A stretch of DNA of 64,000 bases. Source: Minisyncoccota bacterium (GTDB lineage: Bacteria > Patescibacteriota > Minisyncoccia > Phycocordibacterales > UBA918). Numbering within the stretch: position 1 is the first letter of the stretch; every line of letters begins with the position of its first letter. Position numbers and translations under genes: made by a program. Of this stretch, positions 1-64,000 are shown piece by piece. Where the stretch lies: positions 192,002 to 256,001 of the forward strand of contig JAWKSP010000001.1 of NCBI GenBank assembly GCA_041389025.1. Reading direction: 5' to 3'. The notes under the pieces were generated by a model. The model worked only from the letters and a program-made list of their open reading frames with translations. It did no database searches and was not told the origin of the DNA.

Positions 1-270
1 AAGCTCACAGAAAGATTTATTATTAAAATCCACCACCACTTCTGAACCGCACCCCTTCTTTCTGTCAAAATCCTCAATTTGATCACTAAATAAATGGTCT
101 TGATTTATCCAAAACCACTTACCGTCTTTATCTATTTTAATTAGAGAAACTTTGTACTTTTTCTCATCTAATGATTGGTGTATATTTCTAGCTGACAATA
201 CAGAAACTTCATGCTCAGTAGATTGTCCGCCATATATTAGTAATATTTTTACTTTTTCTAGTTTCTTCAT
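1..270 (-). CDS. ddl: D-alanine--D-alanine ligase, N-terminal fragment (gene runs off window start)
   Basis: Reverse translation from ATG at 270 gives MKKLEKVKILLIYGGQSTEHEVSVLSARNIHQSLDEKKYKVSLIKIDKDGKWFW..., matching the Ddl N-domain pattern (GG-SxEHEVS-SA ... D--G-W). Confidence 0.55.
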   Translation of the reverse strand, partial: MKKLEKVKILLIYGGQSTEHEVSVLSARNIHQSLDEKKYKVSLIKIDKDGKWFWINQDHLFSDQIEDFDRKKGCGSEVVVDFNNKSFCEL

Positions 271-361
271 GTATATATAATAGCCCAACGAAACTTTTTT
301 ACAAAAAAACTACATATATAAGGGCTACGATCTACACGGACACACAACTGACAAACTTAAA

Positions 362-400
362 CAAAACGGCCGGAAGCTAAAGCTTCCGGCCGTTTTGTTT
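362..400. terminator. GC-rich hairpin aaaacggccggaagc-taa-agcttccggccgtttt, bidirectional intrinsic terminator
   Basis: Perfect inverted repeat flanked by A/T runs between ddl start region and permease 3' end. Confidence 0.6.
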
Positions 401-430
401 AATCAATTCCAACTTTTAACTACCCCAAAA

Positions 431-1279
431 CTATTTTGTTTTAGCTAAAACCATTTCCGGTTTTTTAAACAAAGTTTGATAAGCAAACACCAACAAGAAA
501 ATCATTCCTTGCATAAAGACAATCGCCCCGCCAGTCGAGATATCCAAGTAATAACTTCCGTACGCTCCCGTAATTGAACTAATCACACTAACTAAAACAG
601 CAATCTGCATCATCGTGCTGAATTTTTTAGTTAACAGAAAAGCAGTTGACCCAGGAGTAATAAGCATCGCAATCACCAAAATGATCCCCACCGTCTGCAA
701 GGAACCGGTAATGGTAATCGCTAAAAGTACCAAAAAAGCATAATGTACAAATCGCATCGGTAAACCAACAGATTGAGCATGTATTGAGTCAAAACAAAAA
801 ACCAAAAAAGTGCGACGAAAAGCTAAGATGATAGCTGTCACTATCGCCAATACACCAACAGTATAAACAGCCGCTTGATCAGAGATCCCTAGCACGTACC
901 CAAACAAAACATGAGTCAAATCCACACTACTAGTTACTCGAGAAATCATAATCAAACCAAGCGCAAATAAAGTAGTGAATACAATTCCCATAATGGCATC
1001 TTCTTTTATTTTTGTATTAGTTTTAATTAGACCAATCATAACCACCGCTAAAATAGCGAAGAAAAAAGCACCTATACTAAATGGAATACCGATCAAATAA
1101 GCTATTACTACACCTGGTAGAACAGCATGTGAAATCGCATCACCCAAAAGCGACCAACCTTTCAAAATCAAGAAACAAGACAGTACTGCACAAGTCGCTC
1201 CCACTACCGCCGATACCAAAACCGCTTTTGTCATAAAAGCATACTGCAACGGCTCTAAGATAAATTGAAGGAATTCCAT
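431..1279 (-). CDS. metal (Zn/Mn) ABC transporter permease, ABC-3 family
   Basis: 282 aa, multiple TM helices; ZnuB/MntB-like pattern; operon with ATPase and family-9 SBP. Confidence 0.8.
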   Translation of the reverse strand: MEFLQFILEPLQYAFMTKAVLVSAVVGATCAVLSCFLILKGWSLLGDAISHAVLPGVVIAYLIGIPFSIGAFFFAILAVVMIGLIKTNTKIKEDAIMGIVFTTLFALGLIMISRVTSSVDLTHVLFGYVLGISDQAAVYTVGVLAIVTAIILAFRRTFLVFCFDSIHAQSVGLPMRFVHYAFLVLLAITITGSLQTVGIILVIAMLITPGSTAFLLTKKFSTMMQIAVLVSVISSITGAYGSYYLDISTGGAIVFMQGMIFLLVFAYQTLFKKPEMVLAKTK

Positions 1280-1282
1280 ATT

Positions 1283-2050
1283 TTAGTTTTCAAACTTAAT
1301 ATTGTGAATAATACCGTCAAAGGTTTTGGTAATCAGGTCTTTGGCAAACACCTCTTTGGTTGGACCGTAAGCCAATACGGTATGTTTTATTAAAGCCACA
1401 CGATCACAATTGTCGGATAACGAAGTAAGTTCATGAGCCGCTAAAATCACCGTCTTCCCCTCTTTTTTTAACGACACTAAAAGTTCAGTCAGCGACCGTT
1501 CACTAACTGCATCCAATCCGGCAAAAGGTTCGTCTAAAAGCAACACGTTCGCTCCTTGTGCTAAGGCTCTGGCCACGAAAGTTCGCTTCTTTTGTCCGCC
1601 CGACAACTCACCAATCTGCCGATCTCTAAAAGCTTGCATATTTACTTTATCCAAAGCACTCTCGACAAACTTTTTATCTTCTTCAGTTGGGGTCTTAAAA
1701 ATATTCTGCAGTCCAATCCTTCCCATCATCACCACGTCATACACCGACACCGGAAAATCCCAATCAACAGACTCAGCCTGTGGCACATACGCCACATGAC
1801 CATGCTTTTGTGCCACCGAAGGCTCGTCCCCACACACCTTTACTTCTCCGGTATTTGGTTTCACCAAACCCATCACAACCTTAAACAAGGTTGATTTACC
1901 TGCACCATTCATTCCAATTACACCGGTAAAGGTACCGAATGGAATATTTATAGAAGTATCTTTAAGGGCCACTGTACCGTTATCATAAACAACGTTCACG
2001 TCTTTGATAGCAATAGCAAAACCAGTGTTGTCAGTCATAGTTTTATTCAT
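1283..2050 (-). CDS. metal ABC transporter ATP-binding protein
   Basis: Walker A GMNGAGKST, signature LSGGQKKR, Walker B LLLDEP. Confidence 0.85.
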   Translation of the reverse strand: MNKTMTDNTGFAIAIKDVNVVYDNGTVALKDTSINIPFGTFTGVIGMNGAGKSTLFKVVMGLVKPNTGEVKVCGDEPSVAQKHGHVAYVPQAESVDWDFPVSVYDVVMMGRIGLQNIFKTPTEEDKKFVESALDKVNMQAFRDRQIGELSGGQKKRTFVARALAQGANVLLLDEPFAGLDAVSERSLTELLVSLKKEGKTVILAAHELTSLSDNCDRVALIKHTVLAYGPTKEVFAKDLITKTFDGIIHNIKFEN

Positions 2051-2984
2051 TAGTTAATCCAGACACAATAGTATCAGCAGTTTTTTCTAAAAGTGTTAGA
2101 TAAGTTGGAGCTGGACCGTAAACAGTAGATAAAGAATCTACATATAACACCCCACCCATCCGTGCACCAGTTGCAGCCACTACCTCCTCTTGAATTTTTG
2201 GTTCAACTGTACTTTCGCAAAATACTGCTGGTACGTTGTTGGTTTTTACTTTATCAATTATCGTAGCCACTTGTTGCGGTGAACCAGCGGTATCACTATT
2301 GATAGGCCAGATATACATTTCATGTAGATTGTAATCGTTGGTAAGGTAGGTAAAAGCTCCTTCACAAGTCACTAGATAACGATTATTTTCCGGTAAGACT
2401 GACAATGAATCACTTAAGGTTTTATCCAAAGCTTTAAGTTTAAGTGTATAAGCTTCTGCATTGGCATTAAAGTAAGTTTCATTTTCAGGTGAAAATTCCA
2501 CTAAAGCTTTTCTAATATTCTCAATATACTTTAAACCTTGCTTGGGAGACATCCAAGCATGTGGATTAGGTTTACCCTCATAAGCTCCTTCAGAAATTGA
2601 TAGCGGTTCTACCCCCTCACTCACTATCACGGTTGGTACGTCTGGTAAATTTGACTTAAGTTTATCTGTCCATAATTCTAAATTCATACCATTTTCAAAT
2701 AAAATATCCGCTCGTGAAGCCCTTACTAAATCACTGGGAGTAGGTTCATAGCTATGAATGTTCATCCCCGGTTCAACCACTGAGATAGATTCCACCTTAT
2801 CACCCCCCACCTCTCCAACCATATCAGCCAGAATAGTAAACGTACTAAGAGCAACCAATTTGTCGTTTTGCTCAGACGAAATAACATTAACTTCTTGGAT
2901 TTCGGTCGGATTTGATTTGTTTAAACCAATAAACAACAGAATCACCGCTATCACAAAAGTTAATAATAAGAATTTTTTATCCAT
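2043..2984 (-). CDS. metal ABC transporter substrate-binding lipoprotein (ZnuA/MntC/TroA-like)
   Basis: 313 aa, N-terminal signal/anchor; His-containing metal-binding pattern; first gene of SBP-ATPase-permease operon. Confidence 0.7.
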   Translation of the reverse strand: MDKKFLLLTFVIAVILLFIGLNKSNPTEIQEVNVISSEQNDKLVALSTFTILADMVGEVGGDKVESISVVEPGMNIHSYEPTPSDLVRASRADILFENGMNLELWTDKLKSNLPDVPTVIVSEGVEPLSISEGAYEGKPNPHAWMSPKQGLKYIENIRKALVEFSPENETYFNANAEAYTLKLKALDKTLSDSLSVLPENNRYLVTCEGAFTYLTNDYNLHEMYIWPINSDTAGSPQQVATIIDKVKTNNVPAVFCESTVEPKIQEEVVAATGARMGGVLYVDSLSTVYGPAPTYLTLLEKTADTIVSGLTNE

Positions 2985-3024
2985 ATTCTAATTTTTTAAT
3001 TACTTTAATTTTACACTTTTAACT

Positions 3025-3465
3025 CTAATTCCAATTTTTTATTTTTGGTAACCTCGAACCGTGTGGGTCATTTTTGGGATTACCTAAAAATTTAGCCAGC
3101 CTTTTTATCATCTCATCACTACAAGCATGCTCTAACTTTTCTGCTTCAGCGTGTATTTTATTTTTGGACATTTTCAAAACATCACTTAAAAATACTTCGA
3201 TCAGACGATGTTTGTAGGTTAGCTTCATTGCTAAATTCTCTCCTTTTTCAGTTAATTTTACTGTAGTGTAAGGATCAGCTATTACCAGCTCATCTTTTAC
3301 CAATTCTTTTATTCTTTCAGAGACACTAGATTTACTTAGTCCCAGACGATCAGCTATCTTAGTAACTCCGGTACTTTTACCAGACTCCTGTAAAAGATAA
3401 ATTGCTCGTAAATAATCTTCCTTGGTGGAGCTAATCAATCCTGAATTGGGATGGATTGTTCGCAT
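3025..3465 (-). CDS. DtxR/MntR-family metal-dependent transcriptional repressor
   Basis: N-terminal HTH (KEDYLRAIYLL...VTKIADRLGLSKSSVSERIKEL) plus metal-binding/dimerisation domain; sits upstream of the metal ABC operon. Confidence 0.8.
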   Translation of the reverse strand: MRTIHPNSGLISSTKEDYLRAIYLLQESGKSTGVTKIADRLGLSKSSVSERIKELVKDELVIADPYTTVKLTEKGENLAMKLTYKHRLIEVFLSDVLKMSKNKIHAEAEKLEHACSDEMIKRLAKFLGNPKNDPHGSRLPKIKNWN

Positions 3466-3504
3466 ACCCGAACAATATCATATACTTATCCTGTTTGGCA
3501 AGAG

Positions 3505-3566
3505 GTAAAGGTGAAAATATAAAAGGCTCACGCTATAGCGTGAGCCTTTTATATTTTCACCTTTAC
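3505..3566. terminator. 62-bp perfect palindrome (29-bp arms, loop tata); rpsT terminator and possibly an operator
   Basis: gtaaaggtgaaaatataaaaggctcacgc tata gcgtgagccttttatattttcacctttac, between rpsT stop and the DtxR-family gene start. Confidence 0.55.
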
Positions 3567-3833
3567 CTACTTCCCAGCTTTTTTAACACGAGTAGTCAGT
3601 CTTGATTTTTTGCGAGCGGCGGTGTTATCTTTGATAACCCCCTTCTTAGCCGCTTTATCAATCGCTTTATAAGCTTTTGGTAAAAGTTCTTTAGCTTTAG
3701 CTGTGTCCCCTGCTACCACAGCCTTGTTTACACTTTTTACCACATCAGTCATCGTATTTTTACGACGAATATTGTATACACGCTTTTTAAGCGATTGACG
3801 ATGGGCTTTTTCTGCTCCTTTTGTAATTGGCAT
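3567..3833 (-). CDS. rpsT: 30S ribosomal protein S20
   Basis: 88 aa basic protein MPITKGAEKAHRQSLKKRVYNIRRK... typical S20. Confidence 0.85.
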   Translation of the reverse strand: MPITKGAEKAHRQSLKKRVYNIRRKNTMTDVVKSVNKAVVAGDTAKAKELLPKAYKAIDKAAKKGVIKDNTAARKKSRLTTRVKKAGK

Positions 3834-3920
3834 ATGTTTTATTTAAAGTGAGAGCACTATAAAGCAAAATGGTTAAAAAAGCAAGAGAAAATAAGAATTC
3901 TTCATTTCTTTCCCACAGTT

Positions 3921-4523
3921 GTGTACAATACTCCAATGATTCGGTCAATTAAGGGAGAAATTACTACTATTAATGAAAATAGTATCGTAGTAGAAGTTTA
4001 TGGTATCGGCTATCAAATTTATACCAATATTCAAAAACACCAGCTCACCCCTACCGACCAAGTGTTACTACATACTCACCAAGTTGTTCGTGAAAATGTT
4101 TTAGATCTATATGGTTTTATTGATGAAACCGAACTTCAATATTTTGAACTATTGTTAACCATACCTAAACTCGGTCCTAAGTCGGCATTGCAAATCTTAA
4201 ACCAAGCTGATGTCATTCTCTTAAACCAGTCAATTATTGAACAAGACCCTGATCACCTGCACAAACTATCCGGTATCGGCAAAAAAACTGCGACCAATAT
4301 TGTTTCTAGTTTGAGCGGTAAAATAGAACCGTTATTTAATTCTGGAGAATCAAACCTTCAACCTCCTTCCATTCTATCATCGACTCAAATCGATGCGATT
4401 GATGCCCTTATCACTCTTGGTTATGACCCTAAAGAAGCTCGAGCTTATATTACAAAAATGACTGGAGAAGATGATACTAAAACCATGATTCAAAATGCTT
4501 TGAAACAAATCCCTATCCCTTAA
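3921..4523 (+). CDS. ruvA: Holliday junction DNA helicase subunit RuvA
   Basis: MIRSIKGEI...VVEVYGIGYQIY OB-fold N-term, HhH region LLTIPKLGPKSALQIL, C-terminal RuvB-interaction domain. Confidence 0.85.
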   Translation: MYNTPMIRSIKGEITTINENSIVVEVYGIGYQIYTNIQKHQLTPTDQVLLHTHQVVRENVLDLYGFIDETELQYFELLLTIPKLGPKSALQILNQADVILLNQSIIEQDPDHLHKLSGIGKKTATNIVSSLSGKIEPLFNSGESNLQPPSILSSTQIDAIDALITLGYDPKEARAYITKMTGEDDTKTMIQNALKQIPIP

Positions 4524-4572
4524 AAAATACAACCCTTCATTAAAATACATAATCAAGGGTTGTTAATTTTCT

Positions 4573-4830
4573 TTAATAAAATAGAAAGAAAAAAATTGAC
4601 TCGTAAAAGTATTGAATAAACTCTCTCACCCAAATACCAAACGTTGCCAAAAGCCAAATAATTCCACCCACAATAAACAAAGCTACGTACAATACTATCA
4701 ATATACCCAAAAAATAGATGCAGGAAATGAATATATTTTTCTTTTCGTTTTTCTTAGAGACACTTTTTAACATCATATATGAGGCTATACACATTATTAT
4801 AAGTACCAACATTCCAATAATCATTTGCAT
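4573..4830 (-). CDS. small hypothetical membrane protein (3 TM)
   Basis: 85 aa, strongly hydrophobic; no recognisable motif. Confidence 0.3.
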   Translation of the reverse strand: MQMIIGMLVLIIMCIASYMMLKSVSKKNEKKNIFISCIYFLGILIVLYVALFIVGGIIWLLATFGIWVREFIQYFYESIFFFLFY

Positions 4831-4890
4831 GGGAAAATCCTTTTTAGAAATTTAATTATAGTTACTTTGTGACTAGTTTTGCAAAACCAA

Positions 4891-5112
4891 TCACAAAGCA
4901 AACGTCATAACTTTATAAACCCAACTAAAAAAAGTGTTTAGAAAAAATACTATTAGAAAAATTACCAACAGACATACGACAAATAAGCTTATTGAAGCAA
5001 ATTCCTTAGTTGGAGATTCATCAGGTATCTTATTTTTTAATTTCGTTTTAACAAACCAAAACGACAATACCCCTACAACCATCCAAAATATAATACTTAC
5101 CATGATATCCAT
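4891..5112 (-). CDS. small hypothetical membrane protein (2 TM)
   Basis: 73 aa, two hydrophobic helices. Confidence 0.3.
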   Translation of the reverse strand: MDIMVSIIFWMVVGVLSFWFVKTKLKNKIPDESPTKEFASISLFVVCLLVIFLIVFFLNTFFSWVYKVMTFAL

Positions 5113-5217
5113 CTTTGATACTCCTGTATAGTGATTAATAAAAAACTATTTAACCACCATGTAACAACAAAATTTGTTTTTTGGCAAATAAACAAATTAC
5201 TCGTATACTGATATCAT

Positions 5218-6498
5218 ATGTCACGAATTGTAAATTTTCTGAAAAACCTAATCCCAAAACCCTTACTAAACCTTATTCGTCCACACTATCACTACACCCT
5301 AGCCTACCTCGCAGACCGTTGGTACAAGCACCCTTCAAAAGAACTGGTTGTTATCGGCGTCACCGGTACCAAAGGAAAATCGACCACCACTGAACTAATG
5401 GCCAAAATCCTAGAAACTAACGGCCACAAAGTCGCTTCTCTTTCCACTATCCAGTTCAAAATCGGTGAGGATATTGAGCGCAACCTTTTTAAAATGACTA
5501 TGCCAGGACGTTTTTTTGTTCAGCGTTTCCTCAGACAAGCTGTCGAGGCCGGCTGTACCCACGCCGTAGTAGAAATGACTTCAGAAGGTGCCAAACAATT
5601 TCGCCACAGTTTTATTGAACTAAACGCTCTTATTTTCACCAACCTTACACCAGAACACATCGAATCACACGGCTCATTTGAAAAATACAAACAAGCAAAA
5701 TTATCAATCGCCAAACGACTGGAAGAATCCATAAAAAGACCACGCTATATCGTGGCTAATGTTGACGATGAACACGGAGTAGACTTTCTTGATTTAGATA
5801 TTGAGTATAAGCTCCCTTATTCGCTAAAAAATCTATCCCTTTATTCCCTTCACAATGACAGTGTTAGTCTAGTATTTGGAGACACCACTATTCGAGTACC
5901 ACTAATCGGACTATTTAACGTATACAATATATTGGCCACTATCACCTTGGCTAGAGCGATGGATATTTCTTTTTCCACCATCGACAAAGCCTTGCGAAAT
6001 ATTGATAAAATCGCCGGCCGAGTAGAAAAGTTCAAAAGCCCTAAGGAAGCCAGTAAAAAAGTAACAGCCATTGTAGACTATGCCCATACGCCCGACTCTT
6101 TAGAAAAACTTTATCAAGCCTTTCCAAACGTAAAAAAAGTTTGTGTTCTAGGTAACACCGGTGGTGGACGAGACAGTTGGAAAAGACCGGAGATGGCTTC
6201 AATCGCCGAAAGATACTGTGATCAAATAATCCTTACTGATGAAGACCCTTATGACGAAAACCCTTACGAAATAATCAAACAAATGGAAAAAGGAATAACT
6301 GATAAAAGTAAATTAGAAATTATCATGAATCGTCAAAAAGCCATTAGGAAAGCAATTGAAAAATGTGACGAAGATGGTTATGTGATAGTTTCTGGCAAAG
6401 GCACTGACCCATATATCATGGGACCAAAAGGCACTAAAACTCCTTGGAGTGACGCTGAGATAGTACAAGAAGAATTAGCTGAACTAGCTACAAATTAA
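5218..6498 (+). CDS. murE: Mur ligase family protein, MurE-like (UDP-MurNAc-tripeptide synthetase), short N-terminus
   Basis: P-loop GVTGTKGKSTT; VVEMTSEG...FTNLTPEHIESHG (MurE MEVSSHGL...FTNLSRDHLDYHG); DYAHTPDSLEKL motif. Confidence 0.65.
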   Translation: MSRIVNFLKNLIPKPLLNLIRPHYHYTLAYLADRWYKHPSKELVVIGVTGTKGKSTTTELMAKILETNGHKVASLSTIQFKIGEDIERNLFKMTMPGRFFVQRFLRQAVEAGCTHAVVEMTSEGAKQFRHSFIELNALIFTNLTPEHIESHGSFEKYKQAKLSIAKRLEESIKRPRYIVANVDDEHGVDFLDLDIEYKLPYSLKNLSLYSLHNDSVSLVFGDTTIRVPLIGLFNVYNILATITLARAMDISFSTIDKALRNIDKIAGRVEKFKSPKEASKKVTAIVDYAHTPDSLEKLYQAFPNVKKVCVLGNTGGGRDSWKRPEMASIAERYCDQIILTDEDPYDENPYEIIKQMEKGITDKSKLEIIMNRQKAIRKAIEKCDEDGYVIVSGKGTDPYIMGPKGTKTPWSDAEIVQEELAELATN

Positions 6499-8011
6499 TT
6501 ATCCCAATTTTCCAATCTTTACCTGATTCAACTATTTCCGGCGTAACCTTTATTCCCTCCCTACTATACAAAGCACCTTCAGACATATTACCAGCACTAA
6601 CTACCGGCACTTGATTCCAAACTGCCTGCACTTTAAGTATAGTATCCAAAGAATGATTTAAAACCTCAGACTCATCAAACCATGAATGCGACACGGGATG
6701 AGCAACAAAAGGCACTGACTCTCTTCCTTTTATGACCTTACGAACCCCTTTAGGATCAAGTCCTTCAAAACAAAACATAACCGAAGGTATATAATCCGGT
6801 AATAAAGTTTGATCAAACAATGGACCGGGTTGATAGTAAAGCTTGCTTCTTATCTGTTCTAACAAATCACTAAAGCCGAGGGTTTTTAATAAAGCTATAT
6901 AAATGTAGGGCATAAATTCCCCTTGCGGAGTAAGTGATTGTTTATCGACCCCATACCCCTCCTTACCCACACCATCATAAATAGTAGCTCTAACGGTAGC
7001 CGAGTTTTTAGTTAAAAAAGCTGGTGATACATCTATCATCACAGTTTTTGTATCACCAGTTTGAAAACGAAATAATTTATAAGCTGACTCCGGAGTTAAA
7101 TTTCCATCATTATAATAAGAACCTTCTGGCAATATTAAATAATCAGGCTCATAACTTAAAGCAAAAGTGACCGCCTCCACTATAACTTCGTGTTTATAAA
7201 TATCGATATCATCTGACATCGACTCAGATGAAGTATCGGTAAAAGTAGTATCAACAATCAATACAGTCTTGTTTTCTGACGGTTTATAGTCTTCAACCAA
7301 AGACCAAGAAGCACTAAAGAATAGAACTGCAATAAACGGTCCGCTAATTTTATAAAAATTTAAACGACTGTTTAGACTAAAAATAAGCCATAGACCATAG
7401 CCAAGAACCGCTCCCAAAGCTGACAAAATATAAACCCCGCCCCACCGAGCGAATTGTAATAAAGTCTCATGTTCAGCTAATAAATAACCAAAGTAACCTA
7501 AACTATAGGCAGTGTTTATAGTTGCCCCCACCCCAAAAGTTAAAATTGAAAACATTAACGAACCAAAAACTTCACTAAATATAAATAGGATTACAAACAA
7601 AAAAGGTAAGACTTTGGCATTGATTTTTTTTTGCAAAAACCAAAAACCAGAAGCTAACAAAGCTCCACCTGACCCCAAAAATAAGGAGACAGTAACCCAG
7701 TACAAAAAAATAAATAAGTTTTCCCAATGTCCCAACATCAGATTTAAACCAGCTTCAGGATTTACCTTAAAAAACATCGAGGTGGCAAATAACGATTTTG
7801 TAGTAAAGGCCAGCCAACCACCTAAAACAACCTTTTTAAAAGAAGTGTTTTTTGTTACCACTAAAAGAAAGACTAGTATCCCAAAAAAACTAACGACCCA
7901 AAGTACCGGTAAAACAAAACCAATACCCAGAAGAATTCCACTTACTAGGAATAAAAAATAAGGAGTCTTTAATATTCGACTAAACGCCATACTATCTATG
8001 ATACAACACAA
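6488..8011 (-). CDS. lnt: apolipoprotein N-acyltransferase (Lnt-like): polytopic N-domain plus C-terminal nitrilase/CN-hydrolase domain
   Basis: 507 aa; ~7 N-terminal TM helices; C-domain with LILPEG and MFCFEG (catalytic Glu/Cys context). Confidence 0.55.
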   Translation of the reverse strand: MCCIIDSMAFSRILKTPYFLFLVSGILLGIGFVLPVLWVVSFFGILVFLLVVTKNTSFKKVVLGGWLAFTTKSLFATSMFFKVNPEAGLNLMLGHWENLFIFLYWVTVSLFLGSGGALLASGFWFLQKKINAKVLPFLFVILFIFSEVFGSLMFSILTFGVGATINTAYSLGYFGYLLAEHETLLQFARWGGVYILSALGAVLGYGLWLIFSLNSRLNFYKISGPFIAVLFFSASWSLVEDYKPSENKTVLIVDTTFTDTSSESMSDDIDIYKHEVIVEAVTFALSYEPDYLILPEGSYYNDGNLTPESAYKLFRFQTGDTKTVMIDVSPAFLTKNSATVRATIYDGVGKEGYGVDKQSLTPQGEFMPYIYIALLKTLGFSDLLEQIRSKLYYQPGPLFDQTLLPDYIPSVMFCFEGLDPKGVRKVIKGRESVPFVAHPVSHSWFDESEVLNHSLDTILKVQAVWNQVPVVSAGNMSEGALYSREGIKVTPEIVESGKDWKIGIINL

Positions 8012-8447
8012 TTCCAGCTGTTACTGACACATTAAGAGATTCTTTTTGTCCTAGCATTGGTAATTCCAAAATCACATCTGCTTCATCCAATATTTCTTCT
8101 GAAAGACCAGCTGTTTCTGAACCAAAAATATAAACCACTTTTTCTGGAACTTTAAAGTCATGAAGTAAAACTGATTTATCAGCCTGCTCAACTGCAACCA
8201 CAGTAAATCCTTCTGCTTTTAATTTTGAAATCAACCCAACAACATCATTAATTTTTTCCCAAAGAACCGCCTGTTCGGCCCCTAAAGCAGTTTTACTTAT
8301 TTCACCAACAACTCGTCCAAACCGGTCAATTGGTGTTGGTGTGTGTCCAACTAAATAAACCTTTTCAACACCTGCACCATCACAAGAACGAAAAATTGCT
8401 CCGACATTATAATTACTTCTGATATCTGGTAAGATAACTCTTTTCAT
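7992..8447 (-). CDS. SpoU-family RNA 2'-O-methyltransferase (TrmL-like)
   Basis: 151 aa; NVGAIFRSCDGAG...IFGSETAGLSEE...ELPMLGQKESLNVSVTAGIVLY SPOUT motifs. Confidence 0.8.
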   Translation of the reverse strand: MKRVILPDIRSNYNVGAIFRSCDGAGVEKVYLVGHTPTPIDRFGRVVGEISKTALGAEQAVLWEKINDVVGLISKLKAEGFTVVAVEQADKSVLLHDFKVPEKVVYIFGSETAGLSEEILDEADVILELPMLGQKESLNVSVTAGIVLYHR

Positions 8448-8471
8448 TCATGCTACACTAGCAAATAATTT

Positions 8472-8870
8472 ATGCTTAATCTATTCCCAATTCAGTTCCT
8501 ATCTTTATTTGCCTATTTTATTCTTAGAATAATTACTGGTTTTATTTTACTTTCTTTAAGTAAAAAACATTTCATATACCGACAAGAGTTAATAAGTATT
8601 ATTAAATTACCTGTTTTCCCATTTGGTAAATTTAGTACTTTTTTATTAATTATAACAGAATTTATTATTAGCTGTTCACTAGTGCTAGGTGTTTACACTC
8701 AAATAGGGGCTCTGCTTTTGGTAATTTTATCTTTAAAGATGTTGGTATTTAATAAATACTTTAAACATCACACTATTCCTAGTAAAACTACTTATTTGTT
8801 ACTAGCAGCTATAGGAATTTCCTTATTTATAACTGGTGCCGGCGTTTTTGCATTTGATTTACCGATATAA
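8472..8870 (+). CDS. DoxX-like small membrane protein
   Basis: 132 aa, 4 predicted TM helices. Confidence 0.35.
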   Translation: MLNLFPIQFLSLFAYFILRIITGFILLSLSKKHFIYRQELISIIKLPVFPFGKFSTFLLIITEFIISCSLVLGVYTQIGALLLVILSLKMLVFNKYFKHHTIPSKTTYLLLAAIGISLFITGAGVFAFDLPI

Positions 8871-8898
8871 TATGGTAAAGTGTGGCCACCAAAACAAA

Positions 8899-8972
8899 AG
8901 CGCCTTTAGCTCAGTTGGTAGAGCAGCTCCCTTTTAAGGAGACGGTCCAAGGTTCGAGCCCTTGAAGGCGCA
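8899..8972 (+). tRNA. tRNA-Lys (anticodon UUU)
   Basis: Manual cloverleaf: acceptor GCGCCTT/AAGGCGC, D-arm GCTC-AGTTGGTA-GAGC, anticodon loop CTTTTAA (U33, UUU, A37), T-arm CAAGG-TTCGAGC-CCTTG, discriminator A; no encoded CCA. Confidence 0.85.
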
Positions 8973-9012
8973 CAAATGAAAAAGACGGCCTAGGCGTCTT
9001 TTTCATTTGTGC
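8973..9012 (+). terminator. intrinsic terminator hairpin aaatgaaaaagacg-gcctag-gcgtctttttcattt
   Basis: Perfect stem followed by T-run immediately 3' of tRNA-Lys. Confidence 0.6.
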
Positions 9013-9079
9013 GCCTTCAACAGACATAGGTTTTATACAATTTACAAAACCACTCTTACGAGTGGTTTTTAGAACAAAA

Positions 9080-9313
9080 TCAACACTTTAAGCTCCTCAT
9101 TTCAAAACTATCAGAATTATCTGAATAAATATCAAGACACAATTCTCTAGTAATAATGAATTGAACTGCCGTTGCCCTTGATAAACCAACGATCACTGTA
9201 AAGCTACCTTGTGACAATTTTTCTTTGATACTTGATATTTTTTTATCTAAAAGACACTTATCGCACTCCACCTCATCCAGAAGCTGACCAGCACTATAAA
9301 TCTTAATTAGCAT
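9080..9313 (-). CDS. hypothetical protein
   Basis: 77-aa ORF, no motif. Confidence 0.25.
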   Translation of the reverse strand: MLIKIYSAGQLLDEVECDKCLLDKKISSIKEKLSQGSFTVIVGLSRATAVQFIITRELCLDIYSDNSDSFEMRSLKC

Positions 9314-9391
9314 TACATTATCCTCAAAAAAATAACCATTAGGACTATAGTATGAAATGATTTTAAATTCAACAAAATAAAGTTAGGCACA

Positions 9392-9417
9392 AAAACCGAG
9401 GCGTACGCCTCGGTTTT
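9392..9417. terminator. hairpin aaaaccgaggcg-ta-cgcctcggtttt
   Basis: Perfect GC-rich stem with flanking A/T runs downstream of the NUDIX gene. Confidence 0.55.
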
Positions 9418-9443
9418 CAATTACAAAATGAGTTAGTAAAAAA

Positions 9444-9896
9444 TTAACAGATTTTATACTCCACAATCTTTACACTTTCTGAATAAGCCTTTTCAATAAT
9501 TTCCTGATGGTCAAAAGCTAGGTCAGGTAAATCATTTAAAGGAAACCATTTATATTCCTTGGCGTCAGTTTTTGGAGTAACGGTTGGTTTTTCTGACATT
9601 TCAACTAAAAAAGCAAAGGAGGTAAACTGACCTCTTGGATCACGATCGACAGCATCAAAATAACCAAAGAATTTCAAATCTTTAACAGCGACAGCCACGC
9701 TCGTTTCTTCTTCTAATTCCCTAACAGCAGTTTCTACCACCCTTTCTCCAGACTCCAACTTACCGCCAGGCAAAGCCCACATATTCTTAAATGGAGACTT
9801 GGCTCTTTTTATAAGTAGAACTTCCGGCACCTTATCAGAAATATACAAAAGGACAATATCAGCCACGATTGTGGCGTTGTGTGTATTTTTATTCAT
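9444..9896 (-). CDS. NUDIX hydrolase
   Basis: Nudix box GGKLESGERVVETAVRELEEETSV. Confidence 0.8.
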   Translation of the reverse strand: MNKNTHNATIVADIVLLYISDKVPEVLLIKRAKSPFKNMWALPGGKLESGERVVETAVRELEEETSVAVAVKDLKFFGYFDAVDRDPRGQFTSFAFLVEMSEKPTVTPKTDAKEYKWFPLNDLPDLAFDHQEIIEKAYSESVKIVEYKIC

Positions 9897-9955
9897 AATT
9901 ACCTCAAATTGTTAAACACAAGAACAAATGAAACTATAATAAACTAGCACAAAAA

Positions 9956-10363
9956 TTATTTATTTACCAAATAATCACTAAACCTTTCTTTTAAAGCCGG
10001 AATAACATCACTTCTTTCAAAAAATTCCTCTTGGGTGAACAGTCTCCATCTTTGCCCTTCGGTTAAATTAATTTTGCCAATATCTATCTTATCTAATTTT
10101 GCTACCATAAATAATGCTTTTTGATTAGGGTCTTTTTGTGCTGGATAAATTTTTTGCCACACAAAAGAATCTTCCGCTAAATAAAGTCCAGTCTCTTCTT
10201 CAACCTCTCGAACGGCACACTGAAAAGGTGTTTCATCTCCTTCTTTACCACCACCGAGAAAATCCCACATGTTAGCATTAAACAAACTGGGTTTGTTATC
10301 ACGTAAATACATTAACAACTTATCTTCAACTATTACAGCGACTTTTACTCCATGAAAATCCAT
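9956..10363 (-). CDS. NUDIX hydrolase (second tandem paralogue)
   Basis: Nudix box GGGKEGDETPFQCAVREVEEETGL. Confidence 0.8.
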   Translation of the reverse strand: MDFHGVKVAVIVEDKLLMYLRDNKPSLFNANMWDFLGGGKEGDETPFQCAVREVEEETGLYLAEDSFVWQKIYPAQKDPNQKALFMVAKLDKIDIGKINLTEGQRWRLFTQEEFFERSDVIPALKERFSDYLVNK

Positions 10364-10372
10364 AAATGATAA

Positions 10373-11077
10373 TTATTTCTCTCTAAGCAACAACAATCTA
10401 AAAATATTCCCCACCACTCCCACCAACAATCCAAATAATAGTAACCCAACAAATCTGGTTGCCACATACACCACCTCACCAAACTGAGTGTCAGGCACAG
10501 TAACAGACACACCTCCCATAAAGACTTTTAGCGACCACCACATACCGGCCGGTATACTAGCGAATGATTTTGTATCTGGCTCCGTCAAATAAATTAAAGT
10601 TCCCATAATCAATAAGCTAAGCAATAAAGTGGCACCATATATCAACACATTAAACCCATAGACACCGAAAGATTCTTCCATATCTTTGTCCTTGGGAACA
10701 CGAGTAATTTTTACCAATCGCAACATACGAAGCAGTCTTATGATCCTAATCGCTCGAGCTGACTTAAGAAAAGTTAGATTACCCAACCCAAGAATGGTAG
10801 GTAAAATAGCCAAGAGATCAACAATTCCCAAAAAACTAAATACATATTTGTGTTTTGGTCTTGTCACCAGCAAGCGCCCAATATACTCCGCTAAAAAAAT
10901 AATCACTGCTACCAACTCGATAAATAAAAACTGTTTTTCATACACCACAAGAGACGGGACCGTTTCCAGCACTACTGCTAAAATAGAAATAATTGTTACA
11001 ACTGCCAAGAAGTTACCGGTCCGAGAAAACGTCCCTGATTCAGTATCAAGAAACGCTCGTTTTAGTATTTTGTACAT
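10373..11077 (-). CDS. voltage-gated ion channel superfamily protein (6TM with S4 sensor), non-K+ pore
   Basis: S4-like ARAIRIIRLLRMLRLVKITR with Arg every third residue; six hydrophobic segments; pore region SIPAGMWWSLKVFMGG lacks GYG. Confidence 0.55.
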   Translation of the reverse strand: MYKILKRAFLDTESGTFSRTGNFLAVVTIISILAVVLETVPSLVVYEKQFLFIELVAVIIFLAEYIGRLLVTRPKHKYVFSFLGIVDLLAILPTILGLGNLTFLKSARAIRIIRLLRMLRLVKITRVPKDKDMEESFGVYGFNVLIYGATLLLSLLIMGTLIYLTEPDTKSFASIPAGMWWSLKVFMGGVSVTVPDTQFGEVVYVATRFVGLLLFGLLVGVVGNIFRLLLLREK

Positions 11078-11120
11078 AGAACAATCATATCATGTACAAT
11101 ATCTACTTATTCCATACACG

Positions 11121-11873
11121 TCATATCGTAAGCATCCACTCCTCCAACGCCAAATCAATATCTCTCCTACCAGCATGCCCGTCATGGTATAGCTGTAAAA
11201 GTTTAGCTGAAATATTTTCCAACTCTCCTTCTTTAAAGTTACTTAAAGCACGCTTAGCTTTATTGTAGGGAAAATCTTTTATTCCGGCTTCGGTTGCTGT
11301 TTTAGTAAGTTTAGCTAAACGCATAGTTTTAAGTTGCCACCATAAAACACCGATTATTTCCTCAGTCGCTAATTTATTTCTTTTAGCCTCTTGAAATAAG
11401 ACCCAGAGTAAACGTTTATCTTTTCTGGATAAGGCATCGGCCATCGAAAAAGCATTGAATCTGTCTGTAGCAGTTTTTTTAAACTCACTTATTTTTTCAG
11501 CAAATTTTTCAAAAACTTTCTTATCTTTGGCAGTTAAACTGTTTTCAATAATAACAAAAGTTTGAGCCGAAGAAGCTAACGACTCCAAAGACAATAACAG
11601 TTCTTCATAAAAAAGAGAATCAATAGAAGGAGTGTCCAGTAAGTAAACCGGTGGCAAACCAAACAAAACCATTCCATTACTTAAGCTTGACAATTGCCCG
11701 TCTTCATAAGTCCCTCCTTCTATTTTGATGAGAATCTGATCTTCTTCTAAAATTGACTCGGCATAACTATGCGCCTCCTGCCTTACTTTCACCTGGTCAT
11801 TTCCGTAAAACAAAGAATACATATATTCATTGTACCTAAATCTTCCACTCTTGCCTATCCGCCCAATTGTCAC
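11121..11873 (-). CDS. holA: DNA polymerase III delta subunit-like (HolA)
   Basis: 250 aa; LFYGND...LFGLPP and FSMADALSRKDKRLLWVL resemble HolA; directly downstream of polA. Confidence 0.45.
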   Translation of the reverse strand: MTIGRIGKSGRFRYNEYMYSLFYGNDQVKVRQEAHSYAESILEEDQILIKIEGGTYEDGQLSSLSNGMVLFGLPPVYLLDTPSIDSLFYEELLLSLESLASSAQTFVIIENSLTAKDKKVFEKFAEKISEFKKTATDRFNAFSMADALSRKDKRLLWVLFQEAKRNKLATEEIIGVLWWQLKTMRLAKLTKTATEAGIKDFPYNKAKRALSNFKEGELENISAKLLQLYHDGHAGRRDIDLALEEWMLTI

Positions 11874-14235
11874 CTACCGATACTGACACCTTTAGTGGTA
11901 CCCCGTGATTATTCTTACCATTCAGCGCTTTCTCCATTATGGAAACCAGATCTGGAATTAATTGATTAACCTTTTCTTGCTTAATTTCAAACACCAACTC
12001 ATCATGCACTTGAAGTAAAATTTTTACTTCTTCTGCTATTTTTTTATCCTCTATATATTGGTGTATTTTATTCATAGCAATCCGCACAATATCAGCCGCC
12101 GTACCCTGTATCGGTGCATTAATAGCCATTCTTTCGGCTTGCGCTCTAATAAAAGGAGCAGAAGAATTTATCCCTGGAAAATGACGTTGTCTACCAAACA
12201 GAGTTTCAGTATAACCATGATTTCTGGCAAACTCTTTGGTTTCTTCTAAATATTCTGCCAGTCTAGTAAAGGTATGAAAATAAGCATTTAAAAAACTTTG
12301 CGCTTCCTCCCGTGACGTATCCTCTCCTAAATTAGCCTTCAAAGCATTCACTCCCATGCCGTACAAAATACCAAAATTTATCACCTTAGCTTTGCGACGC
12401 ATCTCACTAGTCACCTCGTCTGCATTTACTCCAAACACCCTGACTGCCACACCGGTATGCACGTCTTCACCGCGCCTGAAAATATCAATCATCTTTTTAT
12501 CCTCAGATAAAATAGCGGCGATTCTAAGCTCGATCTGAGAATAATCTATAGCCACCATAGTATATCCATCATCGGCTTCAAACGCTCGTCTGATGGATTT
12601 ACTTTCTTCGGTCCTAATCGGAATATTTTGTAGATTTGGATCCTTAGAACCAATCCGTCCCGTCACAGTACCGGTCTGCAAAAAAGTAGTTCGTACCCGA
12701 CCATCTTCATCGACCTGTTCGGGTAAAGTATCAATATAAGTAGAGACCAATTTTTGCAACTCACGATAACGTAAAATCATTGGAATAATTTTGTGACTAT
12801 CACGCAATTTTTCCAGCTCAGACTCCTTGGTAGAGCGCTGTCCGCTGGCAGTCTTTTTTTGATTTTTGGCTTTTAAACCAAGTTTATCGAACAACACTTC
12901 CCCCATTTGTTTGGGTGAATTTATATTAAACTCTACACCAGCTTCTTTATAAATTTGCTCGGACAAATCATCCAGTTCTTTATGCATTTGTTTGGACAGC
13001 TTTTTTAGATAATTAATATTTAACTTTATACCGGTACTATTGATTTTTGCGATTACTTTTCGTAACGGTAGTTCAATTTCTTCATATACACACTTTAGTT
13101 TTTTGTTCTTGTTTATTTCTACCTGTAGTCGTTCTTTGATTTTTTTAAAATCATCTAACTCAAAACGAGCTCGACCATAATCAATAATATCGTTTACAGT
13201 AGAGCCGGTTCGCTCACTCTCCAAAAGCCATAGCATAATAGAAGTCTCACCCACATCCTCTTCACTGATATTTTGCACCAATTCTTCAATACTGATTTCT
13301 GGATCAATATTTAAAACAGTCTTTACTCTTGTCGCTAAAGTACGAAAACCCAGCTCACTAAAAAGCGACATAATATCCTCCACCTCAAGCCCTTCCTGCC
13401 ATGAGTTTTTAGGTAGTTCAAAAATAACTGGCACATCAGTACGAATAGTAGCCAGCATTTTAGAAAATTCCGCTTCTTCTTTTCCTTCTTTTAGTAAATT
13501 TATAATTCTTGGTTTAATTCCCGCTTCGATAAACTTGTCTTCATTTTTTTCTAGTTTTTTATAGATAGATTCCAAATCACCAAAATTTATTATCAGCTCA
13601 GTCGCGGTTTTTTCACCAATCCCCACAATTCCCGGGATATTATCGGAAGCATCGCCACGTAACCCTTTGTAGTCCGGAATTAATTTAGGTGGAAAACCAA
13701 ATCTGTCTTTCACCGCCTTCTCATCATATAAAATTGTATCTTTAATACCTTTCTTTAAAGTATATACCTTTACTCGTTTTCCATCGATACATTGCATAGT
13801 ATCCATATCCCCAGAGGCAATTATCACCTCTAAATCTTTATCTTTAGTTTGTTTGGCAATTGTGCCAAGTAAATCATCAGCCTCAAAACCGGCGTGTTCA
13901 TAAATAGGAATACCAAAAACTTTGAAGATATCACGTGAGCGGTTTATTTGTGTCACTAAAGTATCGTCAGTTTTTTCTCGCTTAGCTTTATAGCCATCAA
14001 AAGCCTCGTGACGATAGGTTGGCTCCGGCAAATCATAACAAGCTACGATGTAGTCTGGTTTGAATTCTTCAATTATTTTTAAAAGCATGGCCACTACCCC
14101 ATAAAGCGCACCAGTTGGCTCCCCGTTTGGTGAAGTAAAATCCGGTAAAGCATGGAAGGCTCGATGTAAAATTGCATGTGCGTCTAAGAGAATCAATTTC
14201 TTTTGATCTTTTGTTTTAGTTTTTGCTGTTGCCAT
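11836..14235 (-). CDS. polA: DNA polymerase I (5'-3' exonuclease plus polymerase domains; 3'-5' exo region reduced)
   Basis: 799 aa; 5' nuclease N-term (LILLDAHAILHRAFHAL); pol motif A DYSQIELR, motif B RRKAKVINFGILYGMG, motif C LQVHDELVFE. Confidence 0.9.
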   Translation of the reverse strand: MATAKTKTKDQKKLILLDAHAILHRAFHALPDFTSPNGEPTGALYGVVAMLLKIIEEFKPDYIVACYDLPEPTYRHEAFDGYKAKREKTDDTLVTQINRSRDIFKVFGIPIYEHAGFEADDLLGTIAKQTKDKDLEVIIASGDMDTMQCIDGKRVKVYTLKKGIKDTILYDEKAVKDRFGFPPKLIPDYKGLRGDASDNIPGIVGIGEKTATELIINFGDLESIYKKLEKNEDKFIEAGIKPRIINLLKEGKEEAEFSKMLATIRTDVPVIFELPKNSWQEGLEVEDIMSLFSELGFRTLATRVKTVLNIDPEISIEELVQNISEEDVGETSIMLWLLESERTGSTVNDIIDYGRARFELDDFKKIKERLQVEINKNKKLKCVYEEIELPLRKVIAKINSTGIKLNINYLKKLSKQMHKELDDLSEQIYKEAGVEFNINSPKQMGEVLFDKLGLKAKNQKKTASGQRSTKESELEKLRDSHKIIPMILRYRELQKLVSTYIDTLPEQVDEDGRVRTTFLQTGTVTGRIGSKDPNLQNIPIRTEESKSIRRAFEADDGYTMVAIDYSQIELRIAAILSEDKKMIDIFRRGEDVHTGVAVRVFGVNADEVTSEMRRKAKVINFGILYGMGVNALKANLGEDTSREEAQSFLNAYFHTFTRLAEYLEETKEFARNHGYTETLFGRQRHFPGINSSAPFIRAQAERMAINAPIQGTAADIVRIAMNKIHQYIEDKKIAEEVKILLQVHDELVFEIKQEKVNQLIPDLVSIMEKALNGKNNHGVPLKVSVSVGDNWADRQEWKI

Positions 14236-14274
14236 TTCTATAGTATACCGATTTTATAATATTGTGACACTAGA

Positions 14275-14329
14275 AAAAAGCGGTGATTAAAGGACTGATT
14301 AAAATCAGTCTTTTAATCACCGCTTTTTT
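14275..14329. terminator. long hairpin (about 21-bp stem, one mismatch), tsaE terminator
   Basis: aaaaagcggtgattaaaggactgatt aaa aatcagtcttttaatcaccgctttttt. Confidence 0.55.
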
Positions 14330-14349
14330 CTACCTCGCACACCACTACC

Positions 14350-14847
14350 TCAATCCAAACCATCCACCACTACCTCACGACCACCCTCTTCACTTACCAA
14401 AAAGTTTAACCAAATAGTATCTTTTGGTAATTCTTCAGTAATTTTGCCTGCCCATTCAACACAAATTAAATTTTTACCATCAACCAATAAGTCATTAAAA
14501 CCTAAAGGTTTCAATTCTTGCACATCATCAATTCGATAGACATCCATATGCACCAAACAGCCCCACTGAGTTTTATTTGGTAGTGAATATTTTTTCATAA
14601 TGGTAAAAGTTGGACTATTCACCACCCCATCAACTCCCAACTGCTTAGCTAAAAACTGCACAAAAGTTGTCTTTCCTGCTCCTAAATCACCACAAAAAGC
14701 CAAAACTGTGGCTTGGTTTAAATTTTTTTTTAATTTTAGAGTATTAAAAACATTAGTTACAAACCTTTCTAAATCAGTAACATTTTCGATTTTTTCTTTA
14801 ATCATACATTGTACTAGAGATATTCTGAGAGTAACAACAGCCAACAT
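14350..14847 (-). CDS. tsaE: tRNA threonylcarbamoyladenosine biosynthesis ATPase TsaE (YjeE)
   Basis: 165 aa; P-loop GDLGAGKTTF; VNSPTFTIMKKY motif. Confidence 0.8.
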   Translation of the reverse strand: MLAVVTLRISLVQCMIKEKIENVTDLERFVTNVFNTLKLKKNLNQATVLAFCGDLGAGKTTFVQFLAKQLGVDGVVNSPTFTIMKKYSLPNKTQWGCLVHMDVYRIDDVQELKPLGFNDLLVDGKNLICVEWAGKITEELPKDTIWLNFLVSEEGGREVVVDGLD

Positions 14848-14904
14848 AACATAATGTTGGCTGTTATTTTGGTAAAAAATAGTTATTCTTATTCATTTCT
14901 GGCT

Positions 14905-15213
14905 TTAGCCCTTTTTTGCTTCCACCTGCATGATTATGCGGTTAGTTATATCATTTAAATCTTCTGCTGAAGATAAATGACATTTCTTTAACTTTAATTC
15001 TCTATTAAGCTTTGAAGCTGGCCATTTTTCATCTTCGGCTTGTTTTTCAATGTCGTAACATTTACTTACTTGCCTCTTATGAAAAACATTGACCGCTGCC
15101 ACACTAGCAACTGGTACTAAATAACCACCACCAGCCAACATAAGTTGGGCACAGCCCGACAAACTTAAATAAAAAACCAAAGCTATGACTAAGCTAAATA
15201 TTCGCTTTTTCAT
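14905..15213 (-). CDS. hypothetical lipoprotein
   Basis: 102 aa; signal peptide with lipobox LSLSGC. Confidence 0.4.
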   Translation of the reverse strand: MKKRIFSLVIALVFYLSLSGCAQLMLAGGGYLVPVASVAAVNVFHKRQVSKCYDIEKQAEDEKWPASKLNRELKLKKCHLSSAEDLNDITNRIIMQVEAKKG

Positions 15214-15354
15214 TTCTTCCTCCTGTTTTTAAACTAAATTTTACAAAAAACTTTTTTACCGGCACAGAATCATACCATGTTCACCATACCATAAATATAT
15301 AAATACACAATAGTTTTATAACCATGCTACAATTAAAAAATATTTATTTAACGT

Positions 15355-17082
15355 ATGGTTCAATTTGATGACAAATTTACTAATCTAAGAATTAACGACC
15401 TTAGAAAGGACGAGGAGGAAAAACTTATTCAATCTCTAGCTCCTCAATATGGCTTTGATTATATAAACTTACATGGTTACACCATAAACCCTGAAGCTGT
15501 TGCCTTGATTCCAGAAGAAAGCGCTAGACAAGCTGAGCTGGTCGCTTTTGATTATACTCACAACACTATTTCTGTAGCTGTTCGTAATCCCAATAACAAA
15601 AACACTCAAATCATCTTGGAAAAAATTCAAACCGACCGGCAAAATTTGCAAATTTATATGTGCTCAACCAGTAGCCTTAAGCACGCTTGGGCTCGCTATG
15701 CTGACTTAGTGGATACTAAAGCCCGTAAAAAAGGAGTGTTTGATATTGATACTGAAATAATTACCAACCTAATAAAAGATATAAAAACCACTGATGATGT
15801 AATAAACAAACTAAAACATATCAGCACCATAAACAATTCCAGACGAATCACTGAAACTATCGAGATAATGTTTGCTGGAGCAATCGGTCTTTTTGCTTCT
15901 GACATACACATAGAACCAGAACAACAAGCTATCAGATTACGCTACCGTCTAGACGGTGTTCTACATGACATTTATGATGTAGACAATTATATTTACAACC
16001 GTCTCATGTCTAGAATAAAACTCTTGGCCGGTATGACTTTAAACAAAAAAATGGAGGCTCAAGATGGACGCTTTACTTTTGTGGTCGGTGATAAAGAAAT
16101 CGAAGTTAGAACCTCAGTTATCCCAGGCGCCTTAGGTGAATCTGCGGTAATGCGTCTTTTAGACCCTAGTGTAGCCAGCTTTGATATTAACAGCATCGAC
16201 CTCAACCCCATACTTAGAGAAGTTATTGATAAAGAACTTAAAAAACCAAACGGTTTAATCATCACCACCGGCCCCACCGGCTCTGGAAAAACTACTGCCT
16301 TATACTCATTTCTAAAAGAAACACATAAAGAAGGGGTAAAGATTATCACCATTGAAAATCCGGTTGAATACAAAATTGAGGGAGTAGTACAAACCCAAAC
16401 CGGCGATGATTATACTTTCGCCTCAGGACTCCGAGCCATCTTACGTCAAGACCCTGACATAATTCTTGTTGGTGAAATCCGTGATGAAGAAGTTGCCACG
16501 ACAGCCATACATGCCGCCCAGACCGGCCACTTAGTATTCTCAACCCTGCACACCAACAGCGCAGTTGGTGGTTTTCCTCGTCTAATTGATCTAGGAGTAG
16601 ACCCAAGAATAATTGGCAGCTCTATCAATATAATGATGGGGCAAAGATTGGTTAGAAAATTATGTGACTGCAAGCAACCGGAAGAAATAAGTAAAAGCGA
16701 CAGAAATCTAATTATGGAAACAGCCAAAAAACACCCAGCCGGTATAGTGATACCAGAGCCTTTAGTGATATACAAAGCGGTCGGTTGTTCAAAGTGTGAC
16801 CAAACTGGTTTTAAGGGACGAATGGGAATTTTTGAAGCAATTTTGGTTGACGAGGCAGTTGAAGCGGCAGTAATTCGTGACCCTCGCGAACACGTCATAC
16901 TAGAAGCTGCCGAACCACAAGGCATACCCACCATGGTTGAAGATGGTATAGAAAAAGTCATTAGAGGTATCACCTCTTTAGCAGAGTTGGAAAGAGTGGT
17001 TGAACTACCAAGAAAATCCGAAAAAGCTTTACCTAATAAAAAAATTAACGATGACGACTTTCTTTCACATGTAGTATCGTAA
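15355..17082 (+). CDS. pilB: type IV pilus / type II secretion ATPase (PilB/GspE family)
   Basis: 575 aa; GSPII_E N-domain; Walker A TGPTGSGKTT; Asp box and His box (VLVGEIRD...TGHLVFSTLHTN); C-terminal CxxC...CxxC. Confidence 0.85.
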   Translation: MVQFDDKFTNLRINDLRKDEEEKLIQSLAPQYGFDYINLHGYTINPEAVALIPEESARQAELVAFDYTHNTISVAVRNPNNKNTQIILEKIQTDRQNLQIYMCSTSSLKHAWARYADLVDTKARKKGVFDIDTEIITNLIKDIKTTDDVINKLKHISTINNSRRITETIEIMFAGAIGLFASDIHIEPEQQAIRLRYRLDGVLHDIYDVDNYIYNRLMSRIKLLAGMTLNKKMEAQDGRFTFVVGDKEIEVRTSVIPGALGESAVMRLLDPSVASFDINSIDLNPILREVIDKELKKPNGLIITTGPTGSGKTTALYSFLKETHKEGVKIITIENPVEYKIEGVVQTQTGDDYTFASGLRAILRQDPDIILVGEIRDEEVATTAIHAAQTGHLVFSTLHTNSAVGGFPRLIDLGVDPRIIGSSINIMMGQRLVRKLCDCKQPEEISKSDRNLIMETAKKHPAGIVIPEPLVIYKAVGCSKCDQTGFKGRMGIFEAILVDEAVEAAVIRDPREHVILEAAEPQGIPTMVEDGIEKVIRGITSLAELERVVELPRKSEKALPNKKINDDDFLSHVVS

Positions 17083-17101
17083 TTTTACTTACCTCAAAGA
17101 T

Positions 17102-17130
17102 AAAAAACAGCTGTGGTCAAGCTGTTTTTT
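17102..17130 (+). terminator. intrinsic terminator aaaaaacagct-gtggtca-agctgtttttt
   Basis: Hairpin plus T-run just 3' of pilB. Confidence 0.6.
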
Positions 17131-17179
17131 ATTTAGAAGTATGTTATATTCAAAGCTAGTTAAAAGTTGTCTTTGAATT

Positions 17180-17320
17180 TTCGAAACCATAACTCTCTAA
17201 GCAAGGCTTCCGCATTGAAAGTGAGTACCGCGCTAAGAGAATTTACAGCATTCTCACTCTAAAGGTGAGCGCCAAAAAAACCTCGCAACGTACCCAAGGT
17301 TGCTTAGAGAGTTATTGTCT
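17180..17320. other. about 140-nt structured inverted-repeat element (candidate small ncRNA or MITE-like repeat)
   Basis: Perfect 16-bp arms ataactctctaagcaa (17189-17204) / ttgcttagagagttat (17300-17315) enclosing 95 nt with nested helices (gagaat...attctc; gtgag...ctcac). Confidence 0.3.
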
Positions 17321-17459
17321 CGAATTAAATTAAAATATTCACCTAAAACCACCACAAGTGTCGACTGTCTAATACAACAACCAAAATCGACCGGAGAACA
17401 AATTACCGTGTAATGTTAGCATATTTATAATATTTGTCAATACTTTAATTAAAGGTTAC

Positions 17460-17972
17460 TTAGCTGGGAGTAGAAGTCTCGAACCCAATTAATTCATTTT
17501 CTTCTATAAGAATAGGCCTTTTTTCACCATCCTTTACTAAAATAAGTGGTTGTTGATTTATTTTCATAGTCAAATCAGTCACATTAACTCCGTCTGGTAG
17601 ATAAAGTAGCGTTACTAAAGTAAACTCTCCTGACTTACCTTCTGGTAAATAATAAAGATTGTCCTTAATCTCCGCCTTACTCAACACTAAAGAGGTGGTG
17701 TTGCCTAAACCAAAATATTCTCCATTATCTAAAATATCATAACTAACTCCATACAAACCACTATCTTGTTCTAAAGTCGATCTGACAGCAGCGATAGGTA
17801 GGTAAGTCTCTCGGTTCAAAAAACCAAATTTATAAGTAATGGTGTATAAAACTGTATTTTGACTGATCGTCTGCGCCGTCTGATCAACCACACCATAAGC
17901 AAAACCAGCTTGAGGCAACAGCAGTCCTACTACCAAAAACAAAGATGTATAGAGTATTTTTATTTCTTTCAT
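17460..17972 (-). CDS. hypothetical secreted protein
   Basis: 170 aa; signal peptide MKEIKILYTSLFLVVGLLLPQAGFAYG. Confidence 0.4.
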   Translation of the reverse strand: MKEIKILYTSLFLVVGLLLPQAGFAYGVVDQTAQTISQNTVLYTITYKFGFLNRETYLPIAAVRSTLEQDSGLYGVSYDILDNGEYFGLGNTTSLVLSKAEIKDNLYYLPEGKSGEFTLVTLLYLPDGVNVTDLTMKINQQPLILVKDGEKRPILIEENELIGFETSTPS

Positions 17973-18042
17973 AATTAAGTAATTTTAGCACTCAAAAAGA
18001 ACAACGACAACCAACTAACCGAAATGTCTAAAATTTGCTAAA

Positions 18043-19038
18043 ATGACCACAATGGACAAACCAATCCGAAACATAACCAAAGACAATACCAGTAATTTAG
18101 ACCAAACCCTTCGCCCACAAACTTGGGATGATTATATTGGACAAACCAAAACCAAAGAAAATTTACGAATCCTTCTAACTGCAGCCAAAAAACGCGGCCA
18201 TGCTGCCGAACACATTTTACTCTACGGACCACCTGGTCTAGGAAAAACCACTTTAGCGCACTTAGTAGCCAAAACCTTAGGCACCAACATGCGCACCACT
18301 TCCGGTCCAGCCATTGAACGAGTTGGTGACTTAGCAGCGATTTTAACCAACCTCTCCCCTGGCGACGTCTTGTTTATTGATGAAATCCACCGCTTATCCA
18401 AAAGTATTGAAGAAGTATTATATCCAGCGATGGAATCAGGTGTTTTAGATATAATTATCGGCAAAGGTCCTTCTGCCCGAACTGTTCAACTAGAGCTACC
18501 GCCTTTTACCTTAGTGGCCGCTACCACCCGCATCTCTATGCTATCAGCTCCGTTGCGATCACGTTTTTCGGGTGGCACTTTTCGTCTAGAATTTTACAGT
18601 CAAGAAGAGATAGCTAAAATATTAGAACATTCAGCTCAGGTACTGGAAATATCGCCAGATGACCCAACTATTATGAGTATTGCCAGACGCTGTCGCTCTA
18701 CCCCTCGTACCGCCAACTATCTTCTTAAGCGCTGTCGTGATATGGCTGAACTAGAAGAAGGTAGTCTGACCGAAGAAATCGTTGAACGGACTTTTTCTTT
18801 ACTAGAAATAGACGAACTCGGCCTCGGTTCTCCGGACAGACTAGTGCTGGAAGTAATAATAAATAAATTTAGCGGCGGACCAGTTGGTCTAAACACCATC
18901 GCAGCTGCTACCGGCGAAGAACAATCGACCATAGAAGACGTAATAGAACCCTATCTTATTCGCCAAGGTCTTCTCGATCGCACCCCCCGTGGACGTACCG
19001 TTACCCCAGAGGCTTATAAACATTTACAAATAATCTAA
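18043..19038 (+). CDS. ruvB: Holliday junction DNA helicase RuvB
   Basis: Walker [12 protein letters not shown]; Walker [10 protein letters not shown]; RuvB-specific sensor and winged-helix C-term. Confidence 0.9.
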
Positions 19039-19043
19039 AAAAT

Positions 19044-19583
19044 ATGTCAGGACATAATAAATGGTCAAAAATAAAACACAAAAAAGCGGCGACTGATGCG
19101 CAAAAGAGTAAGATTTTTTCTAAACATTCGAGCCTAATAACAATTGAATCAAGAAAAGCGAAAGGTGACATAAATTCACCTGGCTTGGTTGCAGCTATAG
19201 AAAGAGCAAAAAAAGATTCAATGCCAAAAGACAATATTGATCGAGCGATAGCAAAAGGTAGCGGTGCTGAAGCTGACAAATTGGAAGAAGTAATGTTTGA
19301 AACCTATGGACCAAGTGGTGTAGCAATTCTTATAACCGCCGTCACCGACAACAATAACCGCACCAACCAAGAAATCAAACACCTTCTAAGCAAATCAGGT
19401 TACCAATTAGGCGCCCCCGGTTCCGCTAGCTGGGCTTTTACCAAAACAGATTCAGGTTATGCGCCAAACTCACCTCTAACAATATCTCCAGAAGATGAGG
19501 AAAAATTAGCTGATTTAATTGAAAAAATTGAAGATTTAGATGATGTACAAGACATTTATACTACAGCTGATAATATAGAATAA
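19044..19583 (+). CDS. YebC/PmpR-family transcriptional regulator (shortened, 179 aa)
   Basis: MSGHNKWSKIKHKKAATDAQKSKIF...MPKDNIDRAIAKGSG...DDVQDIY: YebC N- and C-terminal signatures. Confidence 0.7.
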   Translation: MSGHNKWSKIKHKKAATDAQKSKIFSKHSSLITIESRKAKGDINSPGLVAAIERAKKDSMPKDNIDRAIAKGSGAEADKLEEVMFETYGPSGVAILITAVTDNNNRTNQEIKHLLSKSGYQLGAPGSASWAFTKTDSGYAPNSPLTISPEDEEKLADLIEKIEDLDDVQDIYTTADNIE

Positions 19584-19588
19584 AACCT

Positions 19589-20068
19589 ATGAAAGTCTTA
19601 GCAGTAGACCCTGGGTATGACAGAATTGGAATAGCTATTTTAGAAAAGAAAGATAGTAAGGAAATTTTATTATTTTCAACCTGTATTGAAACAAATAAAA
19701 ATAAAAAAATAAATGAAAGGATTTTTGATTTAGGCAACGAAGTTGAAGGCCTATTAAAACAACACAAACCAAACTTTCTAGCCATTGAAACATTATTTTT
19801 TAATAAAAATATAAAAACTGCTATTAGTGTAGCTGAAGCCAGAGGAGTAATAATCTTTTTAGCCAAAAAAATTAACTGTGAAGTATTTGAGTTTGGTCCT
19901 CAAGAAATTAAAATTGCAATTACCGGTTACGGAAAGAGTGACAAAACAGCTGTTATCGACATGATAAAAAGATTGGTTGATAACGTACCCGAAAAAGCTC
20001 TAGATGATGAATATGATGCTATTGCTATTGGGGTAACCTGTCTTGCGCACAAAGGCAATGACAGGTAA
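19589..20068 (+). CDS. ruvC: crossover junction endodeoxyribonuclease RuvC
   Basis: 159 aa; MKVLAVDPGYDRIGIAIL...AIETLFF...AITGYGKSDKTAV...DAIAIGVTCLAH RNase-H-fold catalytic pattern. Confidence 0.8.
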   Translation: MKVLAVDPGYDRIGIAILEKKDSKEILLFSTCIETNKNKKINERIFDLGNEVEGLLKQHKPNFLAIETLFFNKNIKTAISVAEARGVIIFLAKKINCEVFEFGPQEIKIAITGYGKSDKTAVIDMIKRLVDNVPEKALDDEYDAIAIGVTCLAHKGNDR

Positions 20069-20110
20069 AATCCTCACTTAAGCACGGTGTGTTGAAAAAA
20101 GTGCCAAATT

Positions 20111-20431
20111 TTGTTACAAACAAAATCAATAAATTTAAATATAATAATAACTATGATATTTTTTCGTACCGAAGATGAAGAATTAAATGAAGATGAAGAA
20201 GCAGAATCTCCAGATGATGAAGACAGTGAGTTTGGTGAGGACCTCTTAGATGAAGTTGATGAAGACTCTTCTGATTCAGATGAAGATATAGAAGGTTTTG
20301 GCCTAGTCGACGACAACACAGAAGACGATGAGGAAGAGGAGGATGAAGAAGAGGAAGAAACAGATGAAGAACTAGAAGAAGATGCTGAGGATGTAGATTT
20401 TGACACCTTTGACGATATTGACGAAATGTAA
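20111..20431 (+). CDS. hyper-acidic low-complexity protein (about 75% D/E in C-terminal 85 aa); true start may be Met at 20150
   Basis: ...EDEELNEDEEAESPDDEDSEFGEDLLDEVDEDSSDSDEDIEGFGLVDDNTEDDEEEEDEEEEETDEELEEDAEDVDFDTFDDIDEM, followed by a strong terminator. Confidence 0.4.
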   Translation: MLQTKSINLNIIITMIFFRTEDEELNEDEEAESPDDEDSEFGEDLLDEVDEDSSDSDEDIEGFGLVDDNTEDDEEEEDEEEEETDEELEEDAEDVDFDTFDDIDEM

Positions 20432-20433
20432 AA

Positions 20434-20468
20434 TAAAAAAACGAGGGCTCGCCCTCGTTTTTTATTTT
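20434..20468. terminator. bidirectional terminator aaaaaaacgagggc-tc-gccctcgttttttatttt
   Basis: Perfect GC stem flanked by A-run and T-run between the acidic ORF (+) and tyrS (-). Confidence 0.7.
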
Positions 20469-21742
20469 ATCTCCACTAAAACCATGTGTTTTTTACCTCT
20501 CCTTAAATACAACAAATTGCCATTTTTTTCTTTATCAAACACATAGTCTACCCCAACCTTAGATCCACCTACTGACACTGATCCATTTTCTAAAAACTCT
20601 CTCGCCTCCCTTTTACTGGAAGCTAGCCCAGTCTCAAGCAGACCATCAACCACCAAGGTTCCGTCAACCAAAGCTGTCAAAGGAGCGTTTTGTTTTAAAA
20701 TATCTAACTCTTCATCTTTCAACTCACTCAAAGAGACCTGTCCAAATAAACACTCGGTTGCTTTTTTTACTTTTTCAAAAACCGTCTCACCATGAACCAA
20801 GACCGTTACCTCTTTAGCTAAAACCTTTTGTGCTTCTCTTGTTTCCGGATGTGTTTTTACCATTTCGTCCAACCGGTCTATTTCTTCCAAAGTTAGAAAT
20901 GTATATAATTTCAAATAATCAACCACTCCATCATCTGAAACATTAAGCCAAAATTGATAGAAGGCGTATGGAGTGGTTTTACCAGAATCAATCCAAATCG
21001 CATTCCCTTCACTTTTTCCAAACTTCTTACCGGTAGTTTTATCAACCACCAAAGGCATGGTAATAGCGTGGACAACTTTATTCTCAAGTCTTCTAACCAA
21101 ATCTACTCCGGCCACCAAATTTCCCCACTGATCAGAACCGCCAATTTGCAAGGTGCAATTTTTACTTCTAAACAATTGCAAATAATCATAGGCTTGTAAA
21201 AGTGGGTAGGCAAATTCTGTATAAGATAGACCAATCTCACTTTCCAAACGTTTGGCAATCGCTTCTTTTTTTATCAACTCATTGACAGTAAAGTATTTGC
21301 CAACATCACGCAAAAAATCAATTAACTTAAAATTACTAAGCCAATCATAATTGTCAACAAATTCAACTTTATTTTGACCAAAAAACTTTTCAGCTTGTGA
21401 TTTGATTTTTTCTACCCTTTCTGCAATAGTAGCGCGGTCGACTAAAACTCGCTCAGCGTCTGGTTTTGGATCACCAATCATTCCGGTTCCACCACCGACT
21501 AAAAAGACTATTTTATGACCTTGGTTTGATAGATGTTTTAAAAAAATCCAATTTACAAAATTACCGACATGAGCAGAGTCAGCGGTAGGATCAATACCAT
21601 AGTAGACATTTCTTTTTTCATCATCCAAAACACCACTCAAATCCTCTGCAGTAGATTGCTTTATAAAGCCTCTTAATTTTAATTCTTCAGATAATTTCAT
21701 GAAATAACTGTAGCACACTGTCACACTAAGATGTCTAGACAA
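20462..21742 (-). CDS. tyrS: tyrosine--tRNA ligase
   Basis: HIGH motif region GIDPTADSAHVGNF; KMSKS-equivalent KFGKS; C-terminal S4 domain. Confidence 0.9.
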   Translation of the reverse strand: MSRHLSVTVCYSYFMKLSEELKLRGFIKQSTAEDLSGVLDDEKRNVYYGIDPTADSAHVGNFVNWIFLKHLSNQGHKIVFLVGGGTGMIGDPKPDAERVLVDRATIAERVEKIKSQAEKFFGQNKVEFVDNYDWLSNFKLIDFLRDVGKYFTVNELIKKEAIAKRLESEIGLSYTEFAYPLLQAYDYLQLFRSKNCTLQIGGSDQWGNLVAGVDLVRRLENKVVHAITMPLVVDKTTGKKFGKSEGNAIWIDSGKTTPYAFYQFWLNVSDDGVVDYLKLYTFLTLEEIDRLDEMVKTHPETREAQKVLAKEVTVLVHGETVFEKVKKATECLFGQVSLSELKDEELDILKQNAPLTALVDGTLVVDGLLETGLASSKREAREFLENGSVSVGGSKVGVDYVFDKEKNGNLLYLRRGKKHMVLVEIK

Positions 21743-21796
21743 TTCGTGCTACTATTGGTCTTATATATAATATATAAATTATACATTATTTAGTTT

Positions 21797-24022
21797 ATGA
21801 GAAAATTTATCCGCACACCACTTAGTTTAAAGAATATTATTATTGATTTAATTATCATTATAATTGCCTTAGGAATTTTACTTTCGGCTGGTTTTTTGAT
21901 TTGGGTTTCAACTCTTAAAATACCGGATCTATCCTCTTTTGAAGAAAGAAGAATTTTACAGTCGACAAAAATTTATGACCGTACCGGAGAAATATTACTT
22001 TATGATTTACACCAAGACGTAAAAAGAACAGTGGTGCCGTTTGAAAATATCTCAAGACATATAAAAAACGCCACCATATCTATTGAAGATAATGAATTTT
22101 ATAATCATTTTGGTATAGAACCAACCTCAATCATAAGAGCAGTTTACACCAACCTAACCCAAGGCGACCTCTTAGGTGGACAAGGAGGCTCCACTATAAC
22201 CCAACAAGTTATCAAAAACTCTGTTCTACAAAACGAAAAAACTATCACTAGAAAGGTTAAAGAGTGGATATTAGCAATTAAATTAGAAAAAGTTTTATCT
22301 AAAGACGAAATTTTATCTATTTACCTAAACGAATCTCCTTATGGTGGAACCATTTATGGTGTCGAAGAAGCATCTCAAGCCTTTTTTGGTAAACCGGCCA
22401 GTGAAGTAACTTTAGCTGAAGCAGCTTATTTAGCCGCCCTACCACAGGCTCCCACCTATCTGTCACCTTACGGAAACAACAAAGAAGTTCTGGATAAAAG
22501 ACAGGCTTTAGTCTTAGAAAGAATGCTTTTTGATAACTTTATAAACGAAGAAGAATACAATCAAGCTAAAGAAGAGGAGGTGGAATTTCAACCACAAGCT
22601 ATTGGCAGTATTAGAGCTCCACATTTTGTGATGTATATTCGTGAACAATTAGTTCAAAAATACGGGGAAGAAGTTTTATCAGAAAGAGGTTATCGAGTGA
22701 TAACTACTTTAGACTGGGAACTACAAAAAGAAGCTGAGAGAATTCTTCGAGAAAGAGGTTTAACTAATGTAGAAAAATACAAAGCCACCAACGCTGGACT
22801 GGTAGCAGTTGACCCAAAAACCGGAGATTTATTAACCATGGTTGGTTCCAGAGATTATTTTAGTGAAGATATCGATGGTAACTACAACGTAGCCTTAGCT
22901 AATAGACAACCAGGATCATCTATCAAGCCTTTTATATACGCTACAGCCTTTAGTAAAGGTTATTTACCGGAAACAGTAGTCTTTGATGTAAAAACTCAAT
23001 TCTCACCTCTCTGTCCAGCTGATAGTCCTAGTTCACAATCCCCCTGCTACTCACCCAACAACTATAACCATAAGACAATTGGTCCAATCAATCTAAGAAA
23101 TGCCTTAGCTCAATCTCTAAATATTCCAGCTGTTAAAGTTTTATATTTAGCCGGACTTAAAGATTCTCTCAAAACCGCTTCCGATATGGGACTAACCACT
23201 TTAAACCCTGAAGACTCTGGTAAATACGGCTTAACTTTAGTACTAGGTGGTGGTGAAGTAAAACTATACGACATGACTTACGCTTATAGTGTTTTTGCTA
23301 ATGAAGGCATGAAAGCTGAACCTAGAAGTATTTTAAAAATTGAAGACAACCAAGGAAATATTATTGAAGAAAATGAAGTTTCCACTAAAAGAGTTTTAGA
23401 CAAAAACACCACTTTACTTATAAGCGATGTTCTATCAGACAACGTTGCCAGAACTCCACTCTGGGGAGCTAACTCGTTAGTAAACTTCCCTGGTCGCTCA
23501 GTTGCTTCTAAAACCGGTAGCACCAACGATCTAAGAGATGCTTGGCTTATGGGTTACGCTCCTAACCTAGCAGTTGGTACTTGGGTTGGTAATAATGACA
23601 ACAGCCCAATGGGAGGTGGTTTATCTGGGCTTATCGTAACTCCAATGTGGCGTGAATTTATGGATATAGCTCTTGAAAAAATACCAGAGGAAGACTTTTC
23701 TCAACCAGAAACCAATCTAGTTGGTGTAAAACCAATTCTTCGCGGCCAGTATATAGATACCAATAAACTACTTGAAATTCTCCAATCTGGAGAAGAATTA
23801 GACGCCAGAGCTGTCGCTGAAATCTACAACGATGTTCATTCTATTTTACACTTTGTAGACAGAAGTAACCCAACCGGACCCAGCCCCACAAACCCAAACC
23901 GAGATGATCAGTACACCAACTGGGAGTATGCTGTTCAATTATGGAAAAACCAAACCTATGGACTAAACCAAGAAAACAATGAAGATAGTACTGATTCAGA
24001 AACAGATTCAAACAACAACTAA
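21797..24022 (+). CDS. class A penicillin-binding protein (bifunctional glycosyltransferase/transpeptidase)
   Basis: 741 aa; N-terminal TM; GT51 motifs SIEDNEFYNHFGIEP and GGSTITQQ; transpeptidase SSIKPF, SLN, KTG(S)T. Confidence 0.9.
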   Translation: MRKFIRTPLSLKNIIIDLIIIIIALGILLSAGFLIWVSTLKIPDLSSFEERRILQSTKIYDRTGEILLYDLHQDVKRTVVPFENISRHIKNATISIEDNEFYNHFGIEPTSIIRAVYTNLTQGDLLGGQGGSTITQQVIKNSVLQNEKTITRKVKEWILAIKLEKVLSKDEILSIYLNESPYGGTIYGVEEASQAFFGKPASEVTLAEAAYLAALPQAPTYLSPYGNNKEVLDKRQALVLERMLFDNFINEEEYNQAKEEEVEFQPQAIGSIRAPHFVMYIREQLVQKYGEEVLSERGYRVITTLDWELQKEAERILRERGLTNVEKYKATNAGLVAVDPKTGDLLTMVGSRDYFSEDIDGNYNVALANRQPGSSIKPFIYATAFSKGYLPETVVFDVKTQFSPLCPADSPSSQSPCYSPNNYNHKTIGPINLRNALAQSLNIPAVKVLYLAGLKDSLKTASDMGLTTLNPEDSGKYGLTLVLGGGEVKLYDMTYAYSVFANEGMKAEPRSILKIEDNQGNIIEENEVSTKRVLDKNTTLLISDVLSDNVARTPLWGANSLVNFPGRSVASKTGSTNDLRDAWLMGYAPNLAVGTWVGNNDNSPMGGGLSGLIVTPMWREFMDIALEKIPEEDFSQPETNLVGVKPILRGQYIDTNKLLEILQSGEELDARAVAEIYNDVHSILHFVDRSNPTGPSPTNPNRDDQYTNWEYAVQLWKNQTYGLNQENNEDSTDSETDSNNN

Positions 24023-24057
24023 TCTTTTGTCAAAATATTAAAAACAAAAAAACTCGC

Positions 24058-24348
24058 CTATAAAATATTTTGCGGCGAGTTTTTTTGTCCCAAATTTTTC
24101 ACCAATTCGCTTAGGATTTTTTCTTTATGAAAAACAATTTCTTGCTTAACCAAACTAGATGAATTTATATATAAAATTTTAGCAGAAACAGTATAAGAGA
24201 CTTGATCTTCATTTAACTTTATACCAACCATCTCCCCGATTACCCTCAAAGCTTCTGTTTCAACCGTTTTTTGTGGAGCTATTAAAGTATTCTTATACTT
24301 TTCAAACAAAGTACCAACTTTCACAATCTCTCCGCGACGCTTAGCCAT
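24058..24348 (-). CDS. DUF721/DciA-like small protein downstream of dnaN
   Basis: 96 aa; position immediately after dnaN is the conserved location of DUF721 (DciA) genes; weak sequence support. Confidence 0.35.
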   Translation of the reverse strand: MAKRRGEIVKVGTLFEKYKNTLIAPQKTVETEALRVIGEMVGIKLNEDQVSYTVSAKILYINSSSLVKQEIVFHKEKILSELVKNLGQKNSPQNIL

Positions 24349-24352
24349 AAAA

Positions 24353-25453
24353 CTAGCGATTCATCGGCATAACCAAGTAACGAAGAGTATTATCAGATAC
24401 ACCTGTTATCACTAAAGGTCTACCAATACCAGCAAAATGTAAAATAACACTGTCATCAGAAATATGTGATAATGGTTCGATTAAATATTGTTGATTAAAA
24501 TTTAAAGACAACTCCTCTCCTTCTATTACCGCCTTTATTGTATCTGTAACATGACCTATTTCATTGTTTTGTGAAGAGATAATCAGTTCATTTTGAGACA
24601 AAGCCAGCGATACTTGGTTGAATTTATTTAAAAACACTGACGTCTTCTTAAATGCATTTAATAAGTCACTTTTTAATACGGTAGTATGTGTTACGTACTC
24701 TTTTGGAATAATTTGTTCGTAATCAGGAAAAGACCCGCTAACCAAACGTGAAGTAAGATAAACCCCTTCCTCAACAAAGTCTAATGAGCATTGATTTTCA
24801 GTTACTACTAAAGTAGGGTTAGAATCCAACAAATCACATACTCTCGCTAACTCAATCGCATTTTTTTGTGGTACTAAAAACGAATTATCTAATACAACTC
24901 CTTTTTGTGGCACTAACTTTTCCATCAAACGGAAAGAATCAGTTGAAGTAAAAGTTAAAGAATGTTCTTTTTTTTGTTGAATATAAACACTACCTAACTC
25001 CGGCTTAATAGATGATACTGAAGCCGCAAAAGCAGTCGTCTTTATACCTAAAGCAAATAAAGAACGAGTTATTTTTACTCCTTCACCTTGTAATCGGTAA
25101 ATATTAGGAAATTCTTCGTAAGGTATAGATTTAATTGAACTATTAGTTTGTTTAGATTCCACAACCAAAACCCCATCCTCATCTTTTAAAGTTATTTCTG
25201 ATTGATTATTTATATATTGAATACTCTGAAGTAAAGTAGCCATCGGTACTGCGATAGTTCCAGTTTCGTTGACCTTACCAGGAATAGTTACTTCAATACT
25301 TAACTCAAGGTTAGTGGCTTTAATAAGAATCTTATCTTCTTCTACGTTTAACAAAGCACATTGTAAAACCGGTAATGTCACATGCTTGGTACTGATACGA
25401 CTAATTAACTCTAAGGTTTTTATTAACTGTGGATGGGATATTATTATTTCCAT
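24353..25453 (-). CDS. dnaN: DNA polymerase III beta sliding clamp
   Basis: 366 aa, three-domain beta-clamp pattern; follows dnaA. Confidence 0.85.
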   Translation of the reverse strand: MEIIISHPQLIKTLELISRISTKHVTLPVLQCALLNVEEDKILIKATNLELSIEVTIPGKVNETGTIAVPMATLLQSIQYINNQSEITLKDEDGVLVVESKQTNSSIKSIPYEEFPNIYRLQGEGVKITRSLFALGIKTTAFAASVSSIKPELGSVYIQQKKEHSLTFTSTDSFRLMEKLVPQKGVVLDNSFLVPQKNAIELARVCDLLDSNPTLVVTENQCSLDFVEEGVYLTSRLVSGSFPDYEQIIPKEYVTHTTVLKSDLLNAFKKTSVFLNKFNQVSLALSQNELIISSQNNEIGHVTDTIKAVIEGEELSLNFNQQYLIEPLSHISDDSVILHFAGIGRPLVITGVSDNTLRYLVMPMNR

Positions 25454-25753
25454 ATTTTAATCACATTTTACTCTTTATTATTAGGGTTGTGGAAGTGTGC
25501 ATATCTTAAAAATATGTTGTATTTTAAACTATTTTTTAGAAAAAGTAATCAACACACCTCTTGGGAATAGGACTGAATTACTGTAGATAAGATGTTGATT
25601 ATTTGTAATCTGTATATTTTTATAAAAAACTTTAACAAAGCTGTGTATAAAAACATGTCTTACCAACAGTTATTTTTAAGTATTAACAGGTTCATTAAGA
25701 TACTTATCTGAAGTTTTTAACAGGGTTATTCTTAGTTATTCAGTGGTTGGTGT
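25454..25753. promoter_or_regulatory. candidate oriC (dnaA-dnaN intergenic, AT-rich, DnaA-box-like 8/9-mers)
   Basis: TGTAGATAA (25582), TGTGTATAA (25643), TGTGGAAGT (25487), TGTGGATGC (25751) versus consensus TGTGGATAA; AT-rich tracts. Confidence 0.4.
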
Positions 25754-25807
25754 GGATGCTTCTTAAATAAAATACCGCTTTTGCGGTATTTTATTTAAGA
25801 AGCATCC
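25754..25807. terminator. 54-bp perfect palindrome overlapping the dnaA stop codon
   Basis: ggatgcttcttaaataaaataccgc tttt gcggtattttatttaagaagcatcc (25-bp arms). Confidence 0.55.
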
Positions 25808-26969
25808 TGATTTGAGTTATTTCTTCTTCGAGTTCTGTATCTTCCTTTAATTCCAACTTAATTTTTTCACAAGAATGGATAACTGTAGTATGGTCTCTGC
25901 CACCTAGTTTCTTACCAATTGCAGGGTAAGAAACCTGGAAATCTTCACGTAATATATACATAATAATTTGCCTTGGTTTTACAATCTCTTTTCGTCTAGT
26001 TTTTTCATAAATACTAGATTGGTCTATGTCAAAATACCGAGCAACTTTTTCTACTACATCCGATACAGCTAAAGTTTTTCTTGGTTTTGAGCTGTTTTTA
26101 ATAATAGACTTAACTTCATCTAAAGATAGAGTTTTACCAAGTAGTTGTGACTGACACATGATGGTGTTTAAAGCTCCTTCAAGTTCACGAATATTTCCTT
26201 CAATCGATTGTGCTAAATGATCTACCACTTCATTTGATAGAGTTATACTGTTTTGAGCAGCTTTAGCTTTTAAGATAGCGGTTCTTGATTCTAAATCAGG
26301 AGCTGGGATGTCAACAATCATACCTTGAGCAAAACGAGACATCAGCCTTTCTTCTAGACCAGATAACAATCCAGGATGTACGTCACTAGAGAAAACTATT
26401 TGTTTATTGGTGTCATGAAGAGCGTTAAAAAGATGAAACAGCTCTTCCTGAGTTTTTTCTTTACTAGCTAAAAATTGAACATCGTCCATGATCAAAACAT
26501 CATATTGACGGTATTTGTCTTTAAAGCTGTTAGCTGTACCGTTTTGTAGAGAATTAAAGTAGTCTACCGCAAATCTTTCGCTAGTAACATAAAAAACTTT
26601 TTTACCGGTTTTTTTTACTTGGTTCCCCACTGCTTGAATAAGGTGGGTTTTTCCATGTCCGGTTTTTCCGTAAATAAACAAAGGATTGTAAGCGATTCCA
26701 GGTTTTTCACTAACGGTTTTAGCGGCTGTGTGGGCTAAAGCGTTGTAGTGTCCGATAACAAAAGTATCAAATGAATATTTTGGATTTAAGTTATCGCTTT
26801 TATTTATATAATATTCTTCTAAAGGTAGAGCAGCGTTTACGGTTTGAGTTTTGTTTCCGTTATCATTTCTTTTATCGCTTCTTTGCACTACTTCATATTC
26901 AATACTGCGAACATAAGGAGTTAGGTCTCTTAAAGTTTTCAAGATCATTGACTGAAATTTATCTTGCAA
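25791..26969 (-). CDS. dnaA: chromosomal replication initiator DnaA (minimal model from first canonical start TTG; domain I is encoded further upstream to at least 27125)
   Basis: AAA+ Walker A GKTGHGKTHL, DnaA box-binding C-domain; upstream in-frame codons encode LWDDALVKIELSITPANFKTWFRDTYILSLEDGTAVLAVPSVFVRDWL (DnaA domain I). Confidence 0.9.
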   Translation of the reverse strand: MQDKFQSMILKTLRDLTPYVRSIEYEVVQRSDKRNDNGNKTQTVNAALPLEEYYINKSDNLNPKYSFDTFVIGHYNALAHTAAKTVSEKPGIAYNPLFIYGKTGHGKTHLIQAVGNQVKKTGKKVFYVTSERFAVDYFNSLQNGTANSFKDKYRQYDVLIMDDVQFLASKEKTQEELFHLFNALHDTNKQIVFSSDVHPGLLSGLEERLMSRFAQGMIVDIPAPDLESRTAILKAKAAQNSITLSNEVVDHLAQSIEGNIRELEGALNTIMCQSQLLGKTLSLDEVKSIIKNSSKPRKTLAVSDVVEKVARYFDIDQSSIYEKTRRKEIVKPRQIIMYILREDFQVSYPAIGKKLGGRDHTTVIHSCEKIKLELKEDTELEEEITQIRMLLK

Positions 26970-27390
26970 CCAATCGCGAACAAATACACTTGGTACTGCT
27001 AAAACCGCTGTGCCGTCCTCTAAGGATAGTATGTAAGTGTCTCTAAACCAAGTTTTAAAGTTGGCAGGAGTAATGGAAAGTTCGATTTTAACCAGTGCGT
27101 CATCCCAAAGTTTTTTTATATCAATATGTTCAGTACGAACGATACTGTTGGAAAGTTTGGAAGTGTGAAACTGAATTTGTAGACATAGCTTTAGTAATAA
27201 AGCATTATACCTGTCTTCTGGTAACTGTAAAATACTTAGCTAAAAAATATTTTAAAAACTTATTAATTTTAAAAATAAAAAATGCAACTGTTAATAACCT
27301 GTGAATAAAGTGGTGAAAAAATATTCCCCTATTGAATTATTTATACATTCATGTATAGTGTGTCGGTAAATTCTAAATAGCTAGATAATT

Positions 27391-27540
27391 ATGAGTAAAA
27401 GAACATATCAACCAAGTAAAAGAAAACGAGCCACCACTCACGGCTTTTTGGTACGTAGTGCCACTCCAGCTGGGGCAAAAATTTTACAAGCGAGACGCCG
27501 TAAAGGGCGGGCACAATTAACGGTTAAAAAGGCTCAATAA
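27391..27540 (+). CDS. rpmH: 50S ribosomal protein L34
   Basis: Not in ORF track (<60 aa); manual translation [49 protein letters not shown]. Confidence 0.85.
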
Positions 27541-27573
27541 GAGCTTTTTTTGTTACAATAAGCAATATAGATA

Positions 27574-27909
27574 TTGATTATGTTAAAAAAAGCCAATCGG
27601 CTAACCAGTGCTCTTTTTACTAAATATTTTAAGCAAGGAAAAAGAGTAAACGGAGAATATCTAACCGTTATAAAACATAACTATACAACTTTTTTGGCTG
27701 CGGTGGTGGTGGGCCGTAAGGTTTCTAAGTGGGCGGTAAAGAGAAATTTAATCCGTCGCCGAGTCTACTCTATTCTGGAAGAGGTAAAGATTAGTATGGA
27801 TATAAAAAACGGAGTTTTTATTGTGCTGGTAAAACCGTCTATAAATAACCTCACAAAAAAACAATTTCAAAAATTATTAAAAGAAGAATTTGGAAGGTTG
27901 TTAAAATAA
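27574..27909 (+). CDS. rnpA: ribonuclease P protein component
   Basis: 111 aa basic protein; conserved rpmH-rnpA-yidC order; KANRLTSALFTKYF...RRRVYSILEE. Confidence 0.85.
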   Translation: MIMLKKANRLTSALFTKYFKQGKRVNGEYLTVIKHNYTTFLAAVVVGRKVSKWAVKRNLIRRRVYSILEEVKISMDIKNGVFIVLVKPSINNLTKKQFQKLLKEEFGRLLK

Positions 27910-27927
27910 AGGTAGAATAGCACTATT

Positions 27928-28656
27928 ATGTTTAGTTATATATGGCACACATTTTTCTTCGATCCGGTTTACAACGGACTGGTTTTTTTTATAGATACTA
28001 TTCCTAGTGGTGATGTTGGGTTGGCGATAATTTTTACAGTAGTCTTTGTTAAGTTTATTTTATTACCTTTATCAATTAAGGCAGTAAAAACGCAAAAGAT
28101 AATGCGAGAAATCGAACCTAAACTTAAAGAAATAAAAGAGAAATACAAGGATAATCGTGAACAACAAGCGGTAGCGATGATGGAGATTTATCGTAATGCC
28201 GGCATGAACCCATTTGCAGCTATTTTTTTGATATTGTTACAAATTCCAATCATTATTGCTTTATACTTTTCGGTTTATAGTGGTGGTGGTGTAGCTTTGC
28301 CGGAAATTAACACAGCCCTTCTCTATTCTTGTGTTCAGGTGCCGGAGGTGGTAAATCTGTATTTTTTAGGGAGGATAGATATATCTGGAAAGAGTGTCTG
28401 GTTGGCTTTATTAGCAGGAGTGACTCAGTATTATCAGGTGAAGATTGCTATGCCGGAGTTGGCACCAAAAGATCCTAATAAAACACCTGATATGAAAGAA
28501 GAGCTGATGCGCAATATGCAATTACAAATGCGTTATGTGATGCCAGTTATTATTTTTGCAGTTTCTTATATAATTTCAGCGGCTATCGCCTTATATTTCT
28601 TTGTTAGTAACGTGGTGGCGATTTTACAGGAATTGTACGTAAAAAGACATCGGTAA
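27928..28656 (+). CDS. yidC: membrane protein insertase YidC (short Gram-positive/CPR type)
   Basis: 242 aa; 5 TM; conserved GLAIIFTVVFVKFILLPL...MMEIYRNAGMNPFA YidC/Oxa1 core. Confidence 0.85.
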   Translation: MFSYIWHTFFFDPVYNGLVFFIDTIPSGDVGLAIIFTVVFVKFILLPLSIKAVKTQKIMREIEPKLKEIKEKYKDNREQQAVAMMEIYRNAGMNPFAAIFLILLQIPIIIALYFSVYSGGGVALPEINTALLYSCVQVPEVVNLYFLGRIDISGKSVWLALLAGVTQYYQVKIAMPELAPKDPNKTPDMKEELMRNMQLQMRYVMPVIIFAVSYIISAAIALYFFVSNVVAILQELYVKRHR

Positions 28657-28726
28657 TAGGAAATAGGAAACTAAGAAAAATAAAAACCACCAAAATGGTG
28701 GTTTTTATTTTTCTTACTAAATTATC

Positions 28727-29446
28727 TTATTGACAAGTTATTCTCCAATACTGGATATTTCCAGTATTTAAGGAAGTGGCGTATGACCAAGTACCACCTA
28801 AACTTGTACATTTATTAATCCCTTCTGAACAGTCGTAGCCATTTTGAGCGGCGCTACTTGATACACAATTATACGTTTCTTGTCGATACAAACCTTTTTT
28901 TGCTTCCACTAAACACGGTCCTTTGTCAGCATTGCTGGAGTTGCTACCGTACCAAGTTCCGTTTAGTCCGTCTGGATCTTCACACTCTGCCTGACCTTCT
29001 GTGTTGTTGTCTAGATATTCAACGTTGTCACCAACTTCTCTTGTAACATTGCCTGGTAAGGCGGCTTTGGTTGGAGCGGAATTAGTTGGGTTAGAAACAG
29101 GAGCGATAAACAAGCTGGTGCTGGTGATGTTGGGATTAATGGTGTTAAAGATTAATACCGCTGAAATGATCAGGAGTAAACCTAAAGTAGCTCCCCAGAT
29201 ATCACCCTTAGCGTCTTGTTTGCTGGTGACTACATCAGTCAACATCCATTTAACACCAGCAACAATGATTTTAATTACTGCTAACAAAGCAGCTACACTG
29301 ATGGATAGGGCGTAAAGAGCATTTATATAGGTATTTAAGTCAGTGTTCGGGTTACTAACGCCAGGTATACCAACCAGAGTAGCTTGTCCTAAAGCTGTTG
29401 CTGGTAGTAAGAATATGGCAAAAATTAATATGTGTTTATAGCTCAT
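28727..29446 (-). CDS. VirB2/TrbC-like pilin with 130-aa cysteine-rich C-terminal extension
   Basis: Signal peptide, then two hydrophobic helices (ALYALSISVAALLAVIKIIVAGVKWML; IWGATLGLLLIISAVLIF) in VirB2 topology; C-terminal domain has 8 Cys; last gene of the T4SS-like cluster. Confidence 0.45.
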   Translation of the reverse strand: MSYKHILIFAIFLLPATALGQATLVGIPGVSNPNTDLNTYINALYALSISVAALLAVIKIIVAGVKWMLTDVVTSKQDAKGDIWGATLGLLLIISAVLIFNTINPNITSTSLFIAPVSNPTNSAPTKAALPGNVTREVGDNVEYLDNNTEGQAECEDPDGLNGTWYGSNSSNADKGPCLVEAKKGLYRQETYNCVSSSAAQNGYDCSEGINKCTSLGGTWSYATSLNTGNIQYWRITCQ

Positions 29447-30617
29447 ACATCCAAAGTGTGTTATCTATTTTATTTATAAAGTAAACAGCGTACTCACTGT
29501 CTCCAAGGTAGAGGTCGACAATATCAAGTTCTCGACTGGTTTGTTTGAAAGTGTCTGCTAGTAGAGTAGTTTTTAATTCTGAAGCATCAATCAGCCAAAG
29601 TGAATCTTTAAAATTCATTCCACCTTTATACCACTCATCTGGGAAGTTAAAAGGCAGGGTGGTTAATGAATCTTCGGCACAGATAAGGCTGGTTGTGTTT
29701 GTGCCAAGGATACACTTTTCAGGTAAGAGCGTTATTGGTAATTCTGATTTTTCTAAAGTTTCTAAATTAAAAACAGAGGTATTGTTTTCTCGGTTATTGG
29801 TGGTACTGTAGATAATCATTTTGTCATTTGCTAAGGCTGAAAAGCCAAAACCGGAAGCTGGTAGTCTGTCTATTTTATTGTTCTTAACTTTATATAAATA
29901 TCCCTCCAAAAGATAAGACGGTTTTGGATAAACATAATGTGTGTCTTCAGCGCTATTTCCCCATTGTATGGTGGCTTCGTGAAAAGGTAAGGAAAATACT
30001 ATAGTATCTTTTTTGGTTGTTAGATTTAAATTGTGACCATTTAAACCGTTGGAGTCAGTGGTGGTGTAAAGTAGGTTTTGCCCATCTTGACTTAAGGTAA
30101 AACTATTGACTGCCAAACCAGGTTCTTCTAAAGCGGTTTCACCGGTTTCTTTATCGAGGGCGCCGATGGTTAAGTTGGTGTTCTTGGTGTTAGTGTGTTT
30201 ACTAAAAACTATCCAGTCACCATTCGGGTCTATTTCAGCATGGTTAGTTTCGGCGACAGTGGTGCCTGAAATTTTATTTTCTTCTCCCGTCTCTAGGTTG
30301 ATTGAAAAAACATGTCCTGTCCCCTTTTCAGCATAATATATAATTGGGATATTAGCCGCTCCAGAGTCGGGGTTGTTGATTTCTGTAAAACCAGCTACTG
30401 ATTTGGTGGTCAATTGGCGCAGGTTTGGTCCGGTTGTGTTTATGGTTGGTTCTTTGTTTTCTTCAGTATTATTTACCTCTTCTTCGCCGACGGTACCAAG
30501 TTTTACAAGCACATCCTGCACACTTTTTGGGGTACCAAAAAATAATAAATAAACCCAAACGGCAACAAGAATTAAGATTACAATTGCTCCGCTAATAATT
30601 AAAATTTGCTGTTTCAT
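29436..30617 (-). CDS. membrane-anchored hypothetical protein, beta-propeller-like repeats
   Basis: 393 aa; N-terminal TM; repeated G-x-hydrophobic-rich strand patterns; part of cluster. Confidence 0.35.
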   Translation of the reverse strand: MKQQILIISGAIVILILVAVWVYLLFFGTPKSVQDVLVKLGTVGEEEVNNTEENKEPTINTTGPNLRQLTTKSVAGFTEINNPDSGAANIPIIYYAEKGTGHVFSINLETGEENKISGTTVAETNHAEIDPNGDWIVFSKHTNTKNTNLTIGALDKETGETALEEPGLAVNSFTLSQDGQNLLYTTTDSNGLNGHNLNLTTKKDTIVFSLPFHEATIQWGNSAEDTHYVYPKPSYLLEGYLYKVKNNKIDRLPASGFGFSALANDKMIIYSTTNNRENNTSVFNLETLEKSELPITLLPEKCILGTNTTSLICAEDSLTTLPFNFPDEWYKGGMNFKDSLWLIDASELKTTLLADTFKQTSRELDIVDLYLGDSEYAVYFINKIDNTLWMYEL

Positions 30618-30625
30618 AAGCTACA

Positions 30626-31579
30626 CTAATAATTTACTTTAAATTCTGATTCAGCTCCTTGTAAAATAACATCCAAACTTCTAACTCGAAATTCAACTCT
30701 GGACGTACCGCTACCGCCTTGTCTAGCTAATGTTACTTCATAAGGATTTCCAGAGCTACTAGGGCTGCGTTGACCGTCTATTTCCCACTCGATTAAACTT
30801 GGTCGGTTGTAAGTGTTTATATCTAAGTAGTAAGGTTCGGCCTTTATGTTGGTGGTGTCGCCAATTAAATTTAAAGAATTTTTTATCTGGTTGTATTTTA
30901 TACCTAAAAGAGGATTAACTTCATAAAATCTAATTTCTGGTTCCACTGAAGCCAGTTCTAAACTACGAGAAGCTACTTGGTTTCCGTTCAGGTCGTTTAT
31001 GGTTATGGTGACTATGTTGAATCCACCAAATGGTACCTTGAGTGATATTTCATTTTTACCTCTAATTGGACCACCTTCAATGTTTACGTTGTTTAATGAC
31101 CAGTTATAAATATAGTTATTGCTACTTTGTCCATTTACTAAAGCGACCAAGTTTATAGTACTGTCTACTGTAGGTAGGGCTCTACCTAAATAAAAGGCCG
31201 GTACTCTAGTTTGCGGTTCAATGATAACATCTAAATAAACCGGTCTAATAATTTTTCTGTCAGTAAAGGTCTTCCCTCCAACTGTTTCCACTACAGCTTC
31301 TAAGGTGATGTTTTTTCCAGCTTCTTTGGTATTTACTTCAATCGTGCGTTTGTTACTCAACTCTACCTTTGTCTCACCATCAATTTTCCAGAAAATATTA
31401 GTAGTTTGTTCAGAGATGGAATAGTCGTCAATTGAAGCCTTGATTAAACTATAAGGACTGATGTAGTCAGATTCTACGTCAATACTCAAACCGGATCCGG
31501 CTAGATTAGGGCTGATTTGTGCATAACTAAAACCAAATGGTGACAGTAAAATAATGGCAACTATTAATAATTGTTTCAT
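30626..31579 (-). CDS. secreted hypothetical protein (beta-rich, Ig-like repeats)
   Basis: 317 aa; signal peptide MKQLLIVAIILLSPFGFSYAQ. Confidence 0.35.
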   Translation of the reverse strand: MKQLLIVAIILLSPFGFSYAQISPNLAGSGLSIDVESDYISPYSLIKASIDDYSISEQTTNIFWKIDGETKVELSNKRTIEVNTKEAGKNITLEAVVETVGGKTFTDRKIIRPVYLDVIIEPQTRVPAFYLGRALPTVDSTINLVALVNGQSSNNYIYNWSLNNVNIEGGPIRGKNEISLKVPFGGFNIVTITINDLNGNQVASRSLELASVEPEIRFYEVNPLLGIKYNQIKNSLNLIGDTTNIKAEPYYLDINTYNRPSLIEWEIDGQRSPSSSGNPYEVTLARQGGSGTSRVEFRVRSLDVILQGAESEFKVNY

Positions 31580-31628
31580 ATTAGCTTAATAATAACAGAC
31601 TAAAACCTAAAAAAATGATAATTGATCC

Positions 31629-32450
31629 CTATCTTGGGTATTTCGCTACTACAGTAGTCCAGACTAAAAGCCAAGGAGCTAAATTGAATAGTGGTATGGA
31701 ATAGCCAATAATAGCTAGTAAAAAAGCCCCGTATTTAGCTCCAGCGTGACTACCACCTAGAGATTCAATGTTGTTTTTTTTGTAAAAAACAAATAAACTA
31801 AACATAATAATCATATTTATACCCAGTAACAAAAGATGTGGTATAAAAAAAATACTAAGTGACACATCTTCTAGACTAAAGCCGATTAAGTTGGTGGTAA
31901 AGTCATAAATTCCACCGAAGACAAATCTGACAGTATTAAAAATAAAGTTTCCGTTACTGGAAATGGTGTCAGCTATAGCGGTCGCGGCACCGGATAAAGC
32001 AAAACCAACTAAACTAAATATCCCTAAAGGAAGTTGAACGGTTGGCCAGTAACCAATATACAAAGAACTGGTCCAGCGCCCAATAATTTTAGCTTGTTTC
32101 TTCTTTATCTTAGTAGTAACAGATAGGTTGGTTGATGAGTTTCGGTGAGGAGTTTTTATTAAATTTGCTACCGGTATTTGTCCTTCGGCTCTGGTCTTGA
32201 AATTTTGTACTACCCTACCTTGGTTGTCGGTGGTGACATCGGTTGTTTTAGGTTTAGTTACTTTTACTTTATTTACGCCAGAATGTTTGTATTGTAAATT
32301 GAACTTTTGGTCAACTGTGGGGTTGTTTGGTACGTCATTTTCTTTTAAATATTGCCAGTCATCATTTAAACGGTCACCACCAGTTCGTTTGGCGGTCTGG
32401 TTTTTGGATTTATTAGATTGAAAATCCGCGGTATTTTCGGCAGTGGCCAT
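31629..32450 (-). CDS. hypothetical membrane protein (basic hydrophilic N-half, 4 C-terminal TM)
   Basis: 273 aa; in cluster directly downstream of the VirB4-like gene. Confidence 0.35.
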   Translation of the reverse strand: MATAENTADFQSNKSKNQTAKRTGGDRLNDDWQYLKENDVPNNPTVDQKFNLQYKHSGVNKVKVTKPKTTDVTTDNQGRVVQNFKTRAEGQIPVANLIKTPHRNSSTNLSVTTKIKKKQAKIIGRWTSSLYIGYWPTVQLPLGIFSLVGFALSGAATAIADTISSNGNFIFNTVRFVFGGIYDFTTNLIGFSLEDVSLSIFFIPHLLLLGINMIIMFSLFVFYKKNNIESLGGSHAGAKYGAFLLAIIGYSIPLFNLAPWLLVWTTVVAKYPR

Positions 32451-32472
32451 ATGTAATTAAGTATACTACATG

Positions 32473-34266
32473 TTAGCTACGGGAAGCCTGAAGTTCTTCT
32501 CTCGCTTTTTTGATCTGTAGTAATTGAGAGGGATCAGAAGTGATGATCTGATCTTCTGTATAAGAAGCAATAACTTTTACAGCTACATGTTTGAGTCCGG
32601 CAAAAAATATTCCTTCTCCTACATTTGATTCCAAAAGCAAAAACTTCTCTTCATCGGTCAGGTTAAAGGTTTTTTGAATGTTATCGATAGCGGTTGGTGA
32701 TTGTTTCATCAGAAATTGTATAGATGAGTTGGTGATCATTGGAACTCCGTAGGGTGAGCGCAAAAAATCGTCCACGTCTTGAGTGATGGTGGCGATACCA
32801 AGATAATACTTTCGACCACGCTTAGCTAGACTAAATAAGAAAGAAGCAGTGTCTTCTGATTTCATCATCCACCAAGCTTCGTCAATGACTAGTAGTCGTT
32901 TAGCTAGTCGGCGACGCACAGAGCCCCAGATAAAATTGGTAATTATATACATAGCTACCGTTTTTAGTTCATCTTCCATGTCTCGTAAAGAGAAAACTAC
33001 AAACTTTTGGTTGATATCAACGTTGGTTGGTTTATTCATAAAACCAGACCAGGTGCCGGACGTATATTTTTGTAATCTAGATATAAGCGAACTACTGCCG
33101 TCCATACCAGCCAGCACCATTTCAAAGTCTGATAAAAGTGGTGGTTCTAGACTGGAAAAGTCAGTGTCTCCAGTGATGTCTTTTAAGGCGTAAGTTTCTT
33201 GAACGGCTAAATCAAGGATAGTTTCTTCTTCTGGGGTCAGGCCGCCAAGCATTAATCTAAAGAGACCAATTAATTCAATAATATGGCTACGTAAAACATC
33301 TCTGGGGTTTTCATCTTGTTGGGGCGGTGGTAAATCAAAAGGATTTATGTGGTGATCTGAAGATAAAGAAATATTAAAAAAGCGCCCGCCGGTGGCTTCG
33401 GCTAGGTATTCATATTCTCGTTCTGGATCGAGAACAATAACTTCTGCTCCAAACATTAAAGAACGAAGAATCTCCAGTTTTAGACTGTAGGATTTACCAG
33501 CACCAGAGGTGGCAAAGGTTACTGAGTTGTAGTTTGTTAAAGAAAAGCGGTCAAATAATACCAAGGATGAATTGTGGCGATTTACTCCATATAAAATTCC
33601 GGTGTCTGAAGTTAGGTCAAATGAAGTAAAAGGAAAGAAGCTTGATAAAGGTGAAGAATTAAACTTGCTGTGTACCAGTAGTTTGTCGGTGGCTGAGGGT
33701 ATGACACTCTGCATACCTTGTTCCTGTTGAAATAGTGCTGGTTTTATATAGACTAATCTAGCATCCAACATACCTTTAATATCATTTTCCGCTTTATTTA
33801 ATATCGCTTCACTCTCACCGTAAATAGTTATATAAAATCCAACATTAAATAATTTTTCCTCAGCTTGTTGTAATTTGTCACGTAATTCTTCTAGATTGCG
33901 GTAAGCTGCTTCAAGTTGCGGGTCGCGTACTTCCCCCTTTTCTGCCTTAATGTTTATTTGGCTTTGTACTTCAGCTACTTTTTTTTGAAATTTCTTTAAA
34001 GTGTCGGCGGTGTCTATGGGGTGGATGTAGATGGAAATATCTAACTCCCTTTCAACATTTAAGATTGGTTCTAACCAACTGGAGTTAAGATAGTGTGGAT
34101 AGGATACCGCATACAATACTCTAGCGTACTGCCCACTTAAATTTAGGTTTCTTGGAGTGAAATTAATTGCTGATGGTGCTACCACATCAATTAATGTCAT
34201 TAGTTCATCACTAATATCAAATTCATCCTTATTAGGTTTTTGTGTAAATTTATCAAAAAAGTTCAT
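32473..34266 (-). CDS. VirB4/TrbE/TraC-family type IV secretion ATPase (C-terminal ATPase portion)
   Basis: 597 aa; Walker A ATSGAGKSYSL; Walker B region RLLVIDEAWWMM; C-terminal ...LGIATITQDVDDF typical of VirB4. Confidence 0.7.
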   Translation of the reverse strand: MNFFDKFTQKPNKDEFDISDELMTLIDVVAPSAINFTPRNLNLSGQYARVLYAVSYPHYLNSSWLEPILNVERELDISIYIHPIDTADTLKKFQKKVAEVQSQINIKAEKGEVRDPQLEAAYRNLEELRDKLQQAEEKLFNVGFYITIYGESEAILNKAENDIKGMLDARLVYIKPALFQQEQGMQSVIPSATDKLLVHSKFNSSPLSSFFPFTSFDLTSDTGILYGVNRHNSSLVLFDRFSLTNYNSVTFATSGAGKSYSLKLEILRSLMFGAEVIVLDPEREYEYLAEATGGRFFNISLSSDHHINPFDLPPPQQDENPRDVLRSHIIELIGLFRLMLGGLTPEEETILDLAVQETYALKDITGDTDFSSLEPPLLSDFEMVLAGMDGSSSLISRLQKYTSGTWSGFMNKPTNVDINQKFVVFSLRDMEDELKTVAMYIITNFIWGSVRRRLAKRLLVIDEAWWMMKSEDTASFLFSLAKRGRKYYLGIATITQDVDDFLRSPYGVPMITNSSIQFLMKQSPTAIDNIQKTFNLTDEEKFLLLESNVGEGIFFAGLKHVAVKVIASYTEDQIITSDPSQLLQIKKAREELQASRS

Positions 34267-34271
34267 ATTTT

Positions 34272-34913
34272 TTAAGTTTGTCTTTCGGCCACAGGAGCAT
34301 TGCCGGTAGTGTCAGCTGGGTTGTAGACATGGTAAAACAACTCCACTAAATCATCGTTATTTAAAGGAATGGTTCTTACTCCCACTCGCGCCAAGCCTTG
34401 TTGAATAATAGATACTCTTTGTTCTAGTTGAGTTCTTTGTTCTTCAAATCGCATATCGGTTGGTAGTTTGGTGGTGTTTTGACTTCCAAATAATGAACTT
34501 ATTCCCTTGGTAATATTCACCGGAGTTGGTGAATATGGAACCACTACAAAAAAATTTTTACTCATTATATCAACTTCATTGGTGAAGGTTCTAATAAATT
34601 CTATGTATTCACGAAGTTGAATCCGCATCAGGTCGTTATCTTGCATGGTTTCACGGGACCTTAAGAGTTCCAAGTATGGTTCTATATTTAAACGTCTGGA
34701 CTGAATGTATATCTGGATTGAGAAATCTAGGGTGTTTAAAAATGTTTGAAATTGTTGCAAAATCGCCTGTTGTTCATCGGTGGACTTCAAGGCAAAGTTA
34801 ACTGAAGAAGCTAGTAGGACGGTGCACATTTGACCAGACTTCAAAATAGCAACACCGTCTTTTATATCACGGATGGCTACAAAGTCTTGGGTGGTGGCGG
34901 ATGTTTTTGGCAT
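34272..34913 (-). CDS. VirB4 N-terminal-domain-like protein (separate ORF, 5 nt upstream of ATPase ORF, different frame)
   Basis: 213 aa; DFVAIRDIKDGVAILKSGQMCTVLLASSVNFALKSTDEQQAILQQFQTFLNTLDFSIQIYIQSRR resembles the VirB4/TraC N-domain pattern. Confidence 0.4.
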   Translation of the reverse strand: MPKTSATTQDFVAIRDIKDGVAILKSGQMCTVLLASSVNFALKSTDEQQAILQQFQTFLNTLDFSIQIYIQSRRLNIEPYLELLRSRETMQDNDLMRIQLREYIEFIRTFTNEVDIMSKNFFVVVPYSPTPVNITKGISSLFGSQNTTKLPTDMRFEEQRTQLEQRVSIIQQGLARVGVRTIPLNNDDLVELFYHVYNPADTTGNAPVAERQT

Positions 34914-34914
34914 A

Positions 34915-35334
34915 TTATTCTTTCTTTTGTAAGGCTTCTAATTCTAATCGTCTAGCTAAAGAGTTTATGTCTTTCCCTCTCATTTTAGTGTTTGGTGTTT
35001 GAGGCTTGCTTTTATTTATAGAATTTGGGGTAAACAAATTTTTGTGAACAATGTCTTTTTTTTGTCGCCATAAATATAACTTATTACTTCCAAGATAGTT
35101 AAAGACAGCTTCTAGAAAAAAAGAAAAAGGTCGATTGTTTACCGGATAAAAAGCTAAAGCCCCAGCGAGTATCATGAGAGGTAAACCAATAATAATAAAA
35201 ACTATTGTTGGTGCAACAAAAAACAAAACTACACCCATTCCAATACCTCCACCAAGATAGAGAAATTGCCGCCAAGTCAAAGGACCGAAAATCTTATCTT
35301 CTATCTCGATAAACTGTGGTACCTCAAAACGCAT
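34915..35334 (-). CDS. VirB3/PrgI/TcpE-like small two-TM protein
   Basis: 139 aa; KIFGPLTWRQFLYLGGGIGMGVVLFF then second TM; immediately upstream of the VirB4-like ORFs. Confidence 0.45.
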   Translation of the reverse strand: MRFEVPQFIEIEDKIFGPLTWRQFLYLGGGIGMGVVLFFVAPTIVFIIIGLPLMILAGALAFYPVNNRPFSFFLEAVFNYLGSNKLYLWRQKKDIVHKNLFTPNSINKSKPQTPNTKMRGKDINSLARRLELEALQKKE

Positions 35335-35434
35335 AACTTATAGATATACAAATTATATTATACACGTAACACCGGACCAATAGTCGTTTTTATGTGTACT
35401 AATTTTATAAATTTCCAAGCTATCAAAATTATTT

Positions 35435-35797
35435 TTATGGTTGAGGGGTGTTGGTGGTGTTAAATGGTTTGCCGGCTCCTTGGTCGAAATCAGTTTTGGT
35501 GTTGTCAGGGTTTTTGGTTAGAGATTTTACAAAATTTAATATTTTTACTGATAATACTTGGGTGGTTTTGTTATCTATGGCGAGCTTGGTTAGTTTGTCA
35601 GGTAAGTCAATGTCTGATATTAAATTAAGTAGATTATTAGAAGTAATTACTATTAATTTACTTTTCAACCCACTGTAAGGTGTGTCTTTAAGGATATTTT
35701 CTACAAATATACCTATTTCGTCAGAGTCTATTATATCCTTTATATTTTTATCAGATTCTTTATAGGATTTTAAAAAGTTGTCAAATTCAGTACTCAT
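35435..35797 (-). CDS. hypothetical cytoplasmic protein
   Basis: 120 aa, no TM, no motif; inside cluster. Confidence 0.3.
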   Translation of the reverse strand: MSTEFDNFLKSYKESDKNIKDIIDSDEIGIFVENILKDTPYSGLKSKLIVITSNNLLNLISDIDLPDKLTKLAIDNKTTQVLSVKILNFVKSLTKNPDNTKTDFDQGAGKPFNTTNTPQP

Positions 35798-35821
35798 AAT
35801 TTTGGTGTAAAATAATTTATT

Positions 35822-37849
35822 TTAAGAAAAGAATTGAGCTGCGTAGTTGGAATTTCCGTTTGCCCATTTAACCCATGGATTGTTTTTTCCTAAGGCAGTT
35901 TCTTCAGGAATGTCTGTAGAACTTATTCCTAGGTTGGTAGATAGAGCTACTCTTACATCTGATTTATCCTTGCTTGACATACCGTTCTTTATTCTTTCCT
36001 CTAGCATGGCTGGGGTTATGTGGTCATACATATTAGATTGCTTGAAAATATCAATAGGCATTTTCCCTATATCTCTTACGTTTCTTGTAAACATAGAAGG
36101 TTTTTGATCTACACTACTAGCATTTGGATGTGCGTAAACAAGTGCTCCACTGGAGTCTTTTCCTGCCCCTAATACATTACCGTGCGTAGATATATTCGTG
36201 AAGGCGTTGTTTCTGGTATTTTTAATATCTTGTATTTGTTGCGATGAGAATTTACCGGTTTTTTCTAGGTTAGTGATATCATCATCTGACAAATGTACTG
36301 CTACATTTTGAGTGTTTAATTTGTCAAAACCTAACCTTTCTTTTTCTATACCAGTCATTTGCTTTATTGTCTTTCCAAGTTCTTCAAGCGCATCTGATAG
36401 AGATGAGGAGCTCTTAGTGTGGTCAGTAAGGATTTTATTATTCTCTTCAAATTTATCTTTTCGTTCCTGCTCACCTCTTGTTTGGTTTGCTCTGGCTTGA
36501 GTAGATTGCTTGTATTCTCTTTCTCTCTGGTTTGTTGTTCCTGTGCCTAGTTCGGCATTTTTTTGCTTCTCTGCTCCACCTCTGATAGTTTTATCAACCC
36601 AGTTCCATCTAGATGCTGTTCCAAGTACACCACTTCTTGTCTGTAGTTCGTTTAATTTTCTTTCACTATGTGCTCCAGAAGCATTTACTGCTGTACGTAT
36701 TCCTGCTCTGGCTGGATAGGTTATACCAAATACTATATTACCCGCCCCTCTTTGAGTGGCTCTTCTAGCTCGTCCGGCTAAGTTGCGACCGACATTTATT
36801 ACACCAGAAGCACCGTCTGCCCCCATTCTGTTAGCTACTACTACAGCTGCGACCAAAAAGACACAGGTTACTAAAAACATAGCAATAACGTTGGCGATTT
36901 CGTTTGAGGTAGCGTTTCCTTTGGCATAAATTTCCGCCATACTTATATTGCTGGCATTTTGGAAGTTGGTCAGTATATAGAAAGCGAGATAAAGCATTAA
37001 AAGGTAGGCTGGAGCAAAGAAGGCTCTACCTAAAAATCCTTTCCAATAATCCCTAGAGTAATTGGCCATACTTGGAAATACCCAACCCAAAAACATGATT
37101 GGGGACAATATCATGTAGATGTTTAAAACCACAAATCTAATAATTAAAAGAAAGGCGCCGGCAAAGAAAACAAAAGCCATTACTACAAAAGTTATCATGG
37201 TGCCAAAAACGTAAGTAAAACCACTACCGACTTGGTTGGTGGTAAAGTTCGATAAAGTTTTATCGTCCCAGATACTGGATAGACCAAGTACGTTGGCAAA
37301 ACCATCGGATACTTCATAAGTTCCTGTTGGGTTGGAATGGTCAAAGGCTTGGGCTACTTGAGTGGCGGCGACGTTTGAGAAATCAACGATAAATTTGGTA
37401 AAGAAAAGGCTGAAGTTCACCAATAAAGCCGCCATTATAATGTAGGCCAACATTCTTCTGGCATCAGTGTCACCGGCGTTTAAAATCATTTTAAAGCCAA
37501 TGTAGACTAAACCAAAAATGAAGGTTAAATTAAAAATGTCTCTTACCACTTCCCATAGTCTATCTACCGCAAAACCTAAGCCGGAGTTGTTGTATAGGTC
37601 AGCAAAACCAACTACAAAAGTGGTAACAGCTAAGTTTAGTAGTGTGCCGGCCACCCAAACCAAAAAACCAAAAACTGCGTTAACAAACAACCATAAAACT
37701 TTCTCTAAACCACTGGATATGCTACTTAGTACTCCACCATCATTAACATCTGAGGCAAAAATTAAAGATGGTAAAAATAGTGTCACCAAAGCCAAGGCGC
37801 TAAATAGGATTTTCTTTCTGTTAAGGGTTAATTTATTCATATTTATCAC
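35822..37849 (-). CDS. VirB6/TrbL-like polytopic membrane protein with about 330-aa hydrophilic C-terminal extension
   Basis: 675 aa; signal/TM then at least 6 TM helices in TrbL-like arrangement; Arg/Gln/Glu-rich C-terminal tail. Confidence 0.5.
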   Translation of the reverse strand: MINMNKLTLNRKKILFSALALVTLFLPSLIFASDVNDGGVLSSISSGLEKVLWLFVNAVFGFLVWVAGTLLNLAVTTFVVGFADLYNNSGLGFAVDRLWEVVRDIFNLTFIFGLVYIGFKMILNAGDTDARRMLAYIIMAALLVNFSLFFTKFIVDFSNVAATQVAQAFDHSNPTGTYEVSDGFANVLGLSSIWDDKTLSNFTTNQVGSGFTYVFGTMITFVVMAFVFFAGAFLLIIRFVVLNIYMILSPIMFLGWVFPSMANYSRDYWKGFLGRAFFAPAYLLMLYLAFYILTNFQNASNISMAEIYAKGNATSNEIANVIAMFLVTCVFLVAAVVVANRMGADGASGVINVGRNLAGRARRATQRGAGNIVFGITYPARAGIRTAVNASGAHSERKLNELQTRSGVLGTASRWNWVDKTIRGGAEKQKNAELGTGTTNQREREYKQSTQARANQTRGEQERKDKFEENNKILTDHTKSSSSLSDALEELGKTIKQMTGIEKERLGFDKLNTQNVAVHLSDDDITNLEKTGKFSSQQIQDIKNTRNNAFTNISTHGNVLGAGKDSSGALVYAHPNASSVDQKPSMFTRNVRDIGKMPIDIFKQSNMYDHITPAMLEERIKNGMSSKDKSDVRVALSTNLGISSTDIPEETALGKNNPWVKWANGNSNYAAQFFS

Positions 37850-39561
37850 TAGTTGGTAAATACTGTATCTATATTTACTAAATTATCCCAATCATTTATT
37901 TTGCCATCTAAGTAAGGTTCTGTATATTCTGGGGAGTTTCTTATTAGCAGATATTGGTCAATTGCTTTTGGTCCAGCCAACATATCACCACTAGAAACAT
38001 TGTTGGCATAATCAGATGCAATTTTTTCTAGTTCAGCAAATTTATCTAGGATAGTTTGAGCTTCAGCTGCTTGTGTTAGGTAGCCAGCATCTTCTAAAGC
38101 TTTCTTGTATAAACTGATTGTTTTCTTGTATTTGTCGACAACAGCGGCTGAATCGGCATACATAGTATTAAACATACCAAACCATTTATCTTCTTGGGCT
38201 TGAATTTCTGATTCTATATGTAGAGAGTCCAGTCTCTTGAATTCTTGATAGGCTTGAGCGACTGTCTTTGTGCCGTTTTGAACGTCGTTTATTAAGGTTT
38301 GTATATCAGTGATAGCTTTGATTATCTCACCGTTTGGTGAAGCTAATAGGTCATTTTGTATTCGATTGGCTTCAGCTTGGAAAGCTGGTTCTGGTATAGC
38401 AGATAGTACTCTTGCGTAGTTTTGAGCTAGCTGTTGATACTCTTGTTCACGTTTTAGGGCGGCTAGTACCTCGTCAACTATATTCTGTACGATACCGTCT
38501 TTGGTGGCATCTTGATCAATTATTAGTTGGTCTACTGCCGGATTACCACCATAGGTGCTGTAATCAGTATAACCGGTACCGGAAGATAGTCCCAACAAGC
38601 CACTTGCTCCCATTAAAGCTTGTTGTCCGATATTGGCTAACATTGAACCAATTGCTTCACTAAATTCGTCGGCAGCTATTAAACTCTCAACTCCGGCGGT
38701 AAGCTGAAAGTTCAAGGCTTCACTAATAACTTGCCCTGGAGTAGAAACAATACACCTTTCTTTGTTTACACCAAGACTTGATGGGATAACGCTACAAATT
38801 TTGTTAGAAATAAAACCATCAGCAAATTCCAGTAAGTTATTTTCGCTGGTCTCAGCGTTTAATATTTGTACAGCTCCTTCATCTTGAACCGCCAATAAAC
38901 TTCCGTATGGAGTAAAGGTGTTTGATTGGGTGGCTACTCTGTACCATGCATCCCAACCACCGTCATTGAAAGAGCCGTTAATAAAGTTATCTAAGTTGGC
39001 TATTGGACTACCTGGAGCAGACATTGCCAAATCACAGCTTCTTACGCTGTGAACCGGTATGTTGGCGACTCTGGCTTCTCTGTAGGCCTGAGCAAAAGCC
39101 ACTTGCACATTGGCGCGAAAAGGTTGGCAGACAAAACTATTAGCACCAATTTCGTGAATGAATTCACCATAGACTCGGTCAGATATTTCGAGCATATATC
39201 TTTCAATGTCTTGAACAAACATCGGTCTACCCTTAAATCCGGAATTAATCCACGATATTATGTTGTTGGTGATTTCAGCGATAACCATTTTCATGGCAAA
39301 CCAAGCCATGGGGTCAAGGAAGAATTCTTTATAATTTATACTTTGTAATATACCGGCCATGATTCCTGAAAATATATCAATCGACCATAGAAGACCGCGG
39401 TTTATCCATTGAGTTGAGTCTTTGGCATCTATTCCCGCTTCAACTTGTGATATGTTGTTTCCGTGATTCCAAGGTTGTGGTACATAGACACTAACAAACA
39501 TAAAACAAAGAGCAAAAGTCATCATTATGATTTTTTGTACTAGTCGATGAAAATTACTCAT
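37849..39561 (-). CDS. membrane-anchored large extracellular protein (hypothetical; candidate VirB5/VirB8/hydrolase-equivalent)
   Basis: 570 aa; single N-terminal TM; no recognisable catalytic motif. Confidence 0.3.
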   Translation of the reverse strand: MSNFHRLVQKIIMMTFALCFMFVSVYVPQPWNHGNNISQVEAGIDAKDSTQWINRGLLWSIDIFSGIMAGILQSINYKEFFLDPMAWFAMKMVIAEITNNIISWINSGFKGRPMFVQDIERYMLEISDRVYGEFIHEIGANSFVCQPFRANVQVAFAQAYREARVANIPVHSVRSCDLAMSAPGSPIANLDNFINGSFNDGGWDAWYRVATQSNTFTPYGSLLAVQDEGAVQILNAETSENNLLEFADGFISNKICSVIPSSLGVNKERCIVSTPGQVISEALNFQLTAGVESLIAADEFSEAIGSMLANIGQQALMGASGLLGLSSGTGYTDYSTYGGNPAVDQLIIDQDATKDGIVQNIVDEVLAALKREQEYQQLAQNYARVLSAIPEPAFQAEANRIQNDLLASPNGEIIKAITDIQTLINDVQNGTKTVAQAYQEFKRLDSLHIESEIQAQEDKWFGMFNTMYADSAAVVDKYKKTISLYKKALEDAGYLTQAAEAQTILDKFAELEKIASDYANNVSSGDMLAGPKAIDQYLLIRNSPEYTEPYLDGKINDWDNLVNIDTVFTN

Positions 39562-39571
39562 AAGCGCTTAT

Positions 39572-40483
39572 TTATTGAATATTATTTAAATCAGTATTAA
39601 TAGCTACAAACAAAACCGCCGGATCATTGGTGTCGAATTGACTAGCATAAGGAACTAGTACTTCGTACATATTTTCAAGCGCTAACTTTAGACCCAAGGT
39701 ATCATCTTCATATCTTTTAAGTCGAACTAAAGTCAAAAGCGGATCATCCATTATTTGAGACATTCCCTCTACATCCTGCTTTAAAGCATTATAGACATTT
39801 ATTAGGTCCAAATGAACTTTTACTAGTTGTTTAGGTACTGGAACAACTAGGCTGTCATTAATGGTTTTTTGGTAAACGTTAGCTAGTTTATTTAGGTTAT
39901 CTATATCAGTTTGGTATTCACTACCTTCCATTGCTGAATTCATTATGTTTTGCAAGGATTCAATTTCGTATTCAGCATCAGAATCATTGTCTAATATGGC
40001 TGAGGCCATGGCGTTTGCATAAGTACGCACTGCTTCGCCAGAGGTGTCGCTGGAGACTGAAATATCTCTTAAATCATACATTTTGTCCTTCCCTGCTTCT
40101 AGTGCGTCTTTAGCTAATTCTTCAGCTACACTTTCTGGAGTACGTCCAAAAGGGTTGGCGGTTTTTATACTAACGAGGTTTGAAAAAAGGCTGATACCAG
40201 TTTGCCCGGTTAGAGTAGTTGGTAATTCGTAATTAGGATCGATTTCATTTTTTAAATAAATTGGCTCTGGAGTCAAGAATTTTTCTTGCCAATCTTCCAA
40301 ACCATCGTCATTAGAGTCTTTAACATCAATAAACACCCGAGGCGGAGCCTCGCTAACAGCTGCTAGGCTGGCGTCTTTTGGTGCAGAAACCGGATCGGCC
40401 ATGCCTTTTACAACATAAGTACCAGCTACTATTGCAAAACCTACAATAAAAGCACCGACAACTTTGGAATCGAATTGGCCCAT
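39572..40483 (-). CDS. membrane-anchored hypothetical protein (first gene of cluster)
   Basis: 303 aa; N-terminal TM VVGAFIVGFAIVAGTYVV, acidic soluble domain. Confidence 0.3.
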   Translation of the reverse strand: MGQFDSKVVGAFIVGFAIVAGTYVVKGMADPVSAPKDASLAAVSEAPPRVFIDVKDSNDDGLEDWQEKFLTPEPIYLKNEIDPNYELPTTLTGQTGISLFSNLVSIKTANPFGRTPESVAEELAKDALEAGKDKMYDLRDISVSSDTSGEAVRTYANAMASAILDNDSDAEYEIESLQNIMNSAMEGSEYQTDIDNLNKLANVYQKTINDSLVVPVPKQLVKVHLDLINVYNALKQDVEGMSQIMDDPLLTLVRLKRYEDDTLGLKLALENMYEVLVPYASQFDTNDPAVLFVAINTDLNNIQ

Positions 40484-40589
40484 GAAAATATTATAACAGT
40501 AATTGTGTATTACCTGTTAATAATGTGGGACCTACCTGTGTATATAGTTGTTTAAAACAAGTGTCGTTTTTCTGTTAAGAATATTGAAA

Positions 40590-41411
40590 TTATTTAAGAG
40601 CTTTAGTCAAAATAAGCCATTGTTGAAGCGGTAAATCCTCCCCTCTAATTTTATTGTTTATACTAAGTTCAGAAAAAGTTGCTTCTAAGTTAGAACGAGA
40701 ATATTTTTTACTTAAATTACTCAATAATTGCTTACGTTTATTACCTAAACCAAGATGTAGGATTTTGAAAAAATTCTTAATAGAAATTTCCTCAGTAAAG
40801 TTATTATTATTTATATTATCAATTTGTAAAATAGCCGAATCGACTTTTGGTTGAGGTTTAAAATGACCTTTAGTGACGGTTTTTATATAACGTGGTTCAC
40901 CAAAAACTTTTACTGATAAGGATAAGATTGACTCTTTTTTACTGCGAGCAATTCGTTCGGCTAATTCTTTTTGAATTAAGAAAGTAACAGATTTGGGCTG
41001 TTGGTCATTTTCCAGTAAAAAACGTAATAAAAAACCAGATAAATAATAAGGAATATTTGCTACTACTTTAAATTTGTGTTTCCTTAAACCTAAGTCTTTT
41101 AAGGATATATTCTTTATGTCAGCTTCTATAATTGTAAGTTTACCAACTCTTATTTCCTGACTAAAAGTTTCTTTTAGTTTTTCTACTGCTCGTTTATCAG
41201 TTTCAACGGCTAAGACTTTAGAACTTTTTTGTAAAATTGACTTAGTCAGCATACCGGTTCCTGGACCGATTTCTAGTATTGTGTCGTTTTCCTCTAGTTT
41301 AGCGGCTTCACACATCCAATTAGGAACAATGTCACTGGTTAAAAAGTTTTGTCCTAGTGATTTTTTATGTTGGAAACTTTCTTCTGATGTTTTAGATAAG
41401 TCATTCTTCAT
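40590..41411 (-). CDS. rsmA: 16S rRNA (adenine1518/1519-N6)-dimethyltransferase
   Basis: SLGQNFL; SAM-binding ILEIGPGTGMLT; NIPY motif. Confidence 0.85.
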   Translation of the reverse strand: MKNDLSKTSEESFQHKKSLGQNFLTSDIVPNWMCEAAKLEENDTILEIGPGTGMLTKSILQKSSKVLAVETDKRAVEKLKETFSQEIRVGKLTIIEADIKNISLKDLGLRKHKFKVVANIPYYLSGFLLRFLLENDQQPKSVTFLIQKELAERIARSKKESILSLSVKVFGEPRYIKTVTKGHFKPQPKVDSAILQIDNINNNNFTEEISIKNFFKILHLGLGNKRKQLLSNLSKKYSRSNLEATFSELSINNKIRGEDLPLQQWLILTKALK

Positions 41412-41457
41412 GTCGATATTTTTATCAGGTTAGCAAGAAAAACTATATAAATCTAGG

Positions 41458-43422
41458 TTAATCTAAGAAAATAGTCGTTTCGTAGCCGGAGCCGTCACTG
41501 CCAAAACTGGTTGGATTAGAGCTTTCAACATGCTCTTGGTCGATGTCGTTTAAAAAAGATGAGGGTACATTTACTCTTTGACTGCCATAAATAGTACGCA
41601 TATGAGCATAAGATAAAAAGAGTTTTTTAATGGCTCTGGTTAAAGCTACATAAAAAAGTCTTCGTTCTTCTTCATGGTCTATACCAGTATCATCTAGTCT
41701 CTCGTGTGGGAATAGCCCTTCCTCTAAACCACAAATAAAAACATAAGGAAATTCCAAACCTTTAGCGGCGTGTACGGTCATCAGTCTAACAGCATCTTGC
41801 TCCTCTTTGTTCTTTAGTTCATCTTGATCACTTTGTAGGCTAACTGTTTCTAGGAAACTTTCTATCGCTTCTTCTGGGTCTAGCTGATCGTAACGTTGGC
41901 CTAATGTAACTAGTTCTTGTAGATTTTCTAGTCGAGATAAGTCGTCTTCGGTACCGTTTTTCTTTAATTCGGTTTCTATTCCGCTTCGTTTAATAATAAA
42001 TTTTAAAGTTTCTGATAAAGGTTTAGTTCTAGCTTCGTCGGCAATATCTTGCATTAGTTGGTCGAATCGACTGACTTTTTCTAAAGTGGCTCCAGTTATT
42101 TCTGATCTTTTCCCTTCTACAACCTTAAGCATAGTTACTTTTCCGATACCACGAGTCGGATAGTTTATGATTCTGGTCAAATCAGCGACATTATTTGGGT
42201 TTAAAGATAATCGTAAGTAAGATAAAACATCTTTTATTTCTTTTCGGTCAAAGAATTTAGTCCCTAGTAACTGGTAAGCTACACCATAGTTTAAAAAAGC
42301 TTCTTCTAAAACACGTGACTGGAAGTTGGTTCTATACAATACAGCTATTTCAGACGGACTAACTCCTTCTTTTATCAAGCTATCAGCTTTTAAAGCTATA
42401 TATTCTGCTTCATCAATACCGTTCATAGCGGCGTAAAGGTTGATTTTTTCACCAATATCATTGTTGGTAAACACTTCTTTATGAACGCGGTTTTTATTTT
42501 TCTCTATTACTTGGTTGGAAGCGGCAATGATAGTTTTGGTAGAGCGATAATTTTCTTCAAGGAGAATAGTTTTTGCTCTAGGGAATTCTTTTTCAAATTG
42601 TAAGACGTTTTTTATATCAGCTCCACGCCAAGAATAAATATTTTGATCAATATCCCCTACTACACAAATATTTTGTGGTTGCCCAGCCAATAATTTTGCT
42701 GTAGTAAATTGAACAGCGTTGGTGTCTTGGTACTCATCAATATGAATATAGAGATATTTTTTTTGTAACTCTTCTTTAACAAATGGATAGGTTCTTAATA
42801 AGTGTAAAGTTTTAGACAATAAATCATCAAAATCTAAGGCATGCTCTTGGTTTAAACTATTTTCATAGTGTTCCCAGACCTCACCAGCTACTTGGTCTGG
42901 AAAACCAGTAGCTGATTGTTTGAATTCTGTAACTGATATAGCATCACCTTTGGCTTTAGAAATACGGCTAAGAATTTTTTTTGGTTCAAATTCCTTAGGA
43001 TTATAATTGGCTTTTTCGATAGCTAATTTAACAGTACGTAAACTGTCGGAGCGGTCATAAATAGTAAAATGACGAGGTAAATTAAGGGTTTTATGGTATT
43101 CACGCAAAATTCTAACTCCCAAAGCGTGAAAGGTAGTGACCGTCGGTAATGAGTCTAAGGCGGCTCGATTGGAAGGCGGGTATTGTTTTACTAAAGTTTC
43201 TACTCGCTCTCGCATTTCTTTAGCGGCTTTATTGGTAAAGGTAACTGCCAATATGTTGTGAGGGGCAATTCCTTGATGGATTAGATGGACAATTCGGTGG
43301 GTGATTACTCTGGTTTTACCGGAGCCAGCTCCCGCCAAAACCAGCAAAGGTCCTTTTGTATAGAGTACAGCTTCTTTTTGTGCTTCATTAAGTCCTTCTA
43401 GGTACGGTGGGTGGTTTTGCAT
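41458..43422 (-). CDS. pcrA: ATP-dependent DNA helicase PcrA/UvrD family
   Basis: 654 aa; motif I AGAGSGKT, II (DEYQDTN), III, V, VI TVHAAKGLEF. Confidence 0.9.
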   Translation of the reverse strand: MQNHPPYLEGLNEAQKEAVLYTKGPLLVLAGAGSGKTRVITHRIVHLIHQGIAPHNILAVTFTNKAAKEMRERVETLVKQYPPSNRAALDSLPTVTTFHALGVRILREYHKTLNLPRHFTIYDRSDSLRTVKLAIEKANYNPKEFEPKKILSRISKAKGDAISVTEFKQSATGFPDQVAGEVWEHYENSLNQEHALDFDDLLSKTLHLLRTYPFVKEELQKKYLYIHIDEYQDTNAVQFTTAKLLAGQPQNICVVGDIDQNIYSWRGADIKNVLQFEKEFPRAKTILLEENYRSTKTIIAASNQVIEKNKNRVHKEVFTNNDIGEKINLYAAMNGIDEAEYIALKADSLIKEGVSPSEIAVLYRTNFQSRVLEEAFLNYGVAYQLLGTKFFDRKEIKDVLSYLRLSLNPNNVADLTRIINYPTRGIGKVTMLKVVEGKRSEITGATLEKVSRFDQLMQDIADEARTKPLSETLKFIIKRSGIETELKKNGTEDDLSRLENLQELVTLGQRYDQLDPEEAIESFLETVSLQSDQDELKNKEEQDAVRLMTVHAAKGLEFPYVFICGLEEGLFPHERLDDTGIDHEEERRLFYVALTRAIKKLFLSYAHMRTIYGSQRVNVPSSFLNDIDQEHVESSNPTSFGSDGSGYETTIFLD

Positions 43423-43822
43423 AAAGTTAATGTAAACAAGATACTACCATAACTCAAATTAAAAAAATGGTTATGATAGTGGAAGAGGTAGACTTAGATG
43501 GAATTAATTTCTAATTTTATTAGAAATTAATTATAATTATATGTCAATATAAATTATAAGGCTCTAAACTTGTTTATTTTAAGTTTATAAAAATTTTCCC
43601 AAATATATAAAAAACGTCAATTGTGTTTAAGTTATTGTTTAGTAAAATTATCCGCATACCTTAAATATCAATAGGTAACTTTACTTAGAGCATTTTGGCT
43701 CTATTTTATTTCAGATAGTATGTAGTGACTAGCTCGGCGGTGCGACCTTAATTAGATTTAATATTCAACCTAATCAACAAGATTCTGATTCTAGTTTTAA
43801 ATCGTCAATTACGGACGGTCAG

Positions 43823-44848
43823 ATGACAAAAGAAAAACATAACAATTCAGCATTTCGTATTGTAGCTGAGTGTGTAGCTTTGTTTTTAATAATTGTAATA
43901 CCATTAACTGTACAGGCAAAATTATTTAGTAAGGACTCAACTAATAAAGGAATAATTTTAGTTGAAACTGGTTTTAATAATTCTCCACTAGATATCCCTC
44001 TGCTCACAGCTGAACACAATCCAGATCCACACAACAACCTCGGTGGTGCTGAGGTGGTAGTAGAAGATGGAGCTTTGGTCTCTTCCGGTCCGGTCGGCGA
44101 AGATGTAATTGCTTTAAACCGTACTTCAACCGGAGAGATAAGTATTTATACTGTTCGTGAAGGTGATACTTTATCTCATATTGCTGATATGTATGGTGTT
44201 ACTGCTAATACCATCTTATGGGCTAATGATCTACCAAAAGCTACCAGTATAAGAGAAGGACAAACTTTAGTTATTTTACCGATTGCTGGTGTGCAACATG
44301 TAGTAAAGAGTGGTGATACGGTTAATTCTATTGCTAAAAAATATGACGGTAATGTTGAAGAAATTCTTTCTTATAACCAACTGGCCAGCGCTGATGGTTT
44401 GGTAGTCGGTGAAACTATTGTAGTTCCTGGTGGAGCTATTCACTCCGCTCCAGTTATAAAATCAGCTTCACCAACCAGTGTCTCAGGGTCGGTGGCTGCT
44501 AGTACAGCTGGTTGGACTCACCCAGCTCCTGGGGCTATTAAGTCACAAGGCTTACATGGTTACAATGCCGTTGACTTAGCTGGTTCAGTTGGTTCCTCTA
44601 TTAGAGCTGCCGCTGCTGGTGAAGTGATTGTTTCTAAAAGTTCTGGTTGGAATGGTGGCTATGGACAATATATTGTAATAAAGCACTCTAATGGTACTCA
44701 GACTCTATACGCTCACCTATCAAGTAACAAGGTTGGAGTCGGAGCTTATGTCGGTCAAGGTGAAGTGATTGGTGGTATGGGCAATACTGGAAAATCTACC
44801 GGTTCACACTTGCATTTCGAAGTTCGTGGTGGTAAAAATCCTTTTTAA
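43823..44848 (+). CDS. LysM-domain M23 metallopeptidase (peptidoglycan endopeptidase)
   Basis: N-terminal TM; two LysM repeats (YTVREGDTLSHIA..., HVVKSGDTVNSIA...); M23 HxxxD ...HLHFE zinc motifs (HGYNAVDLAG; GSHLHFEVR). Confidence 0.85.
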   Translation: MTKEKHNNSAFRIVAECVALFLIIVIPLTVQAKLFSKDSTNKGIILVETGFNNSPLDIPLLTAEHNPDPHNNLGGAEVVVEDGALVSSGPVGEDVIALNRTSTGEISIYTVREGDTLSHIADMYGVTANTILWANDLPKATSIREGQTLVILPIAGVQHVVKSGDTVNSIAKKYDGNVEEILSYNQLASADGLVVGETIVVPGGAIHSAPVIKSASPTSVSGSVAASTAGWTHPAPGAIKSQGLHGYNAVDLAGSVGSSIRAAAAGEVIVSKSSGWNGGYGQYIVIKHSNGTQTLYAHLSSNKVGVGAYVGQGEVIGGMGNTGKSTGSHLHFEVRGGKNPF

Positions 44849-44888
44849 TCTAAAGTGTCATAGATTATAAAAACAAATAAAATCCAAA

Positions 44889-44916
44889 ACCAAATCCTGC
44901 ACCTACGGTGTGGGTT
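44889..44916. repeat. degenerate copy of GC-rich palindromic element (cctgcacctacggtgtggg)
   Basis: Matches core cctgcgcctacggcgcagg seen at 54702 and 57403 with 3 substitutions. Confidence 0.4.
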
Positions 44917-45051
44917 TTTACTGTGTTACCTAGGAATATAAAAATCTTTTCCAATGTATTTACGTAAAGCGCCTGCTTTAGCTTTAGAACACTCCAAGGT
45001 TATTTTAATATTTGTTTTATTACTGAAAATATTTTTTAATTTGTGTAGTTT

Positions 45052-46566
45052 CTATATTTGTACTCTATACTGCAACGCCTCTAGTACATGTTTAGTTTCT
45101 ATTTCATCAGCTTCATCTAGGTCGGCAATAGTACGAGCGACTTTGATTAGTCTGTGATAACTGCGGGGTGAGAGGTTTAGTTTTTGGGAAGAAAGTTTTA
45201 AAAGATCTGATACTTCCGTACTCAAGGTAATGGTGTGGTCGATGTCGCGACTGGTCATCTCGGCGTTGGTGTTTACTCCCCTGCCCTCAAGGCGGTTGCT
45301 TTGGCGAGTGCGAGCGGTAGTGATTTCTTTTCTGGCTTTGTCTGTCTCGTCAGTGGTTCTCTCTAGATTCGATAATGTTTCGTAATCGATGTGTGGTACT
45401 TCGATCCAAAGATCAATGCGGTCTAAGATTGGCCCAGATATCTTACCTTTATACGTTTCTTGCATAGCTCGTGCGAGGTCAGTGGTACCATCTTCGGTAC
45501 CGCGGTACGGGTTCATAGCTGCGATTAGGATAAAATCAGCTGGAAACAAAGCTGTGCCTTGAATGCGAGAAATACTCACTACTCTGTCTTCTAGCGGTTG
45601 ACGAAGAGCGTCTAGACTGCGTCTTTCAAATTCTGGAAATTCGTCCATAAAAAGTACCCCTTTGTGGGCTAGGGTTACTTCCCCAGGCTTTGGATTGGTA
45701 CCACCACCTACAAGTGCCGTATGTGAAGCGGTGTGATGTGGAGCACGAAATGGTGGCGTGTTGGTTATGATTTGGTCACTACCACTTAATGAATGTATAG
45801 CGGTCACAGCTAGAGCATCTTCTCGAGAAAGCGGCGGCAAGAGTCCTTGAAAGGCACGAGCCAGCATAGTCTTACCGGTACCGGGTGGTCCGACTAATAT
45901 TACATTATGGCGACCGGCGGCGGCAATAATAAGCGCTCGTTTGGCACTTTCCTGTCCTTTTATATCTTCTAAGGTTACTTTGCCTTCTGTCCAATTATTA
46001 TTGTCTAAATTAGTAGTTTGTTGTGGTGAGATGATGCTATGTTCGGGGTGGTTTTTATCAATGTGTCTGATTACTTCACTTAAAGTCTTGGCTGGAAATA
46101 TTTCTATCCCCTCTATTAGAGCGGCTTCTTCAGCATTGCACCACGGGACAACAATTTGTTTGTAGCCGTTTTGTTTGGCGGCCATAGTTATGTTTAAAAC
46201 CCCACGAATTGGTCTTAAACTACCGTCGAGTCCGAGTTCACCAACATATAGAGTATTTGGATTACCATTTAGTTCTCCGGTCGCTTCCAGATAAGCGATG
46301 GCAATTGGCAAGTCAAACAAAGGTCCTTCTTTTTTAAGGTCAGCTGGTGAAAGTGAGACAGTGATTTTTTGATTTTTACTTTTTGGAGATTCAAAACCAG
46401 AGTGTTTGATGGCACTACTAATACGGTCTTTAGATTCTTCGATCGCCTTGCCGGCTAGTCCAACAATAGAAAAAGAATGCAGACCTCTGGCTAGGTCTGC
46501 TTCAATTCTGACTACGGTGCCAGACAATATATGTGGTTGGACGGTGTGTACTAAAGCTACGCTCAT
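45052..46566 (-). CDS. comM: YifB/ComM-family Mg-chelatase-like AAA+ ATPase
   Basis: 504 aa; Lon-protease-like N-domain; Walker A GPPGTGKT; Walker B FMDEFPEF; C-terminal Mg_chelatase_C. Confidence 0.85.
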   Translation of the reverse strand: MSVALVHTVQPHILSGTVVRIEADLARGLHSFSIVGLAGKAIEESKDRISSAIKHSGFESPKSKNQKITVSLSPADLKKEGPLFDLPIAIAYLEATGELNGNPNTLYVGELGLDGSLRPIRGVLNITMAAKQNGYKQIVVPWCNAEEAALIEGIEIFPAKTLSEVIRHIDKNHPEHSIISPQQTTNLDNNNWTEGKVTLEDIKGQESAKRALIIAAAGRHNVILVGPPGTGKTMLARAFQGLLPPLSREDALAVTAIHSLSGSDQIITNTPPFRAPHHTASHTALVGGGTNPKPGEVTLAHKGVLFMDEFPEFERRSLDALRQPLEDRVVSISRIQGTALFPADFILIAAMNPYRGTEDGTTDLARAMQETYKGKISGPILDRIDLWIEVPHIDYETLSNLERTTDETDKARKEITTARTRQSNRLEGRGVNTNAEMTSRDIDHTITLSTEVSDLLKLSSQKLNLSPRSYHRLIKVARTIADLDEADEIETKHVLEALQYRVQI

Positions 46567-46582
46567 TGGTACCTATTATAAC

Positions 46583-46963
46583 TTATAGTGGTAAGTTCTG
46601 TTCCTCGTTCATGTGTTCTTTGCAAGTTCTGGCTTCCGGTCTAAAATCAAGCCTTGCCTCTTCAATTTTCTTTTGGCAGATTTCACAGGTGCCAAAAGTG
46701 TCGTCTTCAATTTTTTGTAAAGCTCTTTTTATATTATTGTAATCAATTTCTAAGTCAGACAAAGTAGCTGTATTTTCTTCTAATTCTTCGGCAAAATCAG
46801 CTTTACTGTTTGGATCGGCTTCATTTATGTGTTCAGGTATAACTTCTATCCAATCACCGGTTTTTGGTTCATAAACGCCGAGGGTTTTTAATTCTTCTGT
46901 AATTTTGACTAACTTGTTTTCTAATTCAATTTTATATTTCTTTATGTCTGTCATATCTTTCAC
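46583..46963 (-). CDS. DksA/TraR-family C4 zinc-finger protein (YteA-like)
   Basis: 126 aa; coiled-coil N-half; C-terminal CEICQKKIEEARLDFRPEARTCKEH zinc-finger spacing. Confidence 0.5.
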   Translation of the reverse strand: MKDMTDIKKYKIELENKLVKITEELKTLGVYEPKTGDWIEVIPEHINEADPNSKADFAEELEENTATLSDLEIDYNNIKRALQKIEDDTFGTCEICQKKIEEARLDFRPEARTCKEHMNEEQNLPL

Positions 46964-48894
46964 TTTATCATGTTTGTTAAACGACTAAAGGACTGTGAGC
47001 TGGTGGTGATGATTAATATATTTGGTTTAACAAAACCATAAATTATTTCTTCTTCACCGGTACCGGATTTTAAAACTCTAACCTCCACACCAGCCAAAGA
47101 ACCATCGATGAACTTTTCAGAAGTCATCCTAGTGCTGGTTGAATTGATTTCGGTATCTTTATTTTGATTAACTTTTAGTTTGAATATTTCGGATAAATTG
47201 TTTTTCATTTCTTTTTCCCAATTTAGCATACCGGCTAAAGCTACTGTTTGATCAGTTATTTTAAGTGCTAGGTAAGGGTTGTTGTCATTTAAGCCTCCAA
47301 AGTAGAGTTGTGATATTGATTGTCCAAAACCGTCGCCTAATTTTACATCAAGGAACTTCAGTACAGTTTCTGGTTCAACTACGTTTTGTGCATCAGGAGT
47401 AGTGGCAAAAGCAAATTGAGTCAGCTCTATTTCTGGGTTCTGGTATTCAGCGATTATTTTATTGATAAAAGTATTTTTATCAATAAATGGATCATAAACA
47501 AAAGCTACATCATCACTCACTATTCCGGTATATTTATTTATCTCTGAAACATAAGTGTTGTTTTCTTTGTTTTTATACCAAGCGTAACCCAATCCAATTG
47601 CTAAGAATAGAATTAGTATAATAGCTGATATTATAAACGAGATGAGGTTTGTATCAGTGGTGAACAAGATGCTTTTCTTAGAATTTTCTTTCTTGCTAGG
47701 CGGAATCACCGGTCCTTGGTTTGTGATGGCGGAAGTTACATCAACTTTTTTGGGAGCTGGTATAGTTTTTATCTCTGATGCAGTTTTTTGTTGTTCGCGA
47801 TTTACAATTTCTTTTTCAGTTGTTCGTGAAGTTAAGTCTTCGTCGGTTGACCATTTTGGTCCGGTAGGGTCCTTGTATTCATGATTTTCTTCCACTACTG
47901 TTTCTTCTGGTTTTTGTTCGGTTAGTTCTTCCTCCCTGCTTTGGTTTGGTTCTGGTTCAATTACTTTTTCTGGTCTAGGTTTTATTGGTGTTTCTTTTAC
48001 TTCTTCTATCTTTGGTGACAAATCCACTTTATCAGTTTCGTTTATAGAACTTAAATCTTCTATTACGATTTCACTTTGGTCAGATAAAAAGCCTTTTGGT
48101 ATTTTATCAGTAGCGACTTCTTTAGGTTCTTCAATTATTTTTGCTTCTTTTTTACTAGGCGGCGGCGGGAAAACTGGTTCTGTGTTTTTGGTAGAAATAA
48201 TTTTTGGTTCACTTTCCTCAATACTGTTTTGTTGCTGTCTTTCTTTTATTCTATTTTGTATTTGATCATGGTCAGTGTTGGTGGTGATGCCTGATTTAGA
48301 AGTGGCTTTTTGAATCACTCCCTTTCTTCGACTAGCTTCAGGTACGGTATACTTAGGGGCTTTTTTAGCTTCTCTTTGCTTCTTTTTTTCTTTTATCCAA
48401 TTAGAAAATGAAGCAAAAGTCTCTGAAAAAAGATTAAACCGGTCTTTTTTTGTATCGGTTATAACTGTTGCTGCTTCAGAATCCTCTCCGGCAATATGAA
48501 CTTCTCTTTCTGGGCGACTAGTTTTAGCGGCAGCTAAAACCTGTACCGGTACCGGTTTAGGTTTTGGTTTTTCTTCTACTACTATATCCTCTTGTACTAC
48601 TTGGCTTTTTATTTCATCTGAAACTATTTTTTGTAATTCACTAAAATCAGTTCCTGTTTCAATAAGGTTTTCCTTAATTGGTTTTTTAGCCTGCGGTGGA
48701 GTTGGTAAAGATAGTCCGGTTTTTTTATCTTTTTCATGCCCTTTTTCTTTGTTAACTGGTGGAGTCGGTATATTATTCTTTAGAATTGGTTTTTTTACCA
48801 CCTGTTTTTTTGCGTCTTTATTCTTCTGGTCTCCAGCTAAAGTTCTAAGACCGGCTAGTTTGGAAGTTGATAAGTGATTGTTGTCCATTGTCAC
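46960..48894 (-). CDS. hypothetical membrane protein with about 400-aa Pro/Lys/Glu-rich disordered N-region, single TM, about 210-aa C-terminal domain
   Basis: 644 aa; low-complexity KPKP/EEK-rich; TM FIISAIILILFLAIGLGYAWY. Confidence 0.4.
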   Translation of the reverse strand: MTMDNNHLSTSKLAGLRTLAGDQKNKDAKKQVVKKPILKNNIPTPPVNKEKGHEKDKKTGLSLPTPPQAKKPIKENLIETGTDFSELQKIVSDEIKSQVVQEDIVVEEKPKPKPVPVQVLAAAKTSRPEREVHIAGEDSEAATVITDTKKDRFNLFSETFASFSNWIKEKKKQREAKKAPKYTVPEASRRKGVIQKATSKSGITTNTDHDQIQNRIKERQQQNSIEESEPKIISTKNTEPVFPPPPSKKEAKIIEEPKEVATDKIPKGFLSDQSEIVIEDLSSINETDKVDLSPKIEEVKETPIKPRPEKVIEPEPNQSREEELTEQKPEETVVEENHEYKDPTGPKWSTDEDLTSRTTEKEIVNREQQKTASEIKTIPAPKKVDVTSAITNQGPVIPPSKKENSKKSILFTTDTNLISFIISAIILILFLAIGLGYAWYKNKENNTYVSEINKYTGIVSDDVAFVYDPFIDKNTFINKIIAEYQNPEIELTQFAFATTPDAQNVVEPETVLKFLDVKLGDGFGQSISQLYFGGLNDNNPYLALKITDQTVALAGMLNWEKEMKNNLSEIFKLKVNQNKDTEINSTSTRMTSEKFIDGSLAGVEVRVLKSGTGEEEIIYGFVKPNILIITTSSQSFSRLTNMIK

Positions 48895-48947
48895 TAGTAT
48901 CGCATGAAATAAGCAATTTGTGTTAGTTGCCTGTGGTTTTGTTCGTT

Positions 48948-48996
48948 AAAGTATAAGAAAATGCGCGACCTGCGGTCGCCCCTTTTCTTATACTTT
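48948..48996 (-). terminator. nested hairpin terminator downstream of pnp
   Basis: aaagtataagaaaa tgcgcgacctgcggtcgcccc ttttcttatacttt. Confidence 0.55.
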
Positions 48997-49005
48997 TTAG
49001 ATTTT

Positions 49006-51114
49006 TTAATTATTTTGCTTTACGAAGTCTGGTGCGATCTGTTTTATTGATAAACCAATCTTTCCGTCTTCTATCTTGCTTACTATTACCGGTACCTTGT
49101 CACCAACTTTTAATACTCCCTCTAATTTTTCTAATCTAAATGGTGCAACTTCAGATATATGTATCAAACCTTCATTATAATCATCTAGTCTGGCAAAAGC
49201 TCCAAAAGTAGCGATTTTAGTAATGACTGCTTCAGTTTTCTCTCCTATCTCGTAACGCTTAGTAAGGGCTTTTATTTTTTCACTGGCAACTTTGGTGGTA
49301 CCATTTTTACCGGTAATAAAGACAGTGCCATCATCTTCAATATTTATTTCTTCTACTGCCGATTCATCTTTAATGGCATTAATAGTCTTTCCTCCTGAAC
49401 CAATTACCAGTCCGATTTGCTCTGGTAGTATGTTTAGACTGATAACTTCCGGTGCGTTTGGAGATATGTGTGGCCTGTGAGTATCTATAGTTGCTGTCAT
49501 GGTATCTAATATATGTAGGCGAGCCAAACGGGCTTTTTCTAAAGCTTCACCTAATATATGTACGTTGATACCATCAACCTTTACATCCATTTGGATAGCA
49601 GTCACACCTTCTGTGGTGCCGGCCACTTTAAAGTCCATATCACCAAACTCATCTTCCGGTCCTTGAATGTCTGTTAATAACGCATAGTTATTTTCATATA
49701 TCATAACTCCAGAAGCGATACCGGCTACTGGTCTCTTGATTGGTACTCCTCCATCCATCAAAGCTAGAGTAGAAGCGCAAACTGAACCCATTGAACTTGA
49801 GCCGTTACTCGACATGGTTTCAGATACTAAGCGAATAGTGTACGGAAAGATATCTTTATCCGGTACTATTGGCTCGAGAGCTTTTTCAGCTAAGGCACCA
49901 TGTCCAATCATGCGGCGGTTAAAACCACCAACTCGTCCGGTTTCACCAACTGAAAAAGGCGGAAAGTTGTAGTGGTGCATAAAACGTTTTTTTACTTCTC
50001 GTTCTTCCATGGTGTCTATCATCTGAGCGGCGTCTGGTCCACCTAGGGTGAGAGCGGAAAAGATTCGAGTACCACCACGATAAAAAATTCCTGAGCCGTG
50101 AAGAACTGGTGATACACCGCCGGCTTGGGCGTAGAGCTCTCTCACTTCATCCATACTTCTTCCATCTGCTCGCTTACCATTCAGGACAGCTCCTTTGTGT
50201 AACTCAAGGTCGATCATCTCTTCAAAAAAATGACTGGCAATTTTTTCACTAACTACTTCTTCAAGTTCAGTTACTGCTTTTAGAAAATCATTTTTTAATT
50301 CATAGATGTGATCTTTTCCGGCACGACTACTAAAAATTGTATTTTCTAATTGTGTCTTAAAAACTTGATTGTACAAATTTACTAAACTTTCTGGTAATAT
50401 CGGTTTTTCAATTACCCGTTTTTCTTTACCAAGTTTTTCAATAATCTTATTTTGAAATTCTTCCAGTTCTTGGTGAAAAATTGTGGCGGATTTGAGAGCA
50501 GAAATTATTTTGTCTTCACTAATTTCTTTGGCACCGGTTTCGATCATGTTGATCTTTCCTTCTTTACCACAAGCTAAAATTTCAAACTCGAGATCCTCAG
50601 CGTCTCTTTCTTTGTAGGTTGGGTTAATGATGAAGTTGTCGTTACTCGCAACTTTAGCAATACGAATTGCACCGACTGGTCCTTGCCATGGGATATTGGA
50701 AACACCAAGTGCTAACGATGCACCAATTACTCCAAGTACATCCGGATCATCCTCACCCATAGCGAGCACAGTTACTACTACCTGCACGTCAGTTTTTAAA
50801 TGGGAAGGAAAAAGTGGACGGATAGTGCGGTCGACGATTCTGGCAGACAAAATTGCTTCGTCACTTGGCCTGCCTTCACGACGCATAAAACGACTACCAA
50901 GGATCTGACCAGCAGCATAAAATTTTTCTTCAAACTCTACTGAAAGTGGAAAGTATGGAAGATCAGTATCTCTACTTCCCATAACTGCTGTTACTAATAC
51001 AACTGTCTGGCCATAAGTCATAATGACTGACCCGTTGGCTTGGGCTGTCATATCATTAAACTCGGCGGTTAAAGTTTTGTCTCCTAGTTTGGTAGTAAAA
51101 GTTTCTTTTTGCAT
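49006..51114 (-). CDS. pnp: polyribonucleotide nucleotidyltransferase (PNPase)
   Basis: 702 aa; two RNase PH domains, KH (GKTINAIKDESAV) and S1 C-terminal domains. Confidence 0.95.
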   Translation of the reverse strand: MQKETFTTKLGDKTLTAEFNDMTAQANGSVIMTYGQTVVLVTAVMGSRDTDLPYFPLSVEFEEKFYAAGQILGSRFMRREGRPSDEAILSARIVDRTIRPLFPSHLKTDVQVVVTVLAMGEDDPDVLGVIGASLALGVSNIPWQGPVGAIRIAKVASNDNFIINPTYKERDAEDLEFEILACGKEGKINMIETGAKEISEDKIISALKSATIFHQELEEFQNKIIEKLGKEKRVIEKPILPESLVNLYNQVFKTQLENTIFSSRAGKDHIYELKNDFLKAVTELEEVVSEKIASHFFEEMIDLELHKGAVLNGKRADGRSMDEVRELYAQAGGVSPVLHGSGIFYRGGTRIFSALTLGGPDAAQMIDTMEEREVKKRFMHHYNFPPFSVGETGRVGGFNRRMIGHGALAEKALEPIVPDKDIFPYTIRLVSETMSSNGSSSMGSVCASTLALMDGGVPIKRPVAGIASGVMIYENNYALLTDIQGPEDEFGDMDFKVAGTTEGVTAIQMDVKVDGINVHILGEALEKARLARLHILDTMTATIDTHRPHISPNAPEVISLNILPEQIGLVIGSGGKTINAIKDESAVEEINIEDDGTVFITGKNGTTKVASEKIKALTKRYEIGEKTEAVITKIATFGAFARLDDYNEGLIHISEVAPFRLEKLEGVLKVGDKVPVIVSKIEDGKIGLSIKQIAPDFVKQNN

Positions 51115-51218
51115 AAAATATTTTTTTAAAATTTAGCAACCTCTTCTGGTTTTAGATTTCAAGTTTTTGAAATCTACTGATCAAAAGAGGTTGTTTCTAA
51201 TAATCATGAGCATAACAA

Positions 51219-51254
51219 AAATGACGGCCGGCACAAGTGCCGGCCGTCATTTTC
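51219..51254. terminator. hairpin aaaatgacggccggcac-aag-tgccggccgtcatttt
   Basis: Perfect 15-bp GC-rich stem between pnp leader and NYN gene 3' end. Confidence 0.65.
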
Positions 51255-51265
51255 CATATGTATTT

Positions 51266-51844
51266 TTACAAATCCTCTGCACCAACTCTGGTAGTTTTTT
51301 TAGTTCGGCGTCCAGCCGCTTTTTTGCGACGATTGGTTTTGTAGCCGATTAAAAATTCTTGTGGATTCTCATCCATATCAATAAAGTCATCTACTACTTC
51401 TTTTAGACGTGCTGAAGCAGAGCGTCCAAAAGTAATGGCTTCTATCTGACAACCTTGACTTCGTACATATTCAATCATCGGTATGAAGTCTCCATCACCA
51501 CTGGCGATAATTATTGAGTCAACTTTATGAGCAAGTTTGACTGCGTCGATAGCGATACCAACGTCCCAGTCTGCCTTCTTGGCTCCGCCATAAAAAATTT
51601 GTAGATCTTTAGTTTTAATTTCAATTCCTACTTTTTCCAAGGCTTCAAAGAAAGCACTTTCTTCTCCACTTTCGGTATTTACTACATACGACAGAGCACG
51701 AATTAGTTTTCGGTTCCCAAGCGCCGCTTTTACAATTGCGCCGAAGTTAACTTTTGATTTGTATAAATTTTTTGCACTATGGTAAAGGTTTTGAGTATCG
51801 ATCAAGATAGCGACCCGTTGGTCGGGGTGTCTGATTATTCTCAT
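51266..51844 (-). CDS. NYN/LabA-like (PIN-fold) domain protein
   Basis: 192 aa; VAILIDTQNLY...IASGDGDF pattern typical of NYN/DUF88; basic C-terminal tail. Confidence 0.65.
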   Translation of the reverse strand: MRIIRHPDQRVAILIDTQNLYHSAKNLYKSKVNFGAIVKAALGNRKLIRALSYVVNTESGEESAFFEALEKVGIEIKTKDLQIFYGGAKKADWDVGIAIDAVKLAHKVDSIIIASGDGDFIPMIEYVRSQGCQIEAITFGRSASARLKEVVDDFIDMDENPQEFLIGYKTNRRKKAAGRRTKKTTRVGAEDL

Positions 51845-52007
51845 ATTATTTAGTTTATTAAATTATTAAAATTTATTAAAACAAATTTTAAATCATCAAA
51901 ATTTATTTGATTCTGTCTTATTAAAATACTAAGTGTGTAAAACACACTCACACACACTATAGCTTGAAAAACAAAAATGCTCCAGAGCGGAGCTTTTTGT
52001 TCTTTGG

Positions 52008-52274
52008 TTAGCGTTTCAGTCCTAGATTTTTAAGAGTTGCTTTATAAGCTTTCTCATCTTTTTTCTCTAAGTACTTTAAGTGCTTACGTCGATTGGCTAC
52101 CATTTGTAGTAGACCGCGACGTGAGTGAAAATCTTTCTTGTGCTTGCGTAGGTGTGTAGAAAGCTCTTCAATTTGTCTGGTTAAAAGTGCCACTTGCGCT
52201 TCCGGTGAGCCGGTGTCGGCGTCGTGGCGACGATTACCCTTTAAAACATTTTCCTTTACTCTTTTTGATAACAT
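52008..52274 (-). CDS. rpsO: 30S ribosomal protein S15
   Basis: Start at internal Met of 128-aa track ORF: MLSKRVKENVLKGNRRHDADTGSPEAQVALLTRQIEELSTHLRKHKKDFHSRRGLLQMV... aligns with S15 over 88 aa. Confidence 0.85.
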   Translation of the reverse strand: MLSKRVKENVLKGNRRHDADTGSPEAQVALLTRQIEELSTHLRKHKKDFHSRRGLLQMVANRRKHLKYLEKKDEKAYKATLKNLGLKR

Positions 52275-52456
52275 AAAAATTTGTGAAACGTCTTCCTTAT
52301 ATAGATACAGTGCCTGTTTCGCACCTATAAGGAGTACGCAGTTGATAACCGCGAAGGTTGAAATTACTATAGCATAAAAAAATAATAAAAGCAAGTCACA
52401 ACTAAAGTTCGACGTTTTGTCAAAACAATGTTCAAAAAAGTTGTATACTGTTAGAG

Positions 52457-53374
52457 ATGGATTTAAACCAACTGAAACAACAGTTTTTAGAGTACCTCGA
52501 AATTGAAAGAGGGCGGAGCGTGAAGACGGTCGAAAACTACGATCGCTATTTAAGACGTTTTTTTGATTTCAGTCGAGCCAAAAAGCCAGCCGATATAACT
52601 GAGAAACAGGTGCGAGAATTTCGTTTATACCTAAATCGTCAGTCAGGTACGAAGGTTGGTGGCAAAAAGGAGCCCATGAAACGCAGAACCCAAAATTATT
52701 ATTTGATTGCGCTTAGAGCATTTTTAAAATACTTACGTAAGCAAGGAGTATCGTCTTTGTCTCCGGAGAGAATCGAGCTTGCCAAAATACCGGAACGTTC
52801 ACTCGATTTGATTTCATCTGTGGAACTGTCTCGATTACTAAATGCGCCGGATGTCGGTACGCTCGAAGGAAAAAGAGACCGTGCAATTTTAGAGTTACTC
52901 TTCTCTACCGGATTGCGTATCTCCGAACTCTGCTCCTTGTCGATTGATGATGTTGATTTATCGCGTGATGAATTTTCGGTACGAGGTAAGGGTGACAAAA
53001 TTCGCGTGGTGTTTTTATCGGATGACGCCAAGACAACATTGAAAAAATATTTGTCAGCTCGCAAAGATATGGAGGACGCTCTCTTCATTCGTTACGGAAG
53101 AAAGGCGCATGTCGGTGAAGACGCACGGATCTCTCCGCGAGCGGTACAAAGACTTCTAAAACACTACGCGACCAAGGCTTGTATTGTACGCAAAGTCACC
53201 CCGCATGTTATCCGTCATAGCTTCGCCACCGACCTTCTAAGTAACGGCGCTGACCTTCGCTCCGTACAGGCTCTCCTTGGTCACGCTCACATCGGTACCA
53301 CTCAAATCTACACCCACGTCACTGATGCTCACCTTAGAGCGGTTCACAAAAAATTCCACTCGAAGCGAAAATAA
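52457..53374 (+). CDS. tyrosine site-specific recombinase XerC/XerD family
   Basis: 305 aa; N-terminal SAM-like core-binding domain; catalytic R...HxxR...Y (ARISPRAVQ; HVIRHSFAT; GHAHIGTTQIYTHV). Confidence 0.85.
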   Translation: MDLNQLKQQFLEYLEIERGRSVKTVENYDRYLRRFFDFSRAKKPADITEKQVREFRLYLNRQSGTKVGGKKEPMKRRTQNYYLIALRAFLKYLRKQGVSSLSPERIELAKIPERSLDLISSVELSRLLNAPDVGTLEGKRDRAILELLFSTGLRISELCSLSIDDVDLSRDEFSVRGKGDKIRVVFLSDDAKTTLKKYLSARKDMEDALFIRYGRKAHVGEDARISPRAVQRLLKHYATKACIVRKVTPHVIRHSFATDLLSNGADLRSVQALLGHAHIGTTQIYTHVTDAHLRAVHKKFHSKRK

Positions 53375-53396
53375 AATTTCAGTATACAAAAAAATA

Positions 53397-53428
53397 AAAG
53401 AGCCAAAATATTTATGATGGCTCTCTTT
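53397..53428. terminator. bidirectional hairpin aaagagccaaaata-ttta-tgatggctctcttt
   Basis: Inverted repeat between xerC-like (+) and the 98-aa ORF (-). Confidence 0.5.
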
Positions 53429-53437
53429 ATTTAATTA

Positions 53438-53734
53438 TTATTCAAAATTATCAATTTCCTTCATCAGGAATAATTTAGGATCTGTCGAACCGGGACCTAG
53501 AAGTTGACAGGAAAATATTCTTTCATCATTGTATACTCGTAATACTTTGTATTCATGCGCTTTTATGATATGGCATGAACTTAAATCTGCTTTGAAAGTT
53601 TTTTTACATTTAATCACTTGTCCATTTTTCAATTCGCCAAATGACGTCATAAGTATCTCCTTTATCAGACTAAATTTAAATAGAAAATGGGTAACAAACT
53701 TTCTATATTTAATCATAAAATTAATATATGTCAA
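53438..53734 (-). CDS. hypothetical protein
   Basis: 98-aa ORF, no motif. Confidence 0.3.
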   Translation of the reverse strand: MTYINFMIKYRKFVTHFLFKFSLIKEILMTSFGELKNGQVIKCKKTFKADLSSCHIIKAHEYKVLRVYNDERIFSCQLLGPGSTDPKLFLMKEIDNFE

Positions 53735-53770
53735 TCCCTACGTTGACTCACATGAATTAAAGCTGCGTGT

Positions 53771-54700
53771 TCAAACTACTCCCATCAACACCACCGCCAA
53801 AATAGAAAGTACAATCGCCACCACTTTTCTGGTGTTCCAGTGTTCATTATAAAAAATAATTGAGAGGACGATTGGGATAATAATGTAGAGCGAGGTGATG
53901 GTGTAGACGATGGCGAGCGATCCACTGTAAGCAAATGAAAGTATTAAAGTAGAGAAGCTTATCATCTGCACAAATCCACTAATAAAAACTAGTTTTATTA
54001 AATCACTATTTAAAGACATTGTTTTAGTGTCCTTGATAACCCCTCTACTTTTGTGAAAAAATATGCTAGCTAAAGCTAATATAATATTAGCAATACCGGC
54101 AAAGAAAAGTACTGCTGAAAATAAGTCGGTGACTAATTTATAAATAACTGCTCCGACACCGGATAATAGCGCACTTAAGGTGATAAGGAGTACACCTTGC
54201 TTTAGATTTTGTTGTCTGCCATTTTCTGTTTGATTGATTAATAATAAAGGAATCAGGACTCCAAGAATTATTCCAATAAATTCTATTGTGGTTAAATTTT
54301 CTTTAAATAAAATTACTCCGAAAAGTAACACAAAAAGCGGGCTAAAAAATTTATGTATAGGCAAAGCAATAGTGGTATCTATATATCGAAAAGAGTCCAT
54401 ACGCAAATTTGTTGAAAATAAATATATGATTCCAGCCGCTAAAGCTAATCCAATCATCAGTCAAGATATTTCATCATAGCCTTCAACAAAGCTGGCTAAG
54501 AGTAACGTACTTATGCCGGCTACTCCGGAACTAAGACCATTTAGTAAGTTCGAGTTGTATTTTCTCATTACTCCAACTTTTTGTATAAAAACTAATAGTC
54601 CGGAAAAATAAGTGACACTACTGCTAAGATAAACCAAGTTTCCATGATGGCGAGAGTATAGCATTTTTAGGATTTTGATATACATATATATGTATGGCAT
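53771..54700 (-). pseudogene. DMT/EamA-family transporter interrupted by a single in-frame TGA (79-aa N-part plus 228-aa C-part)
   Basis: Minus-strand read ...GAA ATA TCT TGA CTG ATG ATT GGA... (E I S * L M I G); the two ORFs are in the same frame and together make about 307 aa with about 10 TM. Confidence 0.4.
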
Positions 54701-54701
54701 T

Positions 54702-54724
54702 GCCCCGCGCCGTAGGCGCGGGGC
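54702..54724. repeat. GC-rich palindromic element gccccgcgcc-gta-ggcgcggggc
   Basis: Perfect 10-bp stem; near-identical palindrome at 57403; strongly GC-biased in an AT-rich genome. Confidence 0.5.
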
Positions 54725-54817
54725 AGACTTTTAGATGTCTCACTAAACTCTGGGGATAAAAACTGCTGTCTATTTTTTATCGGTGTTTCATACTAAGAGC
54801 ATAATTAAATATTTTGT

Positions 54818-57385
54818 ATGACTTTTATATTAATCATTTTATTATTCTTTCTATTTTTATCATATTTAAAATTACGTAATCGGGTAGATGTCTTGGAAGA
54901 TAAAATCAGACAGGAACAAAACCTAGTTAGTCAAAAGAAAGTGGAGTTTGATCCAAAGTCTGTAACTATAAAAGATAATGATTCTAGTAAAGTAGTTAAC
55001 TTAAACCAAAACAATGGTTATGAGGTATTAGAAAAGTCTACACTTAATATTGCGGATAAAGCCCCTACTGTACCAAGATCAGGTACAAGTTTTGTTCCGC
55101 AAGTCTCTGTTGTAAAAACAAAAGAAAAGGATTTCTTCTTAGTACGTTGGTTTGCCGATCATACTTTAATTAAAATCGGTAGCATCATAATATTTTTAGG
55201 AGCAATTTACTTGGTAAGTTTTGCGGTGACTTCAAAATTAATACCGCCGTCGGTTTTGGTTTCAATTGGTATTCTTTTGGGAGTTTTGTCATATGTGGTA
55301 GCTGCTTTTCGGTCATTTGTTTCAAGGACTCAGTATGTTACTTTAACTGCACTTGGTACCGGTATTGTTTCAGCTTCTTTATTTACAGCAAACATAATTT
55401 TACCTACTTTTACTTCTTGGTTGATGTTACTGCTTTTGGCTTTAAGTTTTTCTTATACGACTTATGTAGCATGGCAAACCAGAGTCACTTGGTTGGCGAT
55501 TGCTACTGGAGTAGCTGGGTTATCGGTGCCACTTTTAGTAGAAGCCGTTACTGATCCGGTCTGGCTTATGCTGTATCTTGTAGTGCTTATGGTTGGAGTG
55601 TTATTTGTTAGTTATCAGTTAGAACTCCGACCGGTGACTTTACTTATGGTGTTAGGGACTGGTTTTTATCACCTATCATTACTTAATGACGTGACAGCAC
55701 AATTGTTATGGTTTTTTGTGGTGATTTCTTCGCTGATATCTTTAGTGGCGGTAACTCTAAGTTTTATCAAAACCAAAAAACCTCATACTCTAGATGTAAT
55801 GAGTTTAGCGTCTAGCGGTATACTGTTTGTTGTTTTTGCTTCAGAGATTGCGCTTAGTGCCGGTTTGGCAACTTTTATAGCAACGATTATTTTAGGTAGT
55901 TTAGCTTACTGGTTTTCTGTTAGGAATTTTCCTTTGTCGGTAGTGTCAGTTTATATTGGTTTTGCGGTGGTTGGACTTTTACTTTCAACCAGCTTCACCT
56001 TTTCCGGTTTTACTGAAGCTTTGGCTTACACGATAGAAATTACCACCGTCTTCTTTTTGGCTACTTATCTCGGCTTCCCTTTTTCAGTCATAAGGTTGAT
56101 TGCTTTAGCTTATTTTGTTCCAGTATTTGCTTCCTTTGAACATTTCTATGCTCGTTCTTGGCAAGATGGAGTATTTCATGCTGATGGCTTGGTGCTTTAT
56201 GCGGTAGGGCTTTCATTGATTGGCGGTTCACTTTGGTTGATCCATAAGGAGGCTGTTAAAGTTTATTCATGGAGCCAGCCTTTGGCTGAAGTTTTGGGGA
56301 CGGTCGGTTTTATTTATACAATGGCAGTGACAGCTCGGATAACCAGTTCTATTTTTTATGGTGATGCAACTTGGGTGATGATGTACGTAGCTTGGGCGTT
56401 AATGTCTTTGCTTTTGATTTATTACGCGGTAAAAGTCCCTTTATCTTGTAAAGCTTTGAAAATATCTGTTCTTACACTGATACCACCGATATTAGTTAGT
56501 TTCGGATCTTTACTTTCTCCGGCTTGGTACTCAGGTTTGGATCATGTTCATGGTTTTGGCTTCATATCTATGATTACGGTTTTCTTTCTTGTGATATTGC
56601 TTTTGATTTGGATTTATCGTCGTGAATACAACCAATCGCTCAGGCAGGTGTTAGGCCTTTCAATTATTGTTTCGATTTTATACTTATTTGTAGCTCTAGG
56701 TTTGATTTTTGATCGATTACTTGAAGAAAACTTTTCAATAATTGCTACTTATACTAGTTATATGTTTATTCTCTACGGACTTATTTCTATTTTGACAATG
56801 TTTAAGTCTAATATAACTTGGCTTAAGTGGTCTCTCTTGGCTTTGGTTTGGCCACTTTTTATTTCCTTTAGTTCATTTGACTTTTCCGGTTGGGATAAAA
56901 ATGAGTCTGTAAATGCAGTTGGACTCTTCATTGTTATGGTGCTTTTGACACTAATCGCAATTAAGATTAGGTATTGTTATCGTGAGGTTGAAGAAGAAAA
57001 GAAAAAACAAATATTTAGTTGGACTAAAATTTTATTCACCACAACTTTTGTATTTGCAGTCGGTTATCTATGGTCAGTTTCTCACTCCCTACTAGCAGAT
57101 GATAAGGCCGTGACTTTATCATTATTTATCTATACCATTATTGGACTTTCTTTGTATTTATATGGTGGCAAAGACAGAAAGGAAGACTGGCGATACGGCG
57201 GAGTAGCCCTTTTGGTGTTTGTAGTCTTGCGACTAATATTGATTGATGTCTGGGAGATGGAATTATTATGGCGGGTGGTAACTTTCTTAGGAGTCGGTGT
57301 TCTTTTTGTAATGACAGCTTTGTTTGAAAAACAAAACACTAAAATAGAAATGGTAAAAGATACGACGGTCGACGATACCAAATAA
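54818..57385 (+). CDS. large polytopic membrane protein (about 20 TM; DUF2339-like), hypothetical
   Basis: 855 aa; N-terminal TM then 90-aa soluble segment then many hydrophobic helices. Confidence 0.55.
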   Translation: MTFILIILLFFLFLSYLKLRNRVDVLEDKIRQEQNLVSQKKVEFDPKSVTIKDNDSSKVVNLNQNNGYEVLEKSTLNIADKAPTVPRSGTSFVPQVSVVKTKEKDFFLVRWFADHTLIKIGSIIIFLGAIYLVSFAVTSKLIPPSVLVSIGILLGVLSYVVAAFRSFVSRTQYVTLTALGTGIVSASLFTANIILPTFTSWLMLLLLALSFSYTTYVAWQTRVTWLAIATGVAGLSVPLLVEAVTDPVWLMLYLVVLMVGVLFVSYQLELRPVTLLMVLGTGFYHLSLLNDVTAQLLWFFVVISSLISLVAVTLSFIKTKKPHTLDVMSLASSGILFVVFASEIALSAGLATFIATIILGSLAYWFSVRNFPLSVVSVYIGFAVVGLLLSTSFTFSGFTEALAYTIEITTVFFLATYLGFPFSVIRLIALAYFVPVFASFEHFYARSWQDGVFHADGLVLYAVGLSLIGGSLWLIHKEAVKVYSWSQPLAEVLGTVGFIYTMAVTARITSSIFYGDATWVMMYVAWALMSLLLIYYAVKVPLSCKALKISVLTLIPPILVSFGSLLSPAWYSGLDHVHGFGFISMITVFFLVILLLIWIYRREYNQSLRQVLGLSIIVSILYLFVALGLIFDRLLEENFSIIATYTSYMFILYGLISILTMFKSNITWLKWSLLALVWPLFISFSSFDFSGWDKNESVNAVGLFIVMVLLTLIAIKIRYCYREVEEEKKKQIFSWTKILFTTTFVFAVGYLWSVSHSLLADDKAVTLSLFIYTIIGLSLYLYGGKDRKEDWRYGGVALLVFVVLRLILIDVWEMELLWRVVTFLGVGVLFVMTALFEKQNTKIEMVKDTTVDDTK

Positions 57386-57398
57386 AAAAGTAAAAAAC

Positions 57399-57434
57399 AA
57401 AAGCCCTGCGCCTACGGCGCAGGGCTTTTGTTTT
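57399..57434 (+). terminator. intrinsic terminator containing second copy of GC-rich palindrome (gccctgcgcc-tac-ggcgcagggc plus T-run)
   Basis: aaaagccctgcgcctacggcgcagggcttttgtttt immediately 3' of the 855-aa gene. Confidence 0.65.
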
Positions 57435-57553
57435 CCTTGCAATATTTATAATTTAGTATATAAATTTCAATAGTAGTACACGTTGTAGTTTCTATTATTA
57501 AGATTTTCTTAATAAGTTAGAAATCACTTTCTTTTCTTTAAAAGGAGAAACTC

Positions 57554-58390
57554 ATGAGTAGTTTAACTGAAGCAATAGAAGGAAAAACTAAAATCATTAC
57601 ACCATTTAAAAACGTTTCGAATATTGGTGTTGTTACAGCAAAAGATGACATTACCGCTGGTGATGGGGCAAAACATGACATAATGTCAGGTAAAGCAAAA
57701 TTAGCTACTCGCACCACTTGTAATGTTTTTGATTTTTTACACAAAGGTAAAATACCTTTGGCTTATATTGGTAGAGATACTCCAACCACCTTTTTAACTT
57801 GGGTTTGCAGTATGATACCAATTGAGGTGGTGGTGAGATTTGTGGCTACTGGTTCTTATTTAAAACGTAATCCGGATATTACAGATGGAACAGTTTTTGA
57901 TGAACCGGTGGTTGAGTTTTTTTACAAAACTAACGGTCAAAAGTTTGGTAATCAAGGTATAGGGTGTGATGACCCTCTGATGGTGATTAATGATAAAGGA
58001 GATAATTTTAATCTTTATTACCCGCATAAACCAATTGATCATAATGGTTATGTTGCCAACTCTTCGTCGGTATATAGTTCATCTGAGACTGGGTCATTGA
58101 CATCAAAATTGATCATATGTCGTAAGCTTGCTCTGAGTGCAACTTCGTGTTTAGATGTTGCTTGGCAATTCTTGGGTGGAGAGTTGTATGATTTAAAATT
58201 TGAGTTCGGTATACGTCCCGACGGTGACCAAATTGTTTTGGCGGACGTTGTAGATTGTGATAGTTGGCGAGTTATGTGGAATGGTATTCAGTTATCCAAA
58301 CAGCCGTACAGGGATGGAGTTGAGGTCGAAGAGATCTTAGATATTTATCGTTTGGCAGCCTCTTTAACTGACCGGTTTACGATACTGTAG
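57554..58390 (+). CDS. purC: phosphoribosylaminoimidazole-succinocarboxamide (SAICAR) synthase
   Basis: GKTK...DDITAGDGAKHD...IPIEVVVRFVATGSYLKR...DLKFEFG align with E. coli PurC motifs; SD aaaggag 8 nt upstream. Confidence 0.75.
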   Translation: MSSLTEAIEGKTKIITPFKNVSNIGVVTAKDDITAGDGAKHDIMSGKAKLATRTTCNVFDFLHKGKIPLAYIGRDTPTTFLTWVCSMIPIEVVVRFVATGSYLKRNPDITDGTVFDEPVVEFFYKTNGQKFGNQGIGCDDPLMVINDKGDNFNLYYPHKPIDHNGYVANSSSVYSSSETGSLTSKLIICRKLALSATSCLDVAWQFLGGELYDLKFEFGIRPDGDQIVLADVVDCDSWRVMWNGIQLSKQPYRDGVEVEEILDIYRLAASLTDRFTIL

Positions 58391-58406
58391 CTCGAGTCGT
58401 TTATAT

Positions 58407-58441
58407 AAAACCCCCGACACTAATGCAGTGTCGGGGTTTTA
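58407..58441. terminator. bidirectional hairpin aaaacccccgacac-taatgca-gtgtcgggggtttt
   Basis: Perfect stem with flanking A/T runs between purC (+) and the M14 peptidase (-). Confidence 0.65.
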
Positions 58442-58457
58442 TTTATATTTATTTAGT

Positions 58458-59369
58458 TTATCTAGCGATTTTGTAATAGTCAATTACTGCTTCAAAACCT
58501 TCTTTGTTTTTAAACCAATCCATTTCATCTCTGGTACTTAATTCTACTGTAATTGCTGGTATACCAATAGAAGCCAACCAGCCTTCAGCGTCACCACTAA
58601 TTGGGTAAGCATCAAAGCTGTCAACTGAAGGATAATTGGCAGCGGTTGCGTAAGTATCCATAAGAGTTAAAGTTTCAGGAAGTATTCCTTCTTCACACTC
58701 TGAGGCATAGACCGCGTTGGCTTGGCTATGCCAGAAAGCTACCGCTTTGGGTTTTATTTCTTCTACATAATTTTTAAGTGCTAAAGCTTCCGGTTCTGAA
58801 AAAGCTTGACTACCAGCATCGACTATCTGTCCGCGCCAAGTACTGGTAGGTTGCCATTTGCAAGCAAAATTTCGGTTTAGATCAACATCGTTAGCGTTGA
58901 AGCGGGCGGTGGCAAGTACGTTTATATCACTGGTTGAGACATCCAACTCAGTAAATTTTCCTTCTTTACCAACTATCTTGTATAGACCATCCGGATTTAG
59001 TGAAGGAATTATTTTTATGGTTAAAGTATCTGGTATAACTATTCGACTAGTCTCTAATTCATCAATAAACTGATAAGCTAAAAGTGAACTATTCCACTCA
59101 TAACCACCATGAATCCCTCCGACAAATACTAGAGTTGTTGGCCCGGTACCAAAAGTGTAGCTTTCTATGTTTCTACCTTCTACCGAAGTACCGATAATTT
59201 TTATATTTGATTCGGCTGGTTCGGCTGAAGTTATTATTTCTTCCACCTCTACTGTTTTTGGTGTAGGTTCTTCCTTTAGAGCAAAGTATGAAGCTGTTGC
59301 TGTAAGGATTACAGCAACAGCTATCAGTACTATTACTAAAGGAAGTAGTTTTTTTTCTTCCTCAGTCAT
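58458..59369 (-). CDS. M14-family zinc carboxypeptidase-like protein, membrane-anchored
   Basis: 303 aa; N-terminal TM; GGIHGGYEWNS (HxxE zinc site), LNPDG, FWHSQ third His. Confidence 0.65.
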   Translation of the reverse strand: MTEEEKKLLPLVIVLIAVAVILTATASYFALKEEPTPKTVEVEEIITSAEPAESNIKIIGTSVEGRNIESYTFGTGPTTLVFVGGIHGGYEWNSSLLAYQFIDELETSRIVIPDTLTIKIIPSLNPDGLYKIVGKEGKFTELDVSTSDINVLATARFNANDVDLNRNFACKWQPTSTWRGQIVDAGSQAFSEPEALALKNYVEEIKPKAVAFWHSQANAVYASECEEGILPETLTLMDTYATAANYPSVDSFDAYPISGDAEGWLASIGIPAITVELSTRDEMDWFKNKEGFEAVIDYYKIAR

Positions 59370-59377
59370 TTTATTTA

Positions 59378-60328
59378 TTAGTTATTAGCGTAATGTTTTA
59401 TAACTGCTTCTATACCAGCTTTATTTTTAGTCCATTCTGTTTGTTCATGAGTAGTAAGGAGGACGCTGATGGCTGGAATATTTTTACTAGCAAACCAGTT
59501 AACCATGTCACCGGTAATTTCGTAGTAATCAAATTCTTCAAAGGCTTGATAACCGGAAGCTTTGGCGTATAGGTTGGTTAAGGCTAAAGTGTCTGATGAG
59601 ATACCGTTTCGACAACTTGAGGCGTAAACACCACCAGCAGCACTGTACCAAGTAACAGCGGCTACTGGATTGTAATTATTTACATAATCTCTAATTGCTT
59701 TACTTTCCGGCTCTGAAAAAGCTGTTTTTCCACCACTTACTTCTCTGTCTTGCCAGGTACCGACCGGTTGCCATTCACAATCAAAATTTCGGTTCAAATC
59801 GACATTATTAGCGTTAAATCTGCCTTCGGTTCGGTTTTGACTGCTGACTTGTGATGCAGAGAATTTTCCAGTGGTACCGGTAACTTTTTCTAGTCCGTCT
59901 GGGTTAAGAACGGGGATGACTGTCACTGTTACATTTTCAGGTATGGCGTTAGGGTTGTCCTTAAGCCAATCAATCATTTCAAAAGCTACTAAAGCAGTAT
60001 TCCAAGAATAACCACCATGAATCCCTCCGACAAATAATATTTCGTTTTCACCTTGACCAAAGTGGTAGGCTTTTATGTCGTTACCTGCTACAGATTTTCC
60101 AATAATAGTTTCTGGACCACGATTTTGGTTATTATTTTCGGTTGGTTCTAATATATCAATCGGAGTTTCTTCAACCACGTTCACGTTATCTTCCGGTATA
60201 TTAGTGTTGGTTTCTTCTGGATCTTTTGTGTAGGTTTCATCACTACTTTTGTTAAAGAAATAAAACGCACTCCCTCCAGCTAATAATAAAACTATAATAA
60301 CTACAATTAAAACATTTTTCATATACAT
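59378..60328 (-). CDS. M14-family zinc carboxypeptidase-like protein (tandem paralogue)
   Basis: 316 aa; same motifs GGIHGGYSWNT, LNPDG, TWYSAAGG...; paralogous to the 58458-59369 gene. Confidence 0.65.
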   Translation of the reverse strand: MYMKNVLIVVIIVLLLAGGSAFYFFNKSSDETYTKDPEETNTNIPEDNVNVVEETPIDILEPTENNNQNRGPETIIGKSVAGNDIKAYHFGQGENEILFVGGIHGGYSWNTALVAFEMIDWLKDNPNAIPENVTVTVIPVLNPDGLEKVTGTTGKFSASQVSSQNRTEGRFNANNVDLNRNFDCEWQPVGTWQDREVSGGKTAFSEPESKAIRDYVNNYNPVAAVTWYSAAGGVYASSCRNGISSDTLALTNLYAKASGYQAFEEFDYYEITGDMVNWFASKNIPAISVLLTTHEQTEWTKNKAGIEAVIKHYANN

Positions 60329-60354
60329 ACATTGTATGATATATGAGCGTTGTT

Positions 60355-60412
60355 GGCTAGACAGAGTAAAAAAGCGACGGCTTTAGCCGTCGCTTTTTTA
60401 CTCTGTCTAGCC
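60355..60412. terminator. 58-bp perfect palindrome (27-bp arms) downstream of the clpB-like gene
   Basis: ggctagacagagtaaaaaagcgacggc ttta gccgtcgcttttttactctgtctagcc. Confidence 0.6.
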
Positions 60413-60413
60413 T

Positions 60414-62849
60414 TTAAACAACCCTTAATTCTTCCTCGCTAAAATCTCCTTTAGTAAGTGTAATAGTATCACCTTTATTAACCTCCCCACTAATCATTTT
60501 CTGGGCAATTTTTTCCTCAATTAAATCTTGGATAACTCTTTGCATTGGTCTAGCTCCAAACTGTGGACTATACCCCTTTTCTACCAATATATCCATCAAA
60601 TCTCGAGTTAGTTTTAATTCATAACCCCTATCTTTGATTCTTTCGTATAAGTTTTTAAGCATAAGTCCAGCCACTTGTCCTTGTTCTTCAACATTTAATG
60701 GTTCAAATATAATTGTGCTGTCAAAACGGTTTATTAATTCTGGTCTATATATTCCTTGTTTGATAATGTAATCAATAATCTCTTGGTTTAAAGAAGTCAT
60801 TTCTTTTCTCTGTTCAATTGTCTTTCTGATCAAGTCACTACCGGCGTTTGAAGTGGCGATAATAATAGTATTCCGAGCGTTAATTTTTTGCCCACGAGCG
60901 TCCGTAAAAACTCCTTCATCAAGTATTTGTAAAAAGACATCATGTACTGGCTTGGCAGCTTTTTCAAATTCATCAAGTAGCAAAACAGCATAAGGATGCT
61001 CTTTAAGCATATTTGACAATATTCCAGTTTGGTTTCCGTTACCAATTATTTTATCTAGTGCTTCTTCCCCACTAAATTCAGACATATCCAAACGATGCAT
61101 TTTATTTTCAGCTCCAAAAAAGATAAAAGCTAAAGCTTTGGCTGTTTCAGTCTTGCCAACGCCGGTTGGTCCTAAGAAAAGAAATGATCCGATTGGTTTA
61201 TCATCAGCTTGAATACCGGCTCTGGCTCTTCGCATAGTACCGGCGATAGCGTCTAGGGCTCGTTGCTGACCAATTACTCTTTCGTGTAATTTTTCTTCAA
61301 GGTTAAGTAGCAGATTTCGTTCTTTTTCTTCAATTGGTCCGGTTGGGATACCGGTTTTATCACTGACTATTTCATATACATAATCGGCATTTATTAATCC
61401 CACTTTGGCTTGATTAGCTCTGGTGGCTATATCAATCAGTAATTCTACAGCCTTGTCTGGCATAGTTCCTTCGACTATATACCGATCAGCCGCTTCAGTA
61501 ACAGCTTTAAGTGAAGCATAGGTAAAAATGGTTTGGTAACGACTTTCATTTTTTAAAGCTATTTCTTGAAGAACTCTGGTTGTGCTGGATAAATTTGGTT
61601 CATCAATTAGAACTTCAGCAAAACGTCTAGCAAAACCACCTAGAGACTCAAGGTGAGTATGATAGGCTCCTGGTGTATCAGTGGCTATTACGTGTAAAGC
61701 ACTAGTAGCTAAAAATGAATCAATAAGTTCTGGTATATAGACACCAAGTGCCTCAGCTTCTCTAACAAAAGTACTTAAATTTTCTATAACTATTATTATA
61801 TTACCAGCCTTTACCGCCTCATTAAAAAGTGAAAGAATAGTTAACTCCAAAGATTGCTTATCTTTAGTCGTGGCAAATATACTATTAGTATCAAGTAGTA
61901 TCATTTGTTGACCTTGAATTGAGGCTAAAGATTTTCCACTATGCATTCTTTTATTAACTTCCAATATAAGGTCTATCTTTCCTACCCCAGCTTCTCCTAT
62001 AACTAACACGTTGGCGGCCTTGGCTCTGGCTAAAGCTACTTCTATCTCAGCTATTTTTTCTTCAGTAAAAGCCGTATTGTTTTGTGATAAATTTGTGTAA
62101 ACAGCTCCGGTTTTTAAATCTCGAGAAAATTTTTGTAGATTATAAGCAACTCCATATGACCACTCACGGCCAATTCCTTCAGTTCGAGAAAGATTATCTT
62201 TACTCCACCATCGCTCCCTTCTTTTTTCATTTATATGTGAAGTAACCACCCACTCCAATGAGCCAATAAATATTTCATTTGTGACGCCTTGGTCCTTAAG
62301 CATTTTGCTAAAAGCGCTATCTTGTTGCAGTAGGTATTTACCAAGTGACACTAAAGTAAATATTTGCCCGTCCGGCAAAGGTATCATATTGCTGCTAATT
62401 TTAGTTCTGGGATTTTTAATGAAGTTGTCTATAGCATCGGTGTCAACACCAGCTCTTAGCATGATAACTGTTCCTAAACGTGATAAACAAAATGATTTAG
62501 TAACATCCTCCTCATCTCTCTGTAAGGTTTCTGCTACTTCAAAGGTGGCACCACTGATTTTTTCATCGGAAAAACCAATAATTGAATTTAAACCATAAAA
62601 ATAAAAACTATTGAAATAACTATATATAAGTATTTGTTCAAGCCATAACCCAGCAAATATAATACTTAGTCCAAAAAATAAACTGGCCGGTCCGGTAAAT
62701 ACAAATTGAAGTAATATGCCGGTAACGGCAGTAATAAAAGCCAAAAAGAAAAAAGTCAGTCGAAGAAAATGGAGTAAACTCCTTTTCAAGATTTTAGTCA
62801 ATCTAATTACAGGACGGTATCTTTTTATGTCTTCAGCTAAAGTGTACAT
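60414..62849 (-). CDS. ClpB/ClpC-family double-AAA+ ATPase with N-terminal transmembrane anchor
   Basis: 811 aa; 2 N-terminal TM; Clp-N-like repeat; NBD1 Walker A GEAGVGKI (non-canonical), NBD2 Walker A GPTGVGKTE, Walker B LLLDEFEKA; sensor-2 region. Confidence 0.75.
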   Translation of the reverse strand: MYTLAEDIKRYRPVIRLTKILKRSLLHFLRLTFFFLAFITAVTGILLQFVFTGPASLFFGLSIIFAGLWLEQILIYSYFNSFYFYGLNSIIGFSDEKISGATFEVAETLQRDEEDVTKSFCLSRLGTVIMLRAGVDTDAIDNFIKNPRTKISSNMIPLPDGQIFTLVSLGKYLLQQDSAFSKMLKDQGVTNEIFIGSLEWVVTSHINEKRRERWWSKDNLSRTEGIGREWSYGVAYNLQKFSRDLKTGAVYTNLSQNNTAFTEEKIAEIEVALARAKAANVLVIGEAGVGKIDLILEVNKRMHSGKSLASIQGQQMILLDTNSIFATTKDKQSLELTILSLFNEAVKAGNIIIVIENLSTFVREAEALGVYIPELIDSFLATSALHVIATDTPGAYHTHLESLGGFARRFAEVLIDEPNLSSTTRVLQEIALKNESRYQTIFTYASLKAVTEAADRYIVEGTMPDKAVELLIDIATRANQAKVGLINADYVYEIVSDKTGIPTGPIEEKERNLLLNLEEKLHERVIGQQRALDAIAGTMRRARAGIQADDKPIGSFLFLGPTGVGKTETAKALAFIFFGAENKMHRLDMSEFSGEEALDKIIGNGNQTGILSNMLKEHPYAVLLLDEFEKAAKPVHDVFLQILDEGVFTDARGQKINARNTIIIATSNAGSDLIRKTIEQRKEMTSLNQEIIDYIIKQGIYRPELINRFDSTIIFEPLNVEEQGQVAGLMLKNLYERIKDRGYELKLTRDLMDILVEKGYSPQFGARPMQRVIQDLIEEKIAQKMISGEVNKGDTITLTKGDFSEEELRVV

Positions 62850-62863
62850 ATATTATATATAAA

Positions 62864-63253
62864 TTATGAAAATATCAGTACCAAACCATAAAATAAAGAG
62901 CCAACAATTATAATTGGTGCCAAAAACCAAAAGAGATAAATTAAAACAATTCCAACACACAAAAGTAACAATATGACACTACCGGTAAGAATAAAAGTTA
63001 ATCGCAAGACCATACCGATGATTCTAGAGATAAGACCGATTATTATAAAACCGGCCAAATCTTCTAGGTTAAAAGTCTCTCCTCTATCTTCAGTCATTCT
63101 TTTCCATGGTGAAAAAAATGATTTTAATAATTGAGGTAGTGAGAAAAAGTTAACTATAAACCAAAATATATTTGACCAAACATGTAGTATCTCGCTGAAG
63201 GCTTTAGTGTAATGCCATAAAATATAATGATGTAAAATTGAGGTAAAAAGCAT
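62864..63253 (-). CDS. hypothetical membrane protein
   Basis: 129 aa; 3-4 TM. Confidence 0.35.
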   Translation of the reverse strand: MLFTSILHHYILWHYTKAFSEILHVWSNIFWFIVNFFSLPQLLKSFFSPWKRMTEDRGETFNLEDLAGFIIIGLISRIIGMVLRLTFILTGSVILLLLCVGIVLIYLFWFLAPIIIVGSLFYGLVLIFS

Positions 63254-63365
63254 TACTTTTTAGTATACAACTATCAATGATAATTTTTAGCTTTTAATAA
63301 ACAAGTAAATAAAACACAGCCAAGGCAAGCCTTGGCTGTATTTTATTTTTGCTACTATAATTTAC

Positions 63366-63581
63366 TTAAGCAGCAGCAACTTCAGTGCGTTGTACGTTAG
63401 TAGCTGCTGGACCTTTGGGTCCGTCTTCTACTTCAAAAGTAACCTTATCACCTTCATGTAGATCATCAAAAGATATGTCTACTAAAGATTGAGCGTGAAA
63501 GAAAACGTCCTTGCCACCCTCTTCATCTGGCTTAATAAAACCAAAACCTTTATCTTTTATTCGAACAATTGTTCCTGTCAT
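63366..63581 (-). CDS. cold-shock protein (CspA family)
   Basis: MTGTIVRIKDKGFGFIKPDEEGGKDVFFHAQS: RNP1/RNP2 motifs of the cold-shock domain. Confidence 0.9.
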   Translation of the reverse strand: MTGTIVRIKDKGFGFIKPDEEGGKDVFFHAQSLVDISFDDLHEGDKVTFEVEDGPKGPAATNVQRTEVAAA

Positions 63582-63803
63582 ATTTTTTATTTTTTACTTC
63601 TTTTAACCTTAAACGTCCCTTCACCTTATCAACGCACTTTTGCCTTGCCTCAATCAGGAGCTGGTTTCGTTACCTGTATTAAAGCATAAAGCTGTACAAA
63701 CACAAGCACTTTAGTTGAAATAAAGAAGGTAACATAAGGTTTATAAAATTTTTGCTAAGAAAAGTTATTTTTTACAATATTAAAAAAATCTATTTGAGAT
63801 AAA

Positions 63804-63836
63804 AAGTAGGCGAAAACCGAAGGTTTTCGCCTACTT
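63804..63836. terminator. hairpin aagtaggcgaaaacc-gaa-ggttttcgcctactt
   Basis: Perfect 15-bp stem between csp upstream region and partial ORF 3' end. Confidence 0.5.
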
Positions 63837-63855
63837 ACATTATCATTAAAAAACT

Positions 63856-64000
63856 TTAAAGTTTAATATGATTGGCAAATTTACCAATAAATGGTAGACC
63901 CTCTTCTTTTTGTTGTAAGACGTTAAGTATACCGATAATTGCAAAAATAAATAAGCCGATTTGCAGAATTATCAATAAAGGTTTTACAATCATCAACAAA
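63856..64000 (-). CDS. C-terminal fragment of a membrane protein (gene starts beyond window end)
   Basis: Reverse frame reads ...LLMIVKPLLIILQIGLFIFAIIGILNVLQQKEEGLPFIGKFANHIKL*. Confidence 0.3.
   Translation of the reverse strand, partial: LLMIVKPLLIILQIGLFIFAIIGILNVLQQKEEGLPFIGKFANHIKL

Follow-up and report, generated by a model that had tools for sequence, protein, structure and literature searches.

A large part of all bacterial diversity falls within the Patescibacteria, which seem to live on other microorganisms. In one of them, the saccharibacterium Southlakia epibionticum, Tn-seq identified a T4SS as essential for epibiotic growth (Wang et al., 2023, Cell; PMC10633639); before the relaxase-free T4SS of the Patescibacteria, none had been shown to be indispensable to the bacterium encoding it. 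A broader survey then described a clade derived from MPF-FATA, with 2,425 VirB4 proteins, across 2,407 Patescibacteria assemblies (Quinonero-Coronel et al., 2025, Microb Genom; PMC12102498). The system was reported to be relaxase-free, to comprise TrsD, PrgI, VirB6 and VirB2-like pilins, and to lie near dnaA, dnaN, ksgA, rnpA and rpmH (PMC12102498). Published surveys also place VirD4-like genes in most Patescibacteria genomes, distant from virB4; the entries for RAAC4_OD1_1 (Paceibacteria) give the T4CP as gene 469 and virB4 as gene 535.

A cluster of this known kind, published in 2023 and 2025, is present in the 64-kb window, that is, the whole stretch of DNA analysed here. Proteins encoded there are identical to R3B60_01225 and R3B60_01230 of a Candidatus Paceibacterota MAG. 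A sequence-only reading had described eleven tightly packed, co-directional genes, and minus-strand ORFs do span positions 28727-40483, all intact, with neighbouring genes at most 100 nt apart and overlapping by no more than 11 nt (Table 1). Its tally of four named and six unfamiliar ORFs came to only ten, the omitted eleventh being the TrsD-like gene. The T4SS core set (VirB4, TrsD-like protein, PrgI, pilin and VirB6) is recognized by curated profiles, either directly or via orthologues; VirB4 has intact Walker A and B motifs, and its VirB3 and VirB6 partners are encoded beside it. As in the Patescibacteria clade, virB4 is accompanied by genes for a TrsD-like protein, PrgI/VirB3 and a VirB2-like pilin, and the locus is chromosomal, without a relaxase near virB4 and close to dnaA, dnaN, ksgA, rnpA and rpmH. 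The gene order matches that in the Table S3 entries for RAAC4_OD1_1, VirB6-x-VirB3-TrsD-VirB4-x-VirB2, and nothing essential differs from the published clade (PMC12102498). The locus contributes no new kind of system; newly added are the fold-level calls (TolB-like propeller, Ig-like, four-helix bundle), the hypervariable extension of the pilin, and the conserved small protein encoded in the VirB6-PrgI gap. Read as a whole, it would be a T4SS of MPF-FATA descent, off any mobile element, that mediates contact-dependent exchange with a host, a reading to which we give a probability of roughly 85%.

Table 1. The T4SS cluster and its borders, in positions of the window.
Feature	Coordinates	Strand	Basis or description
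Perfect 21-bp inverted repeat with T/A runs	28672..28716	.	
VirB2-like T4SS pilin, 239 aa	28727..29446	-	Pfam T4SS_pilin through orthologues
TolB-like beta-propeller protein, 393 aa, extracytoplasmic, N-terminal membrane anchor	29436..30617	-	Orthologue profile
Tandem Ig-like domain protein, 317 aa, secreted or anchored	30626..31579	-	Orthologue profile
Polytopic membrane protein, 273 aa	31629..32450	-	TM-like segments
VirB4 ATPase, 597 aa	32473..34266	-	NCBIfam and Pfam profiles; C-terminal two-thirds of canonical VirB4
TrsD-like protein, 213 aa	34272..34913	-	Resembles VirB4 N-terminal domain, encoded separately
PrgI/VirB3-like small membrane protein, 139 aa	34915..35334	-	Pfam PrgI
Small protein without TM, 120 aa, fast-evolving family	35435..35797	-	Iterated HMM
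Extended VirB6/TrbL-like polytopic protein, 675 aa	35822..37849	-	Orthologue matches and TM segments
N-terminally anchored protein, 570 aa	37849..39561	-	Cys-containing conserved domain (~75-330) and helical C-terminal domain
Four-helix-bundle protein, 303 aa, extracytoplasmic, N-terminally anchored	39572..40483	-	
ksgA and pcrA/uvrD	40590..43422	-	Pfam, NCBIfam matches; upstream neighbours, co-directional, syntenic

A related cluster, SEML1_0006-0019 of Southlakia epibionticum (PMC10633639), shares the core order VirB6-like ... PrgI, TrsD-like, VirB4, an Ig-like exported protein downstream, VirB2-like pilins (PF18895), a position at the chromosome start near replication genes, and a cluster without a recognizable relaxase or coupling protein. 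It differs in possessing a six-pilin array, whereas the window has one pilin with a long C-terminal extension, and two VirB6-like giants (998 and 1088 aa) in place of the single 675-aa protein; its lysozyme-like VirB1 analogue and NTF2-like protein were not found in the window's cluster. With the Gram-positive MPF-FATA systems (pCF10 Prg/Pcf, pGO1 Trs, CTn2/CD1110 and the Mycoplasma ICE), the locus shares PrgI, TrsD, a VirB6-like protein, a VirB4 scoring above the CD1110 cut-off, and a monoderm build without VirB7, VirB9 and VirB10; according to a preprint, VirB2-like PrgF pilins also occur in those systems (10.64898/2025.12.18.695078). In contrast to them, the cluster encodes no relaxase, T4CP (PcfC/VirD4), VirB8-like protein (PrgL/TcpC) or VirB1-like hydrolase, and it resides not on a plasmid or ICE but at one fixed chromosomal site under housekeeping-level constraint. 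The Helicobacter pylori ComB and archaeal Ced systems are likewise T4SS-derived, VirB4-containing and relaxase-independent, and ComB also lacks VirD4 and VirB11. However, the VirB7-10 core of the diderm ComB machine and the CedA/A1/A2 proteins of Ced are both missing from the window; searches with the VirB7-10 families of Pfam and NCBIfam gave no matches.

Conservation of the locus was examined using contigs from one genome per species, among which at least 589 stretches encode VirB4 relatives. Eighty loci were kept, all titled Patescibacteria, mostly labelled as Paceibacteria or Parcubacteria groups, with some under a generic Saccharibacteria label. The block comprising uvrD-ksgA, the eleven genes and yidC-dnaA-dnaN keeps its synteny in as many as 80 further Paceibacteria species, in the order uvrD-ksgA-303-570-VirB6-small-PrgI-TrsD-VirB4-(273)-317-393/pilin-yidC-dnaA-dnaN (numerals denoting proteins by length), with ksgA in synteny at 45 loci and uvrD at 37. 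The Paceibacteria version of the system stays at a single origin-proximal site; its motor is constrained like a housekeeping protein, and a constant complement of unannotated surface proteins goes with it, as does a pilin whose extension is hypervariable. The origin-proximal placement had been proposed earlier and is borne out by Pfam and NCBIfam gene calls, the cluster adjoining yidC, rnpA, dnaA and dnaN, while the sign of the GC skew flips at ~25-27 kb of the window. DnaA boxes, counted in an attempt to pinpoint oriC, showed no significant enrichment (26 matches vs 19 expected), which leaves gene content and GC skew as the basis for the placement.

The VirB4-family ATPase had also been recognized by eye, and the 597-aa protein indeed scores 361 bits against NCBIfam NF045971 (conju_CD1110; cut-off 325), aligning to model positions 177-732, with a further match to Pfam P-loop_TraG (6e-26). 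It matches the NCBIfam Mbov_0397 family less strongly; these top curated models, CD1110 and Mbov_0397, are of MPF-FATA type, and the 80 nearest relatives carry Patescibacteria titles. Identity across the 80 species is 68-87%, and 178 of the 597 positions are invariant, including GxGKS and the Walker B DEAW; in the window, Walker A reads TSGAGKS at residue 253. VirB4 is conserved above DnaA at 46 of 60 loci, and above DnaN, YidC, KsgA and UvrD wherever a locus has both. Conservation beyond DnaA at most loci, coupled with invariant catalytic motifs, argues for an active ATPase under strong purifying selection. The motor is split into two polypeptides, the second being the 213-aa TrsD-like N-domain protein encoded at 79 of the 80 loci. 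Its NCBIfam matches, to NF045975 VirB4_plasma (positions 99-257, 8e-12), NF041427 TrsD (2.7e-6) and conju_CD1110 (positions 3-101, 3.6e-6), all score far below the whole-protein cut-offs.

The membrane partners named in the earlier reading were upheld as well. The VirB3/PrgI-like protein matches Pfam PrgI at 9.6e-11 (42.5 bits vs a cut-off of 27), and its gene occurs at 78 of 80 loci. A Pfam search with the 675-aa protein itself gives no match, and its putative identity as VirB6 is transitive, through the Pfam TrbL matches of its orthologues: 10 of 46 match TrbL/VirB6, the best at 2e-8. It has seven TM-like segments followed by a hydrophilic C-terminal region of ~300 aa, and the start of its gene and the stop codon of the gene for the 570-aa protein overlap. 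The VirB2/TrbC-like pilin was similarly confirmed through positional orthologues, 43 of 46 of which match T4SS_pilin (best 2e-11) and eight TrbC; the window's own pilin matches T4SS_pilin at 4e-4, below the Pfam cut-off. This protein consists of a signal peptide, a two-TM hairpin (residues ~47-103) and a 134-aa extension with six Cys residues. Close relatives share 45-71% identity in the core (residues 1-105), against 22-32%, the level of noise, in the extension, which varies from 9 to 283 aa in length with an even Cys count in 97%. These alignments mark the Cys-rich C-terminal extension of the pilin as hypervariable.

Six further ORFs had been described as unrecognizable, but two of them show known folds. 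A profile of 46 orthologues of the 393-aa protein matches PDB TolB chains at 1.8e-7, and the protein matches NCBIfam propeller_TolB at 4.8e-5, far below cut-off; it has a single TM at residues 5-23, and its gene is found at 64 of 80 loci. The corresponding 46-orthologue profile of the 317-aa protein matches phage T4 Hoc (3shs) at 1.5e-5, with a weak match to ZirU. Its N-terminus is signal-peptide-like, A19 and Q20 are conserved, and the gene occurs at 63 of 80 loci. The 273-aa protein, which matched nothing in Pfam and NCBIfam searches, has at least three TM-like segments and a polar, probably disordered, N-terminal half; by tblastn, its gene is restricted to 14 of the 80 loci, all from close relatives, and it is the position of the gene that would make its product part of the system. 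For the 120-aa protein, tblastn finds no relatives, and neither Pfam nor the PDB offers a known family. The ORF was considered as potentially spurious and this was rejected; with an iterated HMM, its ~100-aa N-terminal domain was found to fill the VirB6-PrgI gap at 58 of 58 loci.

The 570-aa protein has no sequence match in Pfam, NCBIfam or the PDB. Its AlphaFold2 model (pLDDT 71 overall) is confident for the helical residues 340-569 (>90) and poor for the N-domain (~50), and a Foldseek search of the PDB with this model yields nothing at E<=1e-3. The family includes 5,662 representatives of 50%-identity clusters at E<=1e-3, is unannotated and has no Pfam model. Paralogues are fused to beta-helix repeats; the C-terminal modules of the family vary, being helical in the window. 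No sequence or Foldseek match supports this protein as an analogue of VirB1, VirB5 or VirB8, its N-domain being modelled at the pLDDT of ~50. The 303-aa protein has an acidic loop, DxNxDGxxDW, at residues 55-64, of which D55, G60, D63 and W64 are conserved. It was considered as a VirB8/PrgL/TcpC counterpart and rejected, as a helical bundle rather than an NTF2-like alpha+beta domain follows the TM. A VirB8-like fold is absent from both modelled proteins (303 and 570 aa, the conserved domain of the latter being modelled poorly), and nothing resembling VirB8 or VirB1 was recognized among the products of the cluster. The closest wall hydrolase is a LysM-M23 peptidase encoded 3.3 kb upstream of the cluster on the opposite strand. 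What links the 303-, 570-, 393-, 317-, 273- and 120-aa proteins to the machine is their conserved adjacency; in one Nomurabacteria genome, EF-G and the S10 operon come after uvrD-ksgA-303-570 instead of VirB6/VirB4. The surface proteins, including a family of more than 5,000 clusters at 50% identity without a Pfam model, present themselves as targets for structural and host-range studies.

That the cluster is not a classical conjugative or ICE module had been proposed from its gene content, and this is strongly supported. No VirD4, relaxase or transposase is encoded among the non-overlapping ORFs of at least 150 aa in the 64 kb, as had been stated, and the TraG and TcpA families are likewise absent from this set; neither a relaxase nor a T4CP occurs within ~30 kb on either side of the cluster. 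The claimed lack of a coupling protein is a statement on the scale of the window; surveys place VirD4-like genes far from virB4. VirB11 is also missing from the 64 kb, as claimed, the T2SSE-superfamily ATPase at 15355-17082 being PilB (425 bits) rather than VirB11 (46 bits). The supposed absence of an integrase does not strictly hold, in that a tyrosine recombinase of the Xer type is encoded at 52457-53374, 12 kb from the cluster, but it is of the housekeeping type (252 bits against the XerA model, cut-off 220). The marks of a conjugative element, namely a relaxase with a T4CP, a boundary integrase, att repeats, variable presence and atypical composition, were not found for the cluster in the window: its position is conserved at all related loci, the GC content of the cluster equals that of its surroundings, no att-like direct repeats flank it, and no tRNA adjoins it, the sole tRNA being 20 kb away. 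Housekeeping flanks and fixed order, matching GC and the lack of att-like repeats mark the cluster as a fixed chromosomal machine. An ICE or its decayed remains, with the relaxase, T4CP and integrase genes lost or situated beyond the window, might be suspected from the kinship of VirB4 with the ATPases of Gram-positive ICE and plasmid conjugation (CD1110 and Mbov_0397 models), the nearby recombinase gene and the T4CP homologues reported elsewhere in most Patescibacteria genomes. This is highly improbable given that the same ksgA to yidC-dnaA placement and order recur in dozens of species, in most comparisons DnaA is the faster-evolving protein and VirB4 the slower, the composition and borders are those just described, the recombinase is Xer-type, and every gene is intact.

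A fixed machine of this composition would have descended from monoderm (MPF-FATA) conjugation machinery, no longer within a mobile element. VirB4 hexamers may dock on PrgI and VirB6 and drive the extraction and polymerization of pilin, with the polymer forming a short conduit or pilus across the monoderm envelope; the surface proteins could serve as a scaffold for the machine or in binding to the partner cell. The assembly would mediate contact-dependent exchange with a host bacterium, export of protein to the host being the likeliest direction and uptake of host material another possibility; relaxase-dependent conjugation would presumably not be carried out.

The function suggested earlier, host contact or DNA uptake, agrees with the published options (PMC10633639, PMC12102498, PMC12857230), and its ComB-like uptake branch is weakened, because in Saccharibacteria deletion of comEC abolishes competence while viability is kept, whereas the T4SS is essential (PMC12857230). 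In an uptake machine akin to H. pylori ComB or archaeal Ced, VirB4, VirB6 and pilin would bring in DNA or nucleotides, environmental or host-derived, and so feed a genome unable to make nucleotides. The locus without relaxase or T4CP would suit such a role, as would the partial match (8.5e-10, far below cut-off) between VirB4 and the model of the DNA-import ATPase CedB, the conserved pcrA/uvrD upstream, the comM/yifB gene close by, and the competence and recombination genes reported near virB4 in the ABY1 class. PcrA and ComM are, however, ordinary housekeeping proteins of reduced genomes; in the only genetically tractable relative, competence needs type IV pili and ComEC (PMC12857230), and the PilB-type ATPase in the window implies that a competence pilus already exists. 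DNA uptake is considered unlikely.

A similarly unlikely alternative is an organelle that is a pilus only, a VirB2-type adhesive structure for host attachment without translocation, with the pilin extension as adhesin. T4CPs normally recruit substrates, and none is linked to the cluster; a hypervariable, Cys-rich extension on a conserved pilin core is what would be expected of a specificity determinant exposed at the surface, and Ig-like and propeller surface proteins are encoded alongside. Yet a translocon would account equally well for an extended VirB6 channel protein and for a VirB4 so extremely conserved, type IV pili already supply adhesion in Saccharibacteria, and T4SSs that secrete without a T4CP exist, such as Bordetella Ptl and Brucella VirB. 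The contact-dependent exchange preferred here could also take the form of a host-tapping conduit rather than an effector injector, whose core imports host macromolecules or metabolites while the disulfide-rich pilin extension and the C-terminal modules of the 570-aa family set host specificity. Import would then rank among the housekeeping tasks of the cell and so account for the conservation of VirB4 above DnaA in most comparisons; this proposal is tentative and on balance rather doubtful.

With respect to transcription, a scan for promoters recovered 41 sigma-70-like sites, below the 52 of shuffled sequence, and a start of the operon cannot be claimed on this basis. The upstream ksgA and pcrA/uvrD are housekeeping genes outside the T4SS parts list, which possibly share the transcription unit of the cluster. 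At the other end, the inverted repeat between the cluster and the convergent yidC is likely a bidirectional terminator.

The 11 minus-strand genes that the sequence-only reading had described as co-directional, packed and T4SS-like were found in that same layout, with products of 239, 393, 317, 273, 597, 213, 139, 120, 675, 570 and 303 aa and neighbours that overlap by up to 11 nt or lie up to 100 nt apart (Table). The 597-aa product is a VirB4; it scored 361 bits with the NCBIfam model conju_CD1110, whose curated cut-off is 325, matched Pfam P-loop_TraG at 6e-26 and contains the Walker A sequence SGAGKS quoted in that reading, and its GxGKS and Walker B DEAW motifs do not vary among 80 orthologues. 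The 139-aa VirB3-like protein scored above the Pfam PrgI cut-off. With the 239-aa pilin alone, the match to Pfam T4SS_pilin was sub-threshold (4e-4); this family was matched by 43 of 46 positional orthologues (best 2e-11), and TrbC/VirB2 by 8 of the 46. The 675-aa VirB6-like protein, which has seven TM-like segments and, after these, a hydrophilic tail of ~300 aa, found no direct match in Pfam, and TrbL/VirB6 was matched by 10 of 46 orthologues (best 2e-8). The earlier assignments of VirB4, VirB3/PrgI, VirB6/TrbL and VirB2/TrbC are thus backed by profile matches, directly or via orthologues. One gene that had been left unnamed (213 aa) was found to be TrsD-like; its product aligns to positions 3-101 of CD1110 and 99-257 of the VirB4_plasma model Mbov_0397 (8e-12). 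Since the 597-aa protein aligns to a different part of the VirB4 model (CD1110 positions 177-732), the VirB4 N-domain and ATPase body appear to be encoded by two separate genes.

Table. Positions of the cluster, its neighbours and other features (window coordinates, except the last row)
Feature	Position	Strand	Remarks
PilB-type T4P assembly ATPase (T2SSE superfamily)	15355-17082	+	PilB 425 bits, VirB11 46 bits
dnaA	25791-26969		yidC-side flank, with rnpA and dnaN
yidC	27928-28656	+	flank
Inverted repeat	28672-28716		perfect, 21 bp
T4SS cluster	28727-40483	-	11 genes
Pilin C-terminal extension	residues 106-239 of 28727-29446	-	134 aa, 6 Cys
LysM (x2) + M23 peptidase gene	43823-44848	+	divergent from uvrD
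ComM/YifB AAA ATPase	45052-46566	-	
644-aa protein	46960-48894	-	
Xer-type tyrosine recombinase	52457-53374	+	305 aa; XerA model above cut-off; XerC, XerD ~245 bits
M14 zinc-carboxypeptidase paralogues	58458-60328	-	303 and 316 aa
570-aa family homologue (Nomurabacteria locus L081)	8001-10352		Pel9A-like beta-helix repeats instead of helical tail

A T4SS of this kind is already published, and the sequence-only interpretation was essentially correct, though it recapitulates that work (PMC10633639; PMC12102498). An "apparent T4SS" resembling Gram-positive conjugative systems was described in the saccharibacterium Southlakia epibionticum (SEML1_0006-0019), where Tn-seq identified the pilins, and the system as a whole, as essential for epibiotic growth; like the present cluster, it has neither a recognisable relaxase nor a coupling protein (Wang et al., 2023, Cell, PMC10633639). 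A survey of 3,035 Patescibacteria genomes then found VirB4 in 2,417, the 2,425 proteins forming a monophyletic clade inside MPF-FATA, with TrsD, PrgI/VirB3, VirB6 and VirB2-like pilins encoded near virB4, relaxases almost absent, T4CP homologues mostly distant, and virB4 of Paceibacteria close to dnaA, dnaN, ksgA, rnpA and rpmH (Quinonero-Coronel et al., 2025, Microb Genom, PMC12102498). For the Paceibacteria genome RAAC4_OD1_1 that survey tabulates the order VirB6(531)-x-VirB3(533)-TrsD(534)-VirB4(535)-x-VirB2(537), with a T4CP as gene 469, and the core genes of the present cluster follow the same order. Patescibacteria systems have been counted among the newcomers to the T4SS (2025 FEMS review, PMC12857230). 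According to a preprint of December 2025 (10.64898/2025.12.18.695078), Gram-positive conjugative systems too have VirB2-like pilins (PrgF), which makes the presence of a pilin in an MPF-FATA-derived system less of an anomaly than it had seemed. The residual value of the locus lies in fold-level annotation of accessory genes specific to Paceibacteria, a large unannotated 570-aa family, a hypervariable pilin extension and conservation of VirB4 at housekeeping level.

With one genome taken per species, at least 589 stretches were found to encode VirB4 relatives, the best 80 of which (68-87% identity) are all titled Patescibacteria, mainly Paceibacteria/Parcubacteria groups and some generic "uncultured Candidatus Saccharibacteria". 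The order conserved across these loci is uvrD-ksgA-303-570-VirB6-small ORF-PrgI-TrsD-VirB4-(273)-317-393/pilin-yidC-dnaA-dnaN, with the same housekeeping flanks in up to 80 species. Where no 303/570 homologues were visible by tblastn, the ksgA-VirB6 gap still measures 2.1-4.5 kb. Homologues of the 120-aa protein were likewise not detected by tblastn in the related loci; it belongs to a fast-evolving family that an iterated profile placed in the VirB6-PrgI gap of 58/58 loci. Of the cluster members, the 273-aa membrane protein alone has a narrow range, 14 loci that all belong to close relatives. No protein of the neighbourhood is better conserved than VirB4: its identity exceeds that of DnaA in 46 of 60 loci and that of DnaN, YidC, KsgA and UvrD wherever both exist, and in more distant species the median is 70.7% compared with 57.2% for DnaA. 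The locus holds an intact, strongly constrained VirB4 ATPase with TrsD-like, PrgI, VirB6-like and VirB2-like proteins, and a constant set of surface proteins at an invariant origin-proximal site. Fixed synteny and VirB4 conservation fit a strongly constrained machine that is passed on vertically, and not a mobile element. A decayed integrative and conjugative element (ICE) is highly improbable; synteny, composition and conservation all speak against it, with GC content even over cluster and flanks and no att-like repeats flanking the cluster.

Both flanks consist of housekeeping genes, the side opposite yidC carrying ksgA, pcrA/uvrD, the divergent LysM-M23 peptidase gene and comM/yifB. Among the remaining non-overlapping ORFs of at least 150 aa in the 64-kb window, nearly all belong to ordinary chromosomal families (three had no family match), and none to the VirD4, relaxase, VirB11 or transposase families; conjugation-specific genes were absent within ~30 kb of the locus. 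For these ORFs, the earlier statement that none of these families, nor an integrase, occurs anywhere in the window stood for all but the integrase, a Xer-type recombinase being the sole gene of that family. Among them there was no relaxase or VirD4 that would mark an ordinary conjugative element, and the recombinase, 12 kb away, is probably the chromosome dimer resolvase. The T2SSE-superfamily ATPase is a PilB and not a VirB11 by its scores (Table). It and ComM/YifB both lie <20 kb from the T4SS, which fits the T4P-based competence/adhesion known in Patescibacteria. The inverted repeat between the convergent yidC and pilin genes looks like a bidirectional terminator.

Of the ORFs previously listed as unknown, two could be assigned folds. 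In the orthologue profile of the 393-aa protein, a TolB-like beta-propeller (PDB TolB chains, 1.8e-7) comes after a TM anchor; the 317-aa protein has Ig-like domains (phage T4 Hoc, 1.5e-5) behind its signal peptide. The 570-aa protein did remain without a sequence match in Pfam, NCBIfam or PDB. The N-terminal domain, which is conserved and carries a WINSGFxGxPxFV motif and four cysteines that hardly vary, gave a poor structure model; the helical C-terminal domain was well modelled, and a Foldseek search of the PDB with the model returned no structural neighbours at E<=1e-3. The family comprises 5,662 cluster representatives (50% identity, E<=1e-3). A Candidatus Paceibacterota MAG encodes proteins identical to the 570- and 303-aa products (R3B60_01225 and R3B60_01230, respectively). 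A database search found three members of the 570-aa family of this size in Nomurabacteria GCA_020632175.1, relatives in which right-handed beta-helix repeats replace the helical tail; one of the three belongs to a uvrD-ksgA-303-570 block, which is followed there by the EF-G and S10 operon, not VirB6/VirB4. Because that block stands without VirB6/VirB4, the tie of the 303- and 570-aa proteins to the machine is confined to adjacency and start/stop overlap, and they are putative members. The LysM-M23 gene keeps synteny with the cluster end in nine related loci, and as LysM/M23 domains occur on VirB1-like proteins in Patescibacteria according to the literature, its product could supply the wall-hydrolase function absent from the cluster.

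By analogy with known systems, VirB4 hexamers docked onto VirB3 and VirB6 would power pilin extraction and polymerisation and possibly also drive substrate passage. The propeller, Ig-like, helical-bundle and 570-aa proteins may form the apparatus scaffold through the wall or make contact with the partner cell. The system would serve contact-dependent exchange with a host bacterium. A DNA importer of the ComB or Ced type is unlikely; in Saccharibacteria, deletion of comEC abolished competence with viability unaffected (PMC12857230), setting what makes the T4SS essential apart from DNA uptake via ComEC. An adhesion organelle made of the pilus only is equally unlikely. The core of the pilin (residues 1-105) is 45-71% identical to that of close relatives; the extension is effectively unalignable (22-32% when alignment is forced), even where VirB4 is ~85% identical. 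Orthologue extensions span 9-283 aa, and the cysteine count is even in 97% of the orthologues. A domain that is exposed at the surface, held by disulfide bonds and quick to diversify would be expected to look like this, and the extension may serve to display such a disulfide-bonded domain for specificity.

Elsewhere in the window, the 644-aa protein combines a long, K/P/E-rich and probably disordered N-terminal half with a single TM segment and an outside C-terminal domain of ~190 aa, and has no Pfam or NCBIfam match; the M14 paralogues lie side by side. The sign of the GC skew flips at ~25-27 kb, beside dnaA, and this change, with the rpmH-rnpA-yidC/dnaA-dnaN arrangement, suggests that oriC lies there. 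If so, the 13 co-directional uvrD-ksgA-T4SS genes are transcribed toward the origin and meet the replication fork head-on, as do ~21 of the 28 genes on the right-hand side of oriC. Related species keep this orientation (the same layout across the 80 loci), an unusual one for highly constrained genes.

Follow-up and report, generated by a model that had tools for sequence, protein, structure and literature searches.

A T4SS gene cluster on the core chromosome of an ultra-small Paceibacteria (CPR) bacterium closes with the gene for a VirB2-like pilin that carries a long, cysteine-containing C-terminal part, which raises the question of whether the protein still serves as a pilin subunit and what its additional part is for. 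The window analyzed is a stretch of 64,000 nucleotides with 36.7% G+C that also carries dnaN, dnaA, rpmH, rnpA, and yidC. The pilin gene (VirB2-like, T4SS_pilin family plus C-terminal cysteine domain) was placed at 28727..29446 of the minus strand from the open reading frame (ORF) listing, an NCBI match and Pfam matches, and codes for 239 aa followed by a stop codon. It starts with ATG, with an 11-nt overlap with the stop of the upstream gene, and its product is 100% identical to the NCBI MAG protein R3B60_01180 (Candidatus Paceibacterota, 623-kb contig). We found 295 homologues in the protein database and 73 species-level genomic loci, so this is a genuine ORF and not a chance one.

The first ~105 residues had been described in a first-pass annotation as a signal peptide followed by two hydrophobic helices, and hydropathy, sequence, and AlphaFold (AF2) helices bear this out. 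A Sec-type signal peptide was delimited at residues 1-20 (29387..29446, minus strand) by hydropathy, sequence, and alignment consensus; it has K4, then hydrophobic residues 6-14, and A18-L19-G20 before Q21. Cleavage is predicted between A-L-G and Q21, the family consensus being F-A before Q, and VirB2 is likewise processed before Gln. The mature pilin core (residues 21-105; 29132..29386, minus strand), defined by AF2 helices, invariant columns, and a T4SS_pilin match over 36-103, is made up of a conserved LVGIPG motif, helix 1, a lysine-bearing loop (66-82), helix 2, and an invariant I-N-P junction. Hydropathy peaks at 2.3 in the first hydrophobic segment (~44-66) and at 2.2 in the second (~83-103), and the AF2 helices span 37-69 and 76-103. 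By hydropathy and AF2, the protein thus has the VirB2/TrbC-type layout, a cleavable signal peptide ahead of two hydrophobic helices that a short charged loop connects. Lysines of the hairpin are confined to the connecting loop (K66, K76, K80), with none in either flank. This confinement and the signal-peptide cleavage fit a hairpin with its N terminus out, its loop in, and its C terminus out.

Past residue 105 the protein continues for 134 aa rich in Asn, Ser, Thr, and Gly (N 15, S 14, T 13, G 13), in agreement with the ~130-aa extension previously proposed. The extension begins with a variable P/S/T/N-rich linker (residues 106-140; 29027..29131, minus strand), recognized by alignment gaps, 23% mean identity, and low pLDDT at 116-120, that is shorter or missing in many homologues. 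A six-cysteine alpha/beta domain follows (residues 141-239; 28730..29026, minus strand), delimited by cysteine conservation and an AF2 model of pLDDT 89.3. Eight cysteines had been claimed for the extension; there are six (C155, C178, C194, C206, C213, and C238), and the motifs quoted at the time hold exactly these six.

The minus-strand gene string from ksgA to the pilin gene runs convergent on yidC, and the T4SS cluster, of which the pilin gene is the final gene, adjoins yidC-rnpA-rpmH-dnaA. Between the stop codons of the pilin gene and yidC, the terminator scan and the sequence revealed a palindrome with a 20-bp stem and A and T runs on both sides (28672..28716), which is probably a two-way terminator for the convergent genes. 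Upstream of the pilin gene and in the same direction, all on the minus strand, we found in succession g393 (29436..30617), coding for an N-terminal membrane anchor and a beta-propeller region with weak resemblance to TolB (TIGR02800 at E = 4.8e-5, well short of the cut-off); g317 (30626..31579), for a secreted protein with a signal peptide; and g273 (31629..32450), for a polytopic membrane protein. The latter two, characterized by sequence and by synteny in 67 and 40 loci, respectively, were assigned to no family. They are followed by genes for a VirB4-type ATPase (32473..34266; PF19044 P-loop_TraG at E = 6e-26, AAA_10, and CagE_TrbE_VirB), a 213-aa TrsD / VirB4 N-terminal-like protein (34272..34913; NF045975 VirB4_plasma at E = 8e-12 and NF041427 TrsD at E = 2.7e-6, both sub-cut-off), and a PrgI (VirB3-like) protein (34915..35334; PF12666, E = 9.6e-11, above the gathering score). 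Counterparts of the TrsD-like protein in other loci match PF26593 TraC-like. A 675-aa polytopic membrane protein (35822..37849) was assigned as VirB6/TrbL-like by position; its own Pfam scan gave no match, and its positional counterparts in L001 and L003 match PF19590 TrbL_3.

A synteny survey with one genome per species yielded 73 loci, nearly all of which show the order PrgI-TrsD-VirB4-g273-g317-g393-pilin, then convergent yidC-rnpA, then dnaA. g393 is present in 71 of them and lies immediately upstream of the pilin gene in 59; in about 12, the two are swapped and the pilin gene comes one gene earlier. Most genomes have a single pilin gene and three loci have two. No second pilin gene was found in the window, in which an 85-aa two-helix ORF at 4573-4830 scored E = 0.01 in the pilin search. 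A PilB-type ATPase is encoded at 15355-17082, 12 kb from the pilin gene. Monoderm-type T4SSs with VirB2-like pilins near dnaA, dnaN, rnpA, rpmH, and ksgA have been reported for Paceibacteria (Quinonero-Coronel et al. 2025; PMC12102498), and in the Saccharibacterium S. epibionticum a T4SS and its VirB2-like pilin array are essential for epibiotic growth (PMC10633639; review PMC12857230). The T4SS cluster, its origin-proximal place, and VirB2-like pilins are thus already known for Patescibacteria (PMC12102498, PMC10633639).

The core was then compared with pilin profiles. In Pfam, the query matched T4SS_pilin (E = 4e-4, 20.8 bits; gathering score [GA] 26.6), DUF4134 (E = 1e-3, 19.8 bits; GA 26.5), and TrbC (E = 0.04, 14.5 bits; GA 27.9), all over one common stretch and all below the gathering scores. 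Among 30 close homologues, 29 matched T4SS_pilin (E < 0.01, best 1e-6), 14 matched DUF4134, and 9 matched TrbC, and a precomputed PF18895 label is attached to about one-third of the homologues listed. The 80-residue mycoplasma-ICE pilin-like model NF045849 was matched over the hairpin by 44 of 54 family members at E < 0.01; the best member reached E = 1.3e-6, below the 40-bit equivalog cut-off, and the query 16.4 bits. Every Pfam and NCBIfam score of the query is below the curated cut-offs. Alignment by hhalign with 119 genuine VirB2 proteins gave a probability of 15% and a weak local match only, pairing LAVIKIIVAGVKWML with the VirB2 segment LAVLGIVAIGISWMF at the equivalent end of helix 1, and a search of PDB sequences with the family profile found no match.

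The assignment to TrbC/VirB2 made at first pass is thus partly supported: three independent VirB2-type profiles match the N-terminal region, T4SS_pilin doing so in nearly all close homologues, and the query's own scores stay below threshold. Neither the topology nor the sub-threshold profile matches refute it, and the gene sits in a VirB3/VirB4/VirB6-type cluster. On the T4SS_pilin and NF045849 matches of the homologues, their PF18895 labels, and the conserved synteny, we place the core within the T4SS_pilin family of Patescibacteria; its kinship to classical VirB2 is remote.

VirB2/TrbC-type pilins are small (about 100-130 aa, with no extra folded domain), a size that the 239-aa query exceeds. 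As had been maintained, T-pilins are normally of this kind: the best 120 VirB2 homologues measure 102-128 aa, except for one of 193 aa. Against this background the extension is indeed unusual, as originally thought, but within its own clade it is not, since 72 of the 75 complete pilin ORFs, which come from 72 species, are extended by 60 aa or more (64-357, median 166). Only two pilins are of canonical size (L026, 122 aa; L075, 130 aa). In all 72 long extensions the cysteine count is even (range 0-20), which argues strongly for disulfide pairs and an extracytoplasmic location of the C-domain.

The cysteines of the query's C-domain were examined for conservation. In 30 full-length homologues all six are kept, four being invariant and two at least 90% conserved, and the same was found in 54 sequences; the expectation that they would be conserved was thus borne out. 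The core of the query is free of cysteine, and in the core of 120 database homologues cysteine is almost never present. Two modules can be distinguished. Module A has two cysteines in the pattern C-x(4-8)-G-x-W-x(8-15)-C, with a conserved G-x-W, and runs from C155 to C178; module B has four (C194, C206, C213, and C238) in the pattern C...Y-D-C-x6-C-x3-G-G...C. Some homologues contain B alone, others B+B or A+B+A, and at least one further type of C-domain combines module A with a downstream alpha/beta domain that bears an R-Y-Q-x-A-H-x-P motif. The C-domain is probably braced by three disulfide bonds. Pairing of C155 with C178 is supported by co-occurrence in the alignment, as both are lost jointly in three homologues, and is the only pairing so supported; an apparent joint loss of C194 and C213 was rejected as a pairing signal because it stems from the different C-domain type. 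Pfam scans of the window detected no gene for the disulfide-forming enzymes DsbA, VKOR, or thioredoxin.

The AF2 model of the C-domain is confident (pLDDT 89.3), and no fold match was found for it in the PDB or BFVD. The C-domain profile matches pilin ORFs only. Searched against an index of 5.8 billion proteins, this profile (A5) gave 0 matches and also missed itself, probably owing to a limitation of the word index. A phmmer search of 1.84 billion representatives gave a sole match in the pilin family (P0004); four other matches to repeat-rich proteins of 1,027-1,675 aa, in which short repeated stretches were aligned, were judged by eye to be compositional and were rejected. A Pfam scan of ten diverse C-extensions recognized only two domains, both enzymatic and both in L073, a locus with two tandem pilin paralogues whose extensions are free of cysteines: the first is a Peptidase_M15_3 (E = 3e-16, above threshold) and the second is SLT-like (E = 1.6e-3, below threshold). 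These two fusions indicate that the pilin core is a carrier for diverse domains that work outside the membrane.

Core and extension differ markedly in how they evolve. Mean pairwise identity among 54 homologues is 72% for the mature core and 23% for both the linker and the C-domain, the latter falling to 17% when the six cysteine columns are left out. In eleven pairs, cores at least 85% identical are joined to extensions that BLASTP could not align. The clearest case is P0064 and P0068, in which 121 of 123 residues are identical over the signal peptide, the core, and the first part of the linker, whereupon unrelated cysteine-rich domains follow (E = 0.32). The break looks like a recombination breakpoint at which the C-domain was exchanged as a cassette. 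The possibility that the gene is the target of a diversity-generating retroelement (DGR) was also considered and rejected: blastn of nt 28727-29140 against the window showed no template repeat longer than 27 nt, and no reverse transcriptase domain was found in Pfam scans of the window.

Taken together, these data lead us to propose, with a probability of about 0.5, that the protein is a pilin-family subunit of the chromosomal, origin-proximal T4SS of Paceibacteria whose conserved core displays a swappable extracellular specificity domain. The pilin would be inserted by the Sec/YidC pathway and cleaved by signal peptidase after G20. The hydrophobic helices would form a membrane hairpin with the lysine-bearing loop in the cytoplasm, leaving the mature N terminus and the entire C-terminal part outside the cell, the latter as a flexible linker of 35 residues and an alpha/beta domain of ~100 residues with, probably, three disulfide bonds. 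The VirB4/VirB3/VirB6 machine would then extract the hairpin and stack it into a filament or a wall-spanning conduit, as with VirB2-type pilins, so that the lumen would be lined by the inter-helix loop, with the termini facing outward and each subunit showing its own C-domain on the outer surface. The conserved core would be the assembly module, and the fast-evolving, exchangeable C-domain would most likely be the contact or specificity surface for the envelope of a host or partner cell. What the data show is homology, the logic of the topology, cysteine conservation, synteny, and the variability and swapping of the domain; disulfide bonds, polymerization, surface display, and adhesion by the C-domain are what we infer. 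The original suggestion of an adhesin or tip domain fits the conservation pattern, and no support was seen for attachment to DNA. Counting against the proposal are the query's sub-threshold profile scores, its weak match to genuine VirB2, the empty search of PDB sequences, a C-domain fold with no match that would hint at binding, and the lack of a recognized gene for a disulfide-forming enzyme in the window.

Could a filament accommodate a domain on every subunit? In solved VirB2-type pili (~90 Å in diameter, with C5 symmetry and a rise of 12.1 Å), the inter-helix loop lines the lumen, which places the termini at the exterior (PMC12037004). We estimated the packing from H-pilus parameters (PMC12037004). 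On the canonical lattice each subunit commands ~690 Å² at the surface and ~910 Å² at a radius of 60 Å, and the 10.8-kDa C-domain has a cross-section of ~670 Å², corresponding to a packing fraction of 0.74 at the 60-Å shell radius. By this estimate a dense C-domain coat would be sterically feasible, with additional slack from the 35-residue linker.

Extensions of up to 357 aa, in contrast, would be crowded on that lattice, which counts against the pilus model and favors another arrangement. The protein might be a membrane-anchored accessory subunit whose hairpin serves only to anchor it and dock it to the T4SS channel, with no pilus being built; the linker would take the C-domain through the cell wall, where it would act as a surface receptor, an adhesin, or a local enzyme. 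The linker, rich in P/S/T/N, is similar to wall-spanning segments. The Peptidase_M15_3 and SLT-like domains of L073 represent VirB1-type activities, which normally act locally in the producer's own wall, and such hydrolase fusions suit an enzyme that is anchored in the membrane and acts locally no less than they suit a filament coat. Furthermore, monoderm T4SSs generally lack pili, and no filaments have been seen for any Patescibacterial T4SS (PMC12102498, PMC10633639), although reviewers consider a pilus possible in these monoderms and treat the question as open (PMC12857230). Nevertheless, the conservation of the hairpin (72% on average, with many invariant residues) suggests that it packs extensively against other proteins and is no simple anchor, and the families to which the core belongs are annotated as polymerizing pilins. 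The occurrence of the gene in single copy, in one or two fixed slots beside g393 in most genomes, is also the pattern expected of a stoichiometric structural subunit. An accessory subunit that builds no pilus thus appears possible, if somewhat unlikely.

The domain might also be removed during maturation, which would count against our preferred explanation, the pilin subunit that keeps its specificity domain. The C-terminal region would then be a pro-domain or a released product, cut near the conserved I-N-P-x-L-T junction to leave a classical small pilin, and the piece would be discarded or would act as an assembly chaperone or a soluble factor. Known pilins provide a precedent, since TrbC loses 27 and TrhA 5 C-terminal residues before cyclization (PMC12037004). 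The conserved junction (I103-N104-P105...F113) lies directly past helix 2, and the canonical-size pilins of L026 and L075 indicate that the core can exist without an extension. However, the T4SS cluster showed no TraF-like or other dedicated peptidase, a discarded piece would not be expected to retain its cysteine scaffold while diversifying and being swapped, and the enzyme fusions of L073 imply a functional C-terminal part. We therefore regard removal of the domain as improbable.

Least credible by far, and rejected here, is that the protein is no T4SS pilin at all, being either a globular-headed type IV (T4P) pilin, which its conserved hydrophobic N-terminal part, its variable disulfide-containing globular part, and the PilB-type ATPase within the window (15355-17082) might suggest, or an annotation or assembly artefact fusing two genes: its profile matches are restricted to VirB2-type families; the gene lies inside a VirB4 cluster, 12 kb away from the PilB-type gene; it has no class III leader (G, then F/M-x-x-x-E), as the sequence begins with MSYKHILIFAIFLLPATALG followed at the predicted cleavage site by QATLVGIPG; a type I signal peptide precedes two further hydrophobic helices and not a single one; and a fusion artefact is excluded because over 100 proteins in the database and 72 genomes show the same fused frame.

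The function of the Patescibacterial T4SS has been described as completely unknown (PMC11665869), and its essentiality for epibiotic growth was shown in the one species tested (PMC10633639). In the literature searched we found no description of such polymorphic domains, long and rich in cysteine, at the C terminus of nearly every Paceibacterial pilin, nor of C-domain cassette replacement or pilin-hydrolase fusions. In Paceibacteria, the largest class, hardly any pilin lacks an extracellular domain that is swappable and diversifies rapidly, in occasional cases a cell-wall hydrolase, and this variable domain suggests that it is the pilin that meets the host envelope. The soluble domain of ~100 residues could be used for binding assays, antibodies, and host pull-downs, and its sequence is a marker that may track host specificity in metagenomes. 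The known range of VirB2-type pilin forms is also broadened. A tentative extension of the proposal is a polymorphic 'cargo-carrying pilin' system, in which a highly conserved, polymerizing VirB2-like core would bear exchangeable modules, namely, several unrelated kinds of cysteine-knotted binding domain and, in certain lineages, hydrolases of peptidoglycan, making the filament itself a host-recognition and wall-breaching organelle of epibionts. If this holds, it would be the first of the VirB2-type pili in which every subunit bears a globular head, a case of convergence with both type IV pili and evolved VgrG/PAAR proteins, and cassette swapping would set host range.

Two known systems resemble the pilin in design. 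Type IV pilins, analogous and not homologous, likewise combine a conserved hydrophobic assembly helix with a variable, disulfide-stabilized surface part subject to cassette-like replacement, but they have another leader and peptidase site, one helix and not a hairpin, and another assembly machine, and they show no sequence or profile similarity to the protein studied here. 'Evolved' T6SS VgrG/PAAR/Hcp subunits and polymorphic toxins, also analogues, share the conserved structural N-terminal part, the sharp recombination break, and unrelated C-terminal domains, which include cell-wall hydrolases, here in L073. Unlike in those systems, we recognized no toxin or immunity gene, the secretion machine differs, and most C-domains are cysteine-rich modules of small size that lack signatures of enzymes.

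Classical VirB2/TrbC/TraA pilins (PF04956; T, P, F, and H pili) share the signal peptide and the pair of hydrophobic helices joined by a short charged loop, are linked to VirB3, VirB4, and VirB6, and show weak profile similarity at the end of helix 1. They differ from the query, whose similarity to them is below family thresholds, in measuring 102-128 aa with no extra domain and in having their C terminus trimmed and sometimes cyclized (PMC12037004). As the query carries an extra folded domain at its C terminus, head-to-tail cyclization of the full-length pilin is implausible. The pilin-like protein of the Mycoplasma ICE (NF045849, Mbov_0395 family) matches the hairpin, the model covering the hairpin only and all scores being below 40 bits, and the neighboring TrsD-like protein matches the ICE VirB4 model for Mbov_0397. 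This likeness agrees with the published MPF-FATA ancestry of the T4SS; the cluster described here, in contrast, is chromosomal and origin-proximal, with no relaxase or other mobility gene noted nearby.

The closest relatives are the VirB2-like pilins of Patescibacteria (PF18895), such as the essential six-gene array of Southlakia epibionticum ML1 (PMC10633639, PMC12102498, PMC12857230), which belong to the same Pfam family by the matches of the homologues. They likewise accompany a monoderm-type T4SS with PrgI, TrsD, VirB4, and VirB6 and no relaxase nearby, and the place of the query's gene near dnaA, dnaN, rnpA, rpmH, and ksgA is the one published for Paceibacteria. Where S. epibionticum has an array, however, a single gene usually closes the cluster here, and what sets this pilin apart from those described is its 134-aa extension with a conserved six-cysteine domain, polymorphic extensions being the rule in its clade.

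The cysteine-rich C-domain of the pilin looks like a cassette that is swapped on a conserved VirB2-like core, as judged from comparisons of homologous sequences. Two database homologues from Kaiserbacteria-type genomes, P0064 and P0068, are identical at 121 of 123 residues across the signal peptide, the core and the first linker residues, and beyond this shared stretch their cysteine-rich C-domains cannot be aligned. The boundary resembles a sharp recombination break. Ten further pairs of homologues similarly combine cores that are at least 85% identical with unalignable extensions. The same core also carries a second, unrelated type of C-domain in five database homologues (P0054, P0066, P0070, P0075 and P0104) and at five of the species-level loci (L016, L037, L044, L053 and L067). 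It consists of module A, the two-cysteine unit of the pilin C-domain, followed by an alpha/beta domain of approximately 110 residues that contains an R-Y-Q-x-A-H-x-P motif and, at its end, one putative disulfide. A Pfam scan of one member, L016, returned no match.

In another locus, L073 (CAYZZT010000006.1), the core is joined to enzyme domains. A tandem pair of pilin paralogues (L073:5943-6833 and L073:6889-7818) have the conserved VirB2-like core in common, and their C-terminal enzyme domains lack cysteines. One of the two ends in a Peptidase_M15_3 domain (Pfam, E = 3e-16, exceeding the threshold) and the other in an SLT-like lytic transglycosylase domain (Pfam, E = 1.6e-3, under the threshold). 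We found no mention of pilin-peptidoglycan hydrolase fusions in the literature searched.

The pilin C-domain is rich in Asn, Ser, Gly and Thr, and compositional bias is a caveat for all searches performed with it. Multi-stretch phmmer matches, with E values down to 2e-12, were obtained to P0121-P0124, long repeat-rich proteins of 1,027 to 1,675 aa. They were judged by eye to be spurious and compositional.

A nearly invariant L-V-G-I-P-G motif (29319-29377, residues 24-43) closely follows the position at which the signal peptide is predicted to be cleaved. It precedes the stretch matching the Pfam T4SS_pilin model (residues 36-103) and might serve either in processing or as a contact in assembly. 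Regarding ancestry, an origin of the pilin from a diderm T4SS has been raised as a possibility (PMC12102498). The core of the pilin (28727-29446) matches NCBIfam NF045849, the 'Mbov_0395 pilin-like' model of mycoplasma ICEs, weakly in 44 of the 54 family members, with all scores below the cut-offs, and the TrsD-like neighbour (34272-34913) matches NF045975, the ICE VirB4 model for Mbov_0397, also below its cut-off. These profile matches hint that the pilin arrived with an MPF-FATA-type ancestor instead.

Three partner genes between VirB4 and the pilin are without family assignment, namely g393 (29436-30617), which encodes a membrane anchor and a weak TolB-like propeller, g317 (30626-31579), whose product is secreted, and g273 (31629-32450), whose product is polytopic. 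Their synteny with the pilin is as tight as that of VirB4, and their products are candidate components of the T4SS or of pilus assembly that have so far gone unrecognised. In approximately 12 species, g393 and the pilin have swapped positions. The pilin gene and yidC, which converge, are separated by a 45-nt palindrome (28672-28716) with a 20-bp stem, an ACCACC/GGTGGT centre and A and T runs on either side, probably a two-way intrinsic terminator.

Elsewhere in the window, two adjacent small minus-strand ORFs (4573-4830, 85 aa, and 4891-5112, 73 aa) both code for a pair of hydrophobic helices; the marginal match of the first to the pilin-core profile (E = 0.01) is probably due to chance. The DnaA ORF (25791-26969, minus strand, TTG start) encodes at most 392 aa, with the Bac_DnaA domain from residue 61. 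At the syntenic loci L001 and L003, DnaA has 461 aa and a DnaA_N domain, and the N-terminal domain may be absent or diverged in the window. The plus strand encodes, at 15355-17082, an ATPase of the PilB/T2SSE type that has an MshEN domain, and the genome therefore also has type IV pilus machinery, distinct from the T4SS.

Lastly, a protein with two LysM domains and a Peptidase_M23 domain is encoded on the plus strand (43823-44848), 2.4 kb outside the T4SS string on its ksgA side. VirB1 substitutes linked to virB4 have been reported in Paceibacteria (PMC12102498), and this protein is of the same kind.
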